DNA from: Antedon mediterranea
Lineage: Eukaryota; Animalia; Echinodermata
Direction of reading: 5' to 3'
Length of the DNA stretch: 64,000 bases
Assembly: GCF_964355755.1 (NCBI RefSeq)
Contig: NC_092675.1
Location: 30,848,912 to 30,912,911, forward strand
Positions 1-64,000 of this stretch are shown in pieces; within the stretch, counting starts at the first letter, position 1; each line of letters begins with the position of its first letter. The notes under the pieces were generated by a model. That model searched no databases. It saw only the letters and a program-made list of their open reading frames with translations, and had not been told where the DNA came from. The translations under genes and the position numbers were made by a program.

Positions 1-770
1 GTAATACATTTTTTTTAAACAATTGTCAATTTATTTGCCATGTCGATTGAAAAATCAAAAACAGGGTAAGTTTATATTTGCATTTTTAGATTACTTCAGC
101 CACGAACGAGGCAGGCCTCCTCATTATTATAATAGTCTACTTCATCTTCTATCTAGGCCTAGGCTAGCGCCTAGCTACTAGGCCTAGCTAGAGTAGGCCA
201 GCGGAATGCAGTCCTAGGCGTAGTAGCTATGCAGGCCTAGGCGTAGTAGCTAGATAGATAAGCCTAGAACTAGGCTAGCTTTGGTTGTGCTGGGACCGGC
301 TGGCTGGCTGGGTGGGTGCGTCCGTGTGTGATAGGCTAATTTTCTAAAACTTTTCGAAACAGAATAAAAATTATATTTAAAAAAATTCAGAAAATGATTT
401 GCAAAAAAATCATAAATCAGTAAATGGATTGAATTTATTACGTTTTTATATAATTTCTCACATTAAAAAAAAAAATTTTCATTTATGGATTTGCGCATAT
501 CACACATTATTATTATTAAACCACACCAAAGTAATAAACAACAGATGGTCAGTTATGTATTGTGTTTAGAGACCAGAATGTTGACAGTGTAACGACAAGT
601 GGCGGTCAGTGGCTATGTGATGAGGAGAATCTACCTTCTGTTTCATCAAACATCATTTGGCCAAATTAGTATCACATTACCTTTTATTTTTTAAATTATA
701 TTTTAAATGACAAAAAATGAATTTCCACTGACTAACATTTTCTATTCCTTTTAAATTTGATTATAGAAAT

Positions 771-3700
771 ATGTTGAAGGTACATTCGCATTCAACTATT
801 AACCGTAGCAAGGTAGCTTCAATGAGTCAAAGTAGATTGGGTGGAGGTCATAAAACACAGATAAACGCATCCAGAGCTACATTGTCGTCTAGTCGTCGTA
901 GCAACACTGCATTGGAAAGTAATGCTGATAGTAAAATTCCTGCAAACAAGTCTCTAAATGTTCAAGTAGGTTTATTTCATTTTTTTACAATTTCAGGAAA
1001 GTTTTTAGATGTTATTATTTTTAAACTATGTTTATGACACATGTTGCCTATTTAGTAAAAAATATTTGATACAACACATACCCCTCCTTTCAGGGCAGGC
1101 ATTTCCCAGGGTAATTTACAAGATTTATGCATGCTTGCCATCTTCTAACTGTACAGACTTGTTAAAATCCATCTGTTTAAAAATGTAATATTTTTTAAAT
1201 TTACGTTTTGTTGTAGGTGTTTGATGATGTTGGCAATGATGTAACTCCTCAGCCATTACTCATAGTTGATCCAAATACTCTTAAACAAAATCAAAGTAAA
1301 CTTTTTGGAAGTACACATGGAGCAGAATCAGGTGGTGGAACCGTTAGTACAGTACTTAATTTTAAATTAATAATATAGTAAATATATTGTGGTATGCAAT
1401 AATTGGTTGTAAGCTTTTAAGACATACATAGTCAGAAATAAAACCCCACAATGTTTTGATTTCTGATTTGGTGTTTTAACTAAAAATGTATTGCATATGA
1501 TTGGAAAAGAAGGAATAGTGACAATTTTGGCAACATTCAACAAAAAAATATGTCAAGAGTGACATGAGAAATTTAATTTAAATTATATTTAAACTTGACA
1601 TTCTGCTATGTGATTACATAATACAACTCTACCTAGTATGTATGTTTTCTTATGTTCCTTTTCATATTCTTATAGCCCACAGACCTAATGTCACAAAACT
1701 CCATCTATCAGACCGGCACCACAAGCTTCGCAGCACCCTTCAGACGGTCAATTTTTGGCACCAGTATCACCCAGTCAGGGAGGTCAACACCGGAATCATT
1801 TACTGATGTCATCATCGACTCACATGAAGGACCAGATATTGTTACAGGGCTTGGAGGTATAATCACATTTGTTATTCATATTATTTATTTTTAAAATTTT
1901 ATTTTTATTTCACCTTATTTATAGAGAGTGACCCTAAACAGCGTATGCTGACAATCAAGGGGGCCTCTTGATGAGTTATGATAAGTAATATAGCATAGAA
2001 ATAGATTTAATTAACAATACTAAGTATTTTCTGTTGGTAGACGTTCAGACGAGAAGAGAGGAGGTAGCTGAGACCGTGACAGAGGCCGACCTGGATAAGA
2101 TTCATGAGATAACACTGTCAGAAACAAACACCTTCTGGTTATTAGATATGAATGGCGTATGTGTATCAATAGAGAGTGATGATGCTACTGAAGTTAAGAC
2201 ACGAAATGATCAATACAAACAAGTATGTTTAATTTAATTTATCTATATGGACAAATTCAAAGGACGGTGGAACTAGTTTTGCCGTCACTTTTAAAAGGTG
2301 AAAATAGGACATGTGCTAGGAATGTTTTTATGGAGGACCCACACCATGCCCACTGTTTGGTCCCCTAAATCTCTGTCTACACTATCAAACTAGCTTGAAA
2401 AAAAATGTATGATTGTATGATTCTGTTTTTTTTTTTTTTTTTTTTTTTTTACAGCGCCATGAGCAATGAATGTTGGAATGGCGCTATATAAATCGAACGA
2501 TTGATTGATTGATATGATGTGCCCAAATATGGTAGTGATATGCCCAAATATGGTGGTGATATTACCATCATGTCCATATATGTGCACATCACATGTTTTT
2601 GACAGAGCTTTATCTATGTTAAAAAAGCAGTTTGTTAATGCCCATCCTCATATATATCTTCTTCTATTAAGTTGCTGCCTTCAACAAGAAGATTTTGCAA
2701 CTATAAATTAACTGTAGCATAAAATGACTATTAAGTATTATTTCACAAAATAGATTTGTTCTTTTCTAACATTGTTTTGCAGCTTTGTTTAGCCAGGGAG
2801 GGTAATGATCGCTACATGGACAGAGGTATGCAATCTTTTAATGAAGCACTCAAAAATAAAGAAATACAGACATCGAAGGTTGCAATGATTGTAAGTTGAT
2901 AAATAATATATTATAAAAAACATTACACATTATAACAAGTATTTAACTGAGGTAACCAAGTTATCATAACAATACTGTTCACTTGCTATTAAGTACTGCC
3001 AATCTCTGTGTCACATCATAACAATACTGTTCACTTGCTATTAAGTACTGCCAATCTCTGTGTCACATCATCACAATACTGTTCACTTGCTATTAAGTAC
3101 TGCCAATCTCTGTGTCACATCATAACAATACTGTTCACTTGCTATTAAGTACTGCCAATCTCTGTGTCACATCATAACAATACTGTTCACTTGCTATTAA
3201 GTACTGCCAATCTCTGTGTCACATCATAACAATACTGTTCACTTGCTATTAAGTACTGCCAATCTCTGTGTCACATCATAACAATACTGTTCACTTGCTA
3301 TTAAGTACTGCCAATCTCTGTGTCACATTATAACAATACTGTTCACTTGCTATTAAAGTACTGCCAATCTCTGTGTCACATCATAACAATACTGTTCACT
3401 TGCTATTAAGTACTGCCAATCTCTGTGTCACATCATAACAATACTGTTCACTTGCTATTAAGTACTGCCAATCTCTGTGTCACATCATAACAATACTGTT
3501 CACTTGCTATTAAGTACTGGCAATCTCTGTGTCACATCATAACAATACTGTTCACTTGCTATTAAGTACTGCCAATCTCTGTGTCACATCATAACAATAC
3601 TGTTCACTTACTATTAAGTACTGCCAATCTCTGTGTCACATCATCACATCTTTTGTGACAGGAAAATTATTACATTTACACTACCTGAAAATATAATACT

Positions 3701-6700
3701 CAAACTTATGCAAAATTAATATAATTAACATTACACTATATAGAAATGGTAACATTTTTTATAATAATAATATTGTTACAGGATGAAGAAAGTACTGCCT
3801 GTACATGGGATATGTATGACACATACCAAGATCTAGAAAATAAACAAAAAGGTAAACTAGAAGATAAGAATTGTTACAGTTGTGTCAAGAATTTTAGCTA
3901 CAGTTGTTTAATTGCTGTTCTTTCCCACTTTTCCAATGGGCCTTTAATACTCAGAGGTGCCTCCACTGCATACTGTCTCTTTTATTCTGTTGTTACTTAC
4001 AAAAACATTTGTTTAATTTCTTGATACAGATGAAGCATTACCAGGAGGAGGTGTGTCCTCGGAAACACCCCCTCAACATGTTGAATCAGGTGAACCTCAG
4101 AATTCCAACAAGCAACAACAAACTACTGGTGGCTCTATGACAGATGCTGGTTCGTTTCATTTCAATGTTTTTTATATGTCAAATGAGAAAATAAACAACA
4201 TTGCTGTACAGATAGGAATGAAAATGTAGGGTTATAGCCTTTGTCTTACTGTACCCCCTAACTGTGCGCTGAATTGCACACAGATGTGGACGAAACATAC
4301 AACTTTCTTCTCTGCATAGGGTCCCTTCATGTACAGCTGCCACCAAACAGCGCTTATTTGTCTGTCCACAAAAACTGATATTGATCTGTACACCAGGGTA
4401 ATCCATTTTCTCAAAAGTTTTACTGGGCTCTTGAAAAGGATGAAAGTAGACCCTAATTGTCATTTTGCAGAAGGCTGTGACAATGACATATAAGGTAGAA
4501 ATGTTTCCAACCATAAATATACTGTTGTGTTATTGTCAAACCAATGATTTCCACACAGTGTCACAAACACTGTACATTATTGTAGTAAGTATCCTAAGCT
4601 AATACTGGCCAAATATGTCTGGTTTTCCAAAAAATCTGTTATTCAGAATGTGTTTTTAATGGTTAAAATTTGGGAGAAATTTTGAGAATAGTCTGGTTTT
4701 GGGAAAGTTTCCGGTTTTCAGAAAGTCCGTTTTTGAGAGAGTCTACTCAAGTGTATTTGTGTTTATTTGTTCTCAATACAGGAAGCAAAACCAGCATGCT
4801 TACTTCAATTGCTGAATCATCAGTTGACTTATCTGAAAACGCAAAAGGAACAACATTACGTAGGGTTACAACGAGTACAGTAGATGATACCGTATTACAG
4901 GTTATTTACATGCATTCTTCATACTAAAGTTTTATATGTTTGTACAGTACTAAATTTGAACTTGTAAATGTCAGGTTCACAGTACAACATGTGGTTCCAA
5001 AAAAGAATAGTAAGACGTTTCGGTTATTGTGCTACGAACCATCTCCATCAAATCAACATTTAATACTCTTTTGTGATACTTTTTTCTCTACAGTTTATAT
5101 TCATAAAATCTATATCCTAGAAACCCTCATCATACAGCCTTAAAATGCAAATATTTAAGTGCTATTTAAAGAAACATTGTAATCAATTTCCAATCCTATG
5201 TTTCTTTCAAATAACTGAAAAAATAATTATTTTTTTAAAAATTGAATTGCTAAACATTTTGTTTTAGTCTGAATCTCTGAAGAAAAACCTGTTTGTAATG
5301 GAGCGTGTAGTCACACTCAACATCTTCCAACCAAAGCAAGCTGCATATAGAGGCCTTCCTATCATTTTGGGTATGTCACTTGTCATATTTTTTATTATAC
5401 AGTATTATTGGATGTCGTAGGTTCGAGTCCACCCGAGAATTACTGTATTTCTCAGTAGTTATTATTGGTATTATTATAACAGAACCAACATATTACTTTT
5501 TATTTATTTATTTATTGTTTTTAAATTAACTACAGTATATTTGATTGTTAGATATAGATAGAGAAACAGCAGCTGAAGAGGAATCGCCCAGCAACATGAA
5601 CTTGACCCAAATTGGTCCAAATCTTGACCGACTGTGGGCGTTCTCATGCAACCTGACAAAAGGACGTAATGTAAGCTGTATTGCATGGAATAAAACCAAC
5701 CATGTAAGTTTGTGTTAACAAGGATTATCTTTAATAAATGTATACTTGCTACTGCAGTAGTACATACTGTATTAAGCTGTGTCAACACTTAGTATCACAC
5801 TTTCTGTGATAATGTGCCCATATATGGACATGATGATGTCACATCACACCTTTTTTGTCAAACTAGTTTGATAGTGTAGACAGAGCTTTACTTATGTACC
5901 AGCTTAGGTAGTTTGATAGTGTAGACAGAGCTTTACTTATGTACCAGCTTAGGTAGTTTGATAGTGTAGACAGAGCTTTACTTATGTACCAGCTTAGGTA
6001 GTTTGATAGTGTAGACAGAGCTTTACTCATGTACCAGCTTAGGTACTGTAGTTTGATAGTGTAGACAGAGCTTTACTTATGTACCAGCTTAGGTAGTTTG
6101 ATAGTGTAGACAGAGCTTTACTTATGTACCAGCTTAGGTAGTTTGATAGTGTGGACAGAGCTTTACTTATGTACCAGGTTAGATAGTTTGATAGTGTAGA
6201 CAGAGCTTTACTCATGTACCAGCTTAGGTACTGTAGTTTGATAGTGTAGACAGAGCTTTACTTATATACCAGCTTAGGTAGTTTGATAGTGTAGACAGAG
6301 CTTTACTTATATACCAGCTTAGGTAGTTTGATAGTGTAGACAGAGCTTTACTTATGTACCAGCTTTGGTAGTTTGATAGTGTAGACAGAGCTTTACTTAT
6401 GTACCAGCTTAGGTAGTTTGATAGTGTAGACAGAGCTTTACTTATGTACCAGCTTAGGTAATTTCTTGAGCTTATTAACTTTTTTTACCTGATAAGTAAG
6501 CCTAAGCCTGATCAGCTCAAAGGTATCCACAGTACTACAGCACATGAAATTTCATATTACAAATTAATGTTTTAATATATATTTCACCTGTTGACATATT
6601 GTTCAAGTGAATCACTGCATTTTATCAATACAGGATTTGCTTGCTGTTGGTTATGGACAGTTTGGATTCTCGGAGCAGAAAGGTGGTTTAGTCTGTTGCT

Positions 6701-9700
6701 GGTCATTAAAAAACCCAGAGGTCAGTCAACTTACATTTGAAAACATCTGAGTTGCAGATATACTTAAGTAACTTGTATGTTACTGGCTTGAGCATTTGAG
6801 ACTGCTATCAAAGTAGTGATCATGCTACAGTACATACAGTATACTGTAACAACCTCTCCAATTTGCCACACAACTAATCAACTGTCAAGTTGAAAAGTCA
6901 TTTTGTGCATTCTCAGAAATATGTAAGGACAATAAAGAATGACTGTTAGACTTAATGTTGCTCTGCGTTATTTAAAGCAAGATGCAAAGGGAGTTGTCGG
7001 TACGCTTTATCACTGAAGACTTAATACAATGTTTTAAGCTTGATAATAATTTTTTTAGTACCCAGAAAGAGTTTTTCATTGCGAAGCAGGGGTGACATCG
7101 ATGGATTTCTCAGCAAATAATCCAAACCTTCTAGCAGTTAGTATTTTTTTATTGCATTTTCTACATTATTGTATAGTTATGTGAAGTTAATAGAAACGGT
7201 GTGATTTTAAAATGACAGTTACTGTAGAAAGTAGGAGACTACTCTCTTGTGACTATTAGCTAAAAAGCAATTCAAAGTGAAATTATACATGTTCTGCTAG
7301 CACATACACACCTTCATTTTATAAACTTAAATCTAAATTTAACAGATTGGTCTATATGATGGTACAGTTGCAATCTACAATGTGAGAAGTACTAAAGATG
7401 AACCAGCACTTGATAGCTAGTAAGTAGGCTACATTTATTTTGGTGCAGCCAATTCGCTAAAGAAAGTATAAAGTTTATGTAAGTAAGTAATATTTATTTC
7501 TTTCCAAGAACAGTACAGTTTATAAAACAGCATAATATTTGAATGAAAATAAACACATAGAATAAAACAAAGACTTGAGAACAAAAACATGGAAAGGCTT
7601 GTTTCCAAAGGGGAATTGCACCAAATATATTTCTTAATAATATGTTAAGTATTCTCACTACCTTAGAGGGTATATTTCTGAAAAGATTGAATATCTGCAA
7701 GGAATTTTGAAAGAAAAGATTAGATAATAATAATTGTTTTTGCTTGATTACAGCGAGAGTAAAGCAAAGCATTCATCCCCAGTGTGGGAGCTAAAGTGGA
7801 TTGAGAAAGACAGAGGGTCAGGTGACGAGAAAGGAGAGATGTTGATATCAATCTCAACAGACGGTCGTGTTAGTCAATGGCAAATAAGAAAGGGTTTTGA
7901 ATGCGCAGATCTGATGAAATTGAAACGAGTTGTAACAAAAAGTCGTAAGAATAAGGATGGTCGTGAAGGCAAGAGCGAGGCCTTGATATCAAGGCATGCT
8001 TCAGGGTTGTGTTTTGATTTCAGTCCAAAAGATTCTAACATGTAAGTACCAAGCTTTATTGTTCATTTGAAAGTTAATTGAATTGAACAGAAATATGATG
8101 TTGCAAGTAGACACAATGTACAGACTGTTGCTATTTTAATTTTGATAACATTGTGTATTTTGCAGTTACTTAGCTGGTACAGAGGATGGACTCATTCACA
8201 AATGTTCTTGCTCTTATAATGAGCAATACCTAGACAGTTATCATGGCCATACAGGCCCTGTAAATCGTATTGAATGGTCGCCATTCCTACCGGATGTTTT
8301 CCTTAGCTGCAGTAATGATTGGAGTATCAGGCTGTGGCAACATGATCACCTACAACCTGTTCTTAACTTCTTCTCATCTACGGTAAGTAATTTCTTAACT
8401 TTTTCTCATCTCTGGTAAGTAGTTTCTTAACTTCTTCTCATCTACGGTAAGTAGTTTCTTAACTTCTTCTCATCTATGGTACATCTATGGTAAGTAGTTT
8501 CTTAACTTCTTCTCATCTACGGTAAGTAGTTTTTTTAACTTCTTCTTATCTACAGGCAGTAGTTTCATGCAATTATACTTTAAATATTAAGCAGTGTGTG
8601 AAAGATGAGTCTTTGCTGTTGAAATGTTTTACCTGTATCTATGCAGGAATTCTATAACTAATTTTATTATATTAACAGAAATCTGTGATGGATGTCTGCT
8701 GGTCTCCTACCTCTGCTTCGGTGTTTGGTTGTGTCAATGAGGGCGCTATTGAAATATGGGATTTAGACCAAAATACGTAAGTGTAAAAAAAGCAAAGAAT
8801 TCCGAACATAATAATAGAAATAGTAAATGTTATATCAAAAGATGAGTACATACATTTTGTCACAGATTGGTTGGCTTTTTGTTGTTGTCTATCTTTTTTG
8901 TTCCTTACCAGTAATATTATTTTAAAACCAATATAAACAACCAATTTATTTTATGTTCTGTTAGATTGGATCCAATTATAGTATCAGTGCCTGCCCCAGG
9001 AGTCAAATTATCATGTTTAACATTTGCCATCAATTCAGATGTAAGTATAAGAAAGGCGCAGAAACCGTACACAAAATATTTACACTTTTTATTTTATTCT
9101 GAGAATTTGGTTTGTGTAAGTTTCAGGAATGTCATTTTAGAATCTATTTAAAAAGCTCTGTCTACACTATCAAACTAGTTTGACAAAAAAAAGTGCCCAA
9201 ATATGGCAGTGATATGCCCAAATATGGTAGTGATATGACACCATCATGTCTCTATATGGACACATCACATTTTTTTGTCGCATAAAGTTTGATAGTGTAG
9301 ACAGAGCTATATACTATGAGAATCTGGACATGTAAGGCTGTAATTATTGTGAATGAATTCCACTGTCGTCACATTACATTTTGATAGTGTAGACAGAGCT
9401 ATTATACTATGAGAATCTGGACATGTAAGGCTGTAATTATTGTGAATGAATTCCACTGTCGTCATCACATTTGTTCTTGTAGTGTATACTGGTTGGTGAT
9501 TCTGAAGGACAGGTGTCTGTATTCCAACTAAGGTGCATGCCTTCAGTAGCAAAGGATCAGGTAAATGGTTTTTTTTCATATCCAAGAAAAATGCATTATA
9601 TATAATAGACAATTGGTTTCTACCTGCAGTATTTGATTCTTATAACCAAAAATGATGCGTGTTGAATGGCCTATTTAAACATTTTCTTGAATAAGTTTGT

Positions 9701-10135
9701 AAGAAGGTTGTCTATAGTATAAAGCTCTGTCTGCAAATCAAACTTTATGTGACAAAAAAATGTGATGTGCCCAAATGATAATGTCATATCACTACCATAT
9801 TTAGGCACATCACACTTTTTTGTCAAACTAGTTTGATAGTGTAGACAGCTTATATTATTTTTATTATTGCACACAACACACATAGGGTATAAAAATGGCT
9901 GCAATTGTACTGCTGAGGTTGAGTGTGATGGGTGTATATGTACACTTGTAACATACTGTATGCACCTTTCAAGTCCACATGACGCAACACATACAGCGTG
10001 TATATACATCTTGAGACGACCTCTATTGTTACATTTTACTACAACCATTTTGAAAATTTTCCATTTTGTTTTTAGACTGAAAAGCTTTCTCGCTTAATTG
10101 AGCAAACACTTGCAAGCCAACTCAGCAAGCACTGA
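771..10135 (+). CDS. DNAI4: Dynein axonemal intermediate chain 4 (WDR78), multi-exon
   Basis: Stitched GT-AG exons give WD40 intermediate-chain motifs: DLLAVGYGQFGFSEQKGGLVCCWSLKNPE (6634-6720), HSSPVWELKWIEKDRG...LISISTDGRVSQW (7754-8041), YLAGTEDGLIHKCSCSYNEQYLDSYHGHTGPV (8166-8382), CILVGDSEGQVSVFQL (9483-9560); last exon 10076-10135 ends TGA. ATG 771 follows an acceptor; a probable non-coding exon ends at the donor near 67. Confidence 0.92.
2369..2611. mobile_element. Harbinger-like MITE copy interrupted by a SINE-like 3' fragment
   Basis: Left TIR tctctgtctacactatcaaact at ~2370 and MITE core resuming at ~2513; between them a poly-T and gcgctatataaatc followed by a (GATT)n tail. Confidence 0.6.
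2965..3645. repeat. 52-bp minisatellite, ~13 copies, DNAI4 intron
   Basis: Unit cataacaatactgttcacttgctattaagtactgccaatctctgtgtcacat repeated head-to-tail with no spacers. Confidence 0.95.
5865..6460. repeat. 45-bp minisatellite (~13 copies) derived from a MITE terminus plus flank
   Basis: Unit agtttgatagtgtagacagagct+ttacttatgtaccagcttaggt; the first 23 bp equal the MITE right TIR and the MITE body lies just upstream (~5790-5887). Confidence 0.9.
8360..8565 (+). repeat. 32-bp tandem repeat duplicating a DNAI4 exon end and 5' splice donor
   Basis: Unit ttcttaacttcttctcatctacg|gtaagtagt about 5-6 times; the first copy is the real exon/intron junction (8382/8383). Confidence 0.85.
9154..9308. 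mobile_element. PIF/Harbinger (Tourist-like) MITE
   Basis: TIRs AGCTCTGTCTACACTATCAAACT / AGTTTGATAGTGTAGACAGAGCT with internal gcccaaatatggtagtgatat subrepeats. Confidence 0.85.
9723..9850. mobile_element. Same MITE family, opposite orientation
   Basis: aagctctgtctgcaaatcaaact ... agtttgatagtgtagacagct. Confidence 0.8.
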
Positions 10136-11053
10136 AGAACAACACCCCGGTAGTCTACTGCAAGTTGCAATCAATTATGGCCAATTGTAAAACCACATGA
10201 TAGTTTTATGCCTTCAAAATAATCAGAATCTACCTAAAATGTATAATATTTAATTTATAAAATAAACTATATATTTTAATTTTTAAATGGAAGGATATGA
10301 TTTTCTAAGTTGAATTTTCAGGCTCTTATAATACTGCTGTTTTCCTTTGAAGGTTTCTGCAGATTATAATTTTTGTGTAAATAATGTACTGTATGTAAAA
10401 TAAATGTATAAAATTTGAAATTAAATGTTTCTATTATTTGAAACCGAATCTTTTTGTTTTAAAAGAATTCATGCAAAATCAACCATTTAGGTATAGCGCC
10501 AACCCTCAAAACTTAGTTGGAAAAGTGAGTTTTAGAATGTGAATTTGTGAGTGACTAAGGAACTAATAACACAGGTTGTACTAACTTGGAAAATGAAATA
10601 TTTGGAGAAAGTATTGACAAGCAAGAAAGGGTGCTATAACAATTTCAAATATGCATCAAATTATAGAGGGTGCTTTTACAAAACAATAGGCACTTTTATG
10701 CATGGCAAAGAAAGGTGAAAATGTACCTCTAGTGATGACTCAAAACATCTGGGAAAAAACTCCCATGATTATCTAGAGTCTGTAACCATTAAATATGACA
10801 CAGTACAAAATTTCAAATTCAAATTGTAATTTCTTTTATTCCATCAATTCTATTCTTTAAACAAACTAAAGTAGTAACTGGCAGTTGGGCACAAATTATG
10901 CAAATGTTCTTTATTTTTGTACTACTTTCTGTATTTGTACAGTATCACCACAATAACACATATAACATTCCATCCACACTTAAATCACTTTCTATTCTGT
11001 AACTATGCTTTGCAATAAGGAGTCTATCAACATGCACTACTGCGATGTCTTGC

Positions 11054-13767
11054 TTATTTCCCCTGAAAGTTAAAACAAAAATATTTCAGTTGTTTTTAAA
11101 TTTCTAATAACTTAACACAAGCTGTGACTCTATTCTAACAAGTCTTTATTTTTATCAAATTTATTTTTAAATTAAACTCTTGTAGTAATATGTATTCATA
11201 TTTTTACCAATTGCTGAATATAGAAATTGCCGACTACATTACTTGCTTTTCACGAAAATAATGACATAAAAAAAAAATATTAAAATCAGTATCTTCAATA
11301 TGGGCTAAAAATATTAATTCTCTGAGCGCTTTATTTCATTCATAAATTATATCTATCAATTTCAAGGGTGTGCTTGCATGTACAGACTATACCTATCAAT
11401 TTCAAGGGTGTGCTTGCATGTATAGACTTTAATAATAAATTGAATATCGAATAAAATCAATCAATCCAGTTTAAATATAAAAAATAACTTACTCCAGGAT
11501 ATACTAGTGGCTTTGATACTGTGATGTTACCTTTTGCCTATAAAGAAAATGTAAAAGACTTATAATTGTACACATTTGGATCAAGTACATTTAGCATAAC
11601 AAACTGGTAAGTAGTAGCTACTTACCGCTATATGGTATTTTACAAAGTAATGTGCGATCCACATTGGTACAAAAACCCTGGAAACAACACGACGTGTCAC
11701 CAAAAAATAATGTAGAGGTTTGTTATTCTGTAAATAAAAGTATAAATGTTGTTAGTCTATAAAGTATTATAACTATTTGTAGTATACAGTATCATATATA
11801 ACTGCTGAAACACAAATTATTGTTAAAAAGCTGAATTAAATATATTATAAAGTATAATAATATTAATACGCCATAGTTTAGTTTCTTTAAATAAAGATAA
11901 TTGATTTTTAAAAGATATATTGATTGATTGATTTTCTCAGAATCTTTAATTATTTATAATATATGATAGGACCTTGCTAACGCGAACACCATAGCCGGTA
12001 TCACAATCCGATCAAAGATCCATATGCGTATAATGTCATAAACCACATTTGTTGTTACATAATAATAAAGACATAAGTTAATTTTTTATCTAGATTTCAT
12101 TATAAATCATGTGTATAATCTATACACTAAGAAATAAATTTGAACAAACAATACGGATAATAAAAAAAAATCTTATTTTGTTTCCCAAGGTGAGACTCGA
12201 TCTTGGTACCTTGAATGCCATAGACACGAGCACAGACCATCGAGCCATACACAACTGACTAAAAATTGTAGAAAAATTCCTCCGTGTATTTACTATGCAG
12301 TAACCTCTTTGGTGCAAATAGATTATTACATACCGCAATGAATTATAATTTTTTACTATGATGACATCTTTAAAAATGTAAAAAAATGATGCACTGTCAA
12401 ACTATATACTTTTAACTTTAATATATGAACATATTAAGGAAGAAAGTTACTGTTAAATTTGTTATTTTGGCCTACGAAAATGTCATAATTTGTTTGTCGA
12501 AATTAATTTTTTAAAATTTAAAATGCAATTAATGATGACTTAATCAACTTTTGTTCTCTTAATTTCATAATAAATCATACATATGATACATACACTTCAA
12601 GAAAATTAAATAAAAAATAGGTGTTCCCGAGCATTCTGACGATCTATATTAATTTTTAAATTTAGCATATTTTCACCATTTTGTTAACTTACACGTGCGT
12701 AGCCTGTCACTTTTGACGTGCTTGTATAACGCAATTTTGCGTTGAAAAGTGAATAAAATATGATATTATTAAAGAAAGATTGTACAACAGAAATCGGACA
12801 AAAATAGTGCGCATTAACGTTTAACGCGCAGTGCGCGTGCAAAAAATCTGCGCACTCATGGCAATTTTTTAATCGCTTAAAATTGCCTGAAACGTACTCT
12901 AATTTCATCGAAAATAAATTTTGACAATTTTAAGCGCGCGTACGCATGCGTTATATGCGCTACACACGTCATTGTATTGCCATATGATGAAATATGACTT
13001 GAAATTTATGAGTACCAAATTTTGTTTAATTGTAATTCATGCTTGTGAAGATATGATTACAAACGTGATTTCGTTAAATTAATTTTTGATTGTGCACCTT
13101 GAAAACATAACCACATCGATTCCTGGCCATAAGGAATATACTCTGAAAAATTGACTTAGCTAGATGAAACTGATATCAAGATAATTGACGGACAAAATAG
13201 TGCTAAGGAAAGAATAAATAAACAAAGATTTTGACAGAATCAAGAGGTTATATGCATGATAATGCATATAACCTAATAAACACACACACATATGAGGGTA
13301 CAGTCAACCACCCAGTCAACTCTACACCACATTTGATTCGGCCGCGCCTACACTGACAAGCTAGGTCTAGGCCTAGCTAGATCTCTCTTACTCACACTAC
13401 AAATTCTTTAATATTTAAATTAATACTATTAAATGTCATTATAAACATAGACTCAACAAATTGATATTGTATTGATATTCAAATATTTTAAATAAATTAC
13501 ACGTACAAATCGTGCATTTAAAGGAGCAAATAACTTTCGAAATGGTTTGTTGAAAGCCTCAAATACAGGTTTCTCGAATTGCGACCGAGGAAGAGGTTCC
13601 CATGCCTCAAGCTGCTGATCCTTCAAATACCGACGTCGCCTCGGTCTTTCCTCTTGTATCCACTTATTTAGAACGTAGTCATTTTTAGCCCAACTTGGAA
13701 TTTCGGGATTAACACCTGCAGGTGGACGAAGATCCAATCTTGCTTTTGATAATTCTGGAGAGGTCAT
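11054..13767 (-). CDS. NDUFB6: NADH dehydrogenase 1 beta subcomplex subunit 6 (B17), 4 exons
   Basis: Exons 13767-13501, 11727-11626, 11537-11493, 11062-11054, all phase 0. RRRRYLKDQQLEAWEP, VFVPMWIAHYFVKYHIA and KPLVYPG match vertebrate RRRWLKDQELSPREP, VLVPVWIIHYYMKYHV and KSRIFPG. Confidence 0.9.
11920..13277 (+). mobile_element. Putative non-autonomous Helentron/HINE-like repeat in NDUFB6 intron 1
   Basis: Perfect 13-bp terminal stem-loop aggttatatgcat-gata-atgcatataacct (13245-13274) followed by AA; related gattttnncagaatc motif near both ends; no ORF. Left boundary uncertain. Confidence 0.4.
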
Positions 13768-16700
13768 AATTGAAATATATTTGCCGCTTTATATGTAATA
13801 AACTTAGGCTTTACCGTCGGGCTAAAGTCGTGACGATAGCCACCATTTTTGTTTTCGCATCGATTGTAAAAAACAAATATCGCCCTCTCTAGTAGTAGTA
13901 TTATCATGACACTTATTCCAATGGTAAGGGTGGGGGGGGGGGGGGGAGAGAGGTGGCGCCCTATAGAAAATTCATATAGACAGTCCATGAATGAAGTTAT
14001 AACTCATAAACTACCCCCATCCCCACAACACCTTTCAGAATGTATAGTTTTGTAGTATATAAGTATAACGGCCTTGTGAAAAACACCAATCTGGTGATTC
14101 AAGTGTTGCATCCGTTTTTAAATAAAGTTGTTAGTATATAACCACTCGCTACCCGCAGTGCTTAACCCACACAATACTGTATTATAGCATATTTCTATTT
14201 GTAAGACTTCTATATTTTATCAGAATATTTTGTGTTGTTGGCATATTTATTCTAGAGTAGAGGCCATTCATTTTGATTAAAACTACAGATACGACGCGCT
14301 CTATAATAAGGCCTTTGATTTACAATACATCATATTATCGATGGGACTGAAACTGCCTTGAATTAAGTATTAGTTCACACAGGCCACTATATCGATTTTT
14401 CATAAAGATTAGGAATTCTAAATTCTTATTCAATACACGTCGACAGGCCTAATTGACTGTTTTCATTAGCACGTTTTTGCTCACGTTAAGATGATGAACG
14501 TGTTACCTGAGATCGATTATGCCATTTTGAAGAGAATAATTATTTCCCACCAACAACAAATTAAATTGGCCATTTTTTGCAGTTGTTACTTCCACAGATA
14601 AAAAAATACGAAAAAACATTCACTGTTAATAAACGTTTACATTAACTTTTGAATTGAATTTGTAGAATTATTGCTTTGTATGGCCGTGTTTCCATTATTT
14701 TTTGGGCTGCGGAAACACTAGTAGCTCAGAGCTGGATATAGAACGGTAATAACTGAGTTTCTCTATATTTAAAGTACTCTTTTATCTCCCCCCACCTCTC
14801 CCGACGGTTAAAATACTCTGTCGGCAAACGAGGGCGTGGCAGCATTGATCGTAATAGTAGTACATTTTACAACTCCCTGCTTTAACTTTACCAGAGAAGA
14901 GTGGTGGACTGTTCTGGGAGGGATCACGACAGCTACCAATATATTGTAATAATTTAGCAAAGAAGTAAGGTAAAGTAAGACACTTTTGAACTACAACTTT
15001 TTATGCGTTTTATGCATATTATCGTATTTTAACTTTTAATTCCAATTTTTTAAACTTAAGTTTTTGTGCAATAATGTGTGTGAATTCTATATTAAATTTT
15101 TTTTTTTTATTTATATCTGTTTTTTATCGTACTATTATATATTTGCTAATTAAGAAGAATTTCTATTATTATTATGATAATGGCAAAAAAATAAAGCTTT
15201 TCAGTATGTCAGTAATTCTAATTCATTCAGTGACTTTAAATGTGGGCTAAAATAAATTTTATCAATTTATTATTATTATTTTTTAAATTATTTTATATTA
15301 TAAGAAACAAATTTAAAATTACACTAACTCGCCAGCGGCCAAAACCTCCTCTCTAAATACAATGTTTTGGATCCATCCTGCAAAACACTTTTTCCCATTG
15401 GGGTCCTTTTGCAACCGTTTACAGTATATATTAGGCCTACTATGTAAGTACATATTGCAGTAAACACAAAAAATACAATAGTAAATAGGCCTACATAGTA
15501 AACATAAAACCAGTTTTATAGTTTTTTTTACATTTTCTTAGTTAATTGCCTACCGTATATGTTTTATTTATTTATTGATTTGGTTAGAAAAAAAGAAAAT
15601 GTATAATAATTAATAGAAAGTTTTACATATTTTGATTTCATTATCATGCGGGTTATAAGAACTCAAATATTTCATTCAAATCATAAAATTAGTAATTCGC
15701 ATTTCGCATTCCGGTTGGCTGATATACTTTTAATATTCATTGCCTTCCTCATGAATATTCATAAAGAAGGGACCACCACAAGAAGTGGACACAGTCTCTT
15801 GTTTCCTCTTCTTAGGTGGTGTGTTGTTGTTGTTGAAAGGTAAGTACATAGGCCTAGGGCCTAGTGCATTACTGTAATATTATAAATAATTTTTCAATTA
15901 TGAACTTATTTTGTATTTGTTCATATACACTTGTATAACGTCATGTTAAGGTAGAGAGTGGATATTGAATAAGCTAGCTAACCGGCTCATGTTTTGGTAG
16001 GCTGCTGGTGTAATATCACTTTGTTGACATTCTTGCCTGGTGTGGGAACTGCAATGAGAGTGCATCTATTGACTATGGTGTCATGCATGCAGTACTACTA
16101 CTGTAGGCCTAGTATGGAGGGATACACCCTCTTTTCCCACCAGGGTTCGGTCAAAATTGTTGTTGTGTCTAAGTCTAAAAACAACATATATACTTGCTAA
16201 GCATTAATGATTTTCAAACTGTCGTTTTCTAAATATTTTTTTTATTACAAAAAATTACAAACAATTTCCGATAAAATTGTAATATTTAATACACTAACAA
16301 TTGTATTGCATTAAATGGTTTTCTTGAAGTTGATAATGTATTTAGTGGTTCATGTTGGTGTCATGGTGGTGTTTGTTTATTTAGTGGTTCATGTTGGTGT
16401 CATGGTGGTGTTTGTTTATTTAGTGGTTCATATGTTGGTGTCATGGTGGTGTTTGTTTATTTTAATAGTAGATATCAGTGTCGCGATGACCTATTAAATT
16501 CAACATTAATAACATCGTTAAAGTCGAGTCAAAATTGTAGGATACTGTGGATGCTGTAGAATCATTTATTAGTTTTTTTTTATCTGATACTTCTCAGAAT
16601 ACATTTATTTTTGTTATTTAGTATGCTCTATCTCTATGCATATTTATCTGAAAAAAGGATGAATGAATGAATAGTAAATATATTTGTTATTTGACCTAAT

Positions 16701-19469
16701 TAACTTTACCCACCATTGTATTATGGATAAATTTAAGTATAATTAATTTTTTTTCTTTCACAATCGGCTCTCGCACACCAAAAATGGGTGTATCACAGAA
16801 GCAAAATTGAAATATAAATTCACACGCAATGCATGCTTGTATTTATAGCAGGTCGATTAAATGATCAGATTCAATTGTTTTTCACATTAAAAAAAAACTT
16901 TGTGATATGCCCAATATAGTATTTATTTATACATAAAATGCAGTTTTTTACCTTAGAATTAGATAAAAAGAATGTATAATATCTTTTAAGTGAACTATTA
17001 GCCAAGTGATTCATCATGAGGTGGGGCCTATACTATATAGCCGAATTAAGTATTTACTTAGAAAATAATGTCAGACCTCTAAGCTTTATTTATATTGCGG
17101 TGGCCTTATAATACAGAAATGTTTTTTTGAGTTAATTATGATTTATGAATTAAACACTGAATGAAAAAAATTGTTTGTTAGTAACGATGACTTGCAGAAT
17201 TGGTTTACACAATGTTGACATTGGTATTGGATTTCAGAATGATTATATACAAGCTTTAGTTCCAAGGTTTGCACAATTCTGCCTATCATTGTGATTCTTT
17301 CATACAGTTTAATCAATCACTGACTTCAAGTGTACCTCAAAAGCTATTGTAACCTTGTCTAATCTACTGTGAAGCTTCTACAGTGTGTATGAATATTGCC
17401 ATAGGCATACTTAGGCATATAGTATTCGGTTTCTTAGGACAATTTTATTAAATTCACTCTGCACTATTAGTACTTTCTCTTAAGAAAAAATTGACTTTCA
17501 TTGGTGGATGAGGATTATTTGAGTGGCACTGCCCCTTTATTTTTTTATTCCAATATAATTATCCAAATCTGTATTATCTTAAGTTAATGCAAACAAATAT
17601 AATCTGTTATTTTAATCAAATCAGAGTTGTCACTAGATGTTACCATTATCTATCTAGGTGATTACTGTCACTAGATGTTACCATTATCTATCTAGGTGAT
17701 CACTAGATGTTACCATTATCTATCTAGGGGATTACTTATGAATACCGGTACTTTTAACGTTGGGAAATAAAATGTAGTGGATGGAAATAAAAAATAATGA
17801 TATCAATTAATGGTAGTCATAAATTTATTTTTAACTATCAAATATTATCTTATCAACTTTTATTACTAGTGCAGTATAGCAATGCTAGAGTTAAATGTTT
17901 AGTAATTATCATTTTGAAAATTAAAAAACCTTTTATTTAGACGATTGAGGTATGTGTCTTAATGAGGATGAATTAATGAGTGAGGTTGATATTAAAGGAT
18001 TTCCTAAAAAGCTTGATAGCTTTCCTGAAGAAAACAATAAAATGAATTCCAAATAACTGCGTCAGTTTAAGGTCAAGTACTACAGTACTTACAGACTACA
18101 TGATTAATTATATCAATTAATAATTGTTGTGGGCTGCTTCATATATTATTAAAAAGAAAACAATTTGCTGAATCATTTGTGAAAATAAAAACAGAATAAA
18201 AAAAAATCACCAAGCTGTCTCATCATTGTAAATGTATACATTATACTGATATCTGATTGGATAATTTATAATTTAAAATGCTTGAAAGTAAAGCCAGTGT
18301 TATGATCCCTTTTGTTAAGACTTGTTTCTGCTCCGTAACTGCAAATAATTGATTTTTTTTGGTAATAATAATCAATTACTGTAGACTGTTAAAAGAGACT
18401 ATTATTATATGCCTGGCTGCTCCCTATTGGTATAATGAACAACAACAACATTTTTATCACAAAGGGTTTTTTTTCATCACTAATTAGTTGTTGGTTCATT
18501 AGGTTATTAAGGTTTTTTTCTACATTAATACATTTTATGACAAACTGTATCGGTTTGTTTCAAATACAGTGACATCAGTATGTCTACAACTTGTTATTGA
18601 ATTCTTATAATTAAATAATTCTATGGATTTCCTAAAAATAAAAGTACACTGAAAATAATATGTAAATGGATAAAGTTACTCAATAACTATAAGAATATAT
18701 CAATACTGTTTTCAATTTCAAATAACTAATTATTAAACGAGTACTACCATTTCAACTAAATTTGTAAAAGATTTAAGACAAATCTGATGATGACATGATT
18801 TTATTGATGCAAATATTGTGTCTTGTGCATATTCTGACAAAGTCAAATAAAGTTTTGCTGGTTGCCTGTTAAAATATAAAACAAGTATACCTCTGTTAAT
18901 TTATTAATTAATTCTGTGCTTAGTATTAATATCAATGACTAGTTTATTTGTGTGTATTAATTTGCTATCATAGCTAGCATAATCCCTAGCATATTTTAGG
19001 TCTTTACTCTTTCCTATGGCCAATTGGATATATTGAATTCTTCTTCAAAATCTGAAGTGTGCTGGTACGATAGCATAGAGGAAAATGGTGAATCGCGATG
19101 ACATCACTAAACATTGGCAACAAAAGTAGTTCTCCATTGTTTTTGTGTGTGTTACTGTTAGTGTTACTATATGTAATATGATAATGCTTCATAAATTATC
19201 AGAGCAATGCTAGCTACAGGCCTACGCCCGAATATAAAAGCTTTAGTGTGATTTTTTTCCAATGTCTCTCATGTACTGATCTTTAGGGTACTGTATATAT
19301 GCTGAATTTGTTGGTAGGGGATGTGAGAGATACCCCATCAACTCTATTTTTAGGCCGGGGTTCTCATCAAAGTCAAAGTCAAGTTTATTAATCTCAACCT
19401 AACCAAGAATAAATCTGTAGAGTAACATATACAACACTAACATCTATTATTTTGTTTTTATTGCTAGAG

Positions 19470-22400
19470 ATGATTGTAACTATGAATAGGTTATTCAGTT
19501 TGTGTGTACTGGTGTCTCTTTGCCTCATAGTCCATTCACAAGAGGTAGAGTATGATTTGATTTATTTTGATACCATAGCTTAACACACACATATTAAATA
19601 AAAACATCAATCATTTGCATAGCACCATGGATAGCCCTTTCCATCCTGGGGAGTCTCCTCAAACATAAAAACAATTAACACCCCTGGCATAATTGATATT
19701 AAAAATATAAACTAAAACAAATTTAGATAAAAACATAAATAATTAAGTCATAAAAAAATGCACAAATAGTTTATAAACAATTTCTTTTTTCACGTGGCTA
19801 TGCACATATCAATTGGGGCATAGCCGTGGTGCGTCATGAAAACGAAGCATTGACGTTCAATCTGATTTGCCGGTGCAGGACTGAACTGTGCCGGTACAGG
19901 TGTGAAAGACCCTTTACAGAGGTGAACCGAATGTCTAATAAGTTTTAAAAGGAAAACATAATCATCCATTAGCACTGTTCTTATGGCAATTTATAAAATG
20001 TACTTTTTTAGGATCCTTGTGGTACAACTCATGGTTGTTTCAGAGACCCCCAAGGCTGTTTCCCTTCATCAGAATGCACATATTATGTGTCTTGGACTAA
20101 TAACACTGCTGATACATCACTTGTTGATTTTGAAGTGAGCGTTGCTGTTGGCTCTGGAGACATGTATGCTGCTATGGGACTTTCTCAGAATGATCAAATG
20201 GTATTTAATGTCACTTTGTAGATATAGATCTAATTTTGATCATGTTCTTGTCATAATTTCCAAGTAAAGAGACTCTGCTTTTCAGTCTTTTACTTGTTAA
20301 GATTGGTAATTTTAAGCAAAGCCCTTAAATACAATATTATTAGAAATAGCTTGACAAATAGAGGTTGATACTATACAGTAAGTGTAAAAAAAAAAGTAAG
20401 AAGAATTTATATAGTGCTATTGTGAAGTATAAATAATATTACTGTACTCATCTTGAGACGTGTTAAATCAAATGTTTTTCCTACGTTTCTAGCCAGAGAG
20501 TGACATCTATATGTGCAGATCAGATCAGACTATGGTTGGTTACTATCCCTCATCCAAAGGTATCACATCAGCTGATGAAAGGGAATTAGTAAGTGTTTGA
20601 ATGCTACAACTTAGAAGTAAATTTTAAGGAGAGTGATGCCAGCCGAATATAAAAGAAATATATTGAAATTAAAAACAATTGTTTATTGTGATTATTGTAA
20701 TATAATGTGTGGTGGTTTTACTCAACTGTATTAAAGACTCTACTCGCTTGATTTATTGAATATCACAGTTTATATCATATTCAATAATACATCGTTATAA
20801 TACTCATTACGATACAATTATAAAGAAGCAGGAACAAAGTATAAGTGATGCTGTAAGTGAGGTGTGGCTGTAGATGTGCTTCTGAGGAAGTGTCAGTAAG
20901 GTGATGTGTCTTTGAAGAAGTGAAGAAGTATATATAAGGTGTGTGCTCCAAGAAGTGTCTGTGACAGTGTGAGGTGTGTTTGGGCTATTCTCTGTTTTAC
21001 TTTATCTTTTTGATTTAGCTTTTCGCTTTTTTTTTTTTGTATCTCCATTGAGATCCAGCCACTGATACCCACAGCATTGTCATTATTTACTATACTATAG
21101 CCTTAATATATTGTTTTCAGAAAGGAATTTCTAACATGGTGGTTGACTCTATAGTAGACGGTGACCTTCACTGTACCTTCTCAAGAATGATTGATTTAAC
21201 TGAAACTGATCCAGAGTTCTTTAGTCTTAATGATGACCTGTACGTCTTGGTAGCCTTTGGTGCATTAACAGGAGGAAGTAAATATTCTACATTTTATTTA
21301 ATTTATTATTGGAATGAAATTAATTTATTGAGAAATATGGTACAATCCAGGAATTGAATTTGTAAACAATCAATGATTTACCAAATTGTGTAAATCAAAT
21401 GAATTTACTGAGATTGTTGACAGAATGTTATGACGTACCAAAGAAAGTAAATATTATGAAAGTATTTCTTCTATTATAGGAATCTGAACAGAACGGAATC
21501 ATTGAATCTCATCGTATAATTCATAAGATTATATTTTTAATTTCCTTTTTAATATTTCAGCCACCCCAGATTACCATACTGGAGCTGGAAGGTGGTTGAC
21601 TGCTGAGCCAGTTGATTTGTTAGATGTCGGTCTCAAGCCTTCGGATGAAGTACGCTTTTAGTTATATTTCATTTTTTTTATTATTATCCGTTATTATTTT
21701 CTATTTATGGACAAACAACATTTTGAGAAAGCAAGTTTCAATTTTAAGCAAAGCCCTCCAACACAATATTATTACAAAACTCAACAAATAAAATTATAGC
21801 ACCAATTTAAAAATAGAAATAATGCATTTTGCATCCACAAGAGAAGCTTCTCTGCCTTTTAAACGTTGTTGTACAGCCGACCTAATGTTTAAAAATTGCG
21901 TTAACCAATGGGAGCACTACACTTTCTTGCTTCATTTGCTGAATAAAACATAAATAGTTCATTCATAGAATTAAAAATTTAAAATCTACCTTTCTTTTTT
22001 TGAAGGATCCTTGTGATAAAACTCATGGTTGTTACAGAAACCCTGAGAATTGTTACCCTCCATCAGAATGCACATATTATGTGTCTTGGACTGGTAACAC
22101 TGCTGATGCATCACTTGTTGATTTTGAAGTGAGCGTTGATGTCGGCTCTGGAGACATGTATGCTGCTATGGGACTTTCTCAGAATGATCAAATGGTATTT
22201 AATGTCACTTTATAGATATAGATCTAATTTTGATCATGTTCTTGTCATATTGGTAATTGGTAATTTTAAGCAAAGCCCTTAAAATACAATATTATTAGAA
22301 ATAGCTTGACAAATAGATGTTGATACTATACAGTAAGTGTAAAAAAAAAGTAAGAAGAATTTATATACTGCTATTGTGAAGTATAAATAATATTACTGTA

Positions 22401-25400
22401 CTCATCTTGAGACGTGTTAAATCAAATGTTTTTCTTACGTTTCTAGCCGGAGAGTGACATCTATATGTGCAGATCAGATCAGACTATGGTTGGTTACTAT
22501 CCCTCATCCAAAAGCATCTCATCAGCTGATGAAAGGGAATTAGTAAGTGTTTGAATGCTTTGGGTTTTTAACAGTAATATCGAAAAACGCAATCTTGAAT
22601 GGTGAAAGCCACAACTTAGTAAATTTTAAGGAGAGAGATGCCAGCCATTTATGAATGAAATATATTGAAAGTAAAAACAATCGTTTATTGTGATTATAGT
22701 AATTAATTAGTCGAGCAGTATGTCTATATAATCTCTATGGTATCATGTGCAACACCAAGTCATCATTCAATTATCTATAAAGTCACCAACAACATAGCAT
22801 TGATTTTTAAGACGAACTATTGCCTTAATATTTTGTTTTCAGAAAGGAATATCTAACGAGGTGGTTGACCCTATAGTAGACGGTGACCTTCACTGTACCT
22901 TCTCAAGAATGATTGAATTAGATGAAGATGATCCAGAGTTCTTCAGTATGAATGATGACTTATATGTCTTGGTAGCCTTTGGTGAATTATCAGGAGGAAG
23001 TAAATATTATACATTTTTTTTCTATGCTCTATGTCGTGTTATTTTTCTGCTTAATGAATTATATTTTTATTAAGATTTTAACCAGCCTGTTAGTGACGAT
23101 GGTTCACTGTTGGTTTGGAGTGAAAAAAAAAGAAAGAATTTGATTTAATTCATTATCCAAATTTTGCCGCAACCTGTCTATTCAGTTTGTAGAAATCAAT
23201 GATTAATATTACTTTTTATTCTTGTGTGAAATCTAAACCGATATTATCAGGGTAGCTTGTTTAAATTAAATAAACTCTAAAGCTAGGGACATGAACGCCA
23301 CCGCTACTCTAATTGATTGTGAGATGATTGATCTCCCTATTGACACAACATGTTAACTAGGCCAAGTAGAAAGTAAATATTATCAAAGGATTTATATTAT
23401 TATAGGAATCTGATAAACAGAATCTAATCATCAATCTTAAGCTCTGTCCACACTATCAAAATAGTTTGACCAAAAAATGTGTGATATGCCTAAATATGGT
23501 AGGGATATGCTTAAATATGGTAGGGATATTACATCATCATATCCATTTTTTTGACACAGAGTTTGATAGTGTAGACAGAGCTTTACTAAAACTATGACTA
23601 CAGTTTGATAAAATACATATTCCCTACTACTATAAATTATTAAAGATGATTATTTAATTAATGATATATTGTATAATTATTACAGCTACCCCAGACTACC
23701 ATGGTGCTGGAAGGTTTTTGACCTCTGAACCAGTCGATTTGTTGGATACAAGTTCCGCACAAACCGATCTAAAGCTACCACGAGCTAAGAAAGCCCATGG
23801 TATGTTAACATTTAATACTAAGACCAGTAAGGGTAGCCATTAAAACAAACTTTTCTCTGTTTGTTTATTCCCTGCATTTTTGCTTTATTTTATCTATTTA
23901 ACCACTTATTAATAAAGTATCTTTTAGGCAAGATACTTTACTTACGTTTGCCTCTCTCCACCCAGGTGTATAAATGGGTACCCAGTTAGAACAAGACACA
24001 ACTTTGCGCTGATTACTAGCTGCATTGTGGGAGTATGTTTCCATGTTTGATCCAAAAAAATGAATGTTCAGCCTTAAGGGTTTCACAACATTAGGTGCTA
24101 TATAAATACAGGATATTATTATTTTTATTATATTATCTTATAAAATAATCTTATGCAATTTGGAAAATAAATTGAAATTGAATTAATATATGTGATGCTT
24201 AGTGGAAACATTTTATAATTCATTATTGTTTGACTTTGTTAATTATTAGCATGCTTGATGGTGATTGGCTGGATGGGTTTGGCCAGTACCGGTATTTTGT
24301 TTGCTCGATACATGAAACCGTTCATGTCCGACCAAACTCTTTGTGGAAACAAAGTTTGGTTCAATGTAAGTTAATCAGTATTAAGCTCAAAAGTTCAAAG
24401 GTCATTATTAGTGTTAACATCGTTCTCACACTACAAGTGTTTACTTGTTTAACGTACCATTAATAACTCTATGGAACCAGATGAATTAATTTAATAATTC
24501 AAATAAACAAATATCAATCAATCATGCGGACGCATCAAAGAAATATACTCACAATAATTAAAGACAATTGATAAATTGCCTTTTTTGCCATTGTATCAAT
24601 ATAGTGCATTTTAATAGTAAAATTAAAATAAAACAATAAACAAACATGTTTGTTGTTTATTTCTTAGAGTCACAGGATCAATATGATTTCGGCATTGGTG
24701 TGTTTTGTGTCGGCTTTTATTGTCATTTTTGCAGTTAAAAAGGAATTTGTTGACTCTGAAATTGTAAGTTAAAACATTTTTCTATTTTTTTTAAATCCAC
24801 AATTTGTTTTATAGTTTGTGGGCTCTGTGATTGTTTGTGTTTATAGGACTTTTTGTAAAAAAAAAAAATTATCTAATTGCCTATTTGCAACATTTGTTCT
24901 CTTATTATTTATATTTTATTCAATATATTATGTTCATCATGGTTGAATTTTTTTCAGAGAGAAATCTATGCTCATGGAATCATTGGTTGTATAGCTGTTG
25001 GATTGGGTGTAATCAACCCCATAATGGCCATATTCAGACCTCATCCTGGCACACCCAAGTAAGCAACAAATACTTTCATGTTATCTACACCAACTGAAGT
25101 TGGCTGCTACACAACAAACACAATATTATGATAAATAGCCCGACAAATAGATGTTGATACTATACTAGTTGAAGTTGGCTGCTACATAAAAAAAGGAATT
25201 GGGGCAAACCATTCCATCTTGAAAACAATTCTCTAAATTTATAACCAAGACAAATCAAGCATCCCATAGCTACTTATACTGCAGAATCCTGTTGCAATAA
25301 TGGATTTTGAAAATCCCAAAGCAATACTAGTAAAGAAATCCTGTAGCAATACTAGTGGAAAATCCTGTAGCAAAACTAGTGGAGAATCCTGTAGCAATAC

Positions 25401-28400
25401 TAATGGAAAATCCTGTAGCAATACTAATGGAAAATCCTGTAGCAATACTAGTGGAAAATCCTGTAGCAATACTAGTGGAAAATCCTGTAGCAATACTAGT
25501 GGAAAATCCTGTAGCAATACTAATGGAAAATCCTGTAGCAATACTAGTGGAAAATCCTGTAGCAAAACTAGTGGAGAATCCTGTAGTAATACTAATGGAA
25601 AATCCTGTAGCAATACTACTAGTGGAAAATCCTGTAGTAATACTAGTGGAAAATCCTGTAGTAATACTGGAAAATCCTGTAGCAATACTGGAAATCCTGT
25701 AGCAAAATTGGAAATTTCCAAAGCAATACTAGTTGAAATTCCCAAAGCAATACTAGTGGAAAATCCCAAAGCAATACTAGTGGAAAATCCCAAAGCAAAC
25801 TGGAAAATCCCAAAACAATTCTGGAAAATCCTGTATCTTTACTGGAGAGGACAATCCTGTATATTTTTAACACGCTTGTGTCTATGTTTTGTATGTCAAA
25901 TTAAACATTACATTGTTTATTACAGTCGTCCATTTTTCAACTATGCACACAGAACTGTTGGCATTCTCGGTTGGATGTCTGCAAGTAAGTTTATGATTAT
26001 TTGTATTAATTGTATAATTTATGTTATATTTGACATTATGATGCCACATTATTGACTGTAGCCATTTCAAGATTGTAAACACTGTTTATTGCACTAAACA
26101 GTCAAGCATATCAAACATCTGCACATTCACTCAATATATTTCTTCAAAGGCAAATAAATAAGCAAAAAGCTAAAGTAAACCCTATACCTAGACCTATATC
26201 CTATTGGTAGGCCTATATCCTATATTGGTAGACCTATATCCTATATTGGTAGGCCTATATCCTATATTGGTAGACCTATATCCTATATTGGTAGGCCTAT
26301 ATCCTATATTGGTAGGCCTATATCCTATATTGGTAGGCCTATATCCTATATTGGTAGACCTATATCCTATATTGGTAGACCTATATCCTATATTGGTAGG
26401 CCTATATCCTATATTGGTAGGCCTATATCCTATATTGGTAGACCTATATCCTATTGGTAGGCCTATATCCTATATTGGTAGACCTATATCCTATATTGGT
26501 AGGCCTATATCCTATATTGGTAGACCTATATCCTATATTGGTAGGCCTATATCCTATATTGGTAGGCCTATATCCTATATTGGTAGGCCTATATCCTATA
26601 TTGGTAGGCCTATATCCTATATTGGTAGACCTATATCCTATATTGGTAGGCCTATATCCTATATTGGTAGGCCTATATCCTATATTGGTAGGCCTATATC
26701 CTATAAAAAGTGGAAAAAAAAAAAAAAAGTGGAAGAATATAAATATCTAGGACAAACACTGAAAATGGAAGACACCACGAAGGAAGAAGTTCTGTTAAGA
26801 ATAAAAGCAGGATGGATGAATTTTGGCAGACACAAACACATGTTGACTGACAAAAGTATACCAATGTCACTGAGAAAGAAATTATTTAACCAATGTGTGC
26901 TATCAAGTATGACATATGGTTCAGAGACATGGGCAATAACAAAGGAACTTGAACAGAAACTTACAACTACTCAAAGAGCAATGGAAAGGAAGATGATGAA
27001 CTTATCGCTTCGAGACAGGGTAAATCATACAATCATAAGAAAAAAGACAGGTGTTACAGATATAATGGAGAAAGTAAGACAATCAAAATGGAGATGGGCT
27101 GGGCATGTGGCAAGATTTCAAGATAATAGATGGACATACAGATTAACAGAATGGCAACCAAGGGTAGGAAAAGAGGAAAAGAGGAAGACAAAAAAGAAGG
27201 TGGAGAGATGATCTAACAACATACATTGGAACGGCTGCATGGACTAGGACAGCAAGAATTAGACAGAAATGGAAATGTTATGAGGAGGGCTTCATTCAAC
27301 AATGGATGAACTAATGCCTAGATAGATAGATAGATATCCTATATTGTTAGACCTATATTGTGTTACATTATTGTTGTTTTTCAGTGATTGCAATCATCCT
27401 GGCGTCTGATTTCTACTTTACTGCTGAATCCATCACTGATGTGAATGCCTTTTGGACAATCACTGTATTTCTTATAATTGGTCTTGTCATTATTATTTTG
27501 TTTGAAGTGTTTGAATGCACTGTTGCACAACAAGGTAAGTTTATTAGTTCATCAGTTGAATATGTTAAATTATTGGAGATAATCCATCATTTCTAGTGCC
27601 TAATGAAAAGATTCAGTGTGGAAATAATATTCATTTTATTTATTTATTGCGGTATAAAAACAAACAAAAAGCAGCAGAAGCTGAAAAAATTGTATTTACA
27701 TGATATAAAAATAAATCTTCATCATTAACATGACTTTGTAATGTCATAACCACAGCTAGCAGATTCTGACCGCTCTGCATATGATAAGAAATTCAATCTT
27801 CATCATTACATGTGCAAGGCTGGAATCTCCAATATCAATAATAATCAATAAACTAATACTTATGTATGTATTACAAGATATAAAATGTTTGTAGTGTATT
27901 TCAATAATGCATTCATACTGTTTCACATATGTATTAAGCACTTTTCACCGGCCTTCCCTCTGTTGTAAGACATCCGGTCTGTATTGAGCACTTTTCACCG
28001 GCCTTCCATCTGCATTATCTCCAATTTACTTTTTCTTTCTTTTCTTGTGTAAAGCCCTTAGAAACATTTACATTAGGCACTATATTAATTAGACAACCAT
28101 TATCATTAATATTTTTAGTTATTAAACCATAACTATTTGAACTATGCATTCTTTAATTAATAATGAATGAATAAATCAAATTGTTATACTTGTTGGTATT
28201 ACAATTTGTGCCCCAAACTACAGTGCATACACACTACTGTAACATGACATAGATTGTACAAATGTATGTTGGTATTACAATTTGTGCCCCAAACTACAGT
28301 GCATACACACTACTGTAACATGACATAGATTGTACAAATCCCAAACTACAGTGCATACACTCTACTGTAACGTGACATAGATTGTGCCTCAAACTACAGT

Positions 28401-30492
28401 GCATACACTCTACTGTAACATGACATAGATTGTGCCTCAAACTACAGTGCATACACTCTACTGTAACATGACATAGATTGTGCCTCAAACTACAGTGCAT
28501 ACACTCTACTGTAACATGACATAGATTGTTCCTCAAACTACAGTGCATACACACTACTGTAACATGACATAGATTGTACAAATGTATGTCAACATTTAAG
28601 CTAGTTTAATGCCATTCTCCTCAATTCAATCATTTTTCAAATAAAAGTCTACAATTTTTGGTAATGCATGTTATTTCATAAATGTCTTTCCTTCATTGCA
28701 TGCCACCAAAATGATTTTAACAATTTTGTTAAAATCATTTTTTTTCTTATGCTAGTGTGGCATATTTGTAACAGGAATCTTCCTATTTGACTGGTATGTA
28801 TTTCTATTGCCAGTGATGTAACCCTCTGTGTGGGCTTAGAATCATATAAACTAGCTTTCTTGAAATTCTATAACAGTGTTGATATGCATGTTGGTTCAAT
28901 GGTAGTGTTTGTTGTTTAGATTTGTGAACACATATCATATTTGCTATACTAGGGTGTGTTGATGACAATAGGTTTTCTCTAAAAGGAGTACAGGTACGTT
29001 TATATAAGGTCATTCTCAATAGATTGTTCGGCTCCTTTGTCCTAGATAGAATTTCATCAAGTGTTCTGGTTTTGTTTAAAAAATCTACATTTGAATCAGA
29101 AACTGTTTTCAAATGTGATGAAGGTTTTCTATTTGGTGTTCATGGTTTTCATTGTCGGCACTTTCATCATCTGTCGTCTCGGAGTCAATCATAAAGATTG
29201 AATTTGTTTAGACGTCTCATGAGTCTCTTTTTTTTTCTCGTTGCTGTAAATTATTTTACCGACTTTAGACTATGAGGAGCGTGAACAATTAATTGCGGAT
29301 CTTCGGAAGAATAGAGAAAGTTGTAAGTGGCTTCACGGCTCTGTTGATTGGCTGAAAATTTTCTTCGTCTTTTCTACCATTTCTAAATAAATTCTTATGA
29401 ATGAATGAATGAATGTGCTGCTTTCCACAGCATTCATTTGTGCAATATAAAATCAGAAATTTGCTTTCTGTACACTACATGTAATATCATACAGAAATCA
29501 ACCATATTTAGTTCTTTCACTTACTACTGCAATAAAGTATTTACATACAGTAGTACAATATCTCTATGTTCATATAAACAAATCTAAAGAAGGGGTAAGG
29601 GTATATTGATTCCAGAAAAGATTACTTTGATATATTACTTTGACAGTACAGACACACTAGTGAAAATAGCTTGGATTTTGATAGATGAAACTAAGTCGGT
29701 TTGCAAAAGTATATGAATCGTTATTGATTTGTCAAACAATTCGATGTTCCATGTATTTTTGACTATTGTACAAGGTTAGTTTTGTGTTTTCCCAAACATT
29801 TGCATCAATATTAATTATATACATTATAGTTGATCAGATAAGGGAATCATAACAATATGTTTATAGTTGCCTCCTCACTGAAAATGAGCATAGGTTGGAC
29901 AAATGTCACACATTATGTTGTTTTTTTAGATTCAGCTCCATCGGCAGACATTGCTTTGAGGCAACCAGGAGATCAAGTCTCAAATATCACAGTTCCACCA
30001 ACTGCTCACCCAGTAAGTACCTAATTGTATGGTAACCCTGTTTAAGAATGTTATTATTTATTTTATTTAACTTATTCAAAATAATGAAAAGGAAGTCGTA
30101 TTGAATGTTTTGATCATAACTGCCTCTCACTATTTGGAGTAAGTTGTATACTATTACACTTGGTGCATCTTGTGTTATTACAGCCCAGTAGTTTTCACTG
30201 ACACTACAGAAATATAATGAAAAAGAGAAGTCTAGTCAAATATTTTCTTTCTTTCTAGACTATGTTAAATTGCTTTACCATGGTTCAATTTTAAGCCAGA
30301 AGTTTTCTGAGCTTTTATTCTACATGTTAAAAGTCACTATTTTATACCTGTTATTTTTCTTTGATTAAATATTTTGTTGTTTAATCTTTGCAGGCTGAAA
30401 GATGGAGGTCAATGATATTCAGCCTTGCTTTGCTGGACATCCTCGTCTGTACCATTGTCATGGTTGTATTCATTATACAAGTTGAAATCTGA
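19470..30492 (+). CDS. FRRS1: FRRS1-like ferric-chelate reductase: signal peptide, two DOMON domains, cytochrome b561
   Basis: Signal exon MIVTMNRLFSLCVLVSLCLIVHSQE; DOMON 1 exons ~20012-21650; DOMON 2 ~22007-23779 (AMGLSQNDQM, PDYH); b561 exons carry all four His ligands (KAHACLMVIGW, VHRINM, AHGIIG, RPFFNYAHRTVG); terminal TM exon 30394-30492 ends TGA. Confidence 0.85.
23440..23582. mobile_element. Harbinger-like MITE with TTA target-site duplication
   Basis: tta|AGCTCTGTCCACACTATCAAA...TTTGATAGTGTAGACAGAGCT|tta; a 3-bp TWA TSD is typical of PIF/Harbinger. Confidence 0.85.
23921..24130 (+). mobile_element. SINE fragment
   Basis: ggcaagatactttac...ctctccacccaggtgtataaatgggtaccc core and gtgctatataaata...(ATT)n tail, typical of invertebrate tRNA-derived SINEs. 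Confidence 0.6.
25310..25835. repeat. 24-bp minisatellite in FRRS1 intron
   Basis: Unit aaatcctgtagcaatactagtgga; produces the spurious repetitive ORFs on both strands. Confidence 0.95.
26188..26705. repeat. 21-bp minisatellite, ~24 copies
   Basis: Unit ggtag(g/a)cctatatcctatatt. Confidence 0.95.
26706..27333 (+). mobile_element. 5'-truncated RTE-clade LINE
   Basis: VEEYKYLGQ...MTYGSETW...TQRAMERKM...KWRWAGHVAR...EWQPR (RTE RT C-terminus), frameshift near 27175, (TAGA)n tail, flanking ATATCCTATA duplication (26696-26705 / 27334-27343). Confidence 0.9.
28213..28590. repeat. 48-bp minisatellite
   Basis: Unit caaactacagtgcatacactctactgtaacatgacatagattgtgcct, about 7 copies. Confidence 0.9.
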
Positions 30493-30667
30493 TCATATTC
30501 ATTATTCTCATCACATTTTTTATTAATCATTATTGTGTTGAATAGCAACTTTTTAGAATGGTCTTAATTGATGTTTATAGGTAGCTTTTGTTTCAGAGAC
30601 GTAGATGATGAAGATGACAATTTTATACAAACAAGCCTAGTATGCATTGCACTGTCTGTCATTCTTA

Positions 30668-30775
30668 AGCTCTGTCTACACTATCAAACTTTGTTTGTGA
30701 TGTGCCCATATATGGACATGATGATGTCATATCACTACCATATTTAGGCACATCACACCTTTTTTTGTCAAAGTG
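30668..30775. mobile_element. Partial Harbinger-like MITE
   Basis: Left TIR and core present; right TIR missing. Confidence 0.7.
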
Positions 30776-30910
30776 GTTCATTCTTCATTGTCTAACATCC
30801 CAAATGAAATTTTCTATTAACTCTCATTAAAGCCTTATCTAAATTGATGGAGCCTCTCTATTTGACTGTTGTTTGTATTATTATAATGTTAGTTTCCTTG
30901 TAGATATAAG

Positions 30911-31097
30911 CAGTGGCGTAACAGCTATGAGTGCTTAGTGGCTAAACCCAGGGGCCTGTAGCTTATGAGCAGTGCCTAGAGGAAAAAACAGGCATTAAAG
31001 TATGTCAAAAAAGGTAAAAACGCCCGAGGCCTCCAGTGTTGGAGGGCCACTTAAGGTTCATAAACCAGGGGCCTCAGACCTCTGCGTTATGCCACTG
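30911..31097. mobile_element. hAT-like MITE
   Basis: TIRs CAGTGGCGTAAC / GTTATGCCACTG; 8-bp TSD gatataag / gctataag (7 of 8 match). Confidence 0.75.
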
Positions 31098-32599
31098 GCT
31101 ATAAGTCCACTTTTGCTGGGGATATATAATAGAGCATTTACTGGGTGTAAGGAATTAGCAATTTTACAGTAATATTTGATAATATGTAGCTGCACTTTGC
31201 ACTGTAGATTATAGTTCTATTTTTATATATAAGTACACACCTTTGTATCAAAATTATATTTGTAAATTTTCTACTGTATTTAATGTGCAATCATTGCTGT
31301 GTGATGAAGAAAAGAAAATAAGTAAATTATGCGTGATGCGATAAGAGGTGAAAACTGGTTACTGTGTAAATACTCTCAGACACGGTAGTTATGTGGAGAA
31401 TGTTACATTTCGTCACAAAGACAACTGAGTGAAAGTAAAGTATACACAACCATGTTGAATGTGTGGTGTTTTTAAATGTTACCAAATATATAATGATACA
31501 GTACTCTATCAAACTTTGTCATTTTATGCAGCCATATTTTATAAAGTGAATATCCAGCCTGTAATTAAAGGAATTAAAAAGGATTAAACTATCATTTTGT
31601 AATCACATACATTACCAATGAACATGTTAGTATGTCATTATGGGACCATGTTAATATTATTCTACTGCAGTTACATAACCTAAATTTGTTTAACAAGCTT
31701 TTTGAGGTCATCATACACAGCGACTGCTTCGACCTTCGACCTATAAATGAACTAATTTATAGTCCATGCTTCTACATTGAAACAATTTAAAATCTAAAAA
31801 TAAAAAAGAATAGAATAATTTTGACTTGATCCCTAAATTTATTCTATTTCAAAACTCTTTAAATAATTTCATCTGGATTCTTTTGATTTAAACGTCTGAT
31901 TTTTTTTTTTTGCTCACTCAACAGTGATTTTAGGTACCCTTACTAACTTCTTGTATTAACTTGTTTTAATTTATTGCTCTAACAATTTAGTTTTATTGAA
32001 TATTTTCATTTGTTTGATTATCTTTACACTGACAATCATACTTAAAATAATAAAACCTTTGAAAATAGTTTGTAATACTGTATGTTTTATCGCACAATAC
32101 ATTTTAATAAGATAAGTACACCAAAACTGTATTTGTATTTTGTTAATGCTTTTGCTAATGAATTTTATATAGTCACCATTAATACATAACATGTACAGTT
32201 TAAGTATGCAGAAACTTCTATACAAATTTAATCTCATTTACATTATAATTATTATTGACATAACCATTAGTTTTGTTATAATTTAATATAATAATAATAT
32301 AAATACGAAAAATAAAGCCACACAAGCACTGTTGTATTTATTATGTTTATTTTAAAATCAAGACAATATATAGAAATAGTTAAAATACAATAATTACAAT
32401 TTTTACATCTATTTACTACATTTATTATTTATTTTGTTGATTGCGTAGATGTTTACCTACTCATTTATAACTAACTTGTACCTGATAACTTTGTTAATTG
32501 GTACTATAAAGATAGGAGGTAGCAAAATTATAACATTTAAATGAAAGATAATCCACAATGTATACTTATTTATTGCCTTTAAATGAACACAAACTGTGT

Positions 32600-35007
32600 C
32601 TAATCAAATTCAACCCCTCTGGCCATCTTCCTCCTGAAAAATAAAATAATAGATGTTGTCTGGGTACCTTCTTAACACTAAGGCGCAGGATTGGTCATAG
32701 CAATAAATAGCAAACAAATAACTCCTTAAGCAACATTCTCAACACACTATAATATATCAGTGAATGATATCAATAGATAAGTCTTTTGGAAGCAAGTAAG
32801 AGTTGATTAATATTTAATTAAATCATTTTTAATAAAGACCAAGTTATTCTGGCATTGATAGAGGATAATTTGGTTTTTGAAATATGAGAACTTGTTCAGT
32901 GGCTCAAAAACAAATACAACATGTTCAACGAGAAAAATGAGTGTGGTGTGGTTGTAAGCAGAGAAATACCCAGACGAGGGTACATATTGACAAGGACAGG
33001 AAATTACTTAAATCGGCACAATAAAATAAACATAAAAAGACTAACTTTTTACTATTTGGATTGATGAGGCTTCTTCCGGGATCTTTAGCAGGTTTATTGA
33101 CAACCAATTGTTTAGTTTCCAAATCAGAAATGTTACTTCCAATTCCATCTTGAAATAAAAACAAAGACAATTTAACTATTACTGTACTAAAAACAATTGA
33201 CAAAAGTTACTGATTCTGTGTAATACACATGTAAGAAGTTTTTTGTTGGTCTGTCTACTCACTATCAAACTTTATGTGACAAAAAATGTGATGTGCCCAT
33301 ATATGGACATGATGATGTAACATCACTACCATATTGAGTACATCACTACTATATATGGGCACATCACACTTTTTTTGTCAAACTAGTTTGATAGTGTAGA
33401 CAGAGCTTTAGGAACGCATTGGCATACGTTATGTTGTTATTTTATTTGTTGATAGATAATCACCTTGCAACTTCTTTGAAGTGTTGCCTACATTCTTCAG
33501 TCTATCTCGATCTTTTTTTAAATCTTGAGGAGAAAAAACATATACATATAGTTATTGACCATTTTGTTATTGACCATCTAGTTATTGGCCATCTAGTTAT
33601 TGACCATCTAGTTTCCAAAAAAAAGCGCCCATGTCTGCAGAACAGAAAAGGACTTATGACTTTTTTAACTCAACAACCAAATCCACTTTTCTTGTTTACT
33701 TCTTGTGAATGTGAGCATTCATTTGTTTCCCTCAAAATTCCCAATGTATAAGTAGAAATAACTTATATTAACCTTTGACCTCCTGCTCTAGCTTATCCAT
33801 TCCAGCTGCTAGGTGAAATAAAATTTCTGTCAAATCAGACTTGCGTCTGCTCACAGTGGCTTCAGTTAATTCATAACATAAACATTTTGTTCCACTTCCC
33901 ACGGTTACCAAGACAACCTCTTCTGATTGCTTTGTTAGTGTTAGTTTGTTTTCATCAAAAGCTGCTTTTAATTGGCTGAAATATTCTTCATTGTTTGCAA
34001 ATCCCGACTCTTCTCTCTAAATAAAGACAAAATCGGCTTTTAAAAACTTTTGCTCTCAGCAAGATGTTCACAAAAATTTAAAAAATAAGGTTATGTGTTG
34101 AGCTATTTTCACAGTCGAGGCAGAGCACACATTACGGTGGTCGCCAGACAAACAGAATTTCTGTCAATAAATAATCAAATTTTAACTTTTATATTTTTAT
34201 AAAAAAAAACAAAGTATAATTTAGAGACTGTTTTTATACAACTAAGTAATCTGAACACAGAATTTAAAATGTTCATTTTTCTATCTAAATCGTCGCCATG
34301 TCCTCCGGGCTGGGAGGGGATGAGAACGATACTTACATGTAAGTTAAGTTCGGATATGTCCAACTGTTGCTGCCATAGGTTAATCCCATTTGTTGCACTA
34401 AAAACAATTTTTTTTAAACAATAACATTAAAAAAAAACTTTCTAGGCCTAGGTAGCTAGACCTAATTTAATTAATATCATAATTCAATTATCACAGCCAA
34501 TAAATGATGACTGACTGCAATAAAATGTGACTAATTAATCTTTGTAAACCGATGTATTATATTTTGTAAAATGTACCTTTTGCCTGAATAAAAAATAATA
34601 AATAATGACACATGATTGATATGTTTAGGAAAGCAAAATGGGATACAGAGGCATTATAGAGGGCGCTAGATAATAGTGTTCTAGAATAGTTAGGCCTAGG
34701 CCTTGAATTGAAAGCTAGAGGGTGTAGCGGACGGATCGCCTGTCGCCCAAGTACTACTTACTAACTTACTAGGCCTAGCTCTATTCTAGAAGTAGGCACG
34801 AAACCTTGTTTTCAACTAGTCTACTGCATTATTTTTTTCTTACTGAAATACCCATTCAAATTGAGTTGATGTGGTAAAACTTAAATATTTTATTCCCTCT
34901 GAGATAATCGTTGATCGCAAATTTGATGCATTGTTTGATTCGACAATCTTTGCTAAAGATTCCATGTTTTTGTTTTTAAAAGACCGCCCTCTATAATTGT
35001 CATTCAT
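32600..35007 (-). CDS. PAXX: PAXX (paralog of XRCC4 and XLF), 6 exons
   Basis: Exons 35007-34844, 34397-34337, 34016-33773, 33523-33464, 33148-33046, 32633-32600 stitch in frame. HATNGINLW resembles head-domain VTDAAELW; a coiled coil follows; C-terminus PGRSLINPNSKKRKMARGVEFD* matches the Ku-binding tail PGESLINPGFKSKKPAGGVDFD. Start may instead be ATG 34965. Confidence 0.85.
33249..33407. mobile_element. Harbinger-like MITE in PAXX intron
   Basis: tctgtctactcactatcaaact ... agtttgatagtgtagacagagct. Confidence 0.8.
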
Positions 35008-35427
35008 GATTTCAACTTTTTTTTTCACGCTGCTGCTCTAGCCCGCTACGTCACACGAGATGACTCATTCATTAGATGAAATCAAGCAGCAGTATAGTAC
35101 TACACTTTGACATTTTTGTTAAAATGGAAACTCGACTTTAATTTATAGGTACCACCTGTTGAATCCAAAAAACGGCTGGGAAAAGAGTCTAATGACAAAT
35201 CCCAAAGCATTTCTGGTATTTATGAGTCCCATGATATTACTATAATTCACTGTCAGATAATCATTGAATTATTATCAAAACAGTCCATTGAAGTTTTTGT
35301 TTGTAATAGGATACTTGAAGTATCTAGGCGTGATGAAGTGACCCCCAGACTTGACATTAGCAATAACAATTAGCGAGCAGCGTTTTTTGTAAGAAATATT
35401 CTGGTCATAATCGGTTTTTTCGCTCTT

Positions 35428-35850
35428 TATTTGATTTGATTTATTCAATATCGGCTCATTACAATTACAACAGAAATACATAAAAATACAAAAAGAAAAA
35501 AAAAAGCCAGGATTGTCAAAAGCGAACCCAATCACTGTTTAAAGACTTTCAGAAATAAAATATAATATAAATGACGAAAAAAAAATCTAAGACGTTATGA
35601 AAAAAAATACAGCAGGGACCAGGTAAAATCAAAAGAAATAGTGTTGGCGAAGACTAGTCTCGAACTCTTGAAACCTGCCAAGGAGAGCAAGCTCACTTAA
35701 TTCAGAGGGAAGACCATTCCAAAGTTTACAGAATCTAGGAAAGAGTGAAGATTGAAAACAGACAGTTCGAGCAAAGGGTGGCCTGAATAGAAGATCAAAT
35801 TTGTGACGAGAAATAGGAGAAAAAAATGAAGAAACATCATTTACTGTTAA
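35428..35850 (-). mobile_element. 5'-truncated CR1/L2-group LINE end
   Basis: Minus strand reads PPFARTVCFQSSLFPRFCKLWNGLP (typical LINE RT C-terminus) followed by aataaa and an (ATCAA)n tail. Confidence 0.7.
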
Positions 35851-36406
35851 TGGAGGTAATTAAACTTATTTATTAGTTATATTAATTATTAATGTAGTTT
35901 ATTTTAGAGTTAGAGGTAATTTTCGGAGGGATGGATTTTCCGGGAGAAGTTTTATATTGTGTAGAGGCACATATTTATATTTACTAATTAATATTAAGAC
36001 ACAACTCCGTCTGGAGCCCAGACTAGGTACTTGTGTGCACGTATCTTAGAAATTATATATTATTAAATCCATGCGTTTCTGTTGTTAATTTTATATTTTA
36101 TACACTAAACAATCACAAAAATATAATTTTGATATTTTTAAAGATATGTTCATGCACTTGGATGTTTTCCAGTCCCACAAGCTTCATTCATTCAATCTTT
36201 TATTTTGGAATCTCTGCTCCATAGAAAGTAAAAATTACATATAAATGAAATAAAATAAACAAGACTAATTACTACTACTCATCTCAGGATGGCATTCCAC
36301 ATGGAGAACATTGTTTATAATCGTTGAGACTAAAACATTTTGGGTGGGGGATGAGTTAGGCAATACTTGGCACGTTAATCAATTTAAATGATCATTTTGA
36401 TGAAAC

Positions 36407-36653
36407 TGTAGTGCCGCTACACAGATGCTTAAGCGGAGCGCGTCGTTCTAAACACCTGGACGCGCTCCGCCGTGCGTATCTTGGAACGTCAAGTACGTTT
36501 GGGACACTTGAGAAGTCGACGACGGAAACTAAACCTATATTATTACTACTCACTTATTATTATCATACAAAGACTATTACAATGGTGAGTATTTTACGTT
36601 GTAGTCTTTTATCGTAGTTAAGGAACTAAACCAAGAGACTAGCAATCTCTTTA
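36407..36653 (+). repeat. 5' LTR
   Basis: Starts TGTAGTG, ends CTCTTTA; direct repeat of 40738-40984. Confidence 0.95.
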
Positions 36654-36654
36654 T

Positions 36655-36667
36655 TGGCGACGAGGAT
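36655..36667 (+). promoter_or_regulatory. Primer-binding site complementary to the tRNA-Ser(GCU) 3' end
   Basis: TGGCGACGAGGAT begins 1 nt after the LTR; it is the reverse complement of ...AUCCUCGUCG-CCA. Confidence 0.8.
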
Positions 36668-38860
36668 TAAAATTAAACGCGATATTTTTCTGGCGAAATA
36701 TGACGCCGAAAATACGCGAATCTGGACGTGCGTTGTTTATTTATTTACATTCAATGTATCGGCCCTCGCCAATTCATCACCGTCTCGAGGATAAGAACGT
36801 GAATGTTTCTTATAAGTTCATGTTCTCTCCGAGAGTTGGGGATGAATAGTAGATTAGGATTTATTATTTTTATTTTTTATATTTAATATTCGACGAATGA
36901 ACGATTGGCCTATACTAGATGAAACTGTAGTATAAGAATATTATTATTCATGCTCGTGACATGAATTTCATGCTTGTGACATGAATGTTCACGCTCGTGA
37001 CGTGAATGGGTTTTGTATGTTAACCCGCTGGACTCGTGATTCCAGAACGAAACGACATGGCCCGTGTTTCATGTCCGATTTCGGAAAATATACGATTAGG
37101 TTAGGCTAGGAAGTATTAGTTATCATATTAGTGGGCCAGTTGTTTACGTCGTTCCTTCACTGGAAGTCGGCAGTGTTGGAAGAATTTATTTATTTATTTT
37201 ATTAGTTTATCAGGAACCGCAAAAATGAATAAAAACTTTGCCTTTTTTGAAAAAAAAAAAAAATTTTTTTTTCATTAGAGGGAAGATGGTTGAGAATGTA
37301 TTTAAGGTATACTGGTCAATTGTATTAGGGTAGGCCTAGGCCTAGATCCTCCGAGTCTTGGGCGATAGTTTTTCGATATTGTTTCAGATCTCATCCAGGT
37401 CTTATTCCATTCGAACAAACTGCCGCGCAGTTCTTGGGCATCATACGATTGGCTAGGCTACAGCAACCAATCAGATCATTGCATTTGCATACTCGCTACC
37501 TGAGAGGGTCGTGCAGCGCGAGCTGTGCATTATCCAGGGAATGAAAATGCAAGCGATGATGACGCGGTTACGTGCGTACTCTGATTGGTTGAGCAATGAA
37601 AGAATTCTATGTACTAATAGTTTCTGATTGGCTATTTTACTTTACGGAAACATCCTATTTTTAGAATACTATTTTTAGGATGTGGATGTGAGTTTTAGTT
37701 ATACGCACGCCGGTATGCTCAGGCGAATGCTCAGAATTCTATTATTACGCGATTATTTACTGTTGGGTTGTAGTTGTTTTAGGAATCAATGAAGTGGACA
37801 TTTATTTGAGATTAGAAAGAATTTATTATTAGCTTACATTGTGATATTGTTCTGTGTGTTCTTTCTAAATGTGCCTACTATATTCATTGGTGACTAATTC
37901 AATCGAAAGATTCCAACGGTAAATTTAGTTCAGTCACAGTATAACTCGGTAATTCTGAACGAGTATACTAGAAGAAGGGCGAGTTTTATGGTAAACTAGT
38001 TCGCTCAATGTAAGAAGACTGAGGGAAATGGTTGGAGGTCGGAACGAGTTCTTGCACGTGATCGGGAGACGTAACATTAGTTGCGGATCTAGATAGCTAT
38101 ATGGCATCAACTACGTGCTTTATTCGGTGTTTGCTTATAACGAAGAAAGCACCGGCTCTGTTAAAAAAAAAAAATAATAATAATGCGCCGACATCGGCGA
38201 AAATCATAAAAGGATAGTACTGACGAGGTCTTTGAAGGGTCTGATCTTGAAGTTAATCCTAATAATCAGGTGACTTCAAAGAATGCGTCGATTAGTTTTA
38301 ACGGGGAGGAGGAGCAGTTATTCCTGACGTTAACTCTGTGTCGAATGTAACCACGGATAGGCGGTTTAATTCCTGTTCCAACTACGGTACTCCTAATGGG
38401 GATATCTGAAATCGCGACTCTCATTATCCGGGCGATGACAACATGCGTTTCGATGAACGAACTGGCGGCGAGTCCAATAGGTTTGTGCCTATGGAACGCG
38501 GTCGAGTTCCTTGGCGATCAATAAATCGCCAAGGGGACGCAAGAGATTGAGAGCCTGAACGACGGTATCCTAAATCGGGGTAGTAGAATGGGAATGTCGC
38601 CACGGGGGTACATCGACGGTAATCGCTATAAACGCTACTCGGACGATGTCGGTCAAGTTCGGACTGATTGTCGAGGTTTCGATTACAATGATCGAGATCG
38701 CGGTAATGAGGACAATACGAACGAGTACGTCCGAAGAGAGAGTAATGGCGGAAGTTTCGGACGTGATCCGCGCTGAGTTCATTATGTGAATAAGGACCAC
38801 TTGCGTGGTTGATACGGTCATAATGAAGAATGGCGAGGTGAGCGTCGGAAAAGACTACCT

Positions 38861-39110
38861 TTCCGCCCTCAGAGAAACCTGGAATTTTTCGGTCAAAATG
38901 ACTGGTACATTTTCTGGGATAGATTTGAGGGGTATGCCTGAATTAGTGGATGGAACCTGGCGGAGAAGAAGGAGGCTTTTCACTTAGGTAAGAAGGGGAA
39001 AGCAGCCATGTACTACTTACGTTGTACATTCTTCACGGCAGTGACATCACAAATAACTCGATAACTAGCTCTGAAGAGATGTTGGAACTCCTCTGGCGGA
39101 AACGATGATC
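38861..39110 (+). pseudogene. Decayed retrotransposon gag remnant
   Basis: LEFFGQNDWYIFWDRFEGYA*ISGWNLAEKKEAFHLGKKGKAAMYY fits the Gypsy gag pattern F.G..DW..F..RFE..A...GW...EK......G.A..YY; contains an in-frame TGA and a downstream frameshift. Confidence 0.7.
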
Positions 39111-39217
39111 ACTATTTTTGTTACAGGCGCCAGAGTTTTCGTCCCAACAATTTGTAATCGAGGGGTAGAAATACTATCTTGTACTAAACTTGTGTTTTGC
39201 CTCTTAATGTTTTACAG

Positions 39218-40446
39218 ATGGATAACTGCACTACTTCCGATCGAGTAACGGTGGAGGAGGAATTGTTCCTGCTGCAGGTGGAAGACTTCCCGCCGTTGGG
39301 CAAACCAGCTGCGAAACGAAAGTCTCCACCTTCACCTACTGGATTGGAAGAAGATGATGTGGCGATGGAGGTCGGGGACCTAGATCCGCCAGTAGTTGAG
39401 GGCAGAGAGACGCCAGAGGTCTTGGCAGGATCGCCGGAGAGGCCAAAGTCCACCTCCATTTTTCGTAAAGAGTTGCTTCCCGCCGCGCCAGCCGTGAAGG
39501 TATGGCGAACTCCGGGAAGTAAGGAGTCGGACTTTGCGTGCCGAGACGTCCGTCTCGTTGGTACGGCGACCAGTGCTGTTCCACCTAGTGCTGGGGCGGT
39601 ACCAAAAGTTAAATCTCAGGGAAAGGCCGACAAACGGTCGAAAGACAACAAAAGACCTCATCCTGAAGGCGGTCAGAGGGAATCGGGTAAGCGGTCACGT
39701 CGGGCATTCCTGTGTCCAGTGGCAGGATGTGGCCGGGTGCCCGAAAACCCAAAACAACACCTGACGCACCACATACCGCCATTCATAACGGAAACATCGC
39801 CGGAGGTATCGTCGACCACCTCATCTCGGCGCTGGAGTTTCATCCAGGAGTTAGTGAAACTCGTTCCGGAGTGCGGCGGGAGTGTCACCAAGGCGGTAGC
39901 ACTTTTCAACGCCGAGGGGAGAATCCAGCCTGGATTCTTCTTCACCAAATCTCTAAGGAAGATGATGGAGTCGATGGGCGAGGCGGCGGGGCTCGAGATG
40001 CCCGAGTCGAACACTCTATCGCCGTTAGTGTCACCGCTGGGTCTGCTCCACACTCGGTGTCTCCTTTTCCTGGTGGCGAGAGCCACTAGGGATAATAAGG
40101 GGGCATTTGTGGAGCTGTGCCAGAGGTATGGTAGGCCTACCTCGGCGGAGCCCAGACGCCGTCGATTTCCTAAGCCAACTGGACCACTACGTCAACGGAC
40201 CGGACCATCATCACGCCAAGCACGGTGGCAACCGAACGTGGAAAACAACATCCATTCACCCACGCCATTGTTATGCCAGTTAAGGCGGGCCGACAGAGTT
40301 GCTCTGCGGTCGGCATTCAATGCCAATCGGGAGGTGGTGGAGCGTTTGGCTCAGCCGGGAAGTGGCCAGCTGAGGGCAGCGGCGGTTAGGATGTTGGAGG
40401 GATTCTTGGAAAACCTCCACTTCCACGCCCAGTTTGCCTATGAATA

Positions 40447-40447
<1 letters not shown>
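39218..40447 (+). CDS. Unknown ~409-aa cargo protein of the LTR element with a CxxxxC...HxxHH zinc-finger-like motif
   Basis: Uninterrupted GC-rich ORF; ATG directly after the acceptor ttttacag; basic NLS-like patches; CPVAGCGRVPENPKQHLTHH; an A-tract of ~32 nt begins 3 nt after the stop. Confidence 0.7.
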
Positions 40448-40486
<39 letters not shown>

Positions 40487-40724
40487 AAGACCAAATTAAT
40501 GAAAATTTATTTAAATTAATTTTAAAATTAATTCCAATTAGTTCATTTTTTTAAACAAAATTCTTATCGGGTTCTTGGTAGTTTCTTTTTCTGGAATTCT
40601 ATGTATGTATGTTGTGTTATTGTTGTGTTTAAAAAAAAAAAAAAAAGAAGAAAAATGAAGTGGAAGAAAAGAAAGAAAGAGCAAGTACGTGTGTAGAAGA
40701 ACAAGAGGGAAGACAAAAGAAATA

Positions 40725-40737
40725 AAACAAGGAGGAA
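40725..40737 (+). promoter_or_regulatory. Polypurine tract
   Basis: aaaacaaggaggaa abuts the TG of the 3' LTR. Confidence 0.75.
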
Positions 40738-40984
40738 TGTAGTGCCGCTACACAGATGCTTAAGCGGAGCGCGTCGTTCTAAACACCTGGACGCGCTCCG
40801 CCGTGCGTATCTTGGAACGTCAAGTACGTTTGGGACACTTGAGAAGTCGACGACGGAAACTAAACCTATATTATTACTACTCACTTATTATTATCATACA
40901 AAGACTATTACAATGGTGAGTATTTTACGTTGTAGTCTTTTATCGTAGTTAAGGAACTAAACCAAGAGACTAGCAATCTCTTTA
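40738..40984 (+). repeat. 3' LTR
   Basis: Identical to the 5' LTR; followed by the AAAC TSD. Confidence 0.95.
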
Positions 40985-41289
40985 AAACATCATTTTTTTT
41001 ATTTTACTACCCAACATTGTTGCTAAAATAACAACTTAATATTAAATCGCTCCGGTTTTTGCGTGCACGTACGACGTACGTACAACGTCCCGTGTGTCTG
41101 ATCGGCAAAAAAATGCTTTTGCCGCCCTCTACGTTTTTACTTGTTGCAATTAATGATGACGACACTTTTTTATGGCGAACAATTAAATCCGATCCCACAC
41201 CACCACCACCACCACGTAAAGTGCGGAGGAGTTGTTGAAAGGTATTTGAAATCTATCGTGTCTTAAAACATAGTATTTCAATTGTTATA

Positions 41290-41545
41290 TGCTAGGCGGC
41301 CTATAGTATTAGCTAGGCTAGGCCCTACTTTAGTGAGAGTGTAGGCTAGCCTAGCCTAGCCTAGTCTAGACCTAACTAGCTAGTGCTAGGGGCTAAGCGG
41401 ATCTAGGCCTAGCCTAGGCCTAGAGAGCTAATCTAGGCTAGCTAGCTAGGCCTAGGGCCTAGGCTAGGCCTAGGGCCTAGGCTAGGCCTACTAGCTAGTA
41501 GGCTAGGCCTACTAGCTAGTAGGCTAGCTACTAGCTAGGCCTATG
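41290..41545. repeat. Low-complexity CTAG/AGGCCT palindrome cluster
   Basis: Dense ctag and ctaggcctag motifs in the putative 5'-UTR intron of CMPK1. Confidence 0.8.
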
Positions 41546-42333
41546 CCAAGTGCACTGTTTTTAATTCCACCAGTGAGGTATACCTCCCTGATTCCACTGC
41601 CTCAAGTTTTATTCAAATGCTAGACCCTAGTAGAGTCTAACTCTAAGGCTTACCTTACAACAGTTCCATGCGTAAATAAATGCCTATCTAGGCCTATACC
41701 TAGGCCTAAGGCCTACTGTAGCTCGGTAGATCTATGAATGATACAGAATTTATTTTTAACATAACTTTGATTTTGTTTGTTTGCTTGTTTTTTAGATTTT
41801 TTTTATTACTGATAATTAATGATGTTGAATTTTATGGGTATTTCAAAAGAAATCAAATCAATATTAATCATATTAAATTTTCAATTCAAATAATTATAAT
41901 AACAAATATCCACAATGTAGTACAAAATATTAAAAATAAATCTTATTTCATCACCTCAATACATTTCAATACAAATAGGCTGTATCGATGATGGCGACCT
42001 TAGCAAAGTCAGATGAAGAACAAAATATTTTTGTATAATGATACAATGATGAATATCAAGTTGAAAATTAATCGTCTTGCAGCAGCAGAGAATTCACTTT
42101 TACTTCATTCTCCTTTTCTTAGCCACAGCTATTAATAGGCAAAGATTATGTGATGAAATGCAACACAACAATAAAATACATAAAGATTAGATAACAATTT
42201 GCATTAAAATACTAAAAGATAATATTACTAGTACAACAACCTCTTGCATCCGTTCATCTGATCTCAAATCGTGTGTGTTTGTTTTCAGCATTGTATGTTG
42301 GTAACTTTTGTTCGCTTTGCAAGTCGGATCATA

Positions 42334-45300
42334 ATGTCATCTGAGAAGCCGTTGGTAGCATTTGTGCTTGGAGCCCCTGGAGCAGGAAAGGGTACACAAT
42401 GCTCTAAGATCGTTGAGGTAAGTTTCATTCACACTGAATGTTCTAATTAATATTCTACTATTGTCAAGATAAGATAAGATAACTTTTATTGATCCTCAAC
42501 AAGGAAATTCATTGCTCGTCATAATAACAAAGAAAACACAATAAAAACAAATATAGCATAAAACCATTCATATAAAAACATCTAAAAAATTACAATATAA
42601 AATTATCTTCTTGACTTCCTGTTGTACTGGATGATACCGAAGGGAATAAAGGATTTAGCAAATCGATTTGTTTTCACACTGAGGAGCCTCAATCTACCAC
42701 TTGGATTAAGTTGGTCTATGATCACTTTGTGGAGAGGATGAGAGGCATCCGACTCAATGCGTTCGAAATCTTTCTGGAGGTGTTCTAGGTGCACATCGGT
42801 AAAGGAAGGCAGTTCCAGACCAATCATTTTACCAGCCCGACGAAAGTTTCAAGGCGTCCTTTATTCCCTCCGGTAACATTACCAGCCCAACAGGAGAGGC
42901 AATACGTCCAAACACTACATATAACGGATCTATAAAACGAAAGTAACATCAAATCACAGGAGTTAAATTTATATAAAGTTCTCATACAATACATTCTGGG
43001 ATTTAATTTTTTGCTGATGTAGTCTATATGGTCTCCCCAATTCAGTTTATCATTGAAAACAATTCCTAGATACTTGTACTGGTCAACAATTTCAATTTCT
43101 TTACCTTTGATAGTGATTGGTTGAAAATTAAATTTATGTTTAGTCCTAAAATCAATGATCATCTCCTTTGTTTTTGATGCATTTATTTGGAGATAATTAT
43201 CGTCACAAAATTTTACAAATCTTTGTATTTCGCTACGATAATTTTCATCATTGTTTGAAACTATGAGACCAATAGTACTAGTGTCATCAGCGAATTTAAC
43301 AACGGGGCAAAGCTCATCATTTAAAGATCTGTAATCGGCCGTATACAAGGAATATAATTTAGGTGCGTTGACAGTACCCTGAGGAACACTGGTGTCAGAG
43401 GTTACGATTTCTGACTTAACACCATTAATATTAACAAATTGTTTTCTATCACAAATGAAATTTAAAACTAAACGAACAATCGGACGGGGAAACTCCATAT
43501 TCAACATTTTGTCTGCTAAGATATGGGGTTGTATGGTATTAAACGCAGACTGAAAATCAAAATACATAATACGTGCCGAGTGGCCTTTCTTTACATTATC
43601 TAGATGTGAATACAATTTATGTAATTTAAAATAAATCGCATCACTGGTACTACGGAGTGATCGGTAAGCAAATTGCAACGGGTCTAACACTTTTTCAGCA
43701 TAAGGTTGCATAATTTTTAAAATAATACGTTCCAATATTTTCATCGCGACAGACGTGAGTGCAACAGGTCTCAAATCATTCATGCTGTTAATCTTAGGTT
43801 TCTTAGGTACCGGTATTATGCATGAAAGTTTCCAAATATCCGGGAACGCATGATAAGAAAGACACATATTGAAAATAAATGTAAATATACCATCAAGGTG
43901 AGGAGAGCAGACCTTAAGTACTCGTGGTGGGATTCTATCCGGCCCAGCAGCCTTCGATGAATTGAGTTTCATGAATTCGTTATGTACATCAGAAATGCTT
44001 ATACTAAATTTGGGATCATCTTCAGTCACCCGACACAAGCTAAATAGGGCCTCTCTTTCTTTTTTAAAATCATGAACATTAAAACGGTTATAAAATTCAT
44101 TTAACTCATTAACATATTGCACAGTAACATTCGGAATCGAGGTGGGTGTATTACCACCGTTTGTGTAACCACTCATAAGTTTAATACCCTGCCAAACTTG
44201 TTTCATATTATTAGACCTGAAGTTATGTTCAACTTTTTTCCTATAAATGTTCTTCTGTTTCATTATTTCAGATTTAATCTCTCTAGTCAATATTTTCATA
44301 CGATTAGAGTCGCCCATCTTAAAGGCTTTACGTTTCTCACACAACAGTAATTTAACGCCTTTCGTGATCCATGGCTTGTTATTAGGGTAGATTTTCACTT
44401 TTTTAACTGGAACGCATTTATCAATACAAAAGTTTATGTACGAGCTCACTGCATAAGTAATACTATTCAAATCTTCATCCTCCGTAAAAATATCCCAATC
44501 GGTAGATTCAAATTCCGCTATCAGGGCTTCCTCGGCTTCAGGAGACCATTTACGTACATTAATAATTTTTGGTTGGCATGTCTTATTTAACGGGCGATAT
44601 TTAGGACTGAGTAAAATCAAATTATGATCAGATTTGCCCAAGTTCGGTAGTGGGGTCGAAATATAGGCATCCTTCACACTAGAGTAGCATAAATCAAGAA
44701 TCGCGTTGTCCCTCGTTTTACATGTAACATGCTGATAATATGTGGCCGTTGTTTTCTTGAGCTTGCATCTGTTGAAATCGCCATTGATAATTACAAGCGC
44801 CTCAGGGTGACTACACTCAATACCTTCGATAATTTCTGCGATCTCATTTATAGCAGGCTTTTTAAGCTTTTTGTTAGGTATGTATACCATAACATTGATA
44901 ACATGCGAGAACTCTCTCGGAAGATAGTAGGGGCGAATACCAACAACCAGCACTTCCGAGTGTGGCGAACATTTATGAAGCTTAAGCGTAGAGTTATTTG
45001 GATGACAGTATTTCTCATTAATGTAGAGGCAAAGACCACCACCGCCATCTTTGTTCGCTTCGGCTGTACGATCCCCACGAACAGATTTAAAGCCAACTAC
45101 TTGAATATGTTGATCGCTGTGCTTATCGCTCAGGTGGGTTTCCGTGAATGCAAGTAAGCTGGCATTCCTAAAATCGCTGAAGTGTTCGACGTTTGCTCTG
45201 AGTAAATCGACTTTGTTATTCAAAGATCTAACATTTCCAAATATTAAAGATGGTATAAAAGGCTTACATTTCCTTCGTTGTAGTCGTTTTCTGACCCCAC

Positions 45301-48300
45301 CAGCCTTGCCCCTTTTCCGAGGCCTGCGACGTTGTATCTCAGATGGTAATTCAACGTGTGCCGGTAGCGGTGAGGTCGACCTCTCGCCCATGGAATGCAA
45401 ATCAGATGACGTGTACGCAATTCCACCGCCCGGCTTACTCAATCCACACAGTAAGAACATCCAATAAATCAGCAAAAAATACAGAAATTTCAAAACTTTC
45501 ACATACAACATAATGTATAAATCAAATGACTTCTTCCACAATACAATACAGTCCAAATATACGAAAATAACGTCAAAAAATGAGGAACAACAGTGAGACG
45601 AGCTGTGTCGCCGTGTTGCACAGCTCCACTAACAAGTCAAGTAATGGTTGGTAGCTTTTAAGTTTTTGTGGTGATATACCTTGTTTTATAATGTTGCTAT
45701 CATATTTGGGCACATCAAACTTTTTTTGTCAAACTAGTTTGATAGTGTCAGAGCTTTATAATTTTTTTTAACAATGCTTTTTTTAGAATCAACTTAAATG
45801 TGTAATTTTGTATGTAGGAGTTTGGTTATGTTCACTTATCAGCAGGTGATTTATTAAGAGCAGAAAGAAACAAGGAAGGATCCGAATATGGCGAGCTAAT
45901 ACAGACACACATTAAGAACGGCTCTATTGTGCCGGTTGCAATTACGATAAGTCTCATCGAAAGGGTATGCTATGCAACTATGTTACATTATTTTGTGTTT
46001 GCCTCAGCACTGTGGTGCTAGTATGTTTGCCACGAGGAGAATTCTTTCTTTACCAGCATGTCCGCAAGTGCGCCTATGGTTTTAGAATAAGAATTTTGAA
46101 TAATGAAAATGATCTTGTTAGGTGTACTACGAACTATCTGTTACGATCTTCAAATGTCTTCACTAAATGGGAGAAAATCATATTTTATTGTGATTTTCCA
46201 TTTTGTTTGTTGTATATATGGAATTTTTATTCTTAAATAAAATGATCAATAAATATTGGTCTCAAACAGTTTAGAAAACAGGTTTTAGCAGTAGCGTCTG
46301 CACACAAAAACCTTAACATTTGTCTTTTAAGCTGGGTGGGAAGTGTTTACTTACAGTGGGAGGCGTCGCCTTGCTCTGCTCCCCATAACTACATCCCTAT
46401 GCAGAAAGTTTTTCATCATGACATGACGTCAGTAGCAATATTTAAAGTAATAAAGTCCATTATATAACATAATGATTTCTTTACTAGGCCATGAATGAAA
46501 GTACTGTTAAAAAGTTTTTAGTGGATGGTTTTCCACGAAATGAAGACAATTTAACCGGTTGGGACCAACAAATGACCGACAAAGTTAATCTCAAATTTGT
46601 ACTGTTTTTTGAGTGCTCAGAAGAGGTAAATTTATTTTTCTTTTATTTCATTAAAAACATATTTGTACAAGCGAAAAACATATCAGGTATAGATATTGCA
46701 CATGTTACATATGGTCCTGTTTTTTTAAAGTAATAGATTAAAAAACATTCATAAAAAGACATTAAAACTGACTAATAAAACTGTAAAAATGGCCTTTCTT
46801 TTTGCTGTTTATGTTTTAAATGCAAGGTATATATTTTGGTGAAATGCTTGTTGTCAAAAAGTCTTGTGAATAACTGATTTGTAATTTCCAAACTTGACCC
46901 TGTCTCCATGTTATTAACAGGAATGTGTAAAAAGGTGTTTAAAAAGAGGCGAGGAAGCCGCTAAACAAGGAACAGCAGCAAGAGCTGACGATAACGAAGA
47001 GAGTCTAAAAAAGAGGTAAATCTTGTCTTCATAAACAGTGCTGTTTTTCTATAGTATTAATAGGCCGCAGATAATTTTATGCAGGATTTGGAGGTCGAAA
47101 GTTGTTCTTCCTAGACCTAAGTATTCATTAGTTATGTTGCTCCCTATCTGGCAGAGTAATACTGTGTATCTTGCCAACATTTTAATGTAAATAAAAATAT
47201 TTACTAACAAAGCAATGTGTTCTAAATAATATGAATTAAATGACTACAATTTAATTTTAGGTTTAATACACACATGTCATCAACAATGCCAATTATTGAG
47301 CATTATGCCAAACAGAACTTGGTGGAGAAAGTAGAGGCTAATAGACCAGCAGACGAGGTAAGTAAATAACAAAGCAAATGTATCAACTAAACATAAAGAT
47401 ATCAGAAAAAAAAATCATGCATTTGTACCGCAAAATGTGCGTACTATGGCATTCAATATTAATCCCTTTTGTAAAACAGGCTGATATAATTAACTTTTTC
47501 TGAGAACTAGGTCGTGTTCGTACGGTGGTTAAAATAAGCGCTTAATTTCACCCATGCCTCGGGTTATAAATTGAGTGTTGTTCGTACTTAAATGCTTAAT
47601 CGACGAATCACAAACCGGAAATTACGTTTTAAGGTCAGTTGTCTTTACAACCTACGACCCCATTTTCGCACGCTAGTTTCGTGTTGTATATTTTTTACTC
47701 GCGATCTTTCTTTACAATAACAATTACTTGCTACCTTTTACACTGCTTATCCTTGCGACAAACCTTATGCCTCTTAACGCCGAAATATGCCTTCTCCTGA
47801 CGACCATTTATTTTACTTGACGAAGAATTTGAGCCCAATGTTACACGAAACACCACCGACCAGCTAGGCCTACTAAGCGGTCTACACCAACAAGGACAGC
47901 ACCAGCTGACGATCGCTCTCGAAGCGTGTATGGAAGAGCTTCGTTGGAGAAATGACGGGCCTAGGCAGCGAACGTTTGTCAAAATTTGATACATTGCCTC
48001 TATCGGAGATTTATTATCCTCGAAGGCCGAGTATAATTGGATTATCGCTGAAATAACCTGCAAATTTGGTGAACATTTTGCCTCGAATTTTTTGTAGCCT
48101 GAGGAAAAAGTTAATTGGGTCACGCGAACGGAAATCGGGAATAAGCTGGTATTTTCAACCCCTACGAACAGGCCCCTAGTCCTTCTAATCATTGTTAATT
48201 GACAGACAATATCCTTCAAACTAGTTTTGTTCTTTTAAATGTATAAACCATTTCCATACGAAATTCTATCTACTATGAATATACTGAATTATTCATTTCT

Positions 48301-48399
48301 TAGCTCGGTTACTTTCTATTTCAAAGTCACACTCAACTTTGACCTTTTCCTTTATTTTTGTAGGTGTTTGCCGACGTTAAGAAACTTTTTACTGAGTAA
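42334..48399 (+). CDS. CMPK1: UMP-CMP kinase, 6 coding exons
   Basis: [15 protein letters not shown]-loop (42334-42417), [15 protein letters not shown] (45819-45964), [12 protein letters not shown] (46488-46625), [12 protein letters not shown] (46921-47015), exon 47261-47357, [11 protein letters not shown] (48364-48399). In-frame upstream ATG at 42295. Confidence 0.95.
42466..45635 (-). mobile_element. Near full-length Rex1/Babar-type non-LTR retrotransposon in CMPK1 intron 1
   Basis: Single APE+RT ORF, (TCTTA)n 3' tail at ~42466-42482, possible GTCAAG TSD (42463-42468 / 45636-45641). Confidence 0.88.
42603..45556 (-). CDS. LINE ORF: APE endonuclease + reverse transcriptase, one frameshift near the C-terminus
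   Basis: GNVRSL, FTETHL, GDFN, LDLCY, SDHNL (APE); [42 protein letters not shown] (RT). The 910-aa frame shifts at ~42845 into the 74-aa tail (HPLH...[10 protein letters not shown]). Confidence 0.88.
45670..45757. mobile_element. Partial Harbinger-like MITE
   Basis: catatttgggcacatc...gtcaaactagtttgatagtgtcagagcttta. Confidence 0.65.
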
Positions 48400-49381
48400 G
48401 CAAATTTTAAGGTTTTGTAGATTTTTAGAAACTTGTGATGTAATAAATAGTAATATAATTGGGTATCTTTGACAAGATAAACAGATTATAACATATTGAT
48501 AAGGATAGTAGAACATATTGATAAGGATAGTAGTGCATATTGATAAGGATAGTAGAACATATTGATAAGGATAGTAGTGCATGTTGTATGCATGTACTTG
48601 ATGCATCTTGTGGAATACAACATTCAGCATTGACATTTTATTTCCTACTCTAATATTCTGTTTCACTTTTTTTAATAATATAGTATACTAGGATATTCCA
48701 AATATCTATTTTATGTTTAACTTTTACTTAATTCCTTGCTTTTTGGTTGACATGGTTGACATATTATAAATTGTATTATTTTAGAATGTAAAACAACTCA
48801 ATTTTTAACCTACTAAAGCTTAAATAACATAAAAGATGAACTTATATTAAGTACCACCACCGAGTTTTTTGTTTTTTTTTACATTTTTCCTGAAAATTAT
48901 TTATAGGCCTAATTTTGTAGAGAGAAAAGAATTATCAAAAATAGCATAACTATGACAAAATAATGATTTAGCTGCTAAAGCTGTTGACAAATTCATTTCA
49001 AATGGATTTGTGAATATTTGGATAAACCTAATTTAAAATGCAAAAGCAGATATTTACACTGCTATTCTATTTTTAACATATTTATAACAAATGTTCATGC
49101 TACAGTATATTAAGGAATAATCAATATCATACATCTGCCATCAGTGTGTAAACTAACTCTACTGAGATATTCATTTAAGTACATGCTATAATATCATTGA
49201 GCATATACATTCAACTCAATTGTAAACTAACTCTACTGAGATATTCATTTAAAGACACGCTATAATATCATTGAGCATATACATTCAACTCAATTGTAAA
49301 CTTTACTCTACTGAGATATTCATTCAGACACTAGACCTACAATTGTTGACGTTTTGTAAAAATACTGCATAGACTGTATAC

Positions 49382-51489
49382 TACTTTAAAAACATTAAGT
49401 CAGTTCATCCCTTGTCTTAAATTGATACTTTACTTTAAAAACATTAAGTCAGTTCATCCCTTGTCTTAAATTGATACTTTACTTTAAAAACATTAAGTCA
49501 GTTCATCCCTTGTCTTAAATTGATACTTTACTTTAAAAACATTAAGTCAGTTCATCCCTTGTCTTAAATTGATACTTTACTTTAAAAACATTAAGTCAGT
49601 TCATCCCTTGTCTTAAATTGATACTTTACTTTAAAAACATTAAGTCAGTTCATCCCTTGTCTTAAATTGATACTTTACTTTAAAAACATTAAGTCAGTTC
49701 ATCCCTTGTCTTAAATTGATACTTTACTTTAAAAACATTAAGTCAGTTCATCCCTTGTCTTAAATTGATACTTTACTTTAAAAACATTAAGCCAGTTCAT
49801 CCCTTGTCTTAAATTGATACTTTACTTTAAAAACATTAAGTCAGTTCATCCCTTGTCTTAAATTGATACTTTACTTTAAAAACATTAAGTCAGTTCATCC
49901 CTTGTCTTAAATTGATACTTTACTTTAAAAACATTAAGTCAGTTCATCCCTTGTCTTAAATTGATACTTTACTTTAAAAACATTAAGCCAGTTCATCCCT
50001 TGTCTTAAATTGATACTTTACTTTAAAAACATTAAGCCAGTTCATCCCTTGTCTTAAATTGATACTTTACTTTAAAAACATTAAGTCAGTTCATCCCTTG
50101 TCTTAAATTGATACTTTACTTTAAAAACATTAAGTCAGTTCATCCCTTGTCTTAAATTGATACTTTACTTTAAAAACATTAAGTCAGTTCATCCCTTGTC
50201 TTAAATTGATACTTTACTTTAAAAACATTAAGTCAGTTCATCCCTTGTCTTAAATTGATACTTTACTTTAAAAACATTAAGTCAGTTCATCCCTTGTCTT
50301 AAATTGATACTTTACTTTAAAAACATTAAGTCAGTTCATCCCTTGTCTTAAATTGATACTTTACTTTAAAAACATTAAGCCAGTTCATCCCTTGTCTTAA
50401 ATTGATACTTTACTTTAAAAACATTAAGTCAGTTCATCCCTTGTCTTAAATTGATACTTTACTTTAAAAACATTAAGTCAGTTCATCCCTTGTCTTAAAT
50501 TGATACTTTACATTAAAAACATTAAGTCAGTTCATCCCTTGTCTTAAATTGATACTTTACTTTAAAAACATTAAGCCAGTTCATCCCTTGTCTTAAATTG
50601 ATACTTTACTTTAAAAACATTAAGTCAGTTCATCCCTTGTCTTAAATTGATACTTTACTTTAAAAACATTAAGTCAGTTCATCCCTTGTCTTAAATTGAT
50701 ACTTTACTTTAAAAACATTAAGTCAGTTCATCCCTTGTCTTAAATTGATACTTTACTTTAAAAACATTAAGCCAGTTCATCCCTTGTCTTAAATTGATAC
50801 TTTACTTTAAAAACATTAAGCCAGTTCATCCCTTGTCTTAAATTGATACTTTACTTTAAAAACATTAAGTCAGTTCATCCCTTGTCTTAAATTGATACTT
50901 TACTTTAAAAACATTAAGTCAGTTCATCCCTTGTCTTAAATTGATACTTTACTTTAAAAACATTAAGTCAGTTCATCCCTTGTCTTAAATTGATACTTTA
51001 CTTTAAAAACATTAAGCCAGTTCATCCCTTGTCTTAAATTGATACTTTACTTTAAAAACATTAAGTCAGTTCATCCCTTGTCTTAAATTGATACTTTACT
51101 TTAAAAACATTAAGCCAGTTCATCCCTTGTCTTAAATTGATACTTTACTTTAAAAACATTAAGCCAGTTCATCTCTTGTCTTAAATTGATACTTTACATT
51201 AAAAACATTAAGTCAGTTCATCCCTTGTCTTAAATTGATACTTTACTTTAAAAACATTAAGTCAGTTCATCCCTTGTCTTAAATTGATACTTTACTTTAA
51301 AAACATTAAGTCAGTTCATCCCTTGTCTTAAATTGATACTTTACTTTAAAAACATTAAGTCAGTTCATCCCTTGTCTTAAATTGATACTTTACTTTAAAA
51401 ACATTAAGTCAGTTCATCCCTTGTCTTAAATTGATACTTTACTTTAAAAACATTAAGCCAGTTCATCCCTTGTCTTAAATTGATACTTT
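49382..51489. repeat. 49-bp satellite array, ~43 copies
   Basis: Unit tactttaaaaacattaag(t/c)cagttcatcccttgtcttaaattgatactt, nearly invariant. Confidence 0.97.
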
Positions 51490-51846
51490 TCACATTTTTA
51501 ACCGTTTAAAGATAAAAACAGTTATTGCAATAGGTCCATATAGTATTTTGTAAATAAAATGAAGTGTGTGACCTTAAATTAGGTCGAAAAACGTAGGTCT
51601 AGTGTCTTTAAGTACATGGTATAATATATAGCATGACACTCAACCCAAATAATGTTAAATATTTTATTTTACATCTGAGGTGAAAAATAATAAAAAATAC
51701 TAACAACTAAAAAAGGTTATTTAAATCATAATACAGTACAGTCAACTAACCAAAAGGTTCCAAATTCATTAATCCATATTTGGATTATCAACATTTCTGA
51801 AAACCAGACAGGAGAGCCCAATGGTGAGTTGACTGTATATAAAAAC

Positions 51847-52025
51847 TACTAACTGGGCTAGGTAGTGTAAGGGATATCACATCTGGTGTATATTGCAAAT
51901 GATCTTATACTAACTGGGCTAGGTAGTGTAAGGGATATCACATCTGCTGTATATTGCAAATGATCTTATACTAACTGGACTAGGTAGTGTAAGGGATATC
52001 ACATCTGGTGTATATTGCAAATGAT
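51847..52025. repeat. 61-bp tandem repeat x3
   Basis: tactaactgggctaggtagtgtaagggatatcacatctggtgtatattgcaaatgatctta. Confidence 0.85.
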
Positions 52026-52770
52026 TTTATAATCATATTTAAACTCATAGTCCGCATCTGGCTTTGTCTCTATTAGCTTATATTTTTTGTTATGCATTCA
52101 AATGGTAAAAATTCTTTTTGTACACCATTACATATACTACTATACAGTCTACTCACTCAATACCTATAATTCTGGTGTTCTAAATAATAATTTGGGACCT
52201 TTTGGACTTCAGTTTTCTGTTTTTGGGAGAGTTGACTGTACTTAAATAAATGTGTGTTTACATACATAAAAGGTGTATTGTAATTGCAGGTATAATAATA
52301 GTCACTATGTGAAATATGTAAATATAACCTGTCATTTGTACCATTGTCAATGTAAAATTAAATCGAATTAATTAATTTTACTGAATTTTGACTTCTTTCT
52401 TTTCTTGTTTGTGGTTCTTTCCTGCTATTCATGCATGTAGAAACCTAACACATTTTCATTTTGTCACTTTCACTCTAACTCAGCACAAGAGAGCACATCA
52501 AATGAATTTGTCCAAAAAGTATGTTTATCAAAATAAAATACTTTGAACACAGTTTGAAACTTTATAGTACAGGTATGCCTTGTGCTGATTGCAATCTGAC
52601 CTGCTCATAGTAGTATAAGCTACATACAGTATTTACAATTGTCTTTAAGAGGTTCTTTTAAAAGGTAAGGGACAAATTTGGGCTTCCTAATTTCTGTCAT
52701 TAAAAAAAATTGGCTGCAAGTTTCATAATACTGACATTTTTTAAACATTTAATTTGACTGCAGACTTAAA

Positions 52771-52929
52771 AGCTCTGTCTACACTATCAAACTAATTTGA
52801 TCAAAAAAAGTGTGATGTGTCCAAATATGATAGTGCTATGCCCAAATATGGTAGTGATATAACATCATCATGTCTATAATATGGGCACATCACATTTTTT
52901 GTGACATGAAGTTTGATAGTGTAGACAGA
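52771..52929. mobile_element. Harbinger-like MITE
   Basis: agctctgtctacactatcaaact ... agtttgatagtgtagacaga. Confidence 0.8.
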
Positions 52930-53157
52930 ATTTAGAAACATATTACTAACCATGGCTGCATATTTGACATTTATCATCTACTACCATACTACCACCGTAC
53001 TACTACCATACTACCACCGTACTACTACCATCGTACTACTACCATACTACCACCGTACTACCACCATCTAAGAAATTGATTACTACTACTATTACCACTA
53101 ATTAATACATTGCATAATGATGACACTGACAGTTCATACAAATGTTTTTATTTACAG

Positions 53158-53335
53158 TCAACCTGCTGAGCCAACATCACCAGCACCTGCTGCTGATATT
53201 ACACCCTCTAGTGAGCAATCCCCTCAAACCGCCGAGGAACCAGCGACGGAAGAACCAGCGAGAGAAGAATCAGTGACACAAGAACCAGCGACAGAAGAAC
53301 CAAAGTCAACCTCCTGGTTTTGTCAAATATTGTAA
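53158..53335 (+). CDS. CMPK1: Putative alternative terminal exon of CMPK1 encoding an acidic/Pro-rich tail and CaaX box (CQIL)
   Basis: Acceptor tttacag|T CAA CCT is phase-compatible with the donor GA|gtaagc that overlaps the CMPK1 stop (48395/48396); the exon is GC-richer than its flanks and ends SWFCQIL*. Confidence 0.7.
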
Positions 53336-53723
53336 TTTCTTAGGACATGTTTTATCTCATTTAAAAAAAAATTATTTTGTTTTGTTTTTCTATAACTTTT
53401 AGACAGTTTTTATAGAATAATAGCCACATAATTACATTACAGAGATACAAATTTACCTAAGTTTGTACTCAATTTACTAAAGTTTGTACACTTGATTACT
53501 TTTTGGTGGTAGGTGAATTGTGACCAAAAAAATTAAAAAGTTAACTAACTTTATCTATCATTAAAATAATGAATATAAATTTAAATAATATTTATTTTAC
53601 CTTGAGATTTAGAGCCAAGTGTTGCTTTTGGGGTTTTTAGAAAAAGTATAGTTAGTTTTAATATATCTTATTTGTTTAAATCAAAAATATACATTGCACA
53701 CATGCTATTTTGTTTTACAAGGC

Positions 53724-53940
53724 AAAGTTTAGCATCTGAATCATGTTTGAGTGAAATACAAGCAGTGCCATTAGTAAAGTTTAGCATCTGAATCATGTTT
53801 GAGTGAAATACAAGCAGCAGTGCCATTAGTAAAGTTTAGCATCTGAATCATGTTTGAGTGAAATACAAGCAGCAGTGCCATTAGTAAAGTTTAGCATCTG
53901 AATCATGTTTGAGTGAAATACAAGCAGCAGTGCCATTAGT
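53724..53940. repeat. 55-bp tandem repeat x4
   Basis: aaagtttagcatctgaatcatgtttgagtgaaatacaagcagcagtgccattagt. Confidence 0.85.
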
Positions 53941-54935
53941 TTATTGACTGTATGTATGTCATAGTTTTAAAAAGGAGTATTCCATTCTGTTGACATCTGT
54001 TTTTATTTGCTTTTGTTAAATGGAAAATTATGGTAGATTTATAGCTCTATGTTTGACCTACCAAAGCAATTGTTGGAGACGCAAAACGATCATGGTGATA
54101 GCAATCCTGAACATAATTCAAAAATTTGTAAAAATGTATTTAATTATATCAAGACTTCGAATAACAGAATAGCAATTTGAATAACTCAAATTTATCTTGG
54201 AAGTGAAAAGAAAACTCAAACTATTGTTGTTAAATGTGTACATTTAATGTAACACAGTTTGTAACTATTGTTGTTAAATGTGTACATCCAATGTAACAAA
54301 GTTCATGTCAACATAAAAAAAAAAAACCAACATCGACAATAAGAATTGTACTGTGTACATGCTTATTAAAAACATGGCTTGAATATGTTTGTCTTTTTGC
54401 AAATTATTTGAAAGGATAGATGTCTTTTCGTTACTGAACTAGTAGATAAACATGTGACGGCTGTAGGTATGTGTTAATGGTGTGGTGACGGTCAGTGGGT
54501 GTGTGAAGGCCTCCGTTTAAATGGCACATCAGTATATTAATTTGTCCCATTTTATATCTTTTTACCAGTAGTAAATGTCTAATGTCAATATCCGGTCTCG
54601 GTGTATTCCTGTGGTCACCAGCTAGACTTTAATGGTGATGATTTATATTCTGTAAACTCCCACTTCCCTGTAAACTAGTGATGCACTGGTTGTGTATGCT
54701 ATAGAAAAGGGAGTGCTGTAAAACATGCCTTAACACTTCAATGTTTATTATACTGTAAAAGTTTATGTTTTGTACTTAATAATCATACAGATACAACATA
54801 ATGCTTACTACATTTTATTATTAACAAATCAATTTTTATTTGACGTTTATACATATAGAAGTATTCCAACGTTTGTAGAAAAATGCCTTGATTTACATTT
54901 AAGTTAATATGCTTTGTGTTCATTTGTGAAATCAT

Positions 54936-57896
54936 TCACCTCTTTCTATAAAAGGTACTTTTCTCAATTCCCTTTGCATCCTCTGGTCTAATAGTTGTGA
55001 ATACATCATCTGTGACATCTTCTGCATATAATGGTCCAGGTTCCTTGGCGTCTTTGGCAATCTTAGCAAGCACTCTCTCCTCGTACTTACTTCCTTTTGC
55101 AAGACGTACTTCTCTTCGTAACTAAAGATAAAATAAATTTAATTTATAAATACGTATCAAGGTTTGTAATCAACACAGATAATTCATGAAATTGACAACT
55201 CACCAAATTTGGAGACTTGTATGCAGCATTCTCATACAGAACTTGTCCACTAAAACTGCCTGCAAAAATCTTGATGGGGTTAAGAACGAACCTAGGACCA
55301 ATCTCAACTAAAGAACCATCCTCTTCAACCACCTAACAAACATAAGATGGGAAGGATTGTCAAAGATGAATAAATAAAAGTACAAAAACAAAGATATTTT
55401 GTTCTTTGCTTGTCACTCTATCCACATCCCCCTTAAAATATACATAACAGTAACAAATAGAATATATAAATGCACAAGGTAAATATGAAAATACAGTAGC
55501 TGAAATATATTGCTTTTAAATACTATACTGAATACAAACCTCCTCCTTTAACAAACAAACTTTGATTTACTAAAATGTGAAATAAATCCTGTATGGTAAG
55601 TAGTAGTTACCTGATAATTCCTGAACCACACTCTGTTGTCGGCAATTGAGAAATTAAAAACATGGTCAATAAACGGCTGACTCTTTGGATGACGATGCGG
55701 TGTACCAAATGTCTACATTATTCAAATAAATCAATAAAATAAGTTTGGAGACATCCCTTTTTTTCTTTACATTATCTTTCCATGTTACTACATCATAATT
55801 GGTGTAAAACATAGAGAAATGAGAAGTTATTCTAACTGTTATTCAAATTGAGGTCAGGTCAAAGATGAATTTTAGAAATTTGACAATAAGAGTTGTTATA
55901 ATCAGTATGCTTCAAATAATCATAAAACAAAATGTTTACACTTTCCTCTTGATATGCACAAGCAAATACATATAGGGAACTGGACTATGTTCTGAAATGA
56001 GTAATACTACATAGGGAACTGGACTATGTTCTGAAATGAGTAATACTACAGAGGGAACTGGACTATGTTCTGAAATGAGTAATACTACAGAGGGAACTGG
56101 ACTATGTTCTGAAATGAGTAATACTACAGAGGGAACTGGACTATGTTCTGAAATGAGTAATACTACAGAGGGAACTGGACTATGTTCTGAAATGAGTAAT
56201 ACTACAGGGCAGTTTTAACTGTAGGTTATGCGGACAGTTTCTCACCTGTATAAATAGTTCTTTTAAAAGCCTATTATGAGGAGTTTTATCGAAAACAGAG
56301 TCGAATGACAAAATAGGACGTGAAGATTTTAAACAATTTCCAGTTAGTTTCAGCTCAAGCATCGTGTGAACTGTGAAGAAATCAAAGATTTAATATTGCT
56401 ATTAATAAGGTGCAGTTAACATTTCTCAATCAACTGTAACTGAAATGTTATCTGTAGTTGTGCAAATTTCTAATAATATTTATTCTACAGTACAAACAAA
56501 TTTTCAGTTAATTTTTACAGTTTATTTTTTACATCACTATCTCCAATAAAAGATTCAAATAATATATTTCCAAAAAATGTTTACCATTTTGAACAAGAAA
56601 CTTGGCAGATGGTCCATGTGGTACATTTGATACCCTACAGAAACAAATATTATATATTATATCAAATGTATTCCTTTGTTATTTATAATGTGTACTGTAT
56701 AGATCTATAACATTTACAGATGTGGTTAGAATAGGGATGACATCCATGTACTGTATGATTGAATAACAAAAGGAAATGTATTGCTTGTTTACATTAAGAT
56801 ATGACTTATTCTTTCTTATTCTGTACATGCTTGGAATCATTGATTATATTAAACATTTTACTAGAATTGAATACTGCATTACCACATGTACAGGTCTTTT
56901 TTCTTCCTCGCTTCAAAATACACACATTTGCTACAATTTTTCATTTCACAAATCTATAAAAAAATATTTCAAAATGAAGAAAAATCAACATAAAGTTTAG
57001 AACATATATATTTTTGGTTTGTTTGTTTGCATTGCTCTTATGCAAATACAGTACTTGAATATACATTTGGTAAGAATGGCTAAATAAGTTAATACTAAAT
57101 ATTTATTCAGAAATCAAACACAAACTACAAACACTTTATAAATAAAATAAAGATGACTAAAAAATGTACTTACTTCATTTATACTAAATAGACCCTGTCC
57201 TTTAGACATCTTACAATCTGTAAACAAAAATCAATATTAAGTAAACATTTTAATCATTAAAACACAAATCTATTAAAATTGAAGTAGTTAAGTTTATTAT
57301 TTCTTACCAGGTTTTGAATGTGGCATCAGATTTCGAATATCTTGCATAAGATGTCGATCTCGATATGATACACCACGCGATGCAAAAACCAGTACTCGCT
57401 CTTTGTTTGTCCATTTCTCTGACTAAATAATAAATATTTTTAATTGCTAGATTCTAAGGCTAGAATGAATGGTACATTTATAAAATCAAAACTATTAGTA
57501 TTAAATTAAATAAAACACATTTTTTTATCAGTTTTTTATAAAATATAATTAGTAATAGTATCCAATATTCTTTCATCTTTAAGCCAAATTTACAGTCAGC
57601 TAGTCCCTGCCCCCTGGTATCCTAAATTAAATAAAACAATAGTTCCTAGCTAGGCCTCCTAGCCGTCATATTCCTCCCAGGTCTAGCCTGCAGAACAGCA
57701 GCCTACTTACTATAAACTAGAAAGTTTAGTTAGGCCTACTAGAAGGCTAGAGGCTAGCCAATATTATCTCTCAATATTGGTGAAAAACACTTACCGATGA
57801 AGAAGTAATCTTTGATTCACTTTGTTTTTTGGTTGCTTTAAGACGCTTTATATTCTGTTTCGGATTTGTCTCCTTTTGAAGCTTCCTTTTCGTCAT
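54936..57896 (-). CDS. BRIX1: Ribosome biogenesis protein BRX1 homolog, multi-exon
   Basis: KWTNKERVLVFASRGVSYRDRHLMQDIRNLMPHSK, LELKLTGNCLKSSRPILSFD, HPKSQPFIDHVFNFSIADNRVWFRNYQ, LVEIGPRFVLNPIKIFAGSFSG; ATG 57896, TGA 54938-54936. Confidence 0.95.
55970..56207. repeat. 39-bp minisatellite x6 in BRIX1 intron
   Basis: agggaactggactatgttctgaaatgagtaatactacag. Confidence 0.92.
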
Positions 57897-58634
57897 TTTA
57901 AAGCCTATTTTTACTCTGACAAAAACAAAGTTCACTTTGCGTTTCCACGTTCGTACACATACACATGGATGTGCGTTCCTATTTCAAGAGGGCGCAATTG
58001 CAATTGGGAATAATTCGATAATCGATATCACGAAGAAGCTGCTTTTTTAGAAGATTTTGTTGTTTGAATGAAATAATATCTAATTTCTCTTATTTACATA
58101 AATCAAACAAATCTGTATTATATATTAATGTAAGGGTCAAAAACAACTTTTATCGAAATCCGAAATCCTGAGGAATTGGTAAAATAACTGAACGACGGGA
58201 ACTAATTGACACACCGCCCTCAATTATTGAATATCAATCAATTATTTTTTGTTGTTTAGCATTTGTTTTGGAATGTAATGTTAATGGTCTCTGAAACTCC
58301 TGGGACTCTTGAATATGACGGATACAAATGAATGAAGGCGATTATAACGTGCTAGGTCTAGTTGATAAGTTAAATTACAATATAATATTATAATACACTC
58401 GTTTATTGATAATTATTCTTGACTACCAACAAGGTATGCTGCTTGTTCTAGCTTAGGCTCTAGGCTAGCCAGGCCCAGGGAAAACAACAGCTGCTGCATC
58501 TTTTACTTTTAGTTAGCGGCGCGGACGTGGCAGTTTTCGTGGCAGGAGTACCTTCTGGATTGATTGAGAGTTCAGTAGAGAGGCAGTGCTTTTCAGTCTG
58601 TTCAATTTCTTGCTGTTCGTAGTATTTTCTCGTC

Positions 58635-59114
58635 ATGTTTTCACCAAGTAAATCAAGTATAAAGGAAGCAAATGAACACTTTCAGGCCTTGTACAATAGA
58701 ATCAGTGAACTAGAAAAGACCGTAAAAGACCAAGCAGAAGCAATTATAAAACGAGATGACGAAGAACAACAACGAATGAACGCTGTTACTCAAAAACATC
58801 AAGAAGAAGTTACGAAACTAACCACAAATTTAGAAACAGCAGAAAAGAAAATTGAAATATTATCACGAAACCTTCAAGAAAAAAGTGCAGTTACTACAAC
58901 CTTGCAATATAAATGTCAAATAATAACTGACTTGTGTGCTAGTATCCCTGCTTTTGAATCGTACTTAACAACTCTTAAACAAATTGAAAGCTTAAATTCA
59001 GGAGAATGTAATCACATTGGCCATGGTGGAGCAAAGAGAGTTTTACATAACAATATTGATTCCATTGAATTGAACAATGAAGATGTGGAAATGGATGGCC
59101 AGACAACTGTGTAA
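58635..59114 (+). CDS. VMAC: Vimentin-type intermediate filament-associated coiled-coil protein homolog, single coding exon
   Basis: IKEANEH..., KTVKDQAE, coiled coil and C-terminal GQTTV resemble human IREANAH, RTVHAQAE and GTTV (PDZ-binding tail). Head-to-head with BRIX1, ~740 bp apart. Confidence 0.75.
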   Translation: MFSPSKSSIKEANEHFQALYNRISELEKTVKDQAEAIIKRDDEEQQRMNAVTQKHQEEVTKLTTNLETAEKKIEILSRNLQEKSAVTTTLQYKCQIITDLCASIPAFESYLTTLKQIESLNSGECNHIGHGGAKRVLHNNIDSIELNNEDVEMDGQTTV

Positions 59115-60446
59115 ATGATTTGGTGACCATGGGCTTTTGCATCGTTGACCATGGGCTTATTGTAGGGGAAGGGAGAAGGGTATTGATTGTGGGTTTTTAC
59201 CGATTTCTACTGAATATTTCAGGAGATCATTTGGGATTTTTTTTCTTTGCAATGTTTGAAGGATCATTTTAATTTATTCAAGTACTTAAACTGGATGTAT
59301 TTAATATTATTTACCTCAAGTTTATATCTATTTATTATTTGTAAGGTATATTTTTGGTGTATATTTAAAACAAAATTAATTATTGACCACTCAAACTAGA
59401 AGCCAACAAATCTTTCCATAACCTTGGATGAACACGATTTATTAATTTCTGAGGGAAATTTTAATTCATTTTCTTGCCCGAGTACAGCTTTTTTGTTTAT
59501 TCATTCAGGTGTATTGCCTGCCTTTATTAACTTTAGGCCAACTAGAGTTTGGGTTTTGATCCTGTGTGTGATTGCCATAACTATTCTTTTCAAACCTACA
59601 TCCTCCAAAAAATTATTGAAATATCGTACATACCTACAGAGTACACTGCAGGATTAAAGTACATTCCTTGAAATATAAAATATAATTTTAATAAATGAAA
59701 TAACCTTTTCTTCTCTCTATGATATTGAACTGAAAAAGTGTATATAGGATTTTAATGACGTCACAATCATCATTTTAATTAAAATTAAATTGAAATGTTT
59801 CAGTTACAGCATGCTTTATTTATTATGCAATAAAGATAATATTTTAGAAGTTTACATTGTGCTTATTTTGTTTTAATTATTAAATATTCACCCATCCATA
59901 TACCATGGACCCTACACCAGGGAGGTGATTTTTTCACCTCCCTGCCTACACCATCCCTATTATACTGTACCAAGGATCCTACACCCATAATACCATGGAT
60001 CCATCTCTATTATGAGTACAGCCATTCATGAATCAACATTATTCGTGAGAAAAACAAAAAATAATAATTTAGTTTGGAAATTATATTAATTGATTAAAAG
60101 TGATATCGCGGACATTTCATAGTTGCCGTTCGTGCGTCGTATGTGAATAGTTCAATGACCCTGGCATACCAATCGATGATGTAACACATCGAGTCTAAAT
60201 GTCTGTGATGTAACTTATCAAGTCCCTTCTGCACCCAATAAACACCCTTTAAATCGGATTAAACCATGCTTCAACCAGACCCTAAAAACAACACAGCTAA
60301 GCTACTCATTTACATATCCTTTGATTAGCTTTCGTAAACAATTAAGCATCGGTGATCAGCCAACACAACGTGCAATGCGTATAATTATTACAGTTATTGA
60401 ATTGCTCTGACTTCTTGCAACAAGTTACAGATCAGAGACTGTTACT

Positions 60447-62937
60447 ATGTATTTATTTGGAATGTATTATCTACGTATACTTCTGAGCATTCATTTTATT
60501 TGGTAAGTTTTCAACTGACGAACGGAAATCGGAAATAGTTCGTAGTAAATAAAGGAAATTGATTAGGCCTATTATAATCATTGACATTAGGCCTACTCTA
60601 TATATTTGTTTTAATTATGTGCGTATATATCATTTTTAAACATTCATGTACGTCTATTAGGGATCGATCCGTCTATTAGTTTTATACGGATAGAGAAGAA
60701 AGGTATTGTTATTTTTTAGTGTAATCATAGTCAATTAGATTCGAAGATTCTTCCTCATTTTATTTTTAAAATACATCAAATTTCAATTAACTAATTCAAT
60801 TCTGAATGTAACGTTCTTATTAATAAATATATGGTGTTACAGTATTATTTGTATACCTTATCCGTCAACAAATATGTAAGAAAAAACCTATAGCTATGGT
60901 TATGCCTAAGTGTGCATTGTTGTTGTATCTTTATTACCATAACATAGAGTGGAAAGCTCAACAAGCATTTTGCATGACAAGTGAGAAGTCAACGTACTGT
61001 GTACATAATGCTTGTTTCGATGATCCGTTTAGTTTCAATCACGCTAACTGACGGTTAAAATATAGTTTCAAATACAATACAATCGAATGACTTTGGCAGG
61101 CCTAAATCGTACACCAAACGTCAAATTTAATGTTAAATTTAATTCTTTTTACAGCACCTTTCAACTAGTTCATTCTGCACACGGTGAGTTTAAAGTAAAA
61201 TAACTTTTACACTTTTAGTTTTTGTTTGTTTCATTCACATATATTCAACAAAATAAATATTTACATTACAGAGATTTTACAGAGACAATTAATTGTCTGT
61301 AGTCCCTTTAGCACAAAACACATATAATCACAAAGAAAAAAAGATATAGGCAAAAGTATAAATACATATAATATAAAACGAAATTTTCGTTTTTCTATGA
61401 AGAATACTAAAACCATAAAGGATGATAAATTGAGGAGTTTAGTATTATTCTTGTTGCTTTGTATGTACCTATATATTAACTTTGTCACTATAATGTTGAA
61501 CCTTTCAAAAGGAATTCATTTAACTTTAGGCTACATTACAAAAGAAACTTGAACTTGGGTTAATTGATTTGGCTTTATTTGCATCTTATTAAAAATAAAA
61601 TAGTTTTAATTTGTTTCTAAATTATAGGTGAATTCAAGGAAGGGACAACATCGCAACCATTACAATGTAAATACAGAATCATTTAAATTTTTAAAAACAG
61701 GAGGCTTGCCATGATGACGAATGCATAGGGCCATTTCAACATTATTCAATCAAAGGGGTATAGGCCTACCATATGACGACGTGACGAATACATATGGCCA
61801 TTTAATCAAATGGGTTCTCAGACGGACGCATTCTTATTAATGTGTCGTTAAGTTCATGAAATAGCATAGGAAGTCTGTAAACCATCGACAACGTTTTTTT
61901 TAAATGTAGGCCAATGATATTTACATTGTGATGTTTGATCGGTTCTTATAATTATAATTTTTTGTTATTGATTGATATCGATTAGCCATCCACTGGTCTT
62001 CACATTGTAAGAATGGAGGTACCGGGTTCTTTGGATCGTTCTGCCATTGTCCACCAGAATACGAAGGCCGCTTCTGTGAAAGCAAGAAGGACGTTAGTTG
62101 TGGCAACATTCAACACGGGTTTTGGGTCCAAGATGACTGTATGACTTGCTATTGTATTCATGGTACTATCAAATGTACGGATAACAGTCCTAAATGCAGT
62201 AAGTATTATTCACGGTCTATCAAATGTTCAAATAACAATCCTAAATTCAGTAAGTATGTCTAGCAATGGAGAGACTCGGACGCGATATTTCTTGTCGTGA
62301 ATAAGTTGGGGACCCCTCATGAAACGTCACAAAATAAACATGAATATTCTACGAAAAAAAATCGCGAACCGGACACTGATATAATGCACAGGAGGCTAGT
62401 AAAGGAACAGGCAATTTTCTCATTTTATTCGTAGAACAAATTTAAATTGCGAATGTATTCATTCTGTTCATGAAAAATTTAACTATATGACGTGAGTTTT
62501 AATGTAAAAATTTAGTACAGTAAGTCATGTTTGCGATGCACCATTTAATTTTTTTTTTTAAAGAAGAGAACATTAGTCGAGAGTGGGTCTACATTTCGTT
62601 TGTAGTCATTCTCAACTGCATTTTTTGAAATCGCAAATGTTTTGATGATCATCACGTCACAAATATTTCTTTTTTTTAATCAGTCATATTCCCACTTATT
62701 GGTTTAAACTACATCTCCCAATACCGTACTTATTTAACACACATTCTTACACAATGTGATTATTAATTCATTGTAGAGACACAGTATGGAATGGGCCTGG
62801 ATGAACTTCTACAACTACAGATCAAGGACTTGCCGACGAGGGAAACATCACAAACAACAGCACATAATAACGGCAGTTTATCAACAACATCATGTTTGCT
62901 TATTATAATAAATTTAATAACATTTTTAATAATTTAG
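60447..62937 (+). CDS. EGF-CFC family (Cripto/Cryptic/oep-like) Nodal co-receptor, 5 exons
   Basis: Exons 60447-60502, 61155-61183, 61628-61666, 61986-62198, 62777-62937 stitch in frame: signal peptide; HCKNGGTGFFGSFCHCPPEYEGRFCE (EGF-like); CGNIQHGFWVQDDCMTCYCIHGTIKCTDNSPKC (CFC); GPI-type tail NNGSLSTTSCLLIIINLITFLII*. Confidence 0.88.
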
Positions 62938-63507
62938 TTACTGATACCGATCTTACTGGTCTTTATATCAACATGGTGCTCTTTGTGTTTTTATGTAACA
63001 ATTTGTTTTAACATTACAACTTTACTGTATGTCCATTTCAGTATTTTATCACACTTGTTTTGTATGTTGTTAATGTACTATAATTTAATGATAATTTTTT
63101 TTTTAAATTAAGCATTTTATAATTTGTGTTTAAATAAATAATAGGATGTTTCTTACTTAAATACAATTAAAATATCTAATTTAAAACAACATTTCATTCT
63201 TTAAGTACAGTACTTTTATATGTAATTACATAATATATGTATTGTTACAGTCAGGGTTACCTTGTGTACAACTGCCAATACTAGGCCTGTATACTCAAAT
63301 GAAACTAAGATGGGGACTACTTTCCTGCAGTGCAATTGAACTAATATGTTTGTTAGGCCTATTACTACGGTAGGCATATAATCTAAGGTTCAGCCATAGA
63401 TTGTAAGAATATTTATAACAACATCATGATTTTAACACCTTTTTCTGTAGAAATATTACAACTGGCCTACTTTGATAAATATTTAGTAGTAATAATACAG
63501 TATATTA

Positions 63508-63780
63508 TAAGATGGTTCAGCCTAGCTTGTGATAATGACATCATGATTGTAATGCTGTATTCTGTAGTCCAATACCCTGGCATTCAATCATTGAAATAAG
63601 TAAGATGGTTCATCCTAGCTTGTGATAATGACATCATGATTGTAATGCTGTATTCTGTAGTCCAATACCCTGGCATTCAATCATTGAAATAAGTAAGTTG
63701 GTTCAGCCTAGCTTGTGATAATGACATCATGATTGTAATGCTGTATTCTGTAGTCCAATACCCTGGCATTCAATCATGAA
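63508..63780. repeat. 93-bp tandem repeat x3
   Basis: gatggttcagcctagcttgtgataatgacatcatg...cattcaatcattgaaataagtaa. Confidence 0.85.
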
Positions 63781-64000
63781 ACATGCCTCCTTTCCTGCTG
63801 CAGGTGTCACTGTAAACTTGGCCTGAAAATGAATGTTACGAATTAATTAATGCATGTTTAGTTTAGTAAACATAAAGATAATTAATCTTGTGGTAAATGC
63901 TCATAGATGGATCCGGGGGGGGGGGGGGGGAGGGGCCTAGCAAGACCTAGATTTAGCAATTATACTTCATTTTGAATACTGATACAAGTAAGGATTTACC

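What the first reader, a model, noticed from the sequence alone, without database searches (positions are those of the whole stretch)
36407..40984. Freshly inserted LTR retroelement that lost gag/pol but preserves an intact cargo gene
Seen: identical 247-bp LTRs, AAAC TSD, tRNA-Ser PBS and PPT (very recent mobilisation); gag survives only as a stop/frameshift-ridden remnant; no protease, RT, RNase H or integrase motifs; yet a 1.23-kb ORF in the env position is fully open. Inference: a non-autonomous Gypsy-derived family mobilised in trans that is under selection to keep expressing an accessory protein (e.g. anti-silencing or parasite-of-parasite function). This is my best candidate for an undescribed system.
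Basis: partly seen in the sequence, partly recalled or inferred. Interest (0 to 1): 0.85.

Follow-up and report, generated by a model that had tools for sequence, protein, structure and literature searches.

The report
Crinoid retrotransposon keeping only third gene
This is a young, defective jumping gene, likely from a feather star, that has lost its copying genes but kept intact its family's own third gene; that gene encodes a zinc-finger-like protein whose relatives carry a TatD nuclease domain missing here, and it likely acts as a regulator, though selection to keep it is not shown.

Summary
The element is real: identical 247-bp LTRs, AAAC target duplication, tRNA-Ser(GCU) primer site, a broken gag remnant, no pol, and one open 409-codon ORF. 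The ORF is not a captured host gene and not env. It is the lineage's own third gene. Its zinc-finger-like motif and helical core match ORF3 of complete gag-pol-ORF3 Gypsy elements, where ORF3 ends in a TatD nuclease domain. Five crinoid versions lack TatD; three of them end in a helical hairpin instead. It is probably spliced from an ATG inside the LTR; no RNA shows this. Several near-identical copies seem to exist with the frame open. Selection is unsettled: one diverged copy of the same layout is frameshifted and its pN/pS is near 1, while changes between open copies fall only in the disordered part. Three other loci in the lineage also lack most or all of pol beside ORF3, and a published rotifer element (TelKA2n) has the same layout. 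This scan noted the TatD-ORF3 clade before in sea urchins. Verdict: new variant of a known kind, moderate interest.

The parts
36403..36406 (.). Left target-site duplication (AAAC)
36407..36653 (+). 5' LTR, 247 bp, starts TG, ends TA; TATA-like motif at 36536
36582..36590 (+). ATG (36582-36584) directly followed by a consensus splice donor (GT at 36585); predicted leader exon supplying ORF3's start codon. Unspliced, this ATG opens an 11-codon frame
   Evidence: the extra N-terminal Met of gene model XP_071966282.1; splicing is inferred
36655..36666 (+). Primer-binding site complementary to tRNA-Ser(GCU)
36667..38189 (+). Long non-coding leader, likely holding the packaging signal (inferred)
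   Evidence: no ORF over 83 aa; no Pfam hit in the three + frames
38190..39090 (+). Broken, truncated gag remnant; capsid-homologous stretch 38858-39016; likeness to longer gag relatives ends near 39060-39090
   Evidence: the 5' boundary is approximate
39182..39217 (+). Predicted branch point, pyrimidine tract and AG acceptor directly before the ORF3 ATG
   Evidence: inferred from sequence
39218..40447 (+). ORF3, 409 aa: disordered acidic then basic N-terminus (1-160), C-x4-C-x9-H-x3-H-x-P motif (166-187), confidently folded helical core (161-305), C-terminal helical hairpin (351-407); no TatD, no transmembrane segment
40700..40737 (+). Polypurine tract
40738..40984 (+). 3' LTR, identical to the 5' LTR
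40985..40988 (.). Right target-site duplication (AAAC)

Best explanation
This is a young, internally deleted Gypsy-type LTR element that lacks pol and most of gag, is likely copied by Gag/Pol from a related helper, and keeps its lineage's own third gene, which is probably spliced from an ATG in the LTR and likely encodes a nuclear nucleic-acid-binding regulator without the TatD nuclease its relatives carry. Shown: the anatomy, the homology to ORF3 of complete gag-pol-ORF3(TatD) elements, the absence of TatD, and an open frame in the majority near-identical contig. Inferred: mobilisation in trans through the retained LTRs, primer site, leader and purine tract (about 0.9); the spliced message (about 0.75); purifying selection on the folded part in the currently active sub-family (about 0.55); a role in handling the element's own RNA or chromatin, like CERV or Rev, with the zinc finger and core as the binding module and the hairpin as an adaptor in place of TatD (about 0.45).
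For: phmmer over 1.84 billion representatives gave 16 hits, covering residues of about 150-305; 5 of the 15 distant representatives carry Pfam TatD behind this core. 13 of 19 fetched loci also match gag or pol profiles, and the other 6 have under 1 kb upstream of the match; L007, L008, L009 and L017 are gag-pol-ORF3 with TatD. A profile of 10 non-crinoid ORF3s hits the window protein at E 7.5e-22 among 5 targets. L006 has the same LTR-end and primer-site junction. The five crinoid cores form one side of a 100/100 branch. The C-terminal hairpin is shared with two Antedon paralogues at about 27% overall identity. A second open copy exists at 98% identity with an extra first Met. In run X1 one unbroken contig spans 39030-40441 with 4 other letters and no gap inside the ORF, at depth 1685 against about 300 for unique flank. 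AlphaFold block pLDDT is 83-98 over residues 161-300. There are basic NLS-like motifs and no membrane segment.
Against: A 3687-bp contig in run X5 with the same pol-less layout has a 1-base insertion at codon 183, at about four times the depth of that run's single variants, so a frameshifted version may also have multiplied. Against it there are 12 non-synonymous and 6 synonymous changes in codons 1-189, pN/pS 0.67-0.92, p 0.29-0.53; 31 of 71 differing places were not shown. ORF divergence from that contig (about 4.4%) is above the leader's (2.7%) and only somewhat below gag's (6-8%). An ORF of this composition stays stop-free by chance in 41% of simulations at 2.3% divergence and 17% at 5%. 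No helper with pol was seen. No function of the core is shown, and the tree is unrooted, so loss of TatD versus never having it is not settled.
Confidence: 0.68

Rival explanations
1. Neutral hitch-hiker: an ordinary deletion derivative in which ORF3 lay outside the deletion and is still open only through youth and luck.
For: Frameshifted ORF in the X5 contig; pN/pS not below 1; 8-41% chance of staying stop-free at 7-2.3% divergence; older 11-16% diverged pieces carry gaps and skips; ORF3 variation in rotifer elements was mostly neutral (PMC5408684 section 3.6).
Against: 7 stops in the best gag frame (299 codons) against 0 in 409 ORF codons; 5 of 5 fixed changes between open lineages lie in residues 1-140, p 0.005, a test chosen after seeing the data; donor and acceptor motifs are both in place; the simulation ignored indels, so it overstates survival.
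Confidence: 0.35
2. Division of labour: the pol-less family supplies ORF3 protein in trans to gag-pol helpers whose own ORF3 is decayed or absent, so the two form a two-part retrotransposon.
For: The majority contig in X1 runs unbroken from the gag remnant through the ORF, with no sign of a near-identical ORF3 joined to a different upstream sequence; the diverged ORF3 pieces look decayed; contigs with longer gag exist at about single-variant depth. L004, L005 and L014 also place ORF3 beside gag with most or all of pol missing.
Against: No helper sequence with pol was seen; contigs drop rare variants and 8 loose-end rows were hidden; complete relatives carry their own ORF3; other Antedon ORF3 paralogues exist.
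Confidence: 0.15
3. The ORF is a captured host gene or an envelope gene.
For: It lies in the env position, has a probable env-like spliced message and is followed by an A-run.
Against: Relatives with DNA context lie in Gypsy elements; no signal peptide or membrane helix, maximum 19-residue hydropathy 1.54; no Pfam family above threshold.
Confidence: 0.04

Closest known systems
TelKA2n, non-autonomous LTR family of the rotifer Adineta vaga (PMC5408684; abstract, passages and section 3.6 read)
   Same: [quoted passage not shown]
   Different: Its ORF3 is env-like; here it is a soluble zinc-finger-like and helical protein from a TatD-bearing lineage.
Juno and Vesta LTR elements with DEDDy-exonuclease or GDSL ORF3 (PMC5408684; passages)
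   Same: Non-env ORF3 after pol; the parent lineage here likewise carries a nuclease domain in ORF3.
   Different: The nuclease fold is TatD, not DEDDy, and the window's version has no nuclease domain.
Gypsy elements with HhH-Gag, PHD-tailed integrase and TatD ORF3
   Same: Homologous zinc-finger-like motif and helical core, homologous capsid, same primer-site junction as L006.
   Different: TatD is absent and a helical hairpin ends the protein; gag is broken and pol is gone.
CERV of C. elegans Cer1 (PMC10309623; abstract read)
   Same: Accessory nuclear protein from a spliced message of an LTR retrotransposon; a model for what ORF3 may do.
   Different: No homology was tested or seen; CERV's RNA-export role is shown, this protein's role is not.
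Group II (HxH) TatD nucleases: YcfH, YjjV, TATDN2, TATDN3 (PMC10085689; abstract and one results section read)
   Same: Relatives' ORF3 has the HxH motif and the fold (Z 27.9, rmsd 3.0, 255 aligned to YcfH).
   Different: The window's protein has none of this domain.

Membership tests
Ty3/Gypsy LTR retrotransposon | Direct LTRs with a short target duplication | tested here: met
   247-bp identical LTRs, 4-bp duplication; ends TG..TA rather than TG..CA
Ty3/Gypsy LTR retrotransposon | tRNA primer site and polypurine tract | tested here: met
Ty3/Gypsy LTR retrotransposon | Gag capsid homology | tested here: met
   remnant only, E 1e-6 to a profile of five relatives
Ty3/Gypsy LTR retrotransposon (autonomous) | Pol in the order protease, RT, RNase H, integrase | tested here: not met
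   no pol match in six frames; met in relatives L007, L008, L017
Named Gypsy clade (Mag, C-clade, MolGy and others) | RT phylogeny against reference elements | not testable with these tools
   the element has no RT and no reference set is held
Gypsy lineage with TatD ORF3 | Zinc-finger-like motif plus helical core in ORF3 | tested here: met
   E 7.5e-22 among 5 targets; alignment
Gypsy lineage with TatD ORF3 | C-terminal TatD domain | tested here: not met
   no Pfam hit and 0 of 4 motifs
Env-bearing (errantivirus-like) elements | ORF3 with signal peptide and transmembrane anchor | tested here: not met
   hydropathy scan
Env-type subgenomic splicing | Spliced message from a 5' donor to the ORF3 acceptor | tested here: inconclusive
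   motifs present and a gene model has the extra Met; no run on record as RNA
Classical C2H2 zinc finger | C-x2/4-C-x12-H-x3/5-H | tested here: inconclusive
   C, C, H, H nearly invariant but the spacer is 9; Pfam C2H2_ASCIZ E 0.19, below cut-off; profile hit to YY1 finger E 0.014
LARD/TRIM non-coding derivatives | No protein-coding capacity (definition recalled) | tested here: not met
   open 409-codon ORF

The most novel reading that the evidence does not exclude
A two-part retrotransposon: an accessory-gene-only family keeps spreading because it supplies, in trans, a nuclease-free ORF3 protein (anti-silencing or RNA-export factor) to gag-pol helpers that have lost their own, and pol deletion with ORF3 retention recurs in this lineage for that reason.
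Probability: 0.15. Interest if true: 0.82.

Novelty: new variant of a known kind. Interest (0 to 1): 0.52.

Why it matters
It ties an orphan protein to a widespread marine-invertebrate Gypsy lineage whose third gene usually carries a TatD nuclease, and shows that the part kept across the lineage is the zinc-finger-like and helical core rather than the nuclease. A family that keeps only ORF3 is a natural test of whether retrotransposon accessory genes act in cis for their carrier or in trans for helpers, which is open for most non-env ORF3s. It also shows that some database 'TatD family hydrolases' of bacterial symbiont assemblies are probably host retrotransposon genes.

Tried and rejected
No whole genome is held for this window, so copies could not be collected or flanks compared. 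No RNA holder was listed; X5 is only guessed to be RNA and its depth pattern resembles DNA, and no donor-to-acceptor joint is among the 15 of 17 joints shown; this is no evidence on expression. Insertion polymorphism was not resolved: the stretches laid held at most one LTR. The word-index search for full-length relatives of the gag remnant found none among 193 candidates. Viral contigs gave no relatives. Atlas hits were under 0.9 (DUF3435 0.86) and a weak RNase HIII hit (E 0.2) was set aside. No complex prediction was obtained. CpG decay explains only 6 of 26 listed gag-region differences. Literature: TatD with retrotransposon and Gypsy (1 paper), with 'LTR retrotransposon' (2), with retrotransposon (21), and searches gave no listing that describes TatD in LTR elements or this family; most were seen as listings only. 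PMC6238403, PMC12440569, PMC13524379 and PMC6962438 were searched by passages. Repbase, Dfam, subscription papers and unread supplements of the mollusc and annelid surveys could hold the lineage under another name.

Full report
Observation. Two identical 247-bp repeats at 36407-36653 and 40738-40984 are flanked by AAAC on both sides. The 12 bases at 36655-36666 are the reverse complement of the 3' end of tRNA-Ser(GCU) as listed in a supplement row of PMC13524379, and a purine tract precedes the 3' LTR. The only long frame is 39218-40447, 409 aa. Pfam sees nothing in the three + frames of the 5' internal region. A profile from five related Gag proteins hits about 55 codons at 38858-39016 (E 1e-6 over six frames), while a profile from three Pol proteins finds nothing. 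No other copy lies in the window.

Host and copies. The one close protein hit is a 98% identical Antedon mediterranea gene model, XP_071966282.1, with 7 residue differences, so it is another open copy or allele; the window is most likely Antedon or a close relative. Nine runs from four studies hold parts of the stretch. In X1, which may be the window's own sample and so is not independent, near-identical internal contigs have depth 1415-2046 against 298 for the unique left flank, roughly five to seven times higher; depth is not a copy number, so this only indicates several copies. One contig runs unbroken over 39030-40441 with 4 other letters and its only gap before the ORF. The window copy differs from these majority contigs at 8 letters in about 2,980. 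A second organism has matching pieces in 30 of 30 bins. Contigs in X1 and X5 match the gag remnant (86% over 358 bases in X1) and then continue for hundreds of other letters, so longer gag relatives exist; whether they carry pol was not seen.

What the ORF is. phmmer against 1.84 billion representatives returned 16 proteins, matching over residues of about 150-305. The alignment conserves C166, C171, H181, H185, P187, R205, P262 and H278, and AlphaFold models residues 161-300 with block pLDDT 83-98, the N-terminus as disordered, and a C-terminal helix pair at lower confidence. Five of the 15 distant representatives carry a Pfam TatD domain behind the core. Using six TatD-type relatives as query gave 19 loci. 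Thirteen match gag or pol profiles (built from some of the same loci) and the other six have under 1 kb upstream. L007, L008, L009 and L017 are Gypsy elements with gag, pol and a third ORF ending in TatD; 9 of 10 ORF3 frames examined keep all four TatD motifs checked, and one modelled relative aligns to YcfH at Z 27.9, rmsd 3.0 over 255 residues. A profile of those 10 ORF3s, with no crinoid sequence in it, hits the window protein at E 7.5e-22 among five targets, and L006 has the same LTR-end and primer-site junction. So the 'cargo' is the lineage's own ORF3. The five crinoid proteins (two Anneissia, three Antedon-type) lack TatD and form one side of a 100/100 branch in a 24-row tree of the core; the tree is unrooted, so loss is inferred from the wider spread of TatD forms, not shown. 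The three Antedon-type proteins share a C-terminal hairpin (E 3e-7 and 2e-5 among five targets). There is no signal peptide or membrane segment, and there are basic NLS-like motifs, so it is not env.

Expression, inferred. The LTR has an ATG at 36582 directly followed by a donor matching 8 of 9 consensus positions, tied best among 166 GT sites, and the ORF's ATG directly follows a branch-point-like motif, pyrimidine tract and AG. Joining them would give Met-Met-Asp, which is how the database model of the other copy begins, whereas the genomic codon before the ORF is Gln. This fits env-style subgenomic splicing, which PMC5408684 states is typical of ORF3s. No RNA data bear on this here.

Selection. 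For: the best gag frame has 7 stops in 299 codons and the ORF none in 409; after setting aside two changes private to the window copy, all 5 differences from the other open copy lie in residues 1-140 (p 0.005, chosen after the fact). Against: the X5 contig with the same pol-less layout has a 1-base insertion at codon 183 and a depth about four times that run's single variants; over codons 1-189 it differs by 12 non-synonymous and 6 synonymous changes, pN/pS 0.67-0.92, not significant (40 of 71 differing places were shown, and this stretch is mostly disordered and compared with a broken copy). Its divergence is about 2.7% in the leader, 6-8% in gag and 4.4% in the ORF (counted). Substitution-only simulations leave the ORF open in 41%, 27%, 17% and 8% of 600 runs at 2.3, 3.5, 5 and 7% divergence. 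I put selection in the active sub-family at about 55%.

Mechanism. The most likely account is an internal deletion from mid-gag to just before the ORF3 acceptor, which left all cis signals and the ORF3 splice unit intact. The RNA would be packaged and reverse-transcribed by a tRNA-Ser-primed helper. ORF3 protein is likely nuclear and likely binds the element's RNA or DNA through the zinc-finger-like core, which in relatives would aim the TatD nuclease and here would recruit partners through the hairpin. CERV, a spliced accessory protein that exports Cer1 genomic RNA (abstract), is the closest functional model; no homology is claimed. Rivals are neutral hitch-hiking (0.35) and complementation of ORF3-less helpers (0.15). 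L004, L005 and L014 show that pol loss beside ORF3 recurs in this lineage, which fits either selection or a simple bias for central deletions.

Novelty. The layout has a published precedent in TelKA2n and nuclease ORF3s in Juno and Vesta. My paper searches found no description of TatD-bearing LTR elements or of this family, but Repbase, Dfam and subscription papers were not searchable. This scan had already noted a TatD-ORF3 Gypsy clade in sea urchins and other TatD-type ORF3s in flatworms; a look-up by this protein's sequence found nothing. What is new here is the nuclease-free crinoid form, its identification through the conserved core, and its presence as the only open gene of a young defective family. 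Verdict: new variant of a known kind, interest 0.52.

Noticed in passing
window 33771-35037 (-) and 41153-46730 (+): The element sits between two apparently divergent host genes: a PAXX-like gene (Pfam E 6.9e-6 at 33771-34016; likely first exon near 34843-35037) and an adenylate-kinase-family exon at 46488-46730, with a possible first exon about 170 bp after the 3' LTR. It may affect their promoters.
   Followed up: partly
L005 (whole), L004 1-2835, L014 1-1989: Further pol-deleted members beside ORF3: L005 joins gag and protease to the integrase PHD tail and keeps an open 755-codon TatD frame; L004 has gag's end about 750 bp before an open 598-codon TatD frame; L014 is similar but its ORF3 match is partial.
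   Followed up: partly
P0012, P0013, P0014, P0033; L016-L019: Proteins named 'TatD family hydrolase' in Thiodiazotropha and Sedimenticola assemblies belong to this ORF3 family; L017 is a full Gypsy element, so these are probably host-animal contamination.
   Followed up: partly
L002, L005, L007, L008, L017: The lineage has a PHD finger at the integrase end (5 loci) and a helix-hairpin-helix motif at the Gag start (L005, L007, L008, L017; mostly near or below Pfam cut-off).
   Followed up: partly
window 39281-39298: An N-terminal (D/E)FPxL motif is shared only with the two Antedon paralogues that also have the C-terminal hairpin; its resemblance to short motifs of RNA-regulatory proteins is recalled, not tested.
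   Followed up: no
window 42824-45628 (-): A 934-codon open non-LTR reverse-transcriptase frame (RVT_1 E 4.7e-28), probably a LINE inside the right-hand host gene.
   Followed up: no
window 35989-36311: Very high-copy short repeats directly left of the element; summed depth hundreds of times the unique flank.
   Followed up: no
window 61976-62260 (+) and 58623-59114 (+): An exon with a Cripto/CFC domain (E 6.1e-8) and a 163-codon coiled-coil frame.
   Followed up: no
window 49147-51492, 2963-3648, 5864-6464: Tandem arrays with periods of about 98, 52 and 90-95 bp.
   Followed up: no

Follow-up and report, generated by a model that had tools for sequence, protein, structure and literature searches.

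UMP-CMP kinase (CMPK) is generally regarded as a soluble housekeeping enzyme. Compartmentalisation at membranes has been proposed for the adenylate kinase AK1beta, which is described as a splice variant that carries a myristate and is directed to the plasma membrane (PMC2680645). In mammals, CMPK1 and the ER UDPase ENTPD5 are coupled (PMC4090452, PMC12890697). Geranylgeranyltransferase I (GGTase-I) substrates carry a Cys fourth from the C-terminus, a nonpolar residue at a2 and a hydrophobic X (PMC11304957). CaaX proteins that lack a second signal reside at the ER, Golgi, and nuclear envelope (PMC2193662). The first-pass annotation of the present locus knew of no prenylated CMPK, and none was found in the literature outside subscription journals.

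The CMPK gene of Antedon mediterranea was analysed in a window of 64,000 nt, the whole stretch of DNA studied here (Table 1). The GT of an internal splice donor spans the last Glu codon (48394-48396) and the stop codon TAA (48397-48399) of the short form. Splicing from 48395 to 53158 preserves the frame and adds 58 residues beyond the junction Asp, ending in WFCQIL and a stop. This junction, with its donor overlapping the stop codon, had been proposed from the DNA, and its sequence anatomy is exact to the base. The seven-exon join from the ATG at 42295 translates into a protein identical to RefSeq XP_071954502.1. The first-pass annotation had also called the long isoform hidden and the short end the normal one. 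Both Antedon RefSeq models found (n = 2; XP_071954502.1 and XP_071954501.1) use the long end, so these two terms do not fit, and the long form is possibly the main form in Antedon. An N-terminal leader containing Arg is present in both models as well and may target the protein elsewhere.

Table 1. Features of the UMP-CMP kinase gene in the window (positions in the window).
Feature	Position	Strand	Remarks
Coding exon 1	42295..42417	+	Upstream ATG 42295, second ATG 42334, P-loop; RNA joint 42415>45816 GT..AG (run X1)
Coding exon 2	45818..45964	+	Run X1 RNA contig; Pfam ADK
Coding exon 3	46488..46625	+	Run X1 RNA contig; Pfam ADK
Coding exon 4	46921..47015	+	Run X1 RNA contig
Coding exon 5	47261..47357	+	Run X1 RNA contig
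Coding exon 6	48364..48399	+	Read-through form ends LFTE, TAA 48397-48399
Internal splice donor GA/GTAAGC	48394..48401	+	Cut after 48395; 533-nt run X1 contig stops at 48395
Last intron of the long form, GT..AG	48396..53157	+	4762 nt; would also hold the short-form 3' UTR
Tandem array inside the last intron	49382-51489		43 copies of 49 bp
Last coding exon	53158..53335	+	Pro/Glu/Ser/Thr-rich linker, predicted disordered, then WF-CQIL and stop
CaaX motif CQIL	53321..53332	+	Predicted geranylgeranylation signal
Two ATTAAA hexamers	53532..53565	+	Long-form poly(A) signal candidates

The last exon has a GC content of 0.494, compared with 0.345 and 0.208 in its flanks, and had no match in the Pfam search. 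Among the acceptors of the same phase checked in 48396-55000, a small exon candidate at 52484 was rejected, as its frame closes 7 residues in. Use of a nested AG at 53212 is predicted to leave the tail the same but shorten it to 41 aa. Just one other gene was found in the vicinity, coding for a Brix-domain protein on the opposite strand. It had been considered that the exon might belong to another transcript; since the Brix-domain gene is on the minus strand, its ownership of the exon was ruled out.

The catalytic domain scored 265.1 bits against TIGR01359 (UMP-CMP kinase; cut-off 207.6), while its score with the AK1 model was below the cut-off (159.9 vs 284.1). In the structure model, the NMP-kinase core is confident over about residues 20-211, with the P-loop coded in exon 1, and the best PDB matches were UMP-CMP kinases (E 7.6e-67), with alignment to 1tev and 7e9v. 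The pLDDT is mostly 87-97 in the core, compared with block values of 38-58 in the tail. Beyond residue 211 there is no helix or strand, and the C-terminus is predicted to be accessible, its low pLDDT suggesting rather than proving disorder. The kinase fold is intact in the model, and the tail is predicted to be disordered.

A similar tail is present in another crinoid. The Anneissia japonica model XP_033115062.1 continues from LFTD through a shorter acidic linker to EEPKSSSWFCSIL; it has the same junction Asp as Antedon and ends in SWFCSIL. The last 13 residues share 11 identities between the two species, and the Q/S difference between CQIL and CSIL is at the tolerant a1 position, while the linker to the Cys differs in length (55 residues in Antedon vs 40 in Anneissia). 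Anneissia also has a short model, XP_033115064.1, ending in LFTECHI, whereas only long models were found in Antedon, where no counterpart of the ECHI end was found downstream of an AG. The RefSeq models of crinoid CMPK are products of automatic annotation. As gene models of two feather stars end in a floppy acidic tail and a lipid motif, these animals likely make a membrane-tethered form. Judged from sequence, the putative anchored CMPK is a real variant conserved in crinoids and of a known kind, a lipid-anchored NMP-kinase isoform like AK1beta.

The first-pass annotation took a CaaX motif with X = Leu as a GGTase-I signal, and both CQIL and CSIL fit the substrate rule. In a yeast GGTase-I screen, whose de-enrichment is an indirect readout obtained with a reporter protein and yeast enzymes, the E-scores at 37 C were 0.026 for CQIL and 0.014 for CSIL, compared with 0.066 for CAIL, 0 for CTIL, and 0.985 for the unmodified control CASQ (PMC11304957). 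Scores below 0.2 were obtained for 137 of the 8000 motifs, a class that its authors take as canonical geranylgeranylated (PMC11304957); both crinoid motifs fall within this 1.7%, which backs the quality of the motif. Prenylation and membrane binding are helped by hydrophobic residues ahead of the Cys (PMC10590752). GGTase-I would very probably add a geranylgeranyl group to the Cys, followed by removal of the last three residues and methylation of the new end, with the preceding Trp-Phe adding membrane affinity. The description of the linker as flexible and acidic also held, given the low pLDDT of the tail and its 13 D/E vs 2 K/R in Antedon (10 vs 2 in Anneissia). The composition of the linker is PEST-like in both crinoids.

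No polybasic patch or second, palmitoylatable Cys was found upstream of CaaX in either crinoid tail. The second signal described for plasma-membrane targeting (PMC2193662) is thus absent from both tails, and the ER/Golgi is the likely site of the long form. With its net acidic linker, the protein would probably be found mostly on endomembranes. There it might, as a tentative suggestion, recycle the CMP from CDP-dependent lipid synthesis and the UMP that leaves the ER/Golgi lumen as UDP-sugars are exchanged for it, and a tether of 40-55 residues would let the kinase reach the sites where UMP and CMP are released. Small nucleotides diffuse fast, so the advantage of a local supply is not self-evident. 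Taken as a whole, a donor at the stop codon and a downstream exon that together produce a likely geranylgeranylated ER/Golgi CMPK rephosphorylating local UMP and CMP is the reading we consider reasonably probable.

Alternatively, the tail might regulate the enzyme instead of positioning it for local supply: the lipid could keep it from the nucleus or the soluble pool, or bind a prenyl-binding chaperone, and the linker may set turnover. The PEST-like composition of the linker is in line with this, and RhoA is cytosolic although prenylated (PMC2193662). However, the length of the linker is not conserved, and CMPK seems to have gained different lipid anchors in different lineages, a pattern suggesting that being close to a membrane is the shared purpose. 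Regulation by the tail thus appears unlikely. The long form might also be prenylated but, as with AK1beta, act at cilia or the plasma membrane and supply UDP and CDP for sub-membrane signalling or nucleotide release. AK1beta itself is described as plasma-membrane targeted (PMC2680645), a geranylgeranyl group with aromatic residues before the CaaX gives strong membrane binding in G-gamma subunits (PMC10590752), and Cdc42 and Rac2, which have no clear second signals, partly reached the plasma membrane (PMC2193662). The strongly acidic tails of both species, with the missing polybasic region and palmitoylatable Cys, nevertheless make such a location rather improbable.

The RNA evidence for the gene comes from run X1, one of five runs found, none of them on record as RNA. 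X1 is RNA only by guess: it contains spliced contigs, but shows some cover in all 30 bins. One 533-nt contig of this run spans five GT..AG joints and stops at the donor, short of the 48395>53158 joint, while the DNA runs X2, X4, and X5 pass 48395 unbroken. The other end of the contig (42394) falls within exon 1, so X1 contig ends also occur at non-splice places. Read-through past 48395 had modest cover in Antedon. An open frame of at least 59 aa after some AG was present in 52% of 200 shuffles; such frames are common, and ORF length alone was dropped as evidence. An in-frame ORF of at least 30 aa ending in C-x-hydrophobic-hydrophobic was present in 3% of the 200 shuffles, and C-x-[ILV]-L ends occurred in 5 of the 3957 stop-ended frames in the window. 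Use of the 48395>53158 junction in vivo is almost certain in our estimation. It is very unlikely that the exon results from faulty annotation or rare leaky splicing, or is neutral, with an incidental CaaX match: no read or contig showed the joint, the exon lacks a Pfam match and open frames of this length are frequent by chance, but independent models from two crinoids have the junction residue and the last 13 residues in common, the RNA contig breaks at the donor, and both the shuffles and the screen class set the motif apart.

The expectation that the CaaX motif is kept in relatives stood for Anneissia. In the eight echinoderm and amphioxus clusters, none of the 32 members has a CaaX end. 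Among the animals examined, a CaaX-ended CMPK was found only in crinoids, with 2 species carrying the tail. The tail-only search returned 1 protein among 70 candidates and missed Anneissia isoform X1, whose cluster is represented by a short protein, so a lack of hits elsewhere is weak evidence. A Cys at position -4 was present in 10 of the 404 fetched proteins, of which 3 are crinoid and 3 have plausible non-animal-like ends (P0194, P0234, P0257); the other four ends (P0018, P0147, P0190, P0262) were set aside as probable mis-predictions. CVMM (P0257; 1.01) and CVVC (P0234; 1.32) are outside the de-enriched class of the yeast screen. The ESM Atlas gave generic UMP-CMP and adenylate kinase clusters only. 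CMPK models from three urchin and two horseshoe-crab genera have isoform-specific MG-x-x-x-S starts of the N-myristoylation type; no crinoid model starts with MG, and in the trees the sea-urchin genes do not group within the crinoid clade. No experiments on these MG-start isoforms were found in the literature. It is conceivable, though doubtful, that a membrane-tethered CMPK arose several times, with crinoids gaining an exon for a C-terminal geranylgeranyl group, urchins and horseshoe crabs gaining exons for an N-terminal myristoyl group, and protist-like kinases having acyl or CaaX ends, as a module that recycles UMP and CMP on the cytosolic side of the ER/Golgi, driving nucleotide-sugar import and phospholipid synthesis, with the anchored form as the main one in Antedon. 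If animal groups did add different anchors to CMPK, the convergence would point to a missed general need.

RefSeq already lists the protein as an automatic model, and only two crinoids were seen to have the CaaX form. A natural form with a prenylation motif and its matched short form are a ready construct pair for studying membrane compartmentalisation of pyrimidine recycling. The solved chains of CMPK1 (1tev, 7e9v) have 194-214 aa, and their alignment stops at query residue 210-211; the crinoid form is longer by 43-58 residues and ends in CaaL. Like the CaaL-geranylgeranylated Rho family and G-gamma proteins, it has a C-x-I-L end of the CAIL/CTIL screen class, and its aromatic pair before the Cys is as in G-gamma3; unlike them, it is a metabolic kinase, with an acidic region upstream of the motif in place of a basic or palmitoylated one. 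The sea-urchin and horseshoe-crab MG-start CMPKs, known from database models only, have a predicted isoform-specific lipid anchor on the same family, but at the N-terminus. The analogy to lipid-anchored adenylate kinase isoforms drawn in the first-pass annotation is supported by AK1beta, which, like the Plasmodium myristoylated AK2, belongs to the same kinase superfamily. In AK1beta, a lipid anchor supplied by an alternative exon brings a soluble enzyme to the membrane (PMC2680645). AK1beta and the Plasmodium myristoylated AK2 are adenylate kinases with an N-terminal myristate and no long acidic C-terminal tether, whereas the crinoid form is a UMP/CMP kinase with a C-terminal prenyl motif on such a tether. 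Thus, by analogy, the crinoid form may work like AK1beta but is not one, as it has no N-terminal myristoylation motif.

The gene product belongs to the UMP-CMP kinase (CMPK) family; its kinase domain scored 265 bits against TIGR01359 (cut-off 207.6), and matches in the PDB agreed. When exon 6 was read through, the protein ended in LFTE at a TAA codon. The donor GA/GTAAGC, cut after 48395, overlaps the last Glu codon and the stop of this frame, and joining it to the AG at 53157 removed 4762 nt and gave LFTD plus 58 residues ending in WFCQIL. Joining the sequence reproduced the anatomy proposed in the first-pass annotation, namely a donor over the stop codon, an in-frame exon at 53158 and a CaaX end. 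With the tail as query, one database protein was matched among 70 candidates, at 100% identity, namely isoform X2 of a UMP-CMP kinase-like protein from the crinoid Antedon mediterranea, and the seven-exon join was identical to it. The Antedon protein cluster has two members, isoforms X1 and X2, both with the long end, and no short Antedon form was found among the best 120 of 2500 matches. The isoform, described at first as hidden, is therefore annotated in the database.

Of the acceptors checked in 48396-55000, the AG at 53157 has the longest open frame; this length was matched in 52% of 200 shuffles, which is not significant and by itself no evidence for the last exon. An ORF of at least 30 aa with a CaaX-like end arose in 3% of 200 shuffles, and the last exon is GC-rich relative to its flanks. 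Nearly half of the last intron is taken up by an array in which a 49-bp unit occurs in 43 copies (98% matches).

Features of the CMPK gene and its surroundings (window coordinates)
Feature	Position	Strand
Direct repeat, first copy	36407-36653	
Direct repeat, second copy	40738-40984	
Donor-like GTGAG sites in repeats	36582, 40913	
419-aa open frame	39188-40447	
CMPK coding exon 1	42295-42417	+
Leader before second Met	42295-42333	
LINE-type element, intron 1	42463-45635	
934-aa frame of LINE	42824-45628	-
CMPK coding exon 2	45818-45964	+
CMPK coding exon 3	46488-46625	+
CMPK coding exon 4	46921-47015	+
CMPK coding exon 5	47261-47357	+
CMPK coding exon 6	48364 onward	+
Read-through stop codon	48397-48399	
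Intron of long form	48396-53157	
49-bp array	49382-51489	
Brix-domain gene	about 54990-57900	-
163-aa coiled-coil frame	58623-59114	+

Five sequencing runs contain the stretch, none recorded as RNA, and four were compared over 42200-49370. Run X1 gave a single 533-nt contig (depth 212.9) spanning five GT..AG joints that were absent from runs X2, X4 and X5. From its listed pieces, this contig ends at 48395, exactly the donor, where contigs of the other three runs continue unbroken. Such a break would be expected from a fork between read-through sequence and the predicted spliced junction; the opposite end of the contig falls inside exon 1, so contig ends also arise for other reasons. Past the donor, X1 contigs had depths of 34 and 47.2 (bin mean 12.4 at 47000-47239, mostly intron 4), a hint of a minor read-through form, as contig depth cannot rank gene parts. 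The DNA runs X2, X4 and X5 include contigs that skip 42462>45636, so the LINE-type element, with its intact endonuclease/reverse-transcriptase frame, is likely a polymorphic recent insertion.

Upstream, two identical 247-nt direct repeats surround a 4.1-kb interior with a GC-rich open frame (no Pfam match) followed by a 33-nt A run; the unit looks like a young LTR-like element. Each repeat carries an ATG and then a donor-like site, which with an acceptor near 42288 could be a candidate source of the first Met of Antedon isoform X1. The 13-residue leader in exon 1, Arg-containing, acid-free and kept in Anneissia and amphioxus models, may be a putative mitochondrial targeting peptide, judging from a known pattern. 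The base at -3 is A for the second ATG and T for the first. Downstream, the Brix-domain gene, presumably BRX1-like, is convergent with the CMPK gene and head to head with a single-exon frame whose Pfam matches are weak and coiled-coil only.

Conservation in relatives was found in a second crinoid, Anneissia japonica. In its isoform X1 (253 aa), LFTD is followed by a linker that is acidic and Pro-rich and ends in EEPKSSSWFCSIL; its isoform X2 (213 aa) ends in LFTECHI. The linker to the Cys is 55 residues in Antedon vs 40 in Anneissia, and 11 of the last 13 residues of the long forms are identical. A variable linker with a kept end is the pattern expected if the end motif were selected and the linker a spacer. 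Eight further clusters, six from other echinoderms and two from amphioxus, have 32 members, and no CaaX end was found among them, a count limited by long forms that can hide under short representatives and by possible paralogy of the other echinoderm CMPKs. In a 40-row tree, the crinoid and amphioxus CMPKs formed a group (99/95) within a clade that also included Saccoglossus and arthropods, and other echinoderm CMPKs stood apart; an AU test (20 rows, LG+G4) rejected echinoderm monophyly (p 0.011). These results hint at hidden paralogy; the other echinoderm CMPKs may be paralogues, or the grouping may be a rate artefact of the 192 columns. A small lid-region insertion is common to crinoid and amphioxus CMPKs (P0002, which is Antedon isoform X2, and homologues P0123 and P0021, vs other echinoderm CMPKs).

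The CaaX end with Leu had been read as a GGTase-I signal. All 8000 CXXX motifs were screened against yeast GGTase-I, where canonically modified motifs are de-enriched and 137, Rho/Ras motifs among them, score <0.2 at 37 °C (PMC11304957). CQIL (Antedon) scored 0.026 and CSIL (Anneissia) 0.014, compared with 0.066 for CAIL, 0 for CTIL, 1.43 for CQLL and 0.985 for the unmodified control CASQ. Both crinoid motifs thus score with canonical ones; this indirect readout with yeast enzymes speaks to motif quality, and the modification is predicted. Aromatic residues directly before the Cys are reported to increase prenylation and membrane affinity (PMC10590752), and Trp-Phe precedes the crinoid Cys.

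The tail lies in the region without structure after residue 211 of an AlphaFold2 model with a confident core; as a less probable alternative to placing the kinase for local supply, it might regulate the CMPK pool or turnover. CaaX prenylation leads to endomembrane, and plasma-membrane delivery requires a polybasic patch or palmitate (PMC2193662). The crinoid tails are acidic and lack both signals, which makes action at the plasma membrane less probable and points to the ER/Golgi as the likely site of the long form. CMP is a product of CDP-choline and CDP-DAG enzymes at the ER, and UMP exits by antiport. In mammals, the ER enzyme ENTPD5 makes UMP from UDP, which allows UDP-glucose to be imported, and CMPK1 rephosphorylates this UMP (PMC12890697, PMC4090452, PMC4115266). 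A tethered CMPK would be positioned at these sources of UMP and CMP, the least certain step of our reading and a tentative one.

Other lipid-type ends occur in the family. The myristoylation consensus is MGxxxS/T. Sea-urchin isoform models start with MGAILS, MGSILS and MGVIIS (three genera) or MGQVCS, and horseshoe-crab models with MGTCQS, predicted myristoylation-type starts by this consensus (models P0390, P0398, P0400, P0386, P0388, P0126-P0128, P0299). In an Asterias model, GTCVT follows an internal Met. The fetched homologues have 349 distinct N-termini; in these, Ser/Thr stood at position 6 in 28 of 50 MG-starts vs 31 of 299 others, and Cys at positions 3-6 in 25/50 vs 20/299; for these related sequences, counted without a control family, the motif appears non-random, and that it is special to CMPK does not follow. 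Two protist-like UMP-CMP kinases have CaaX-like ends after an extra uncharacterised C-terminal domain; such ends were seen in P0234, P0257 and P0194, which comprise these two kinases and a fusion of a 5'-nucleotidase with a double kinase.

That the long form is an artefact agrees poorly with its retention in two crinoids; on the sequence evidence it is real, already present as automatic gene models, and predicted to be prenylated. No description of a prenylated CMPK was found in open-licence literature, in line with the first-pass annotation. The proposed likeness to lipid-anchored adenylate kinases fits AK1beta, a splice form of adenylate kinase 1 that is myristoylated (PMC2680645); the crinoid kinase would resemble it in its way of working but differs in enzyme, lipid and protein end.
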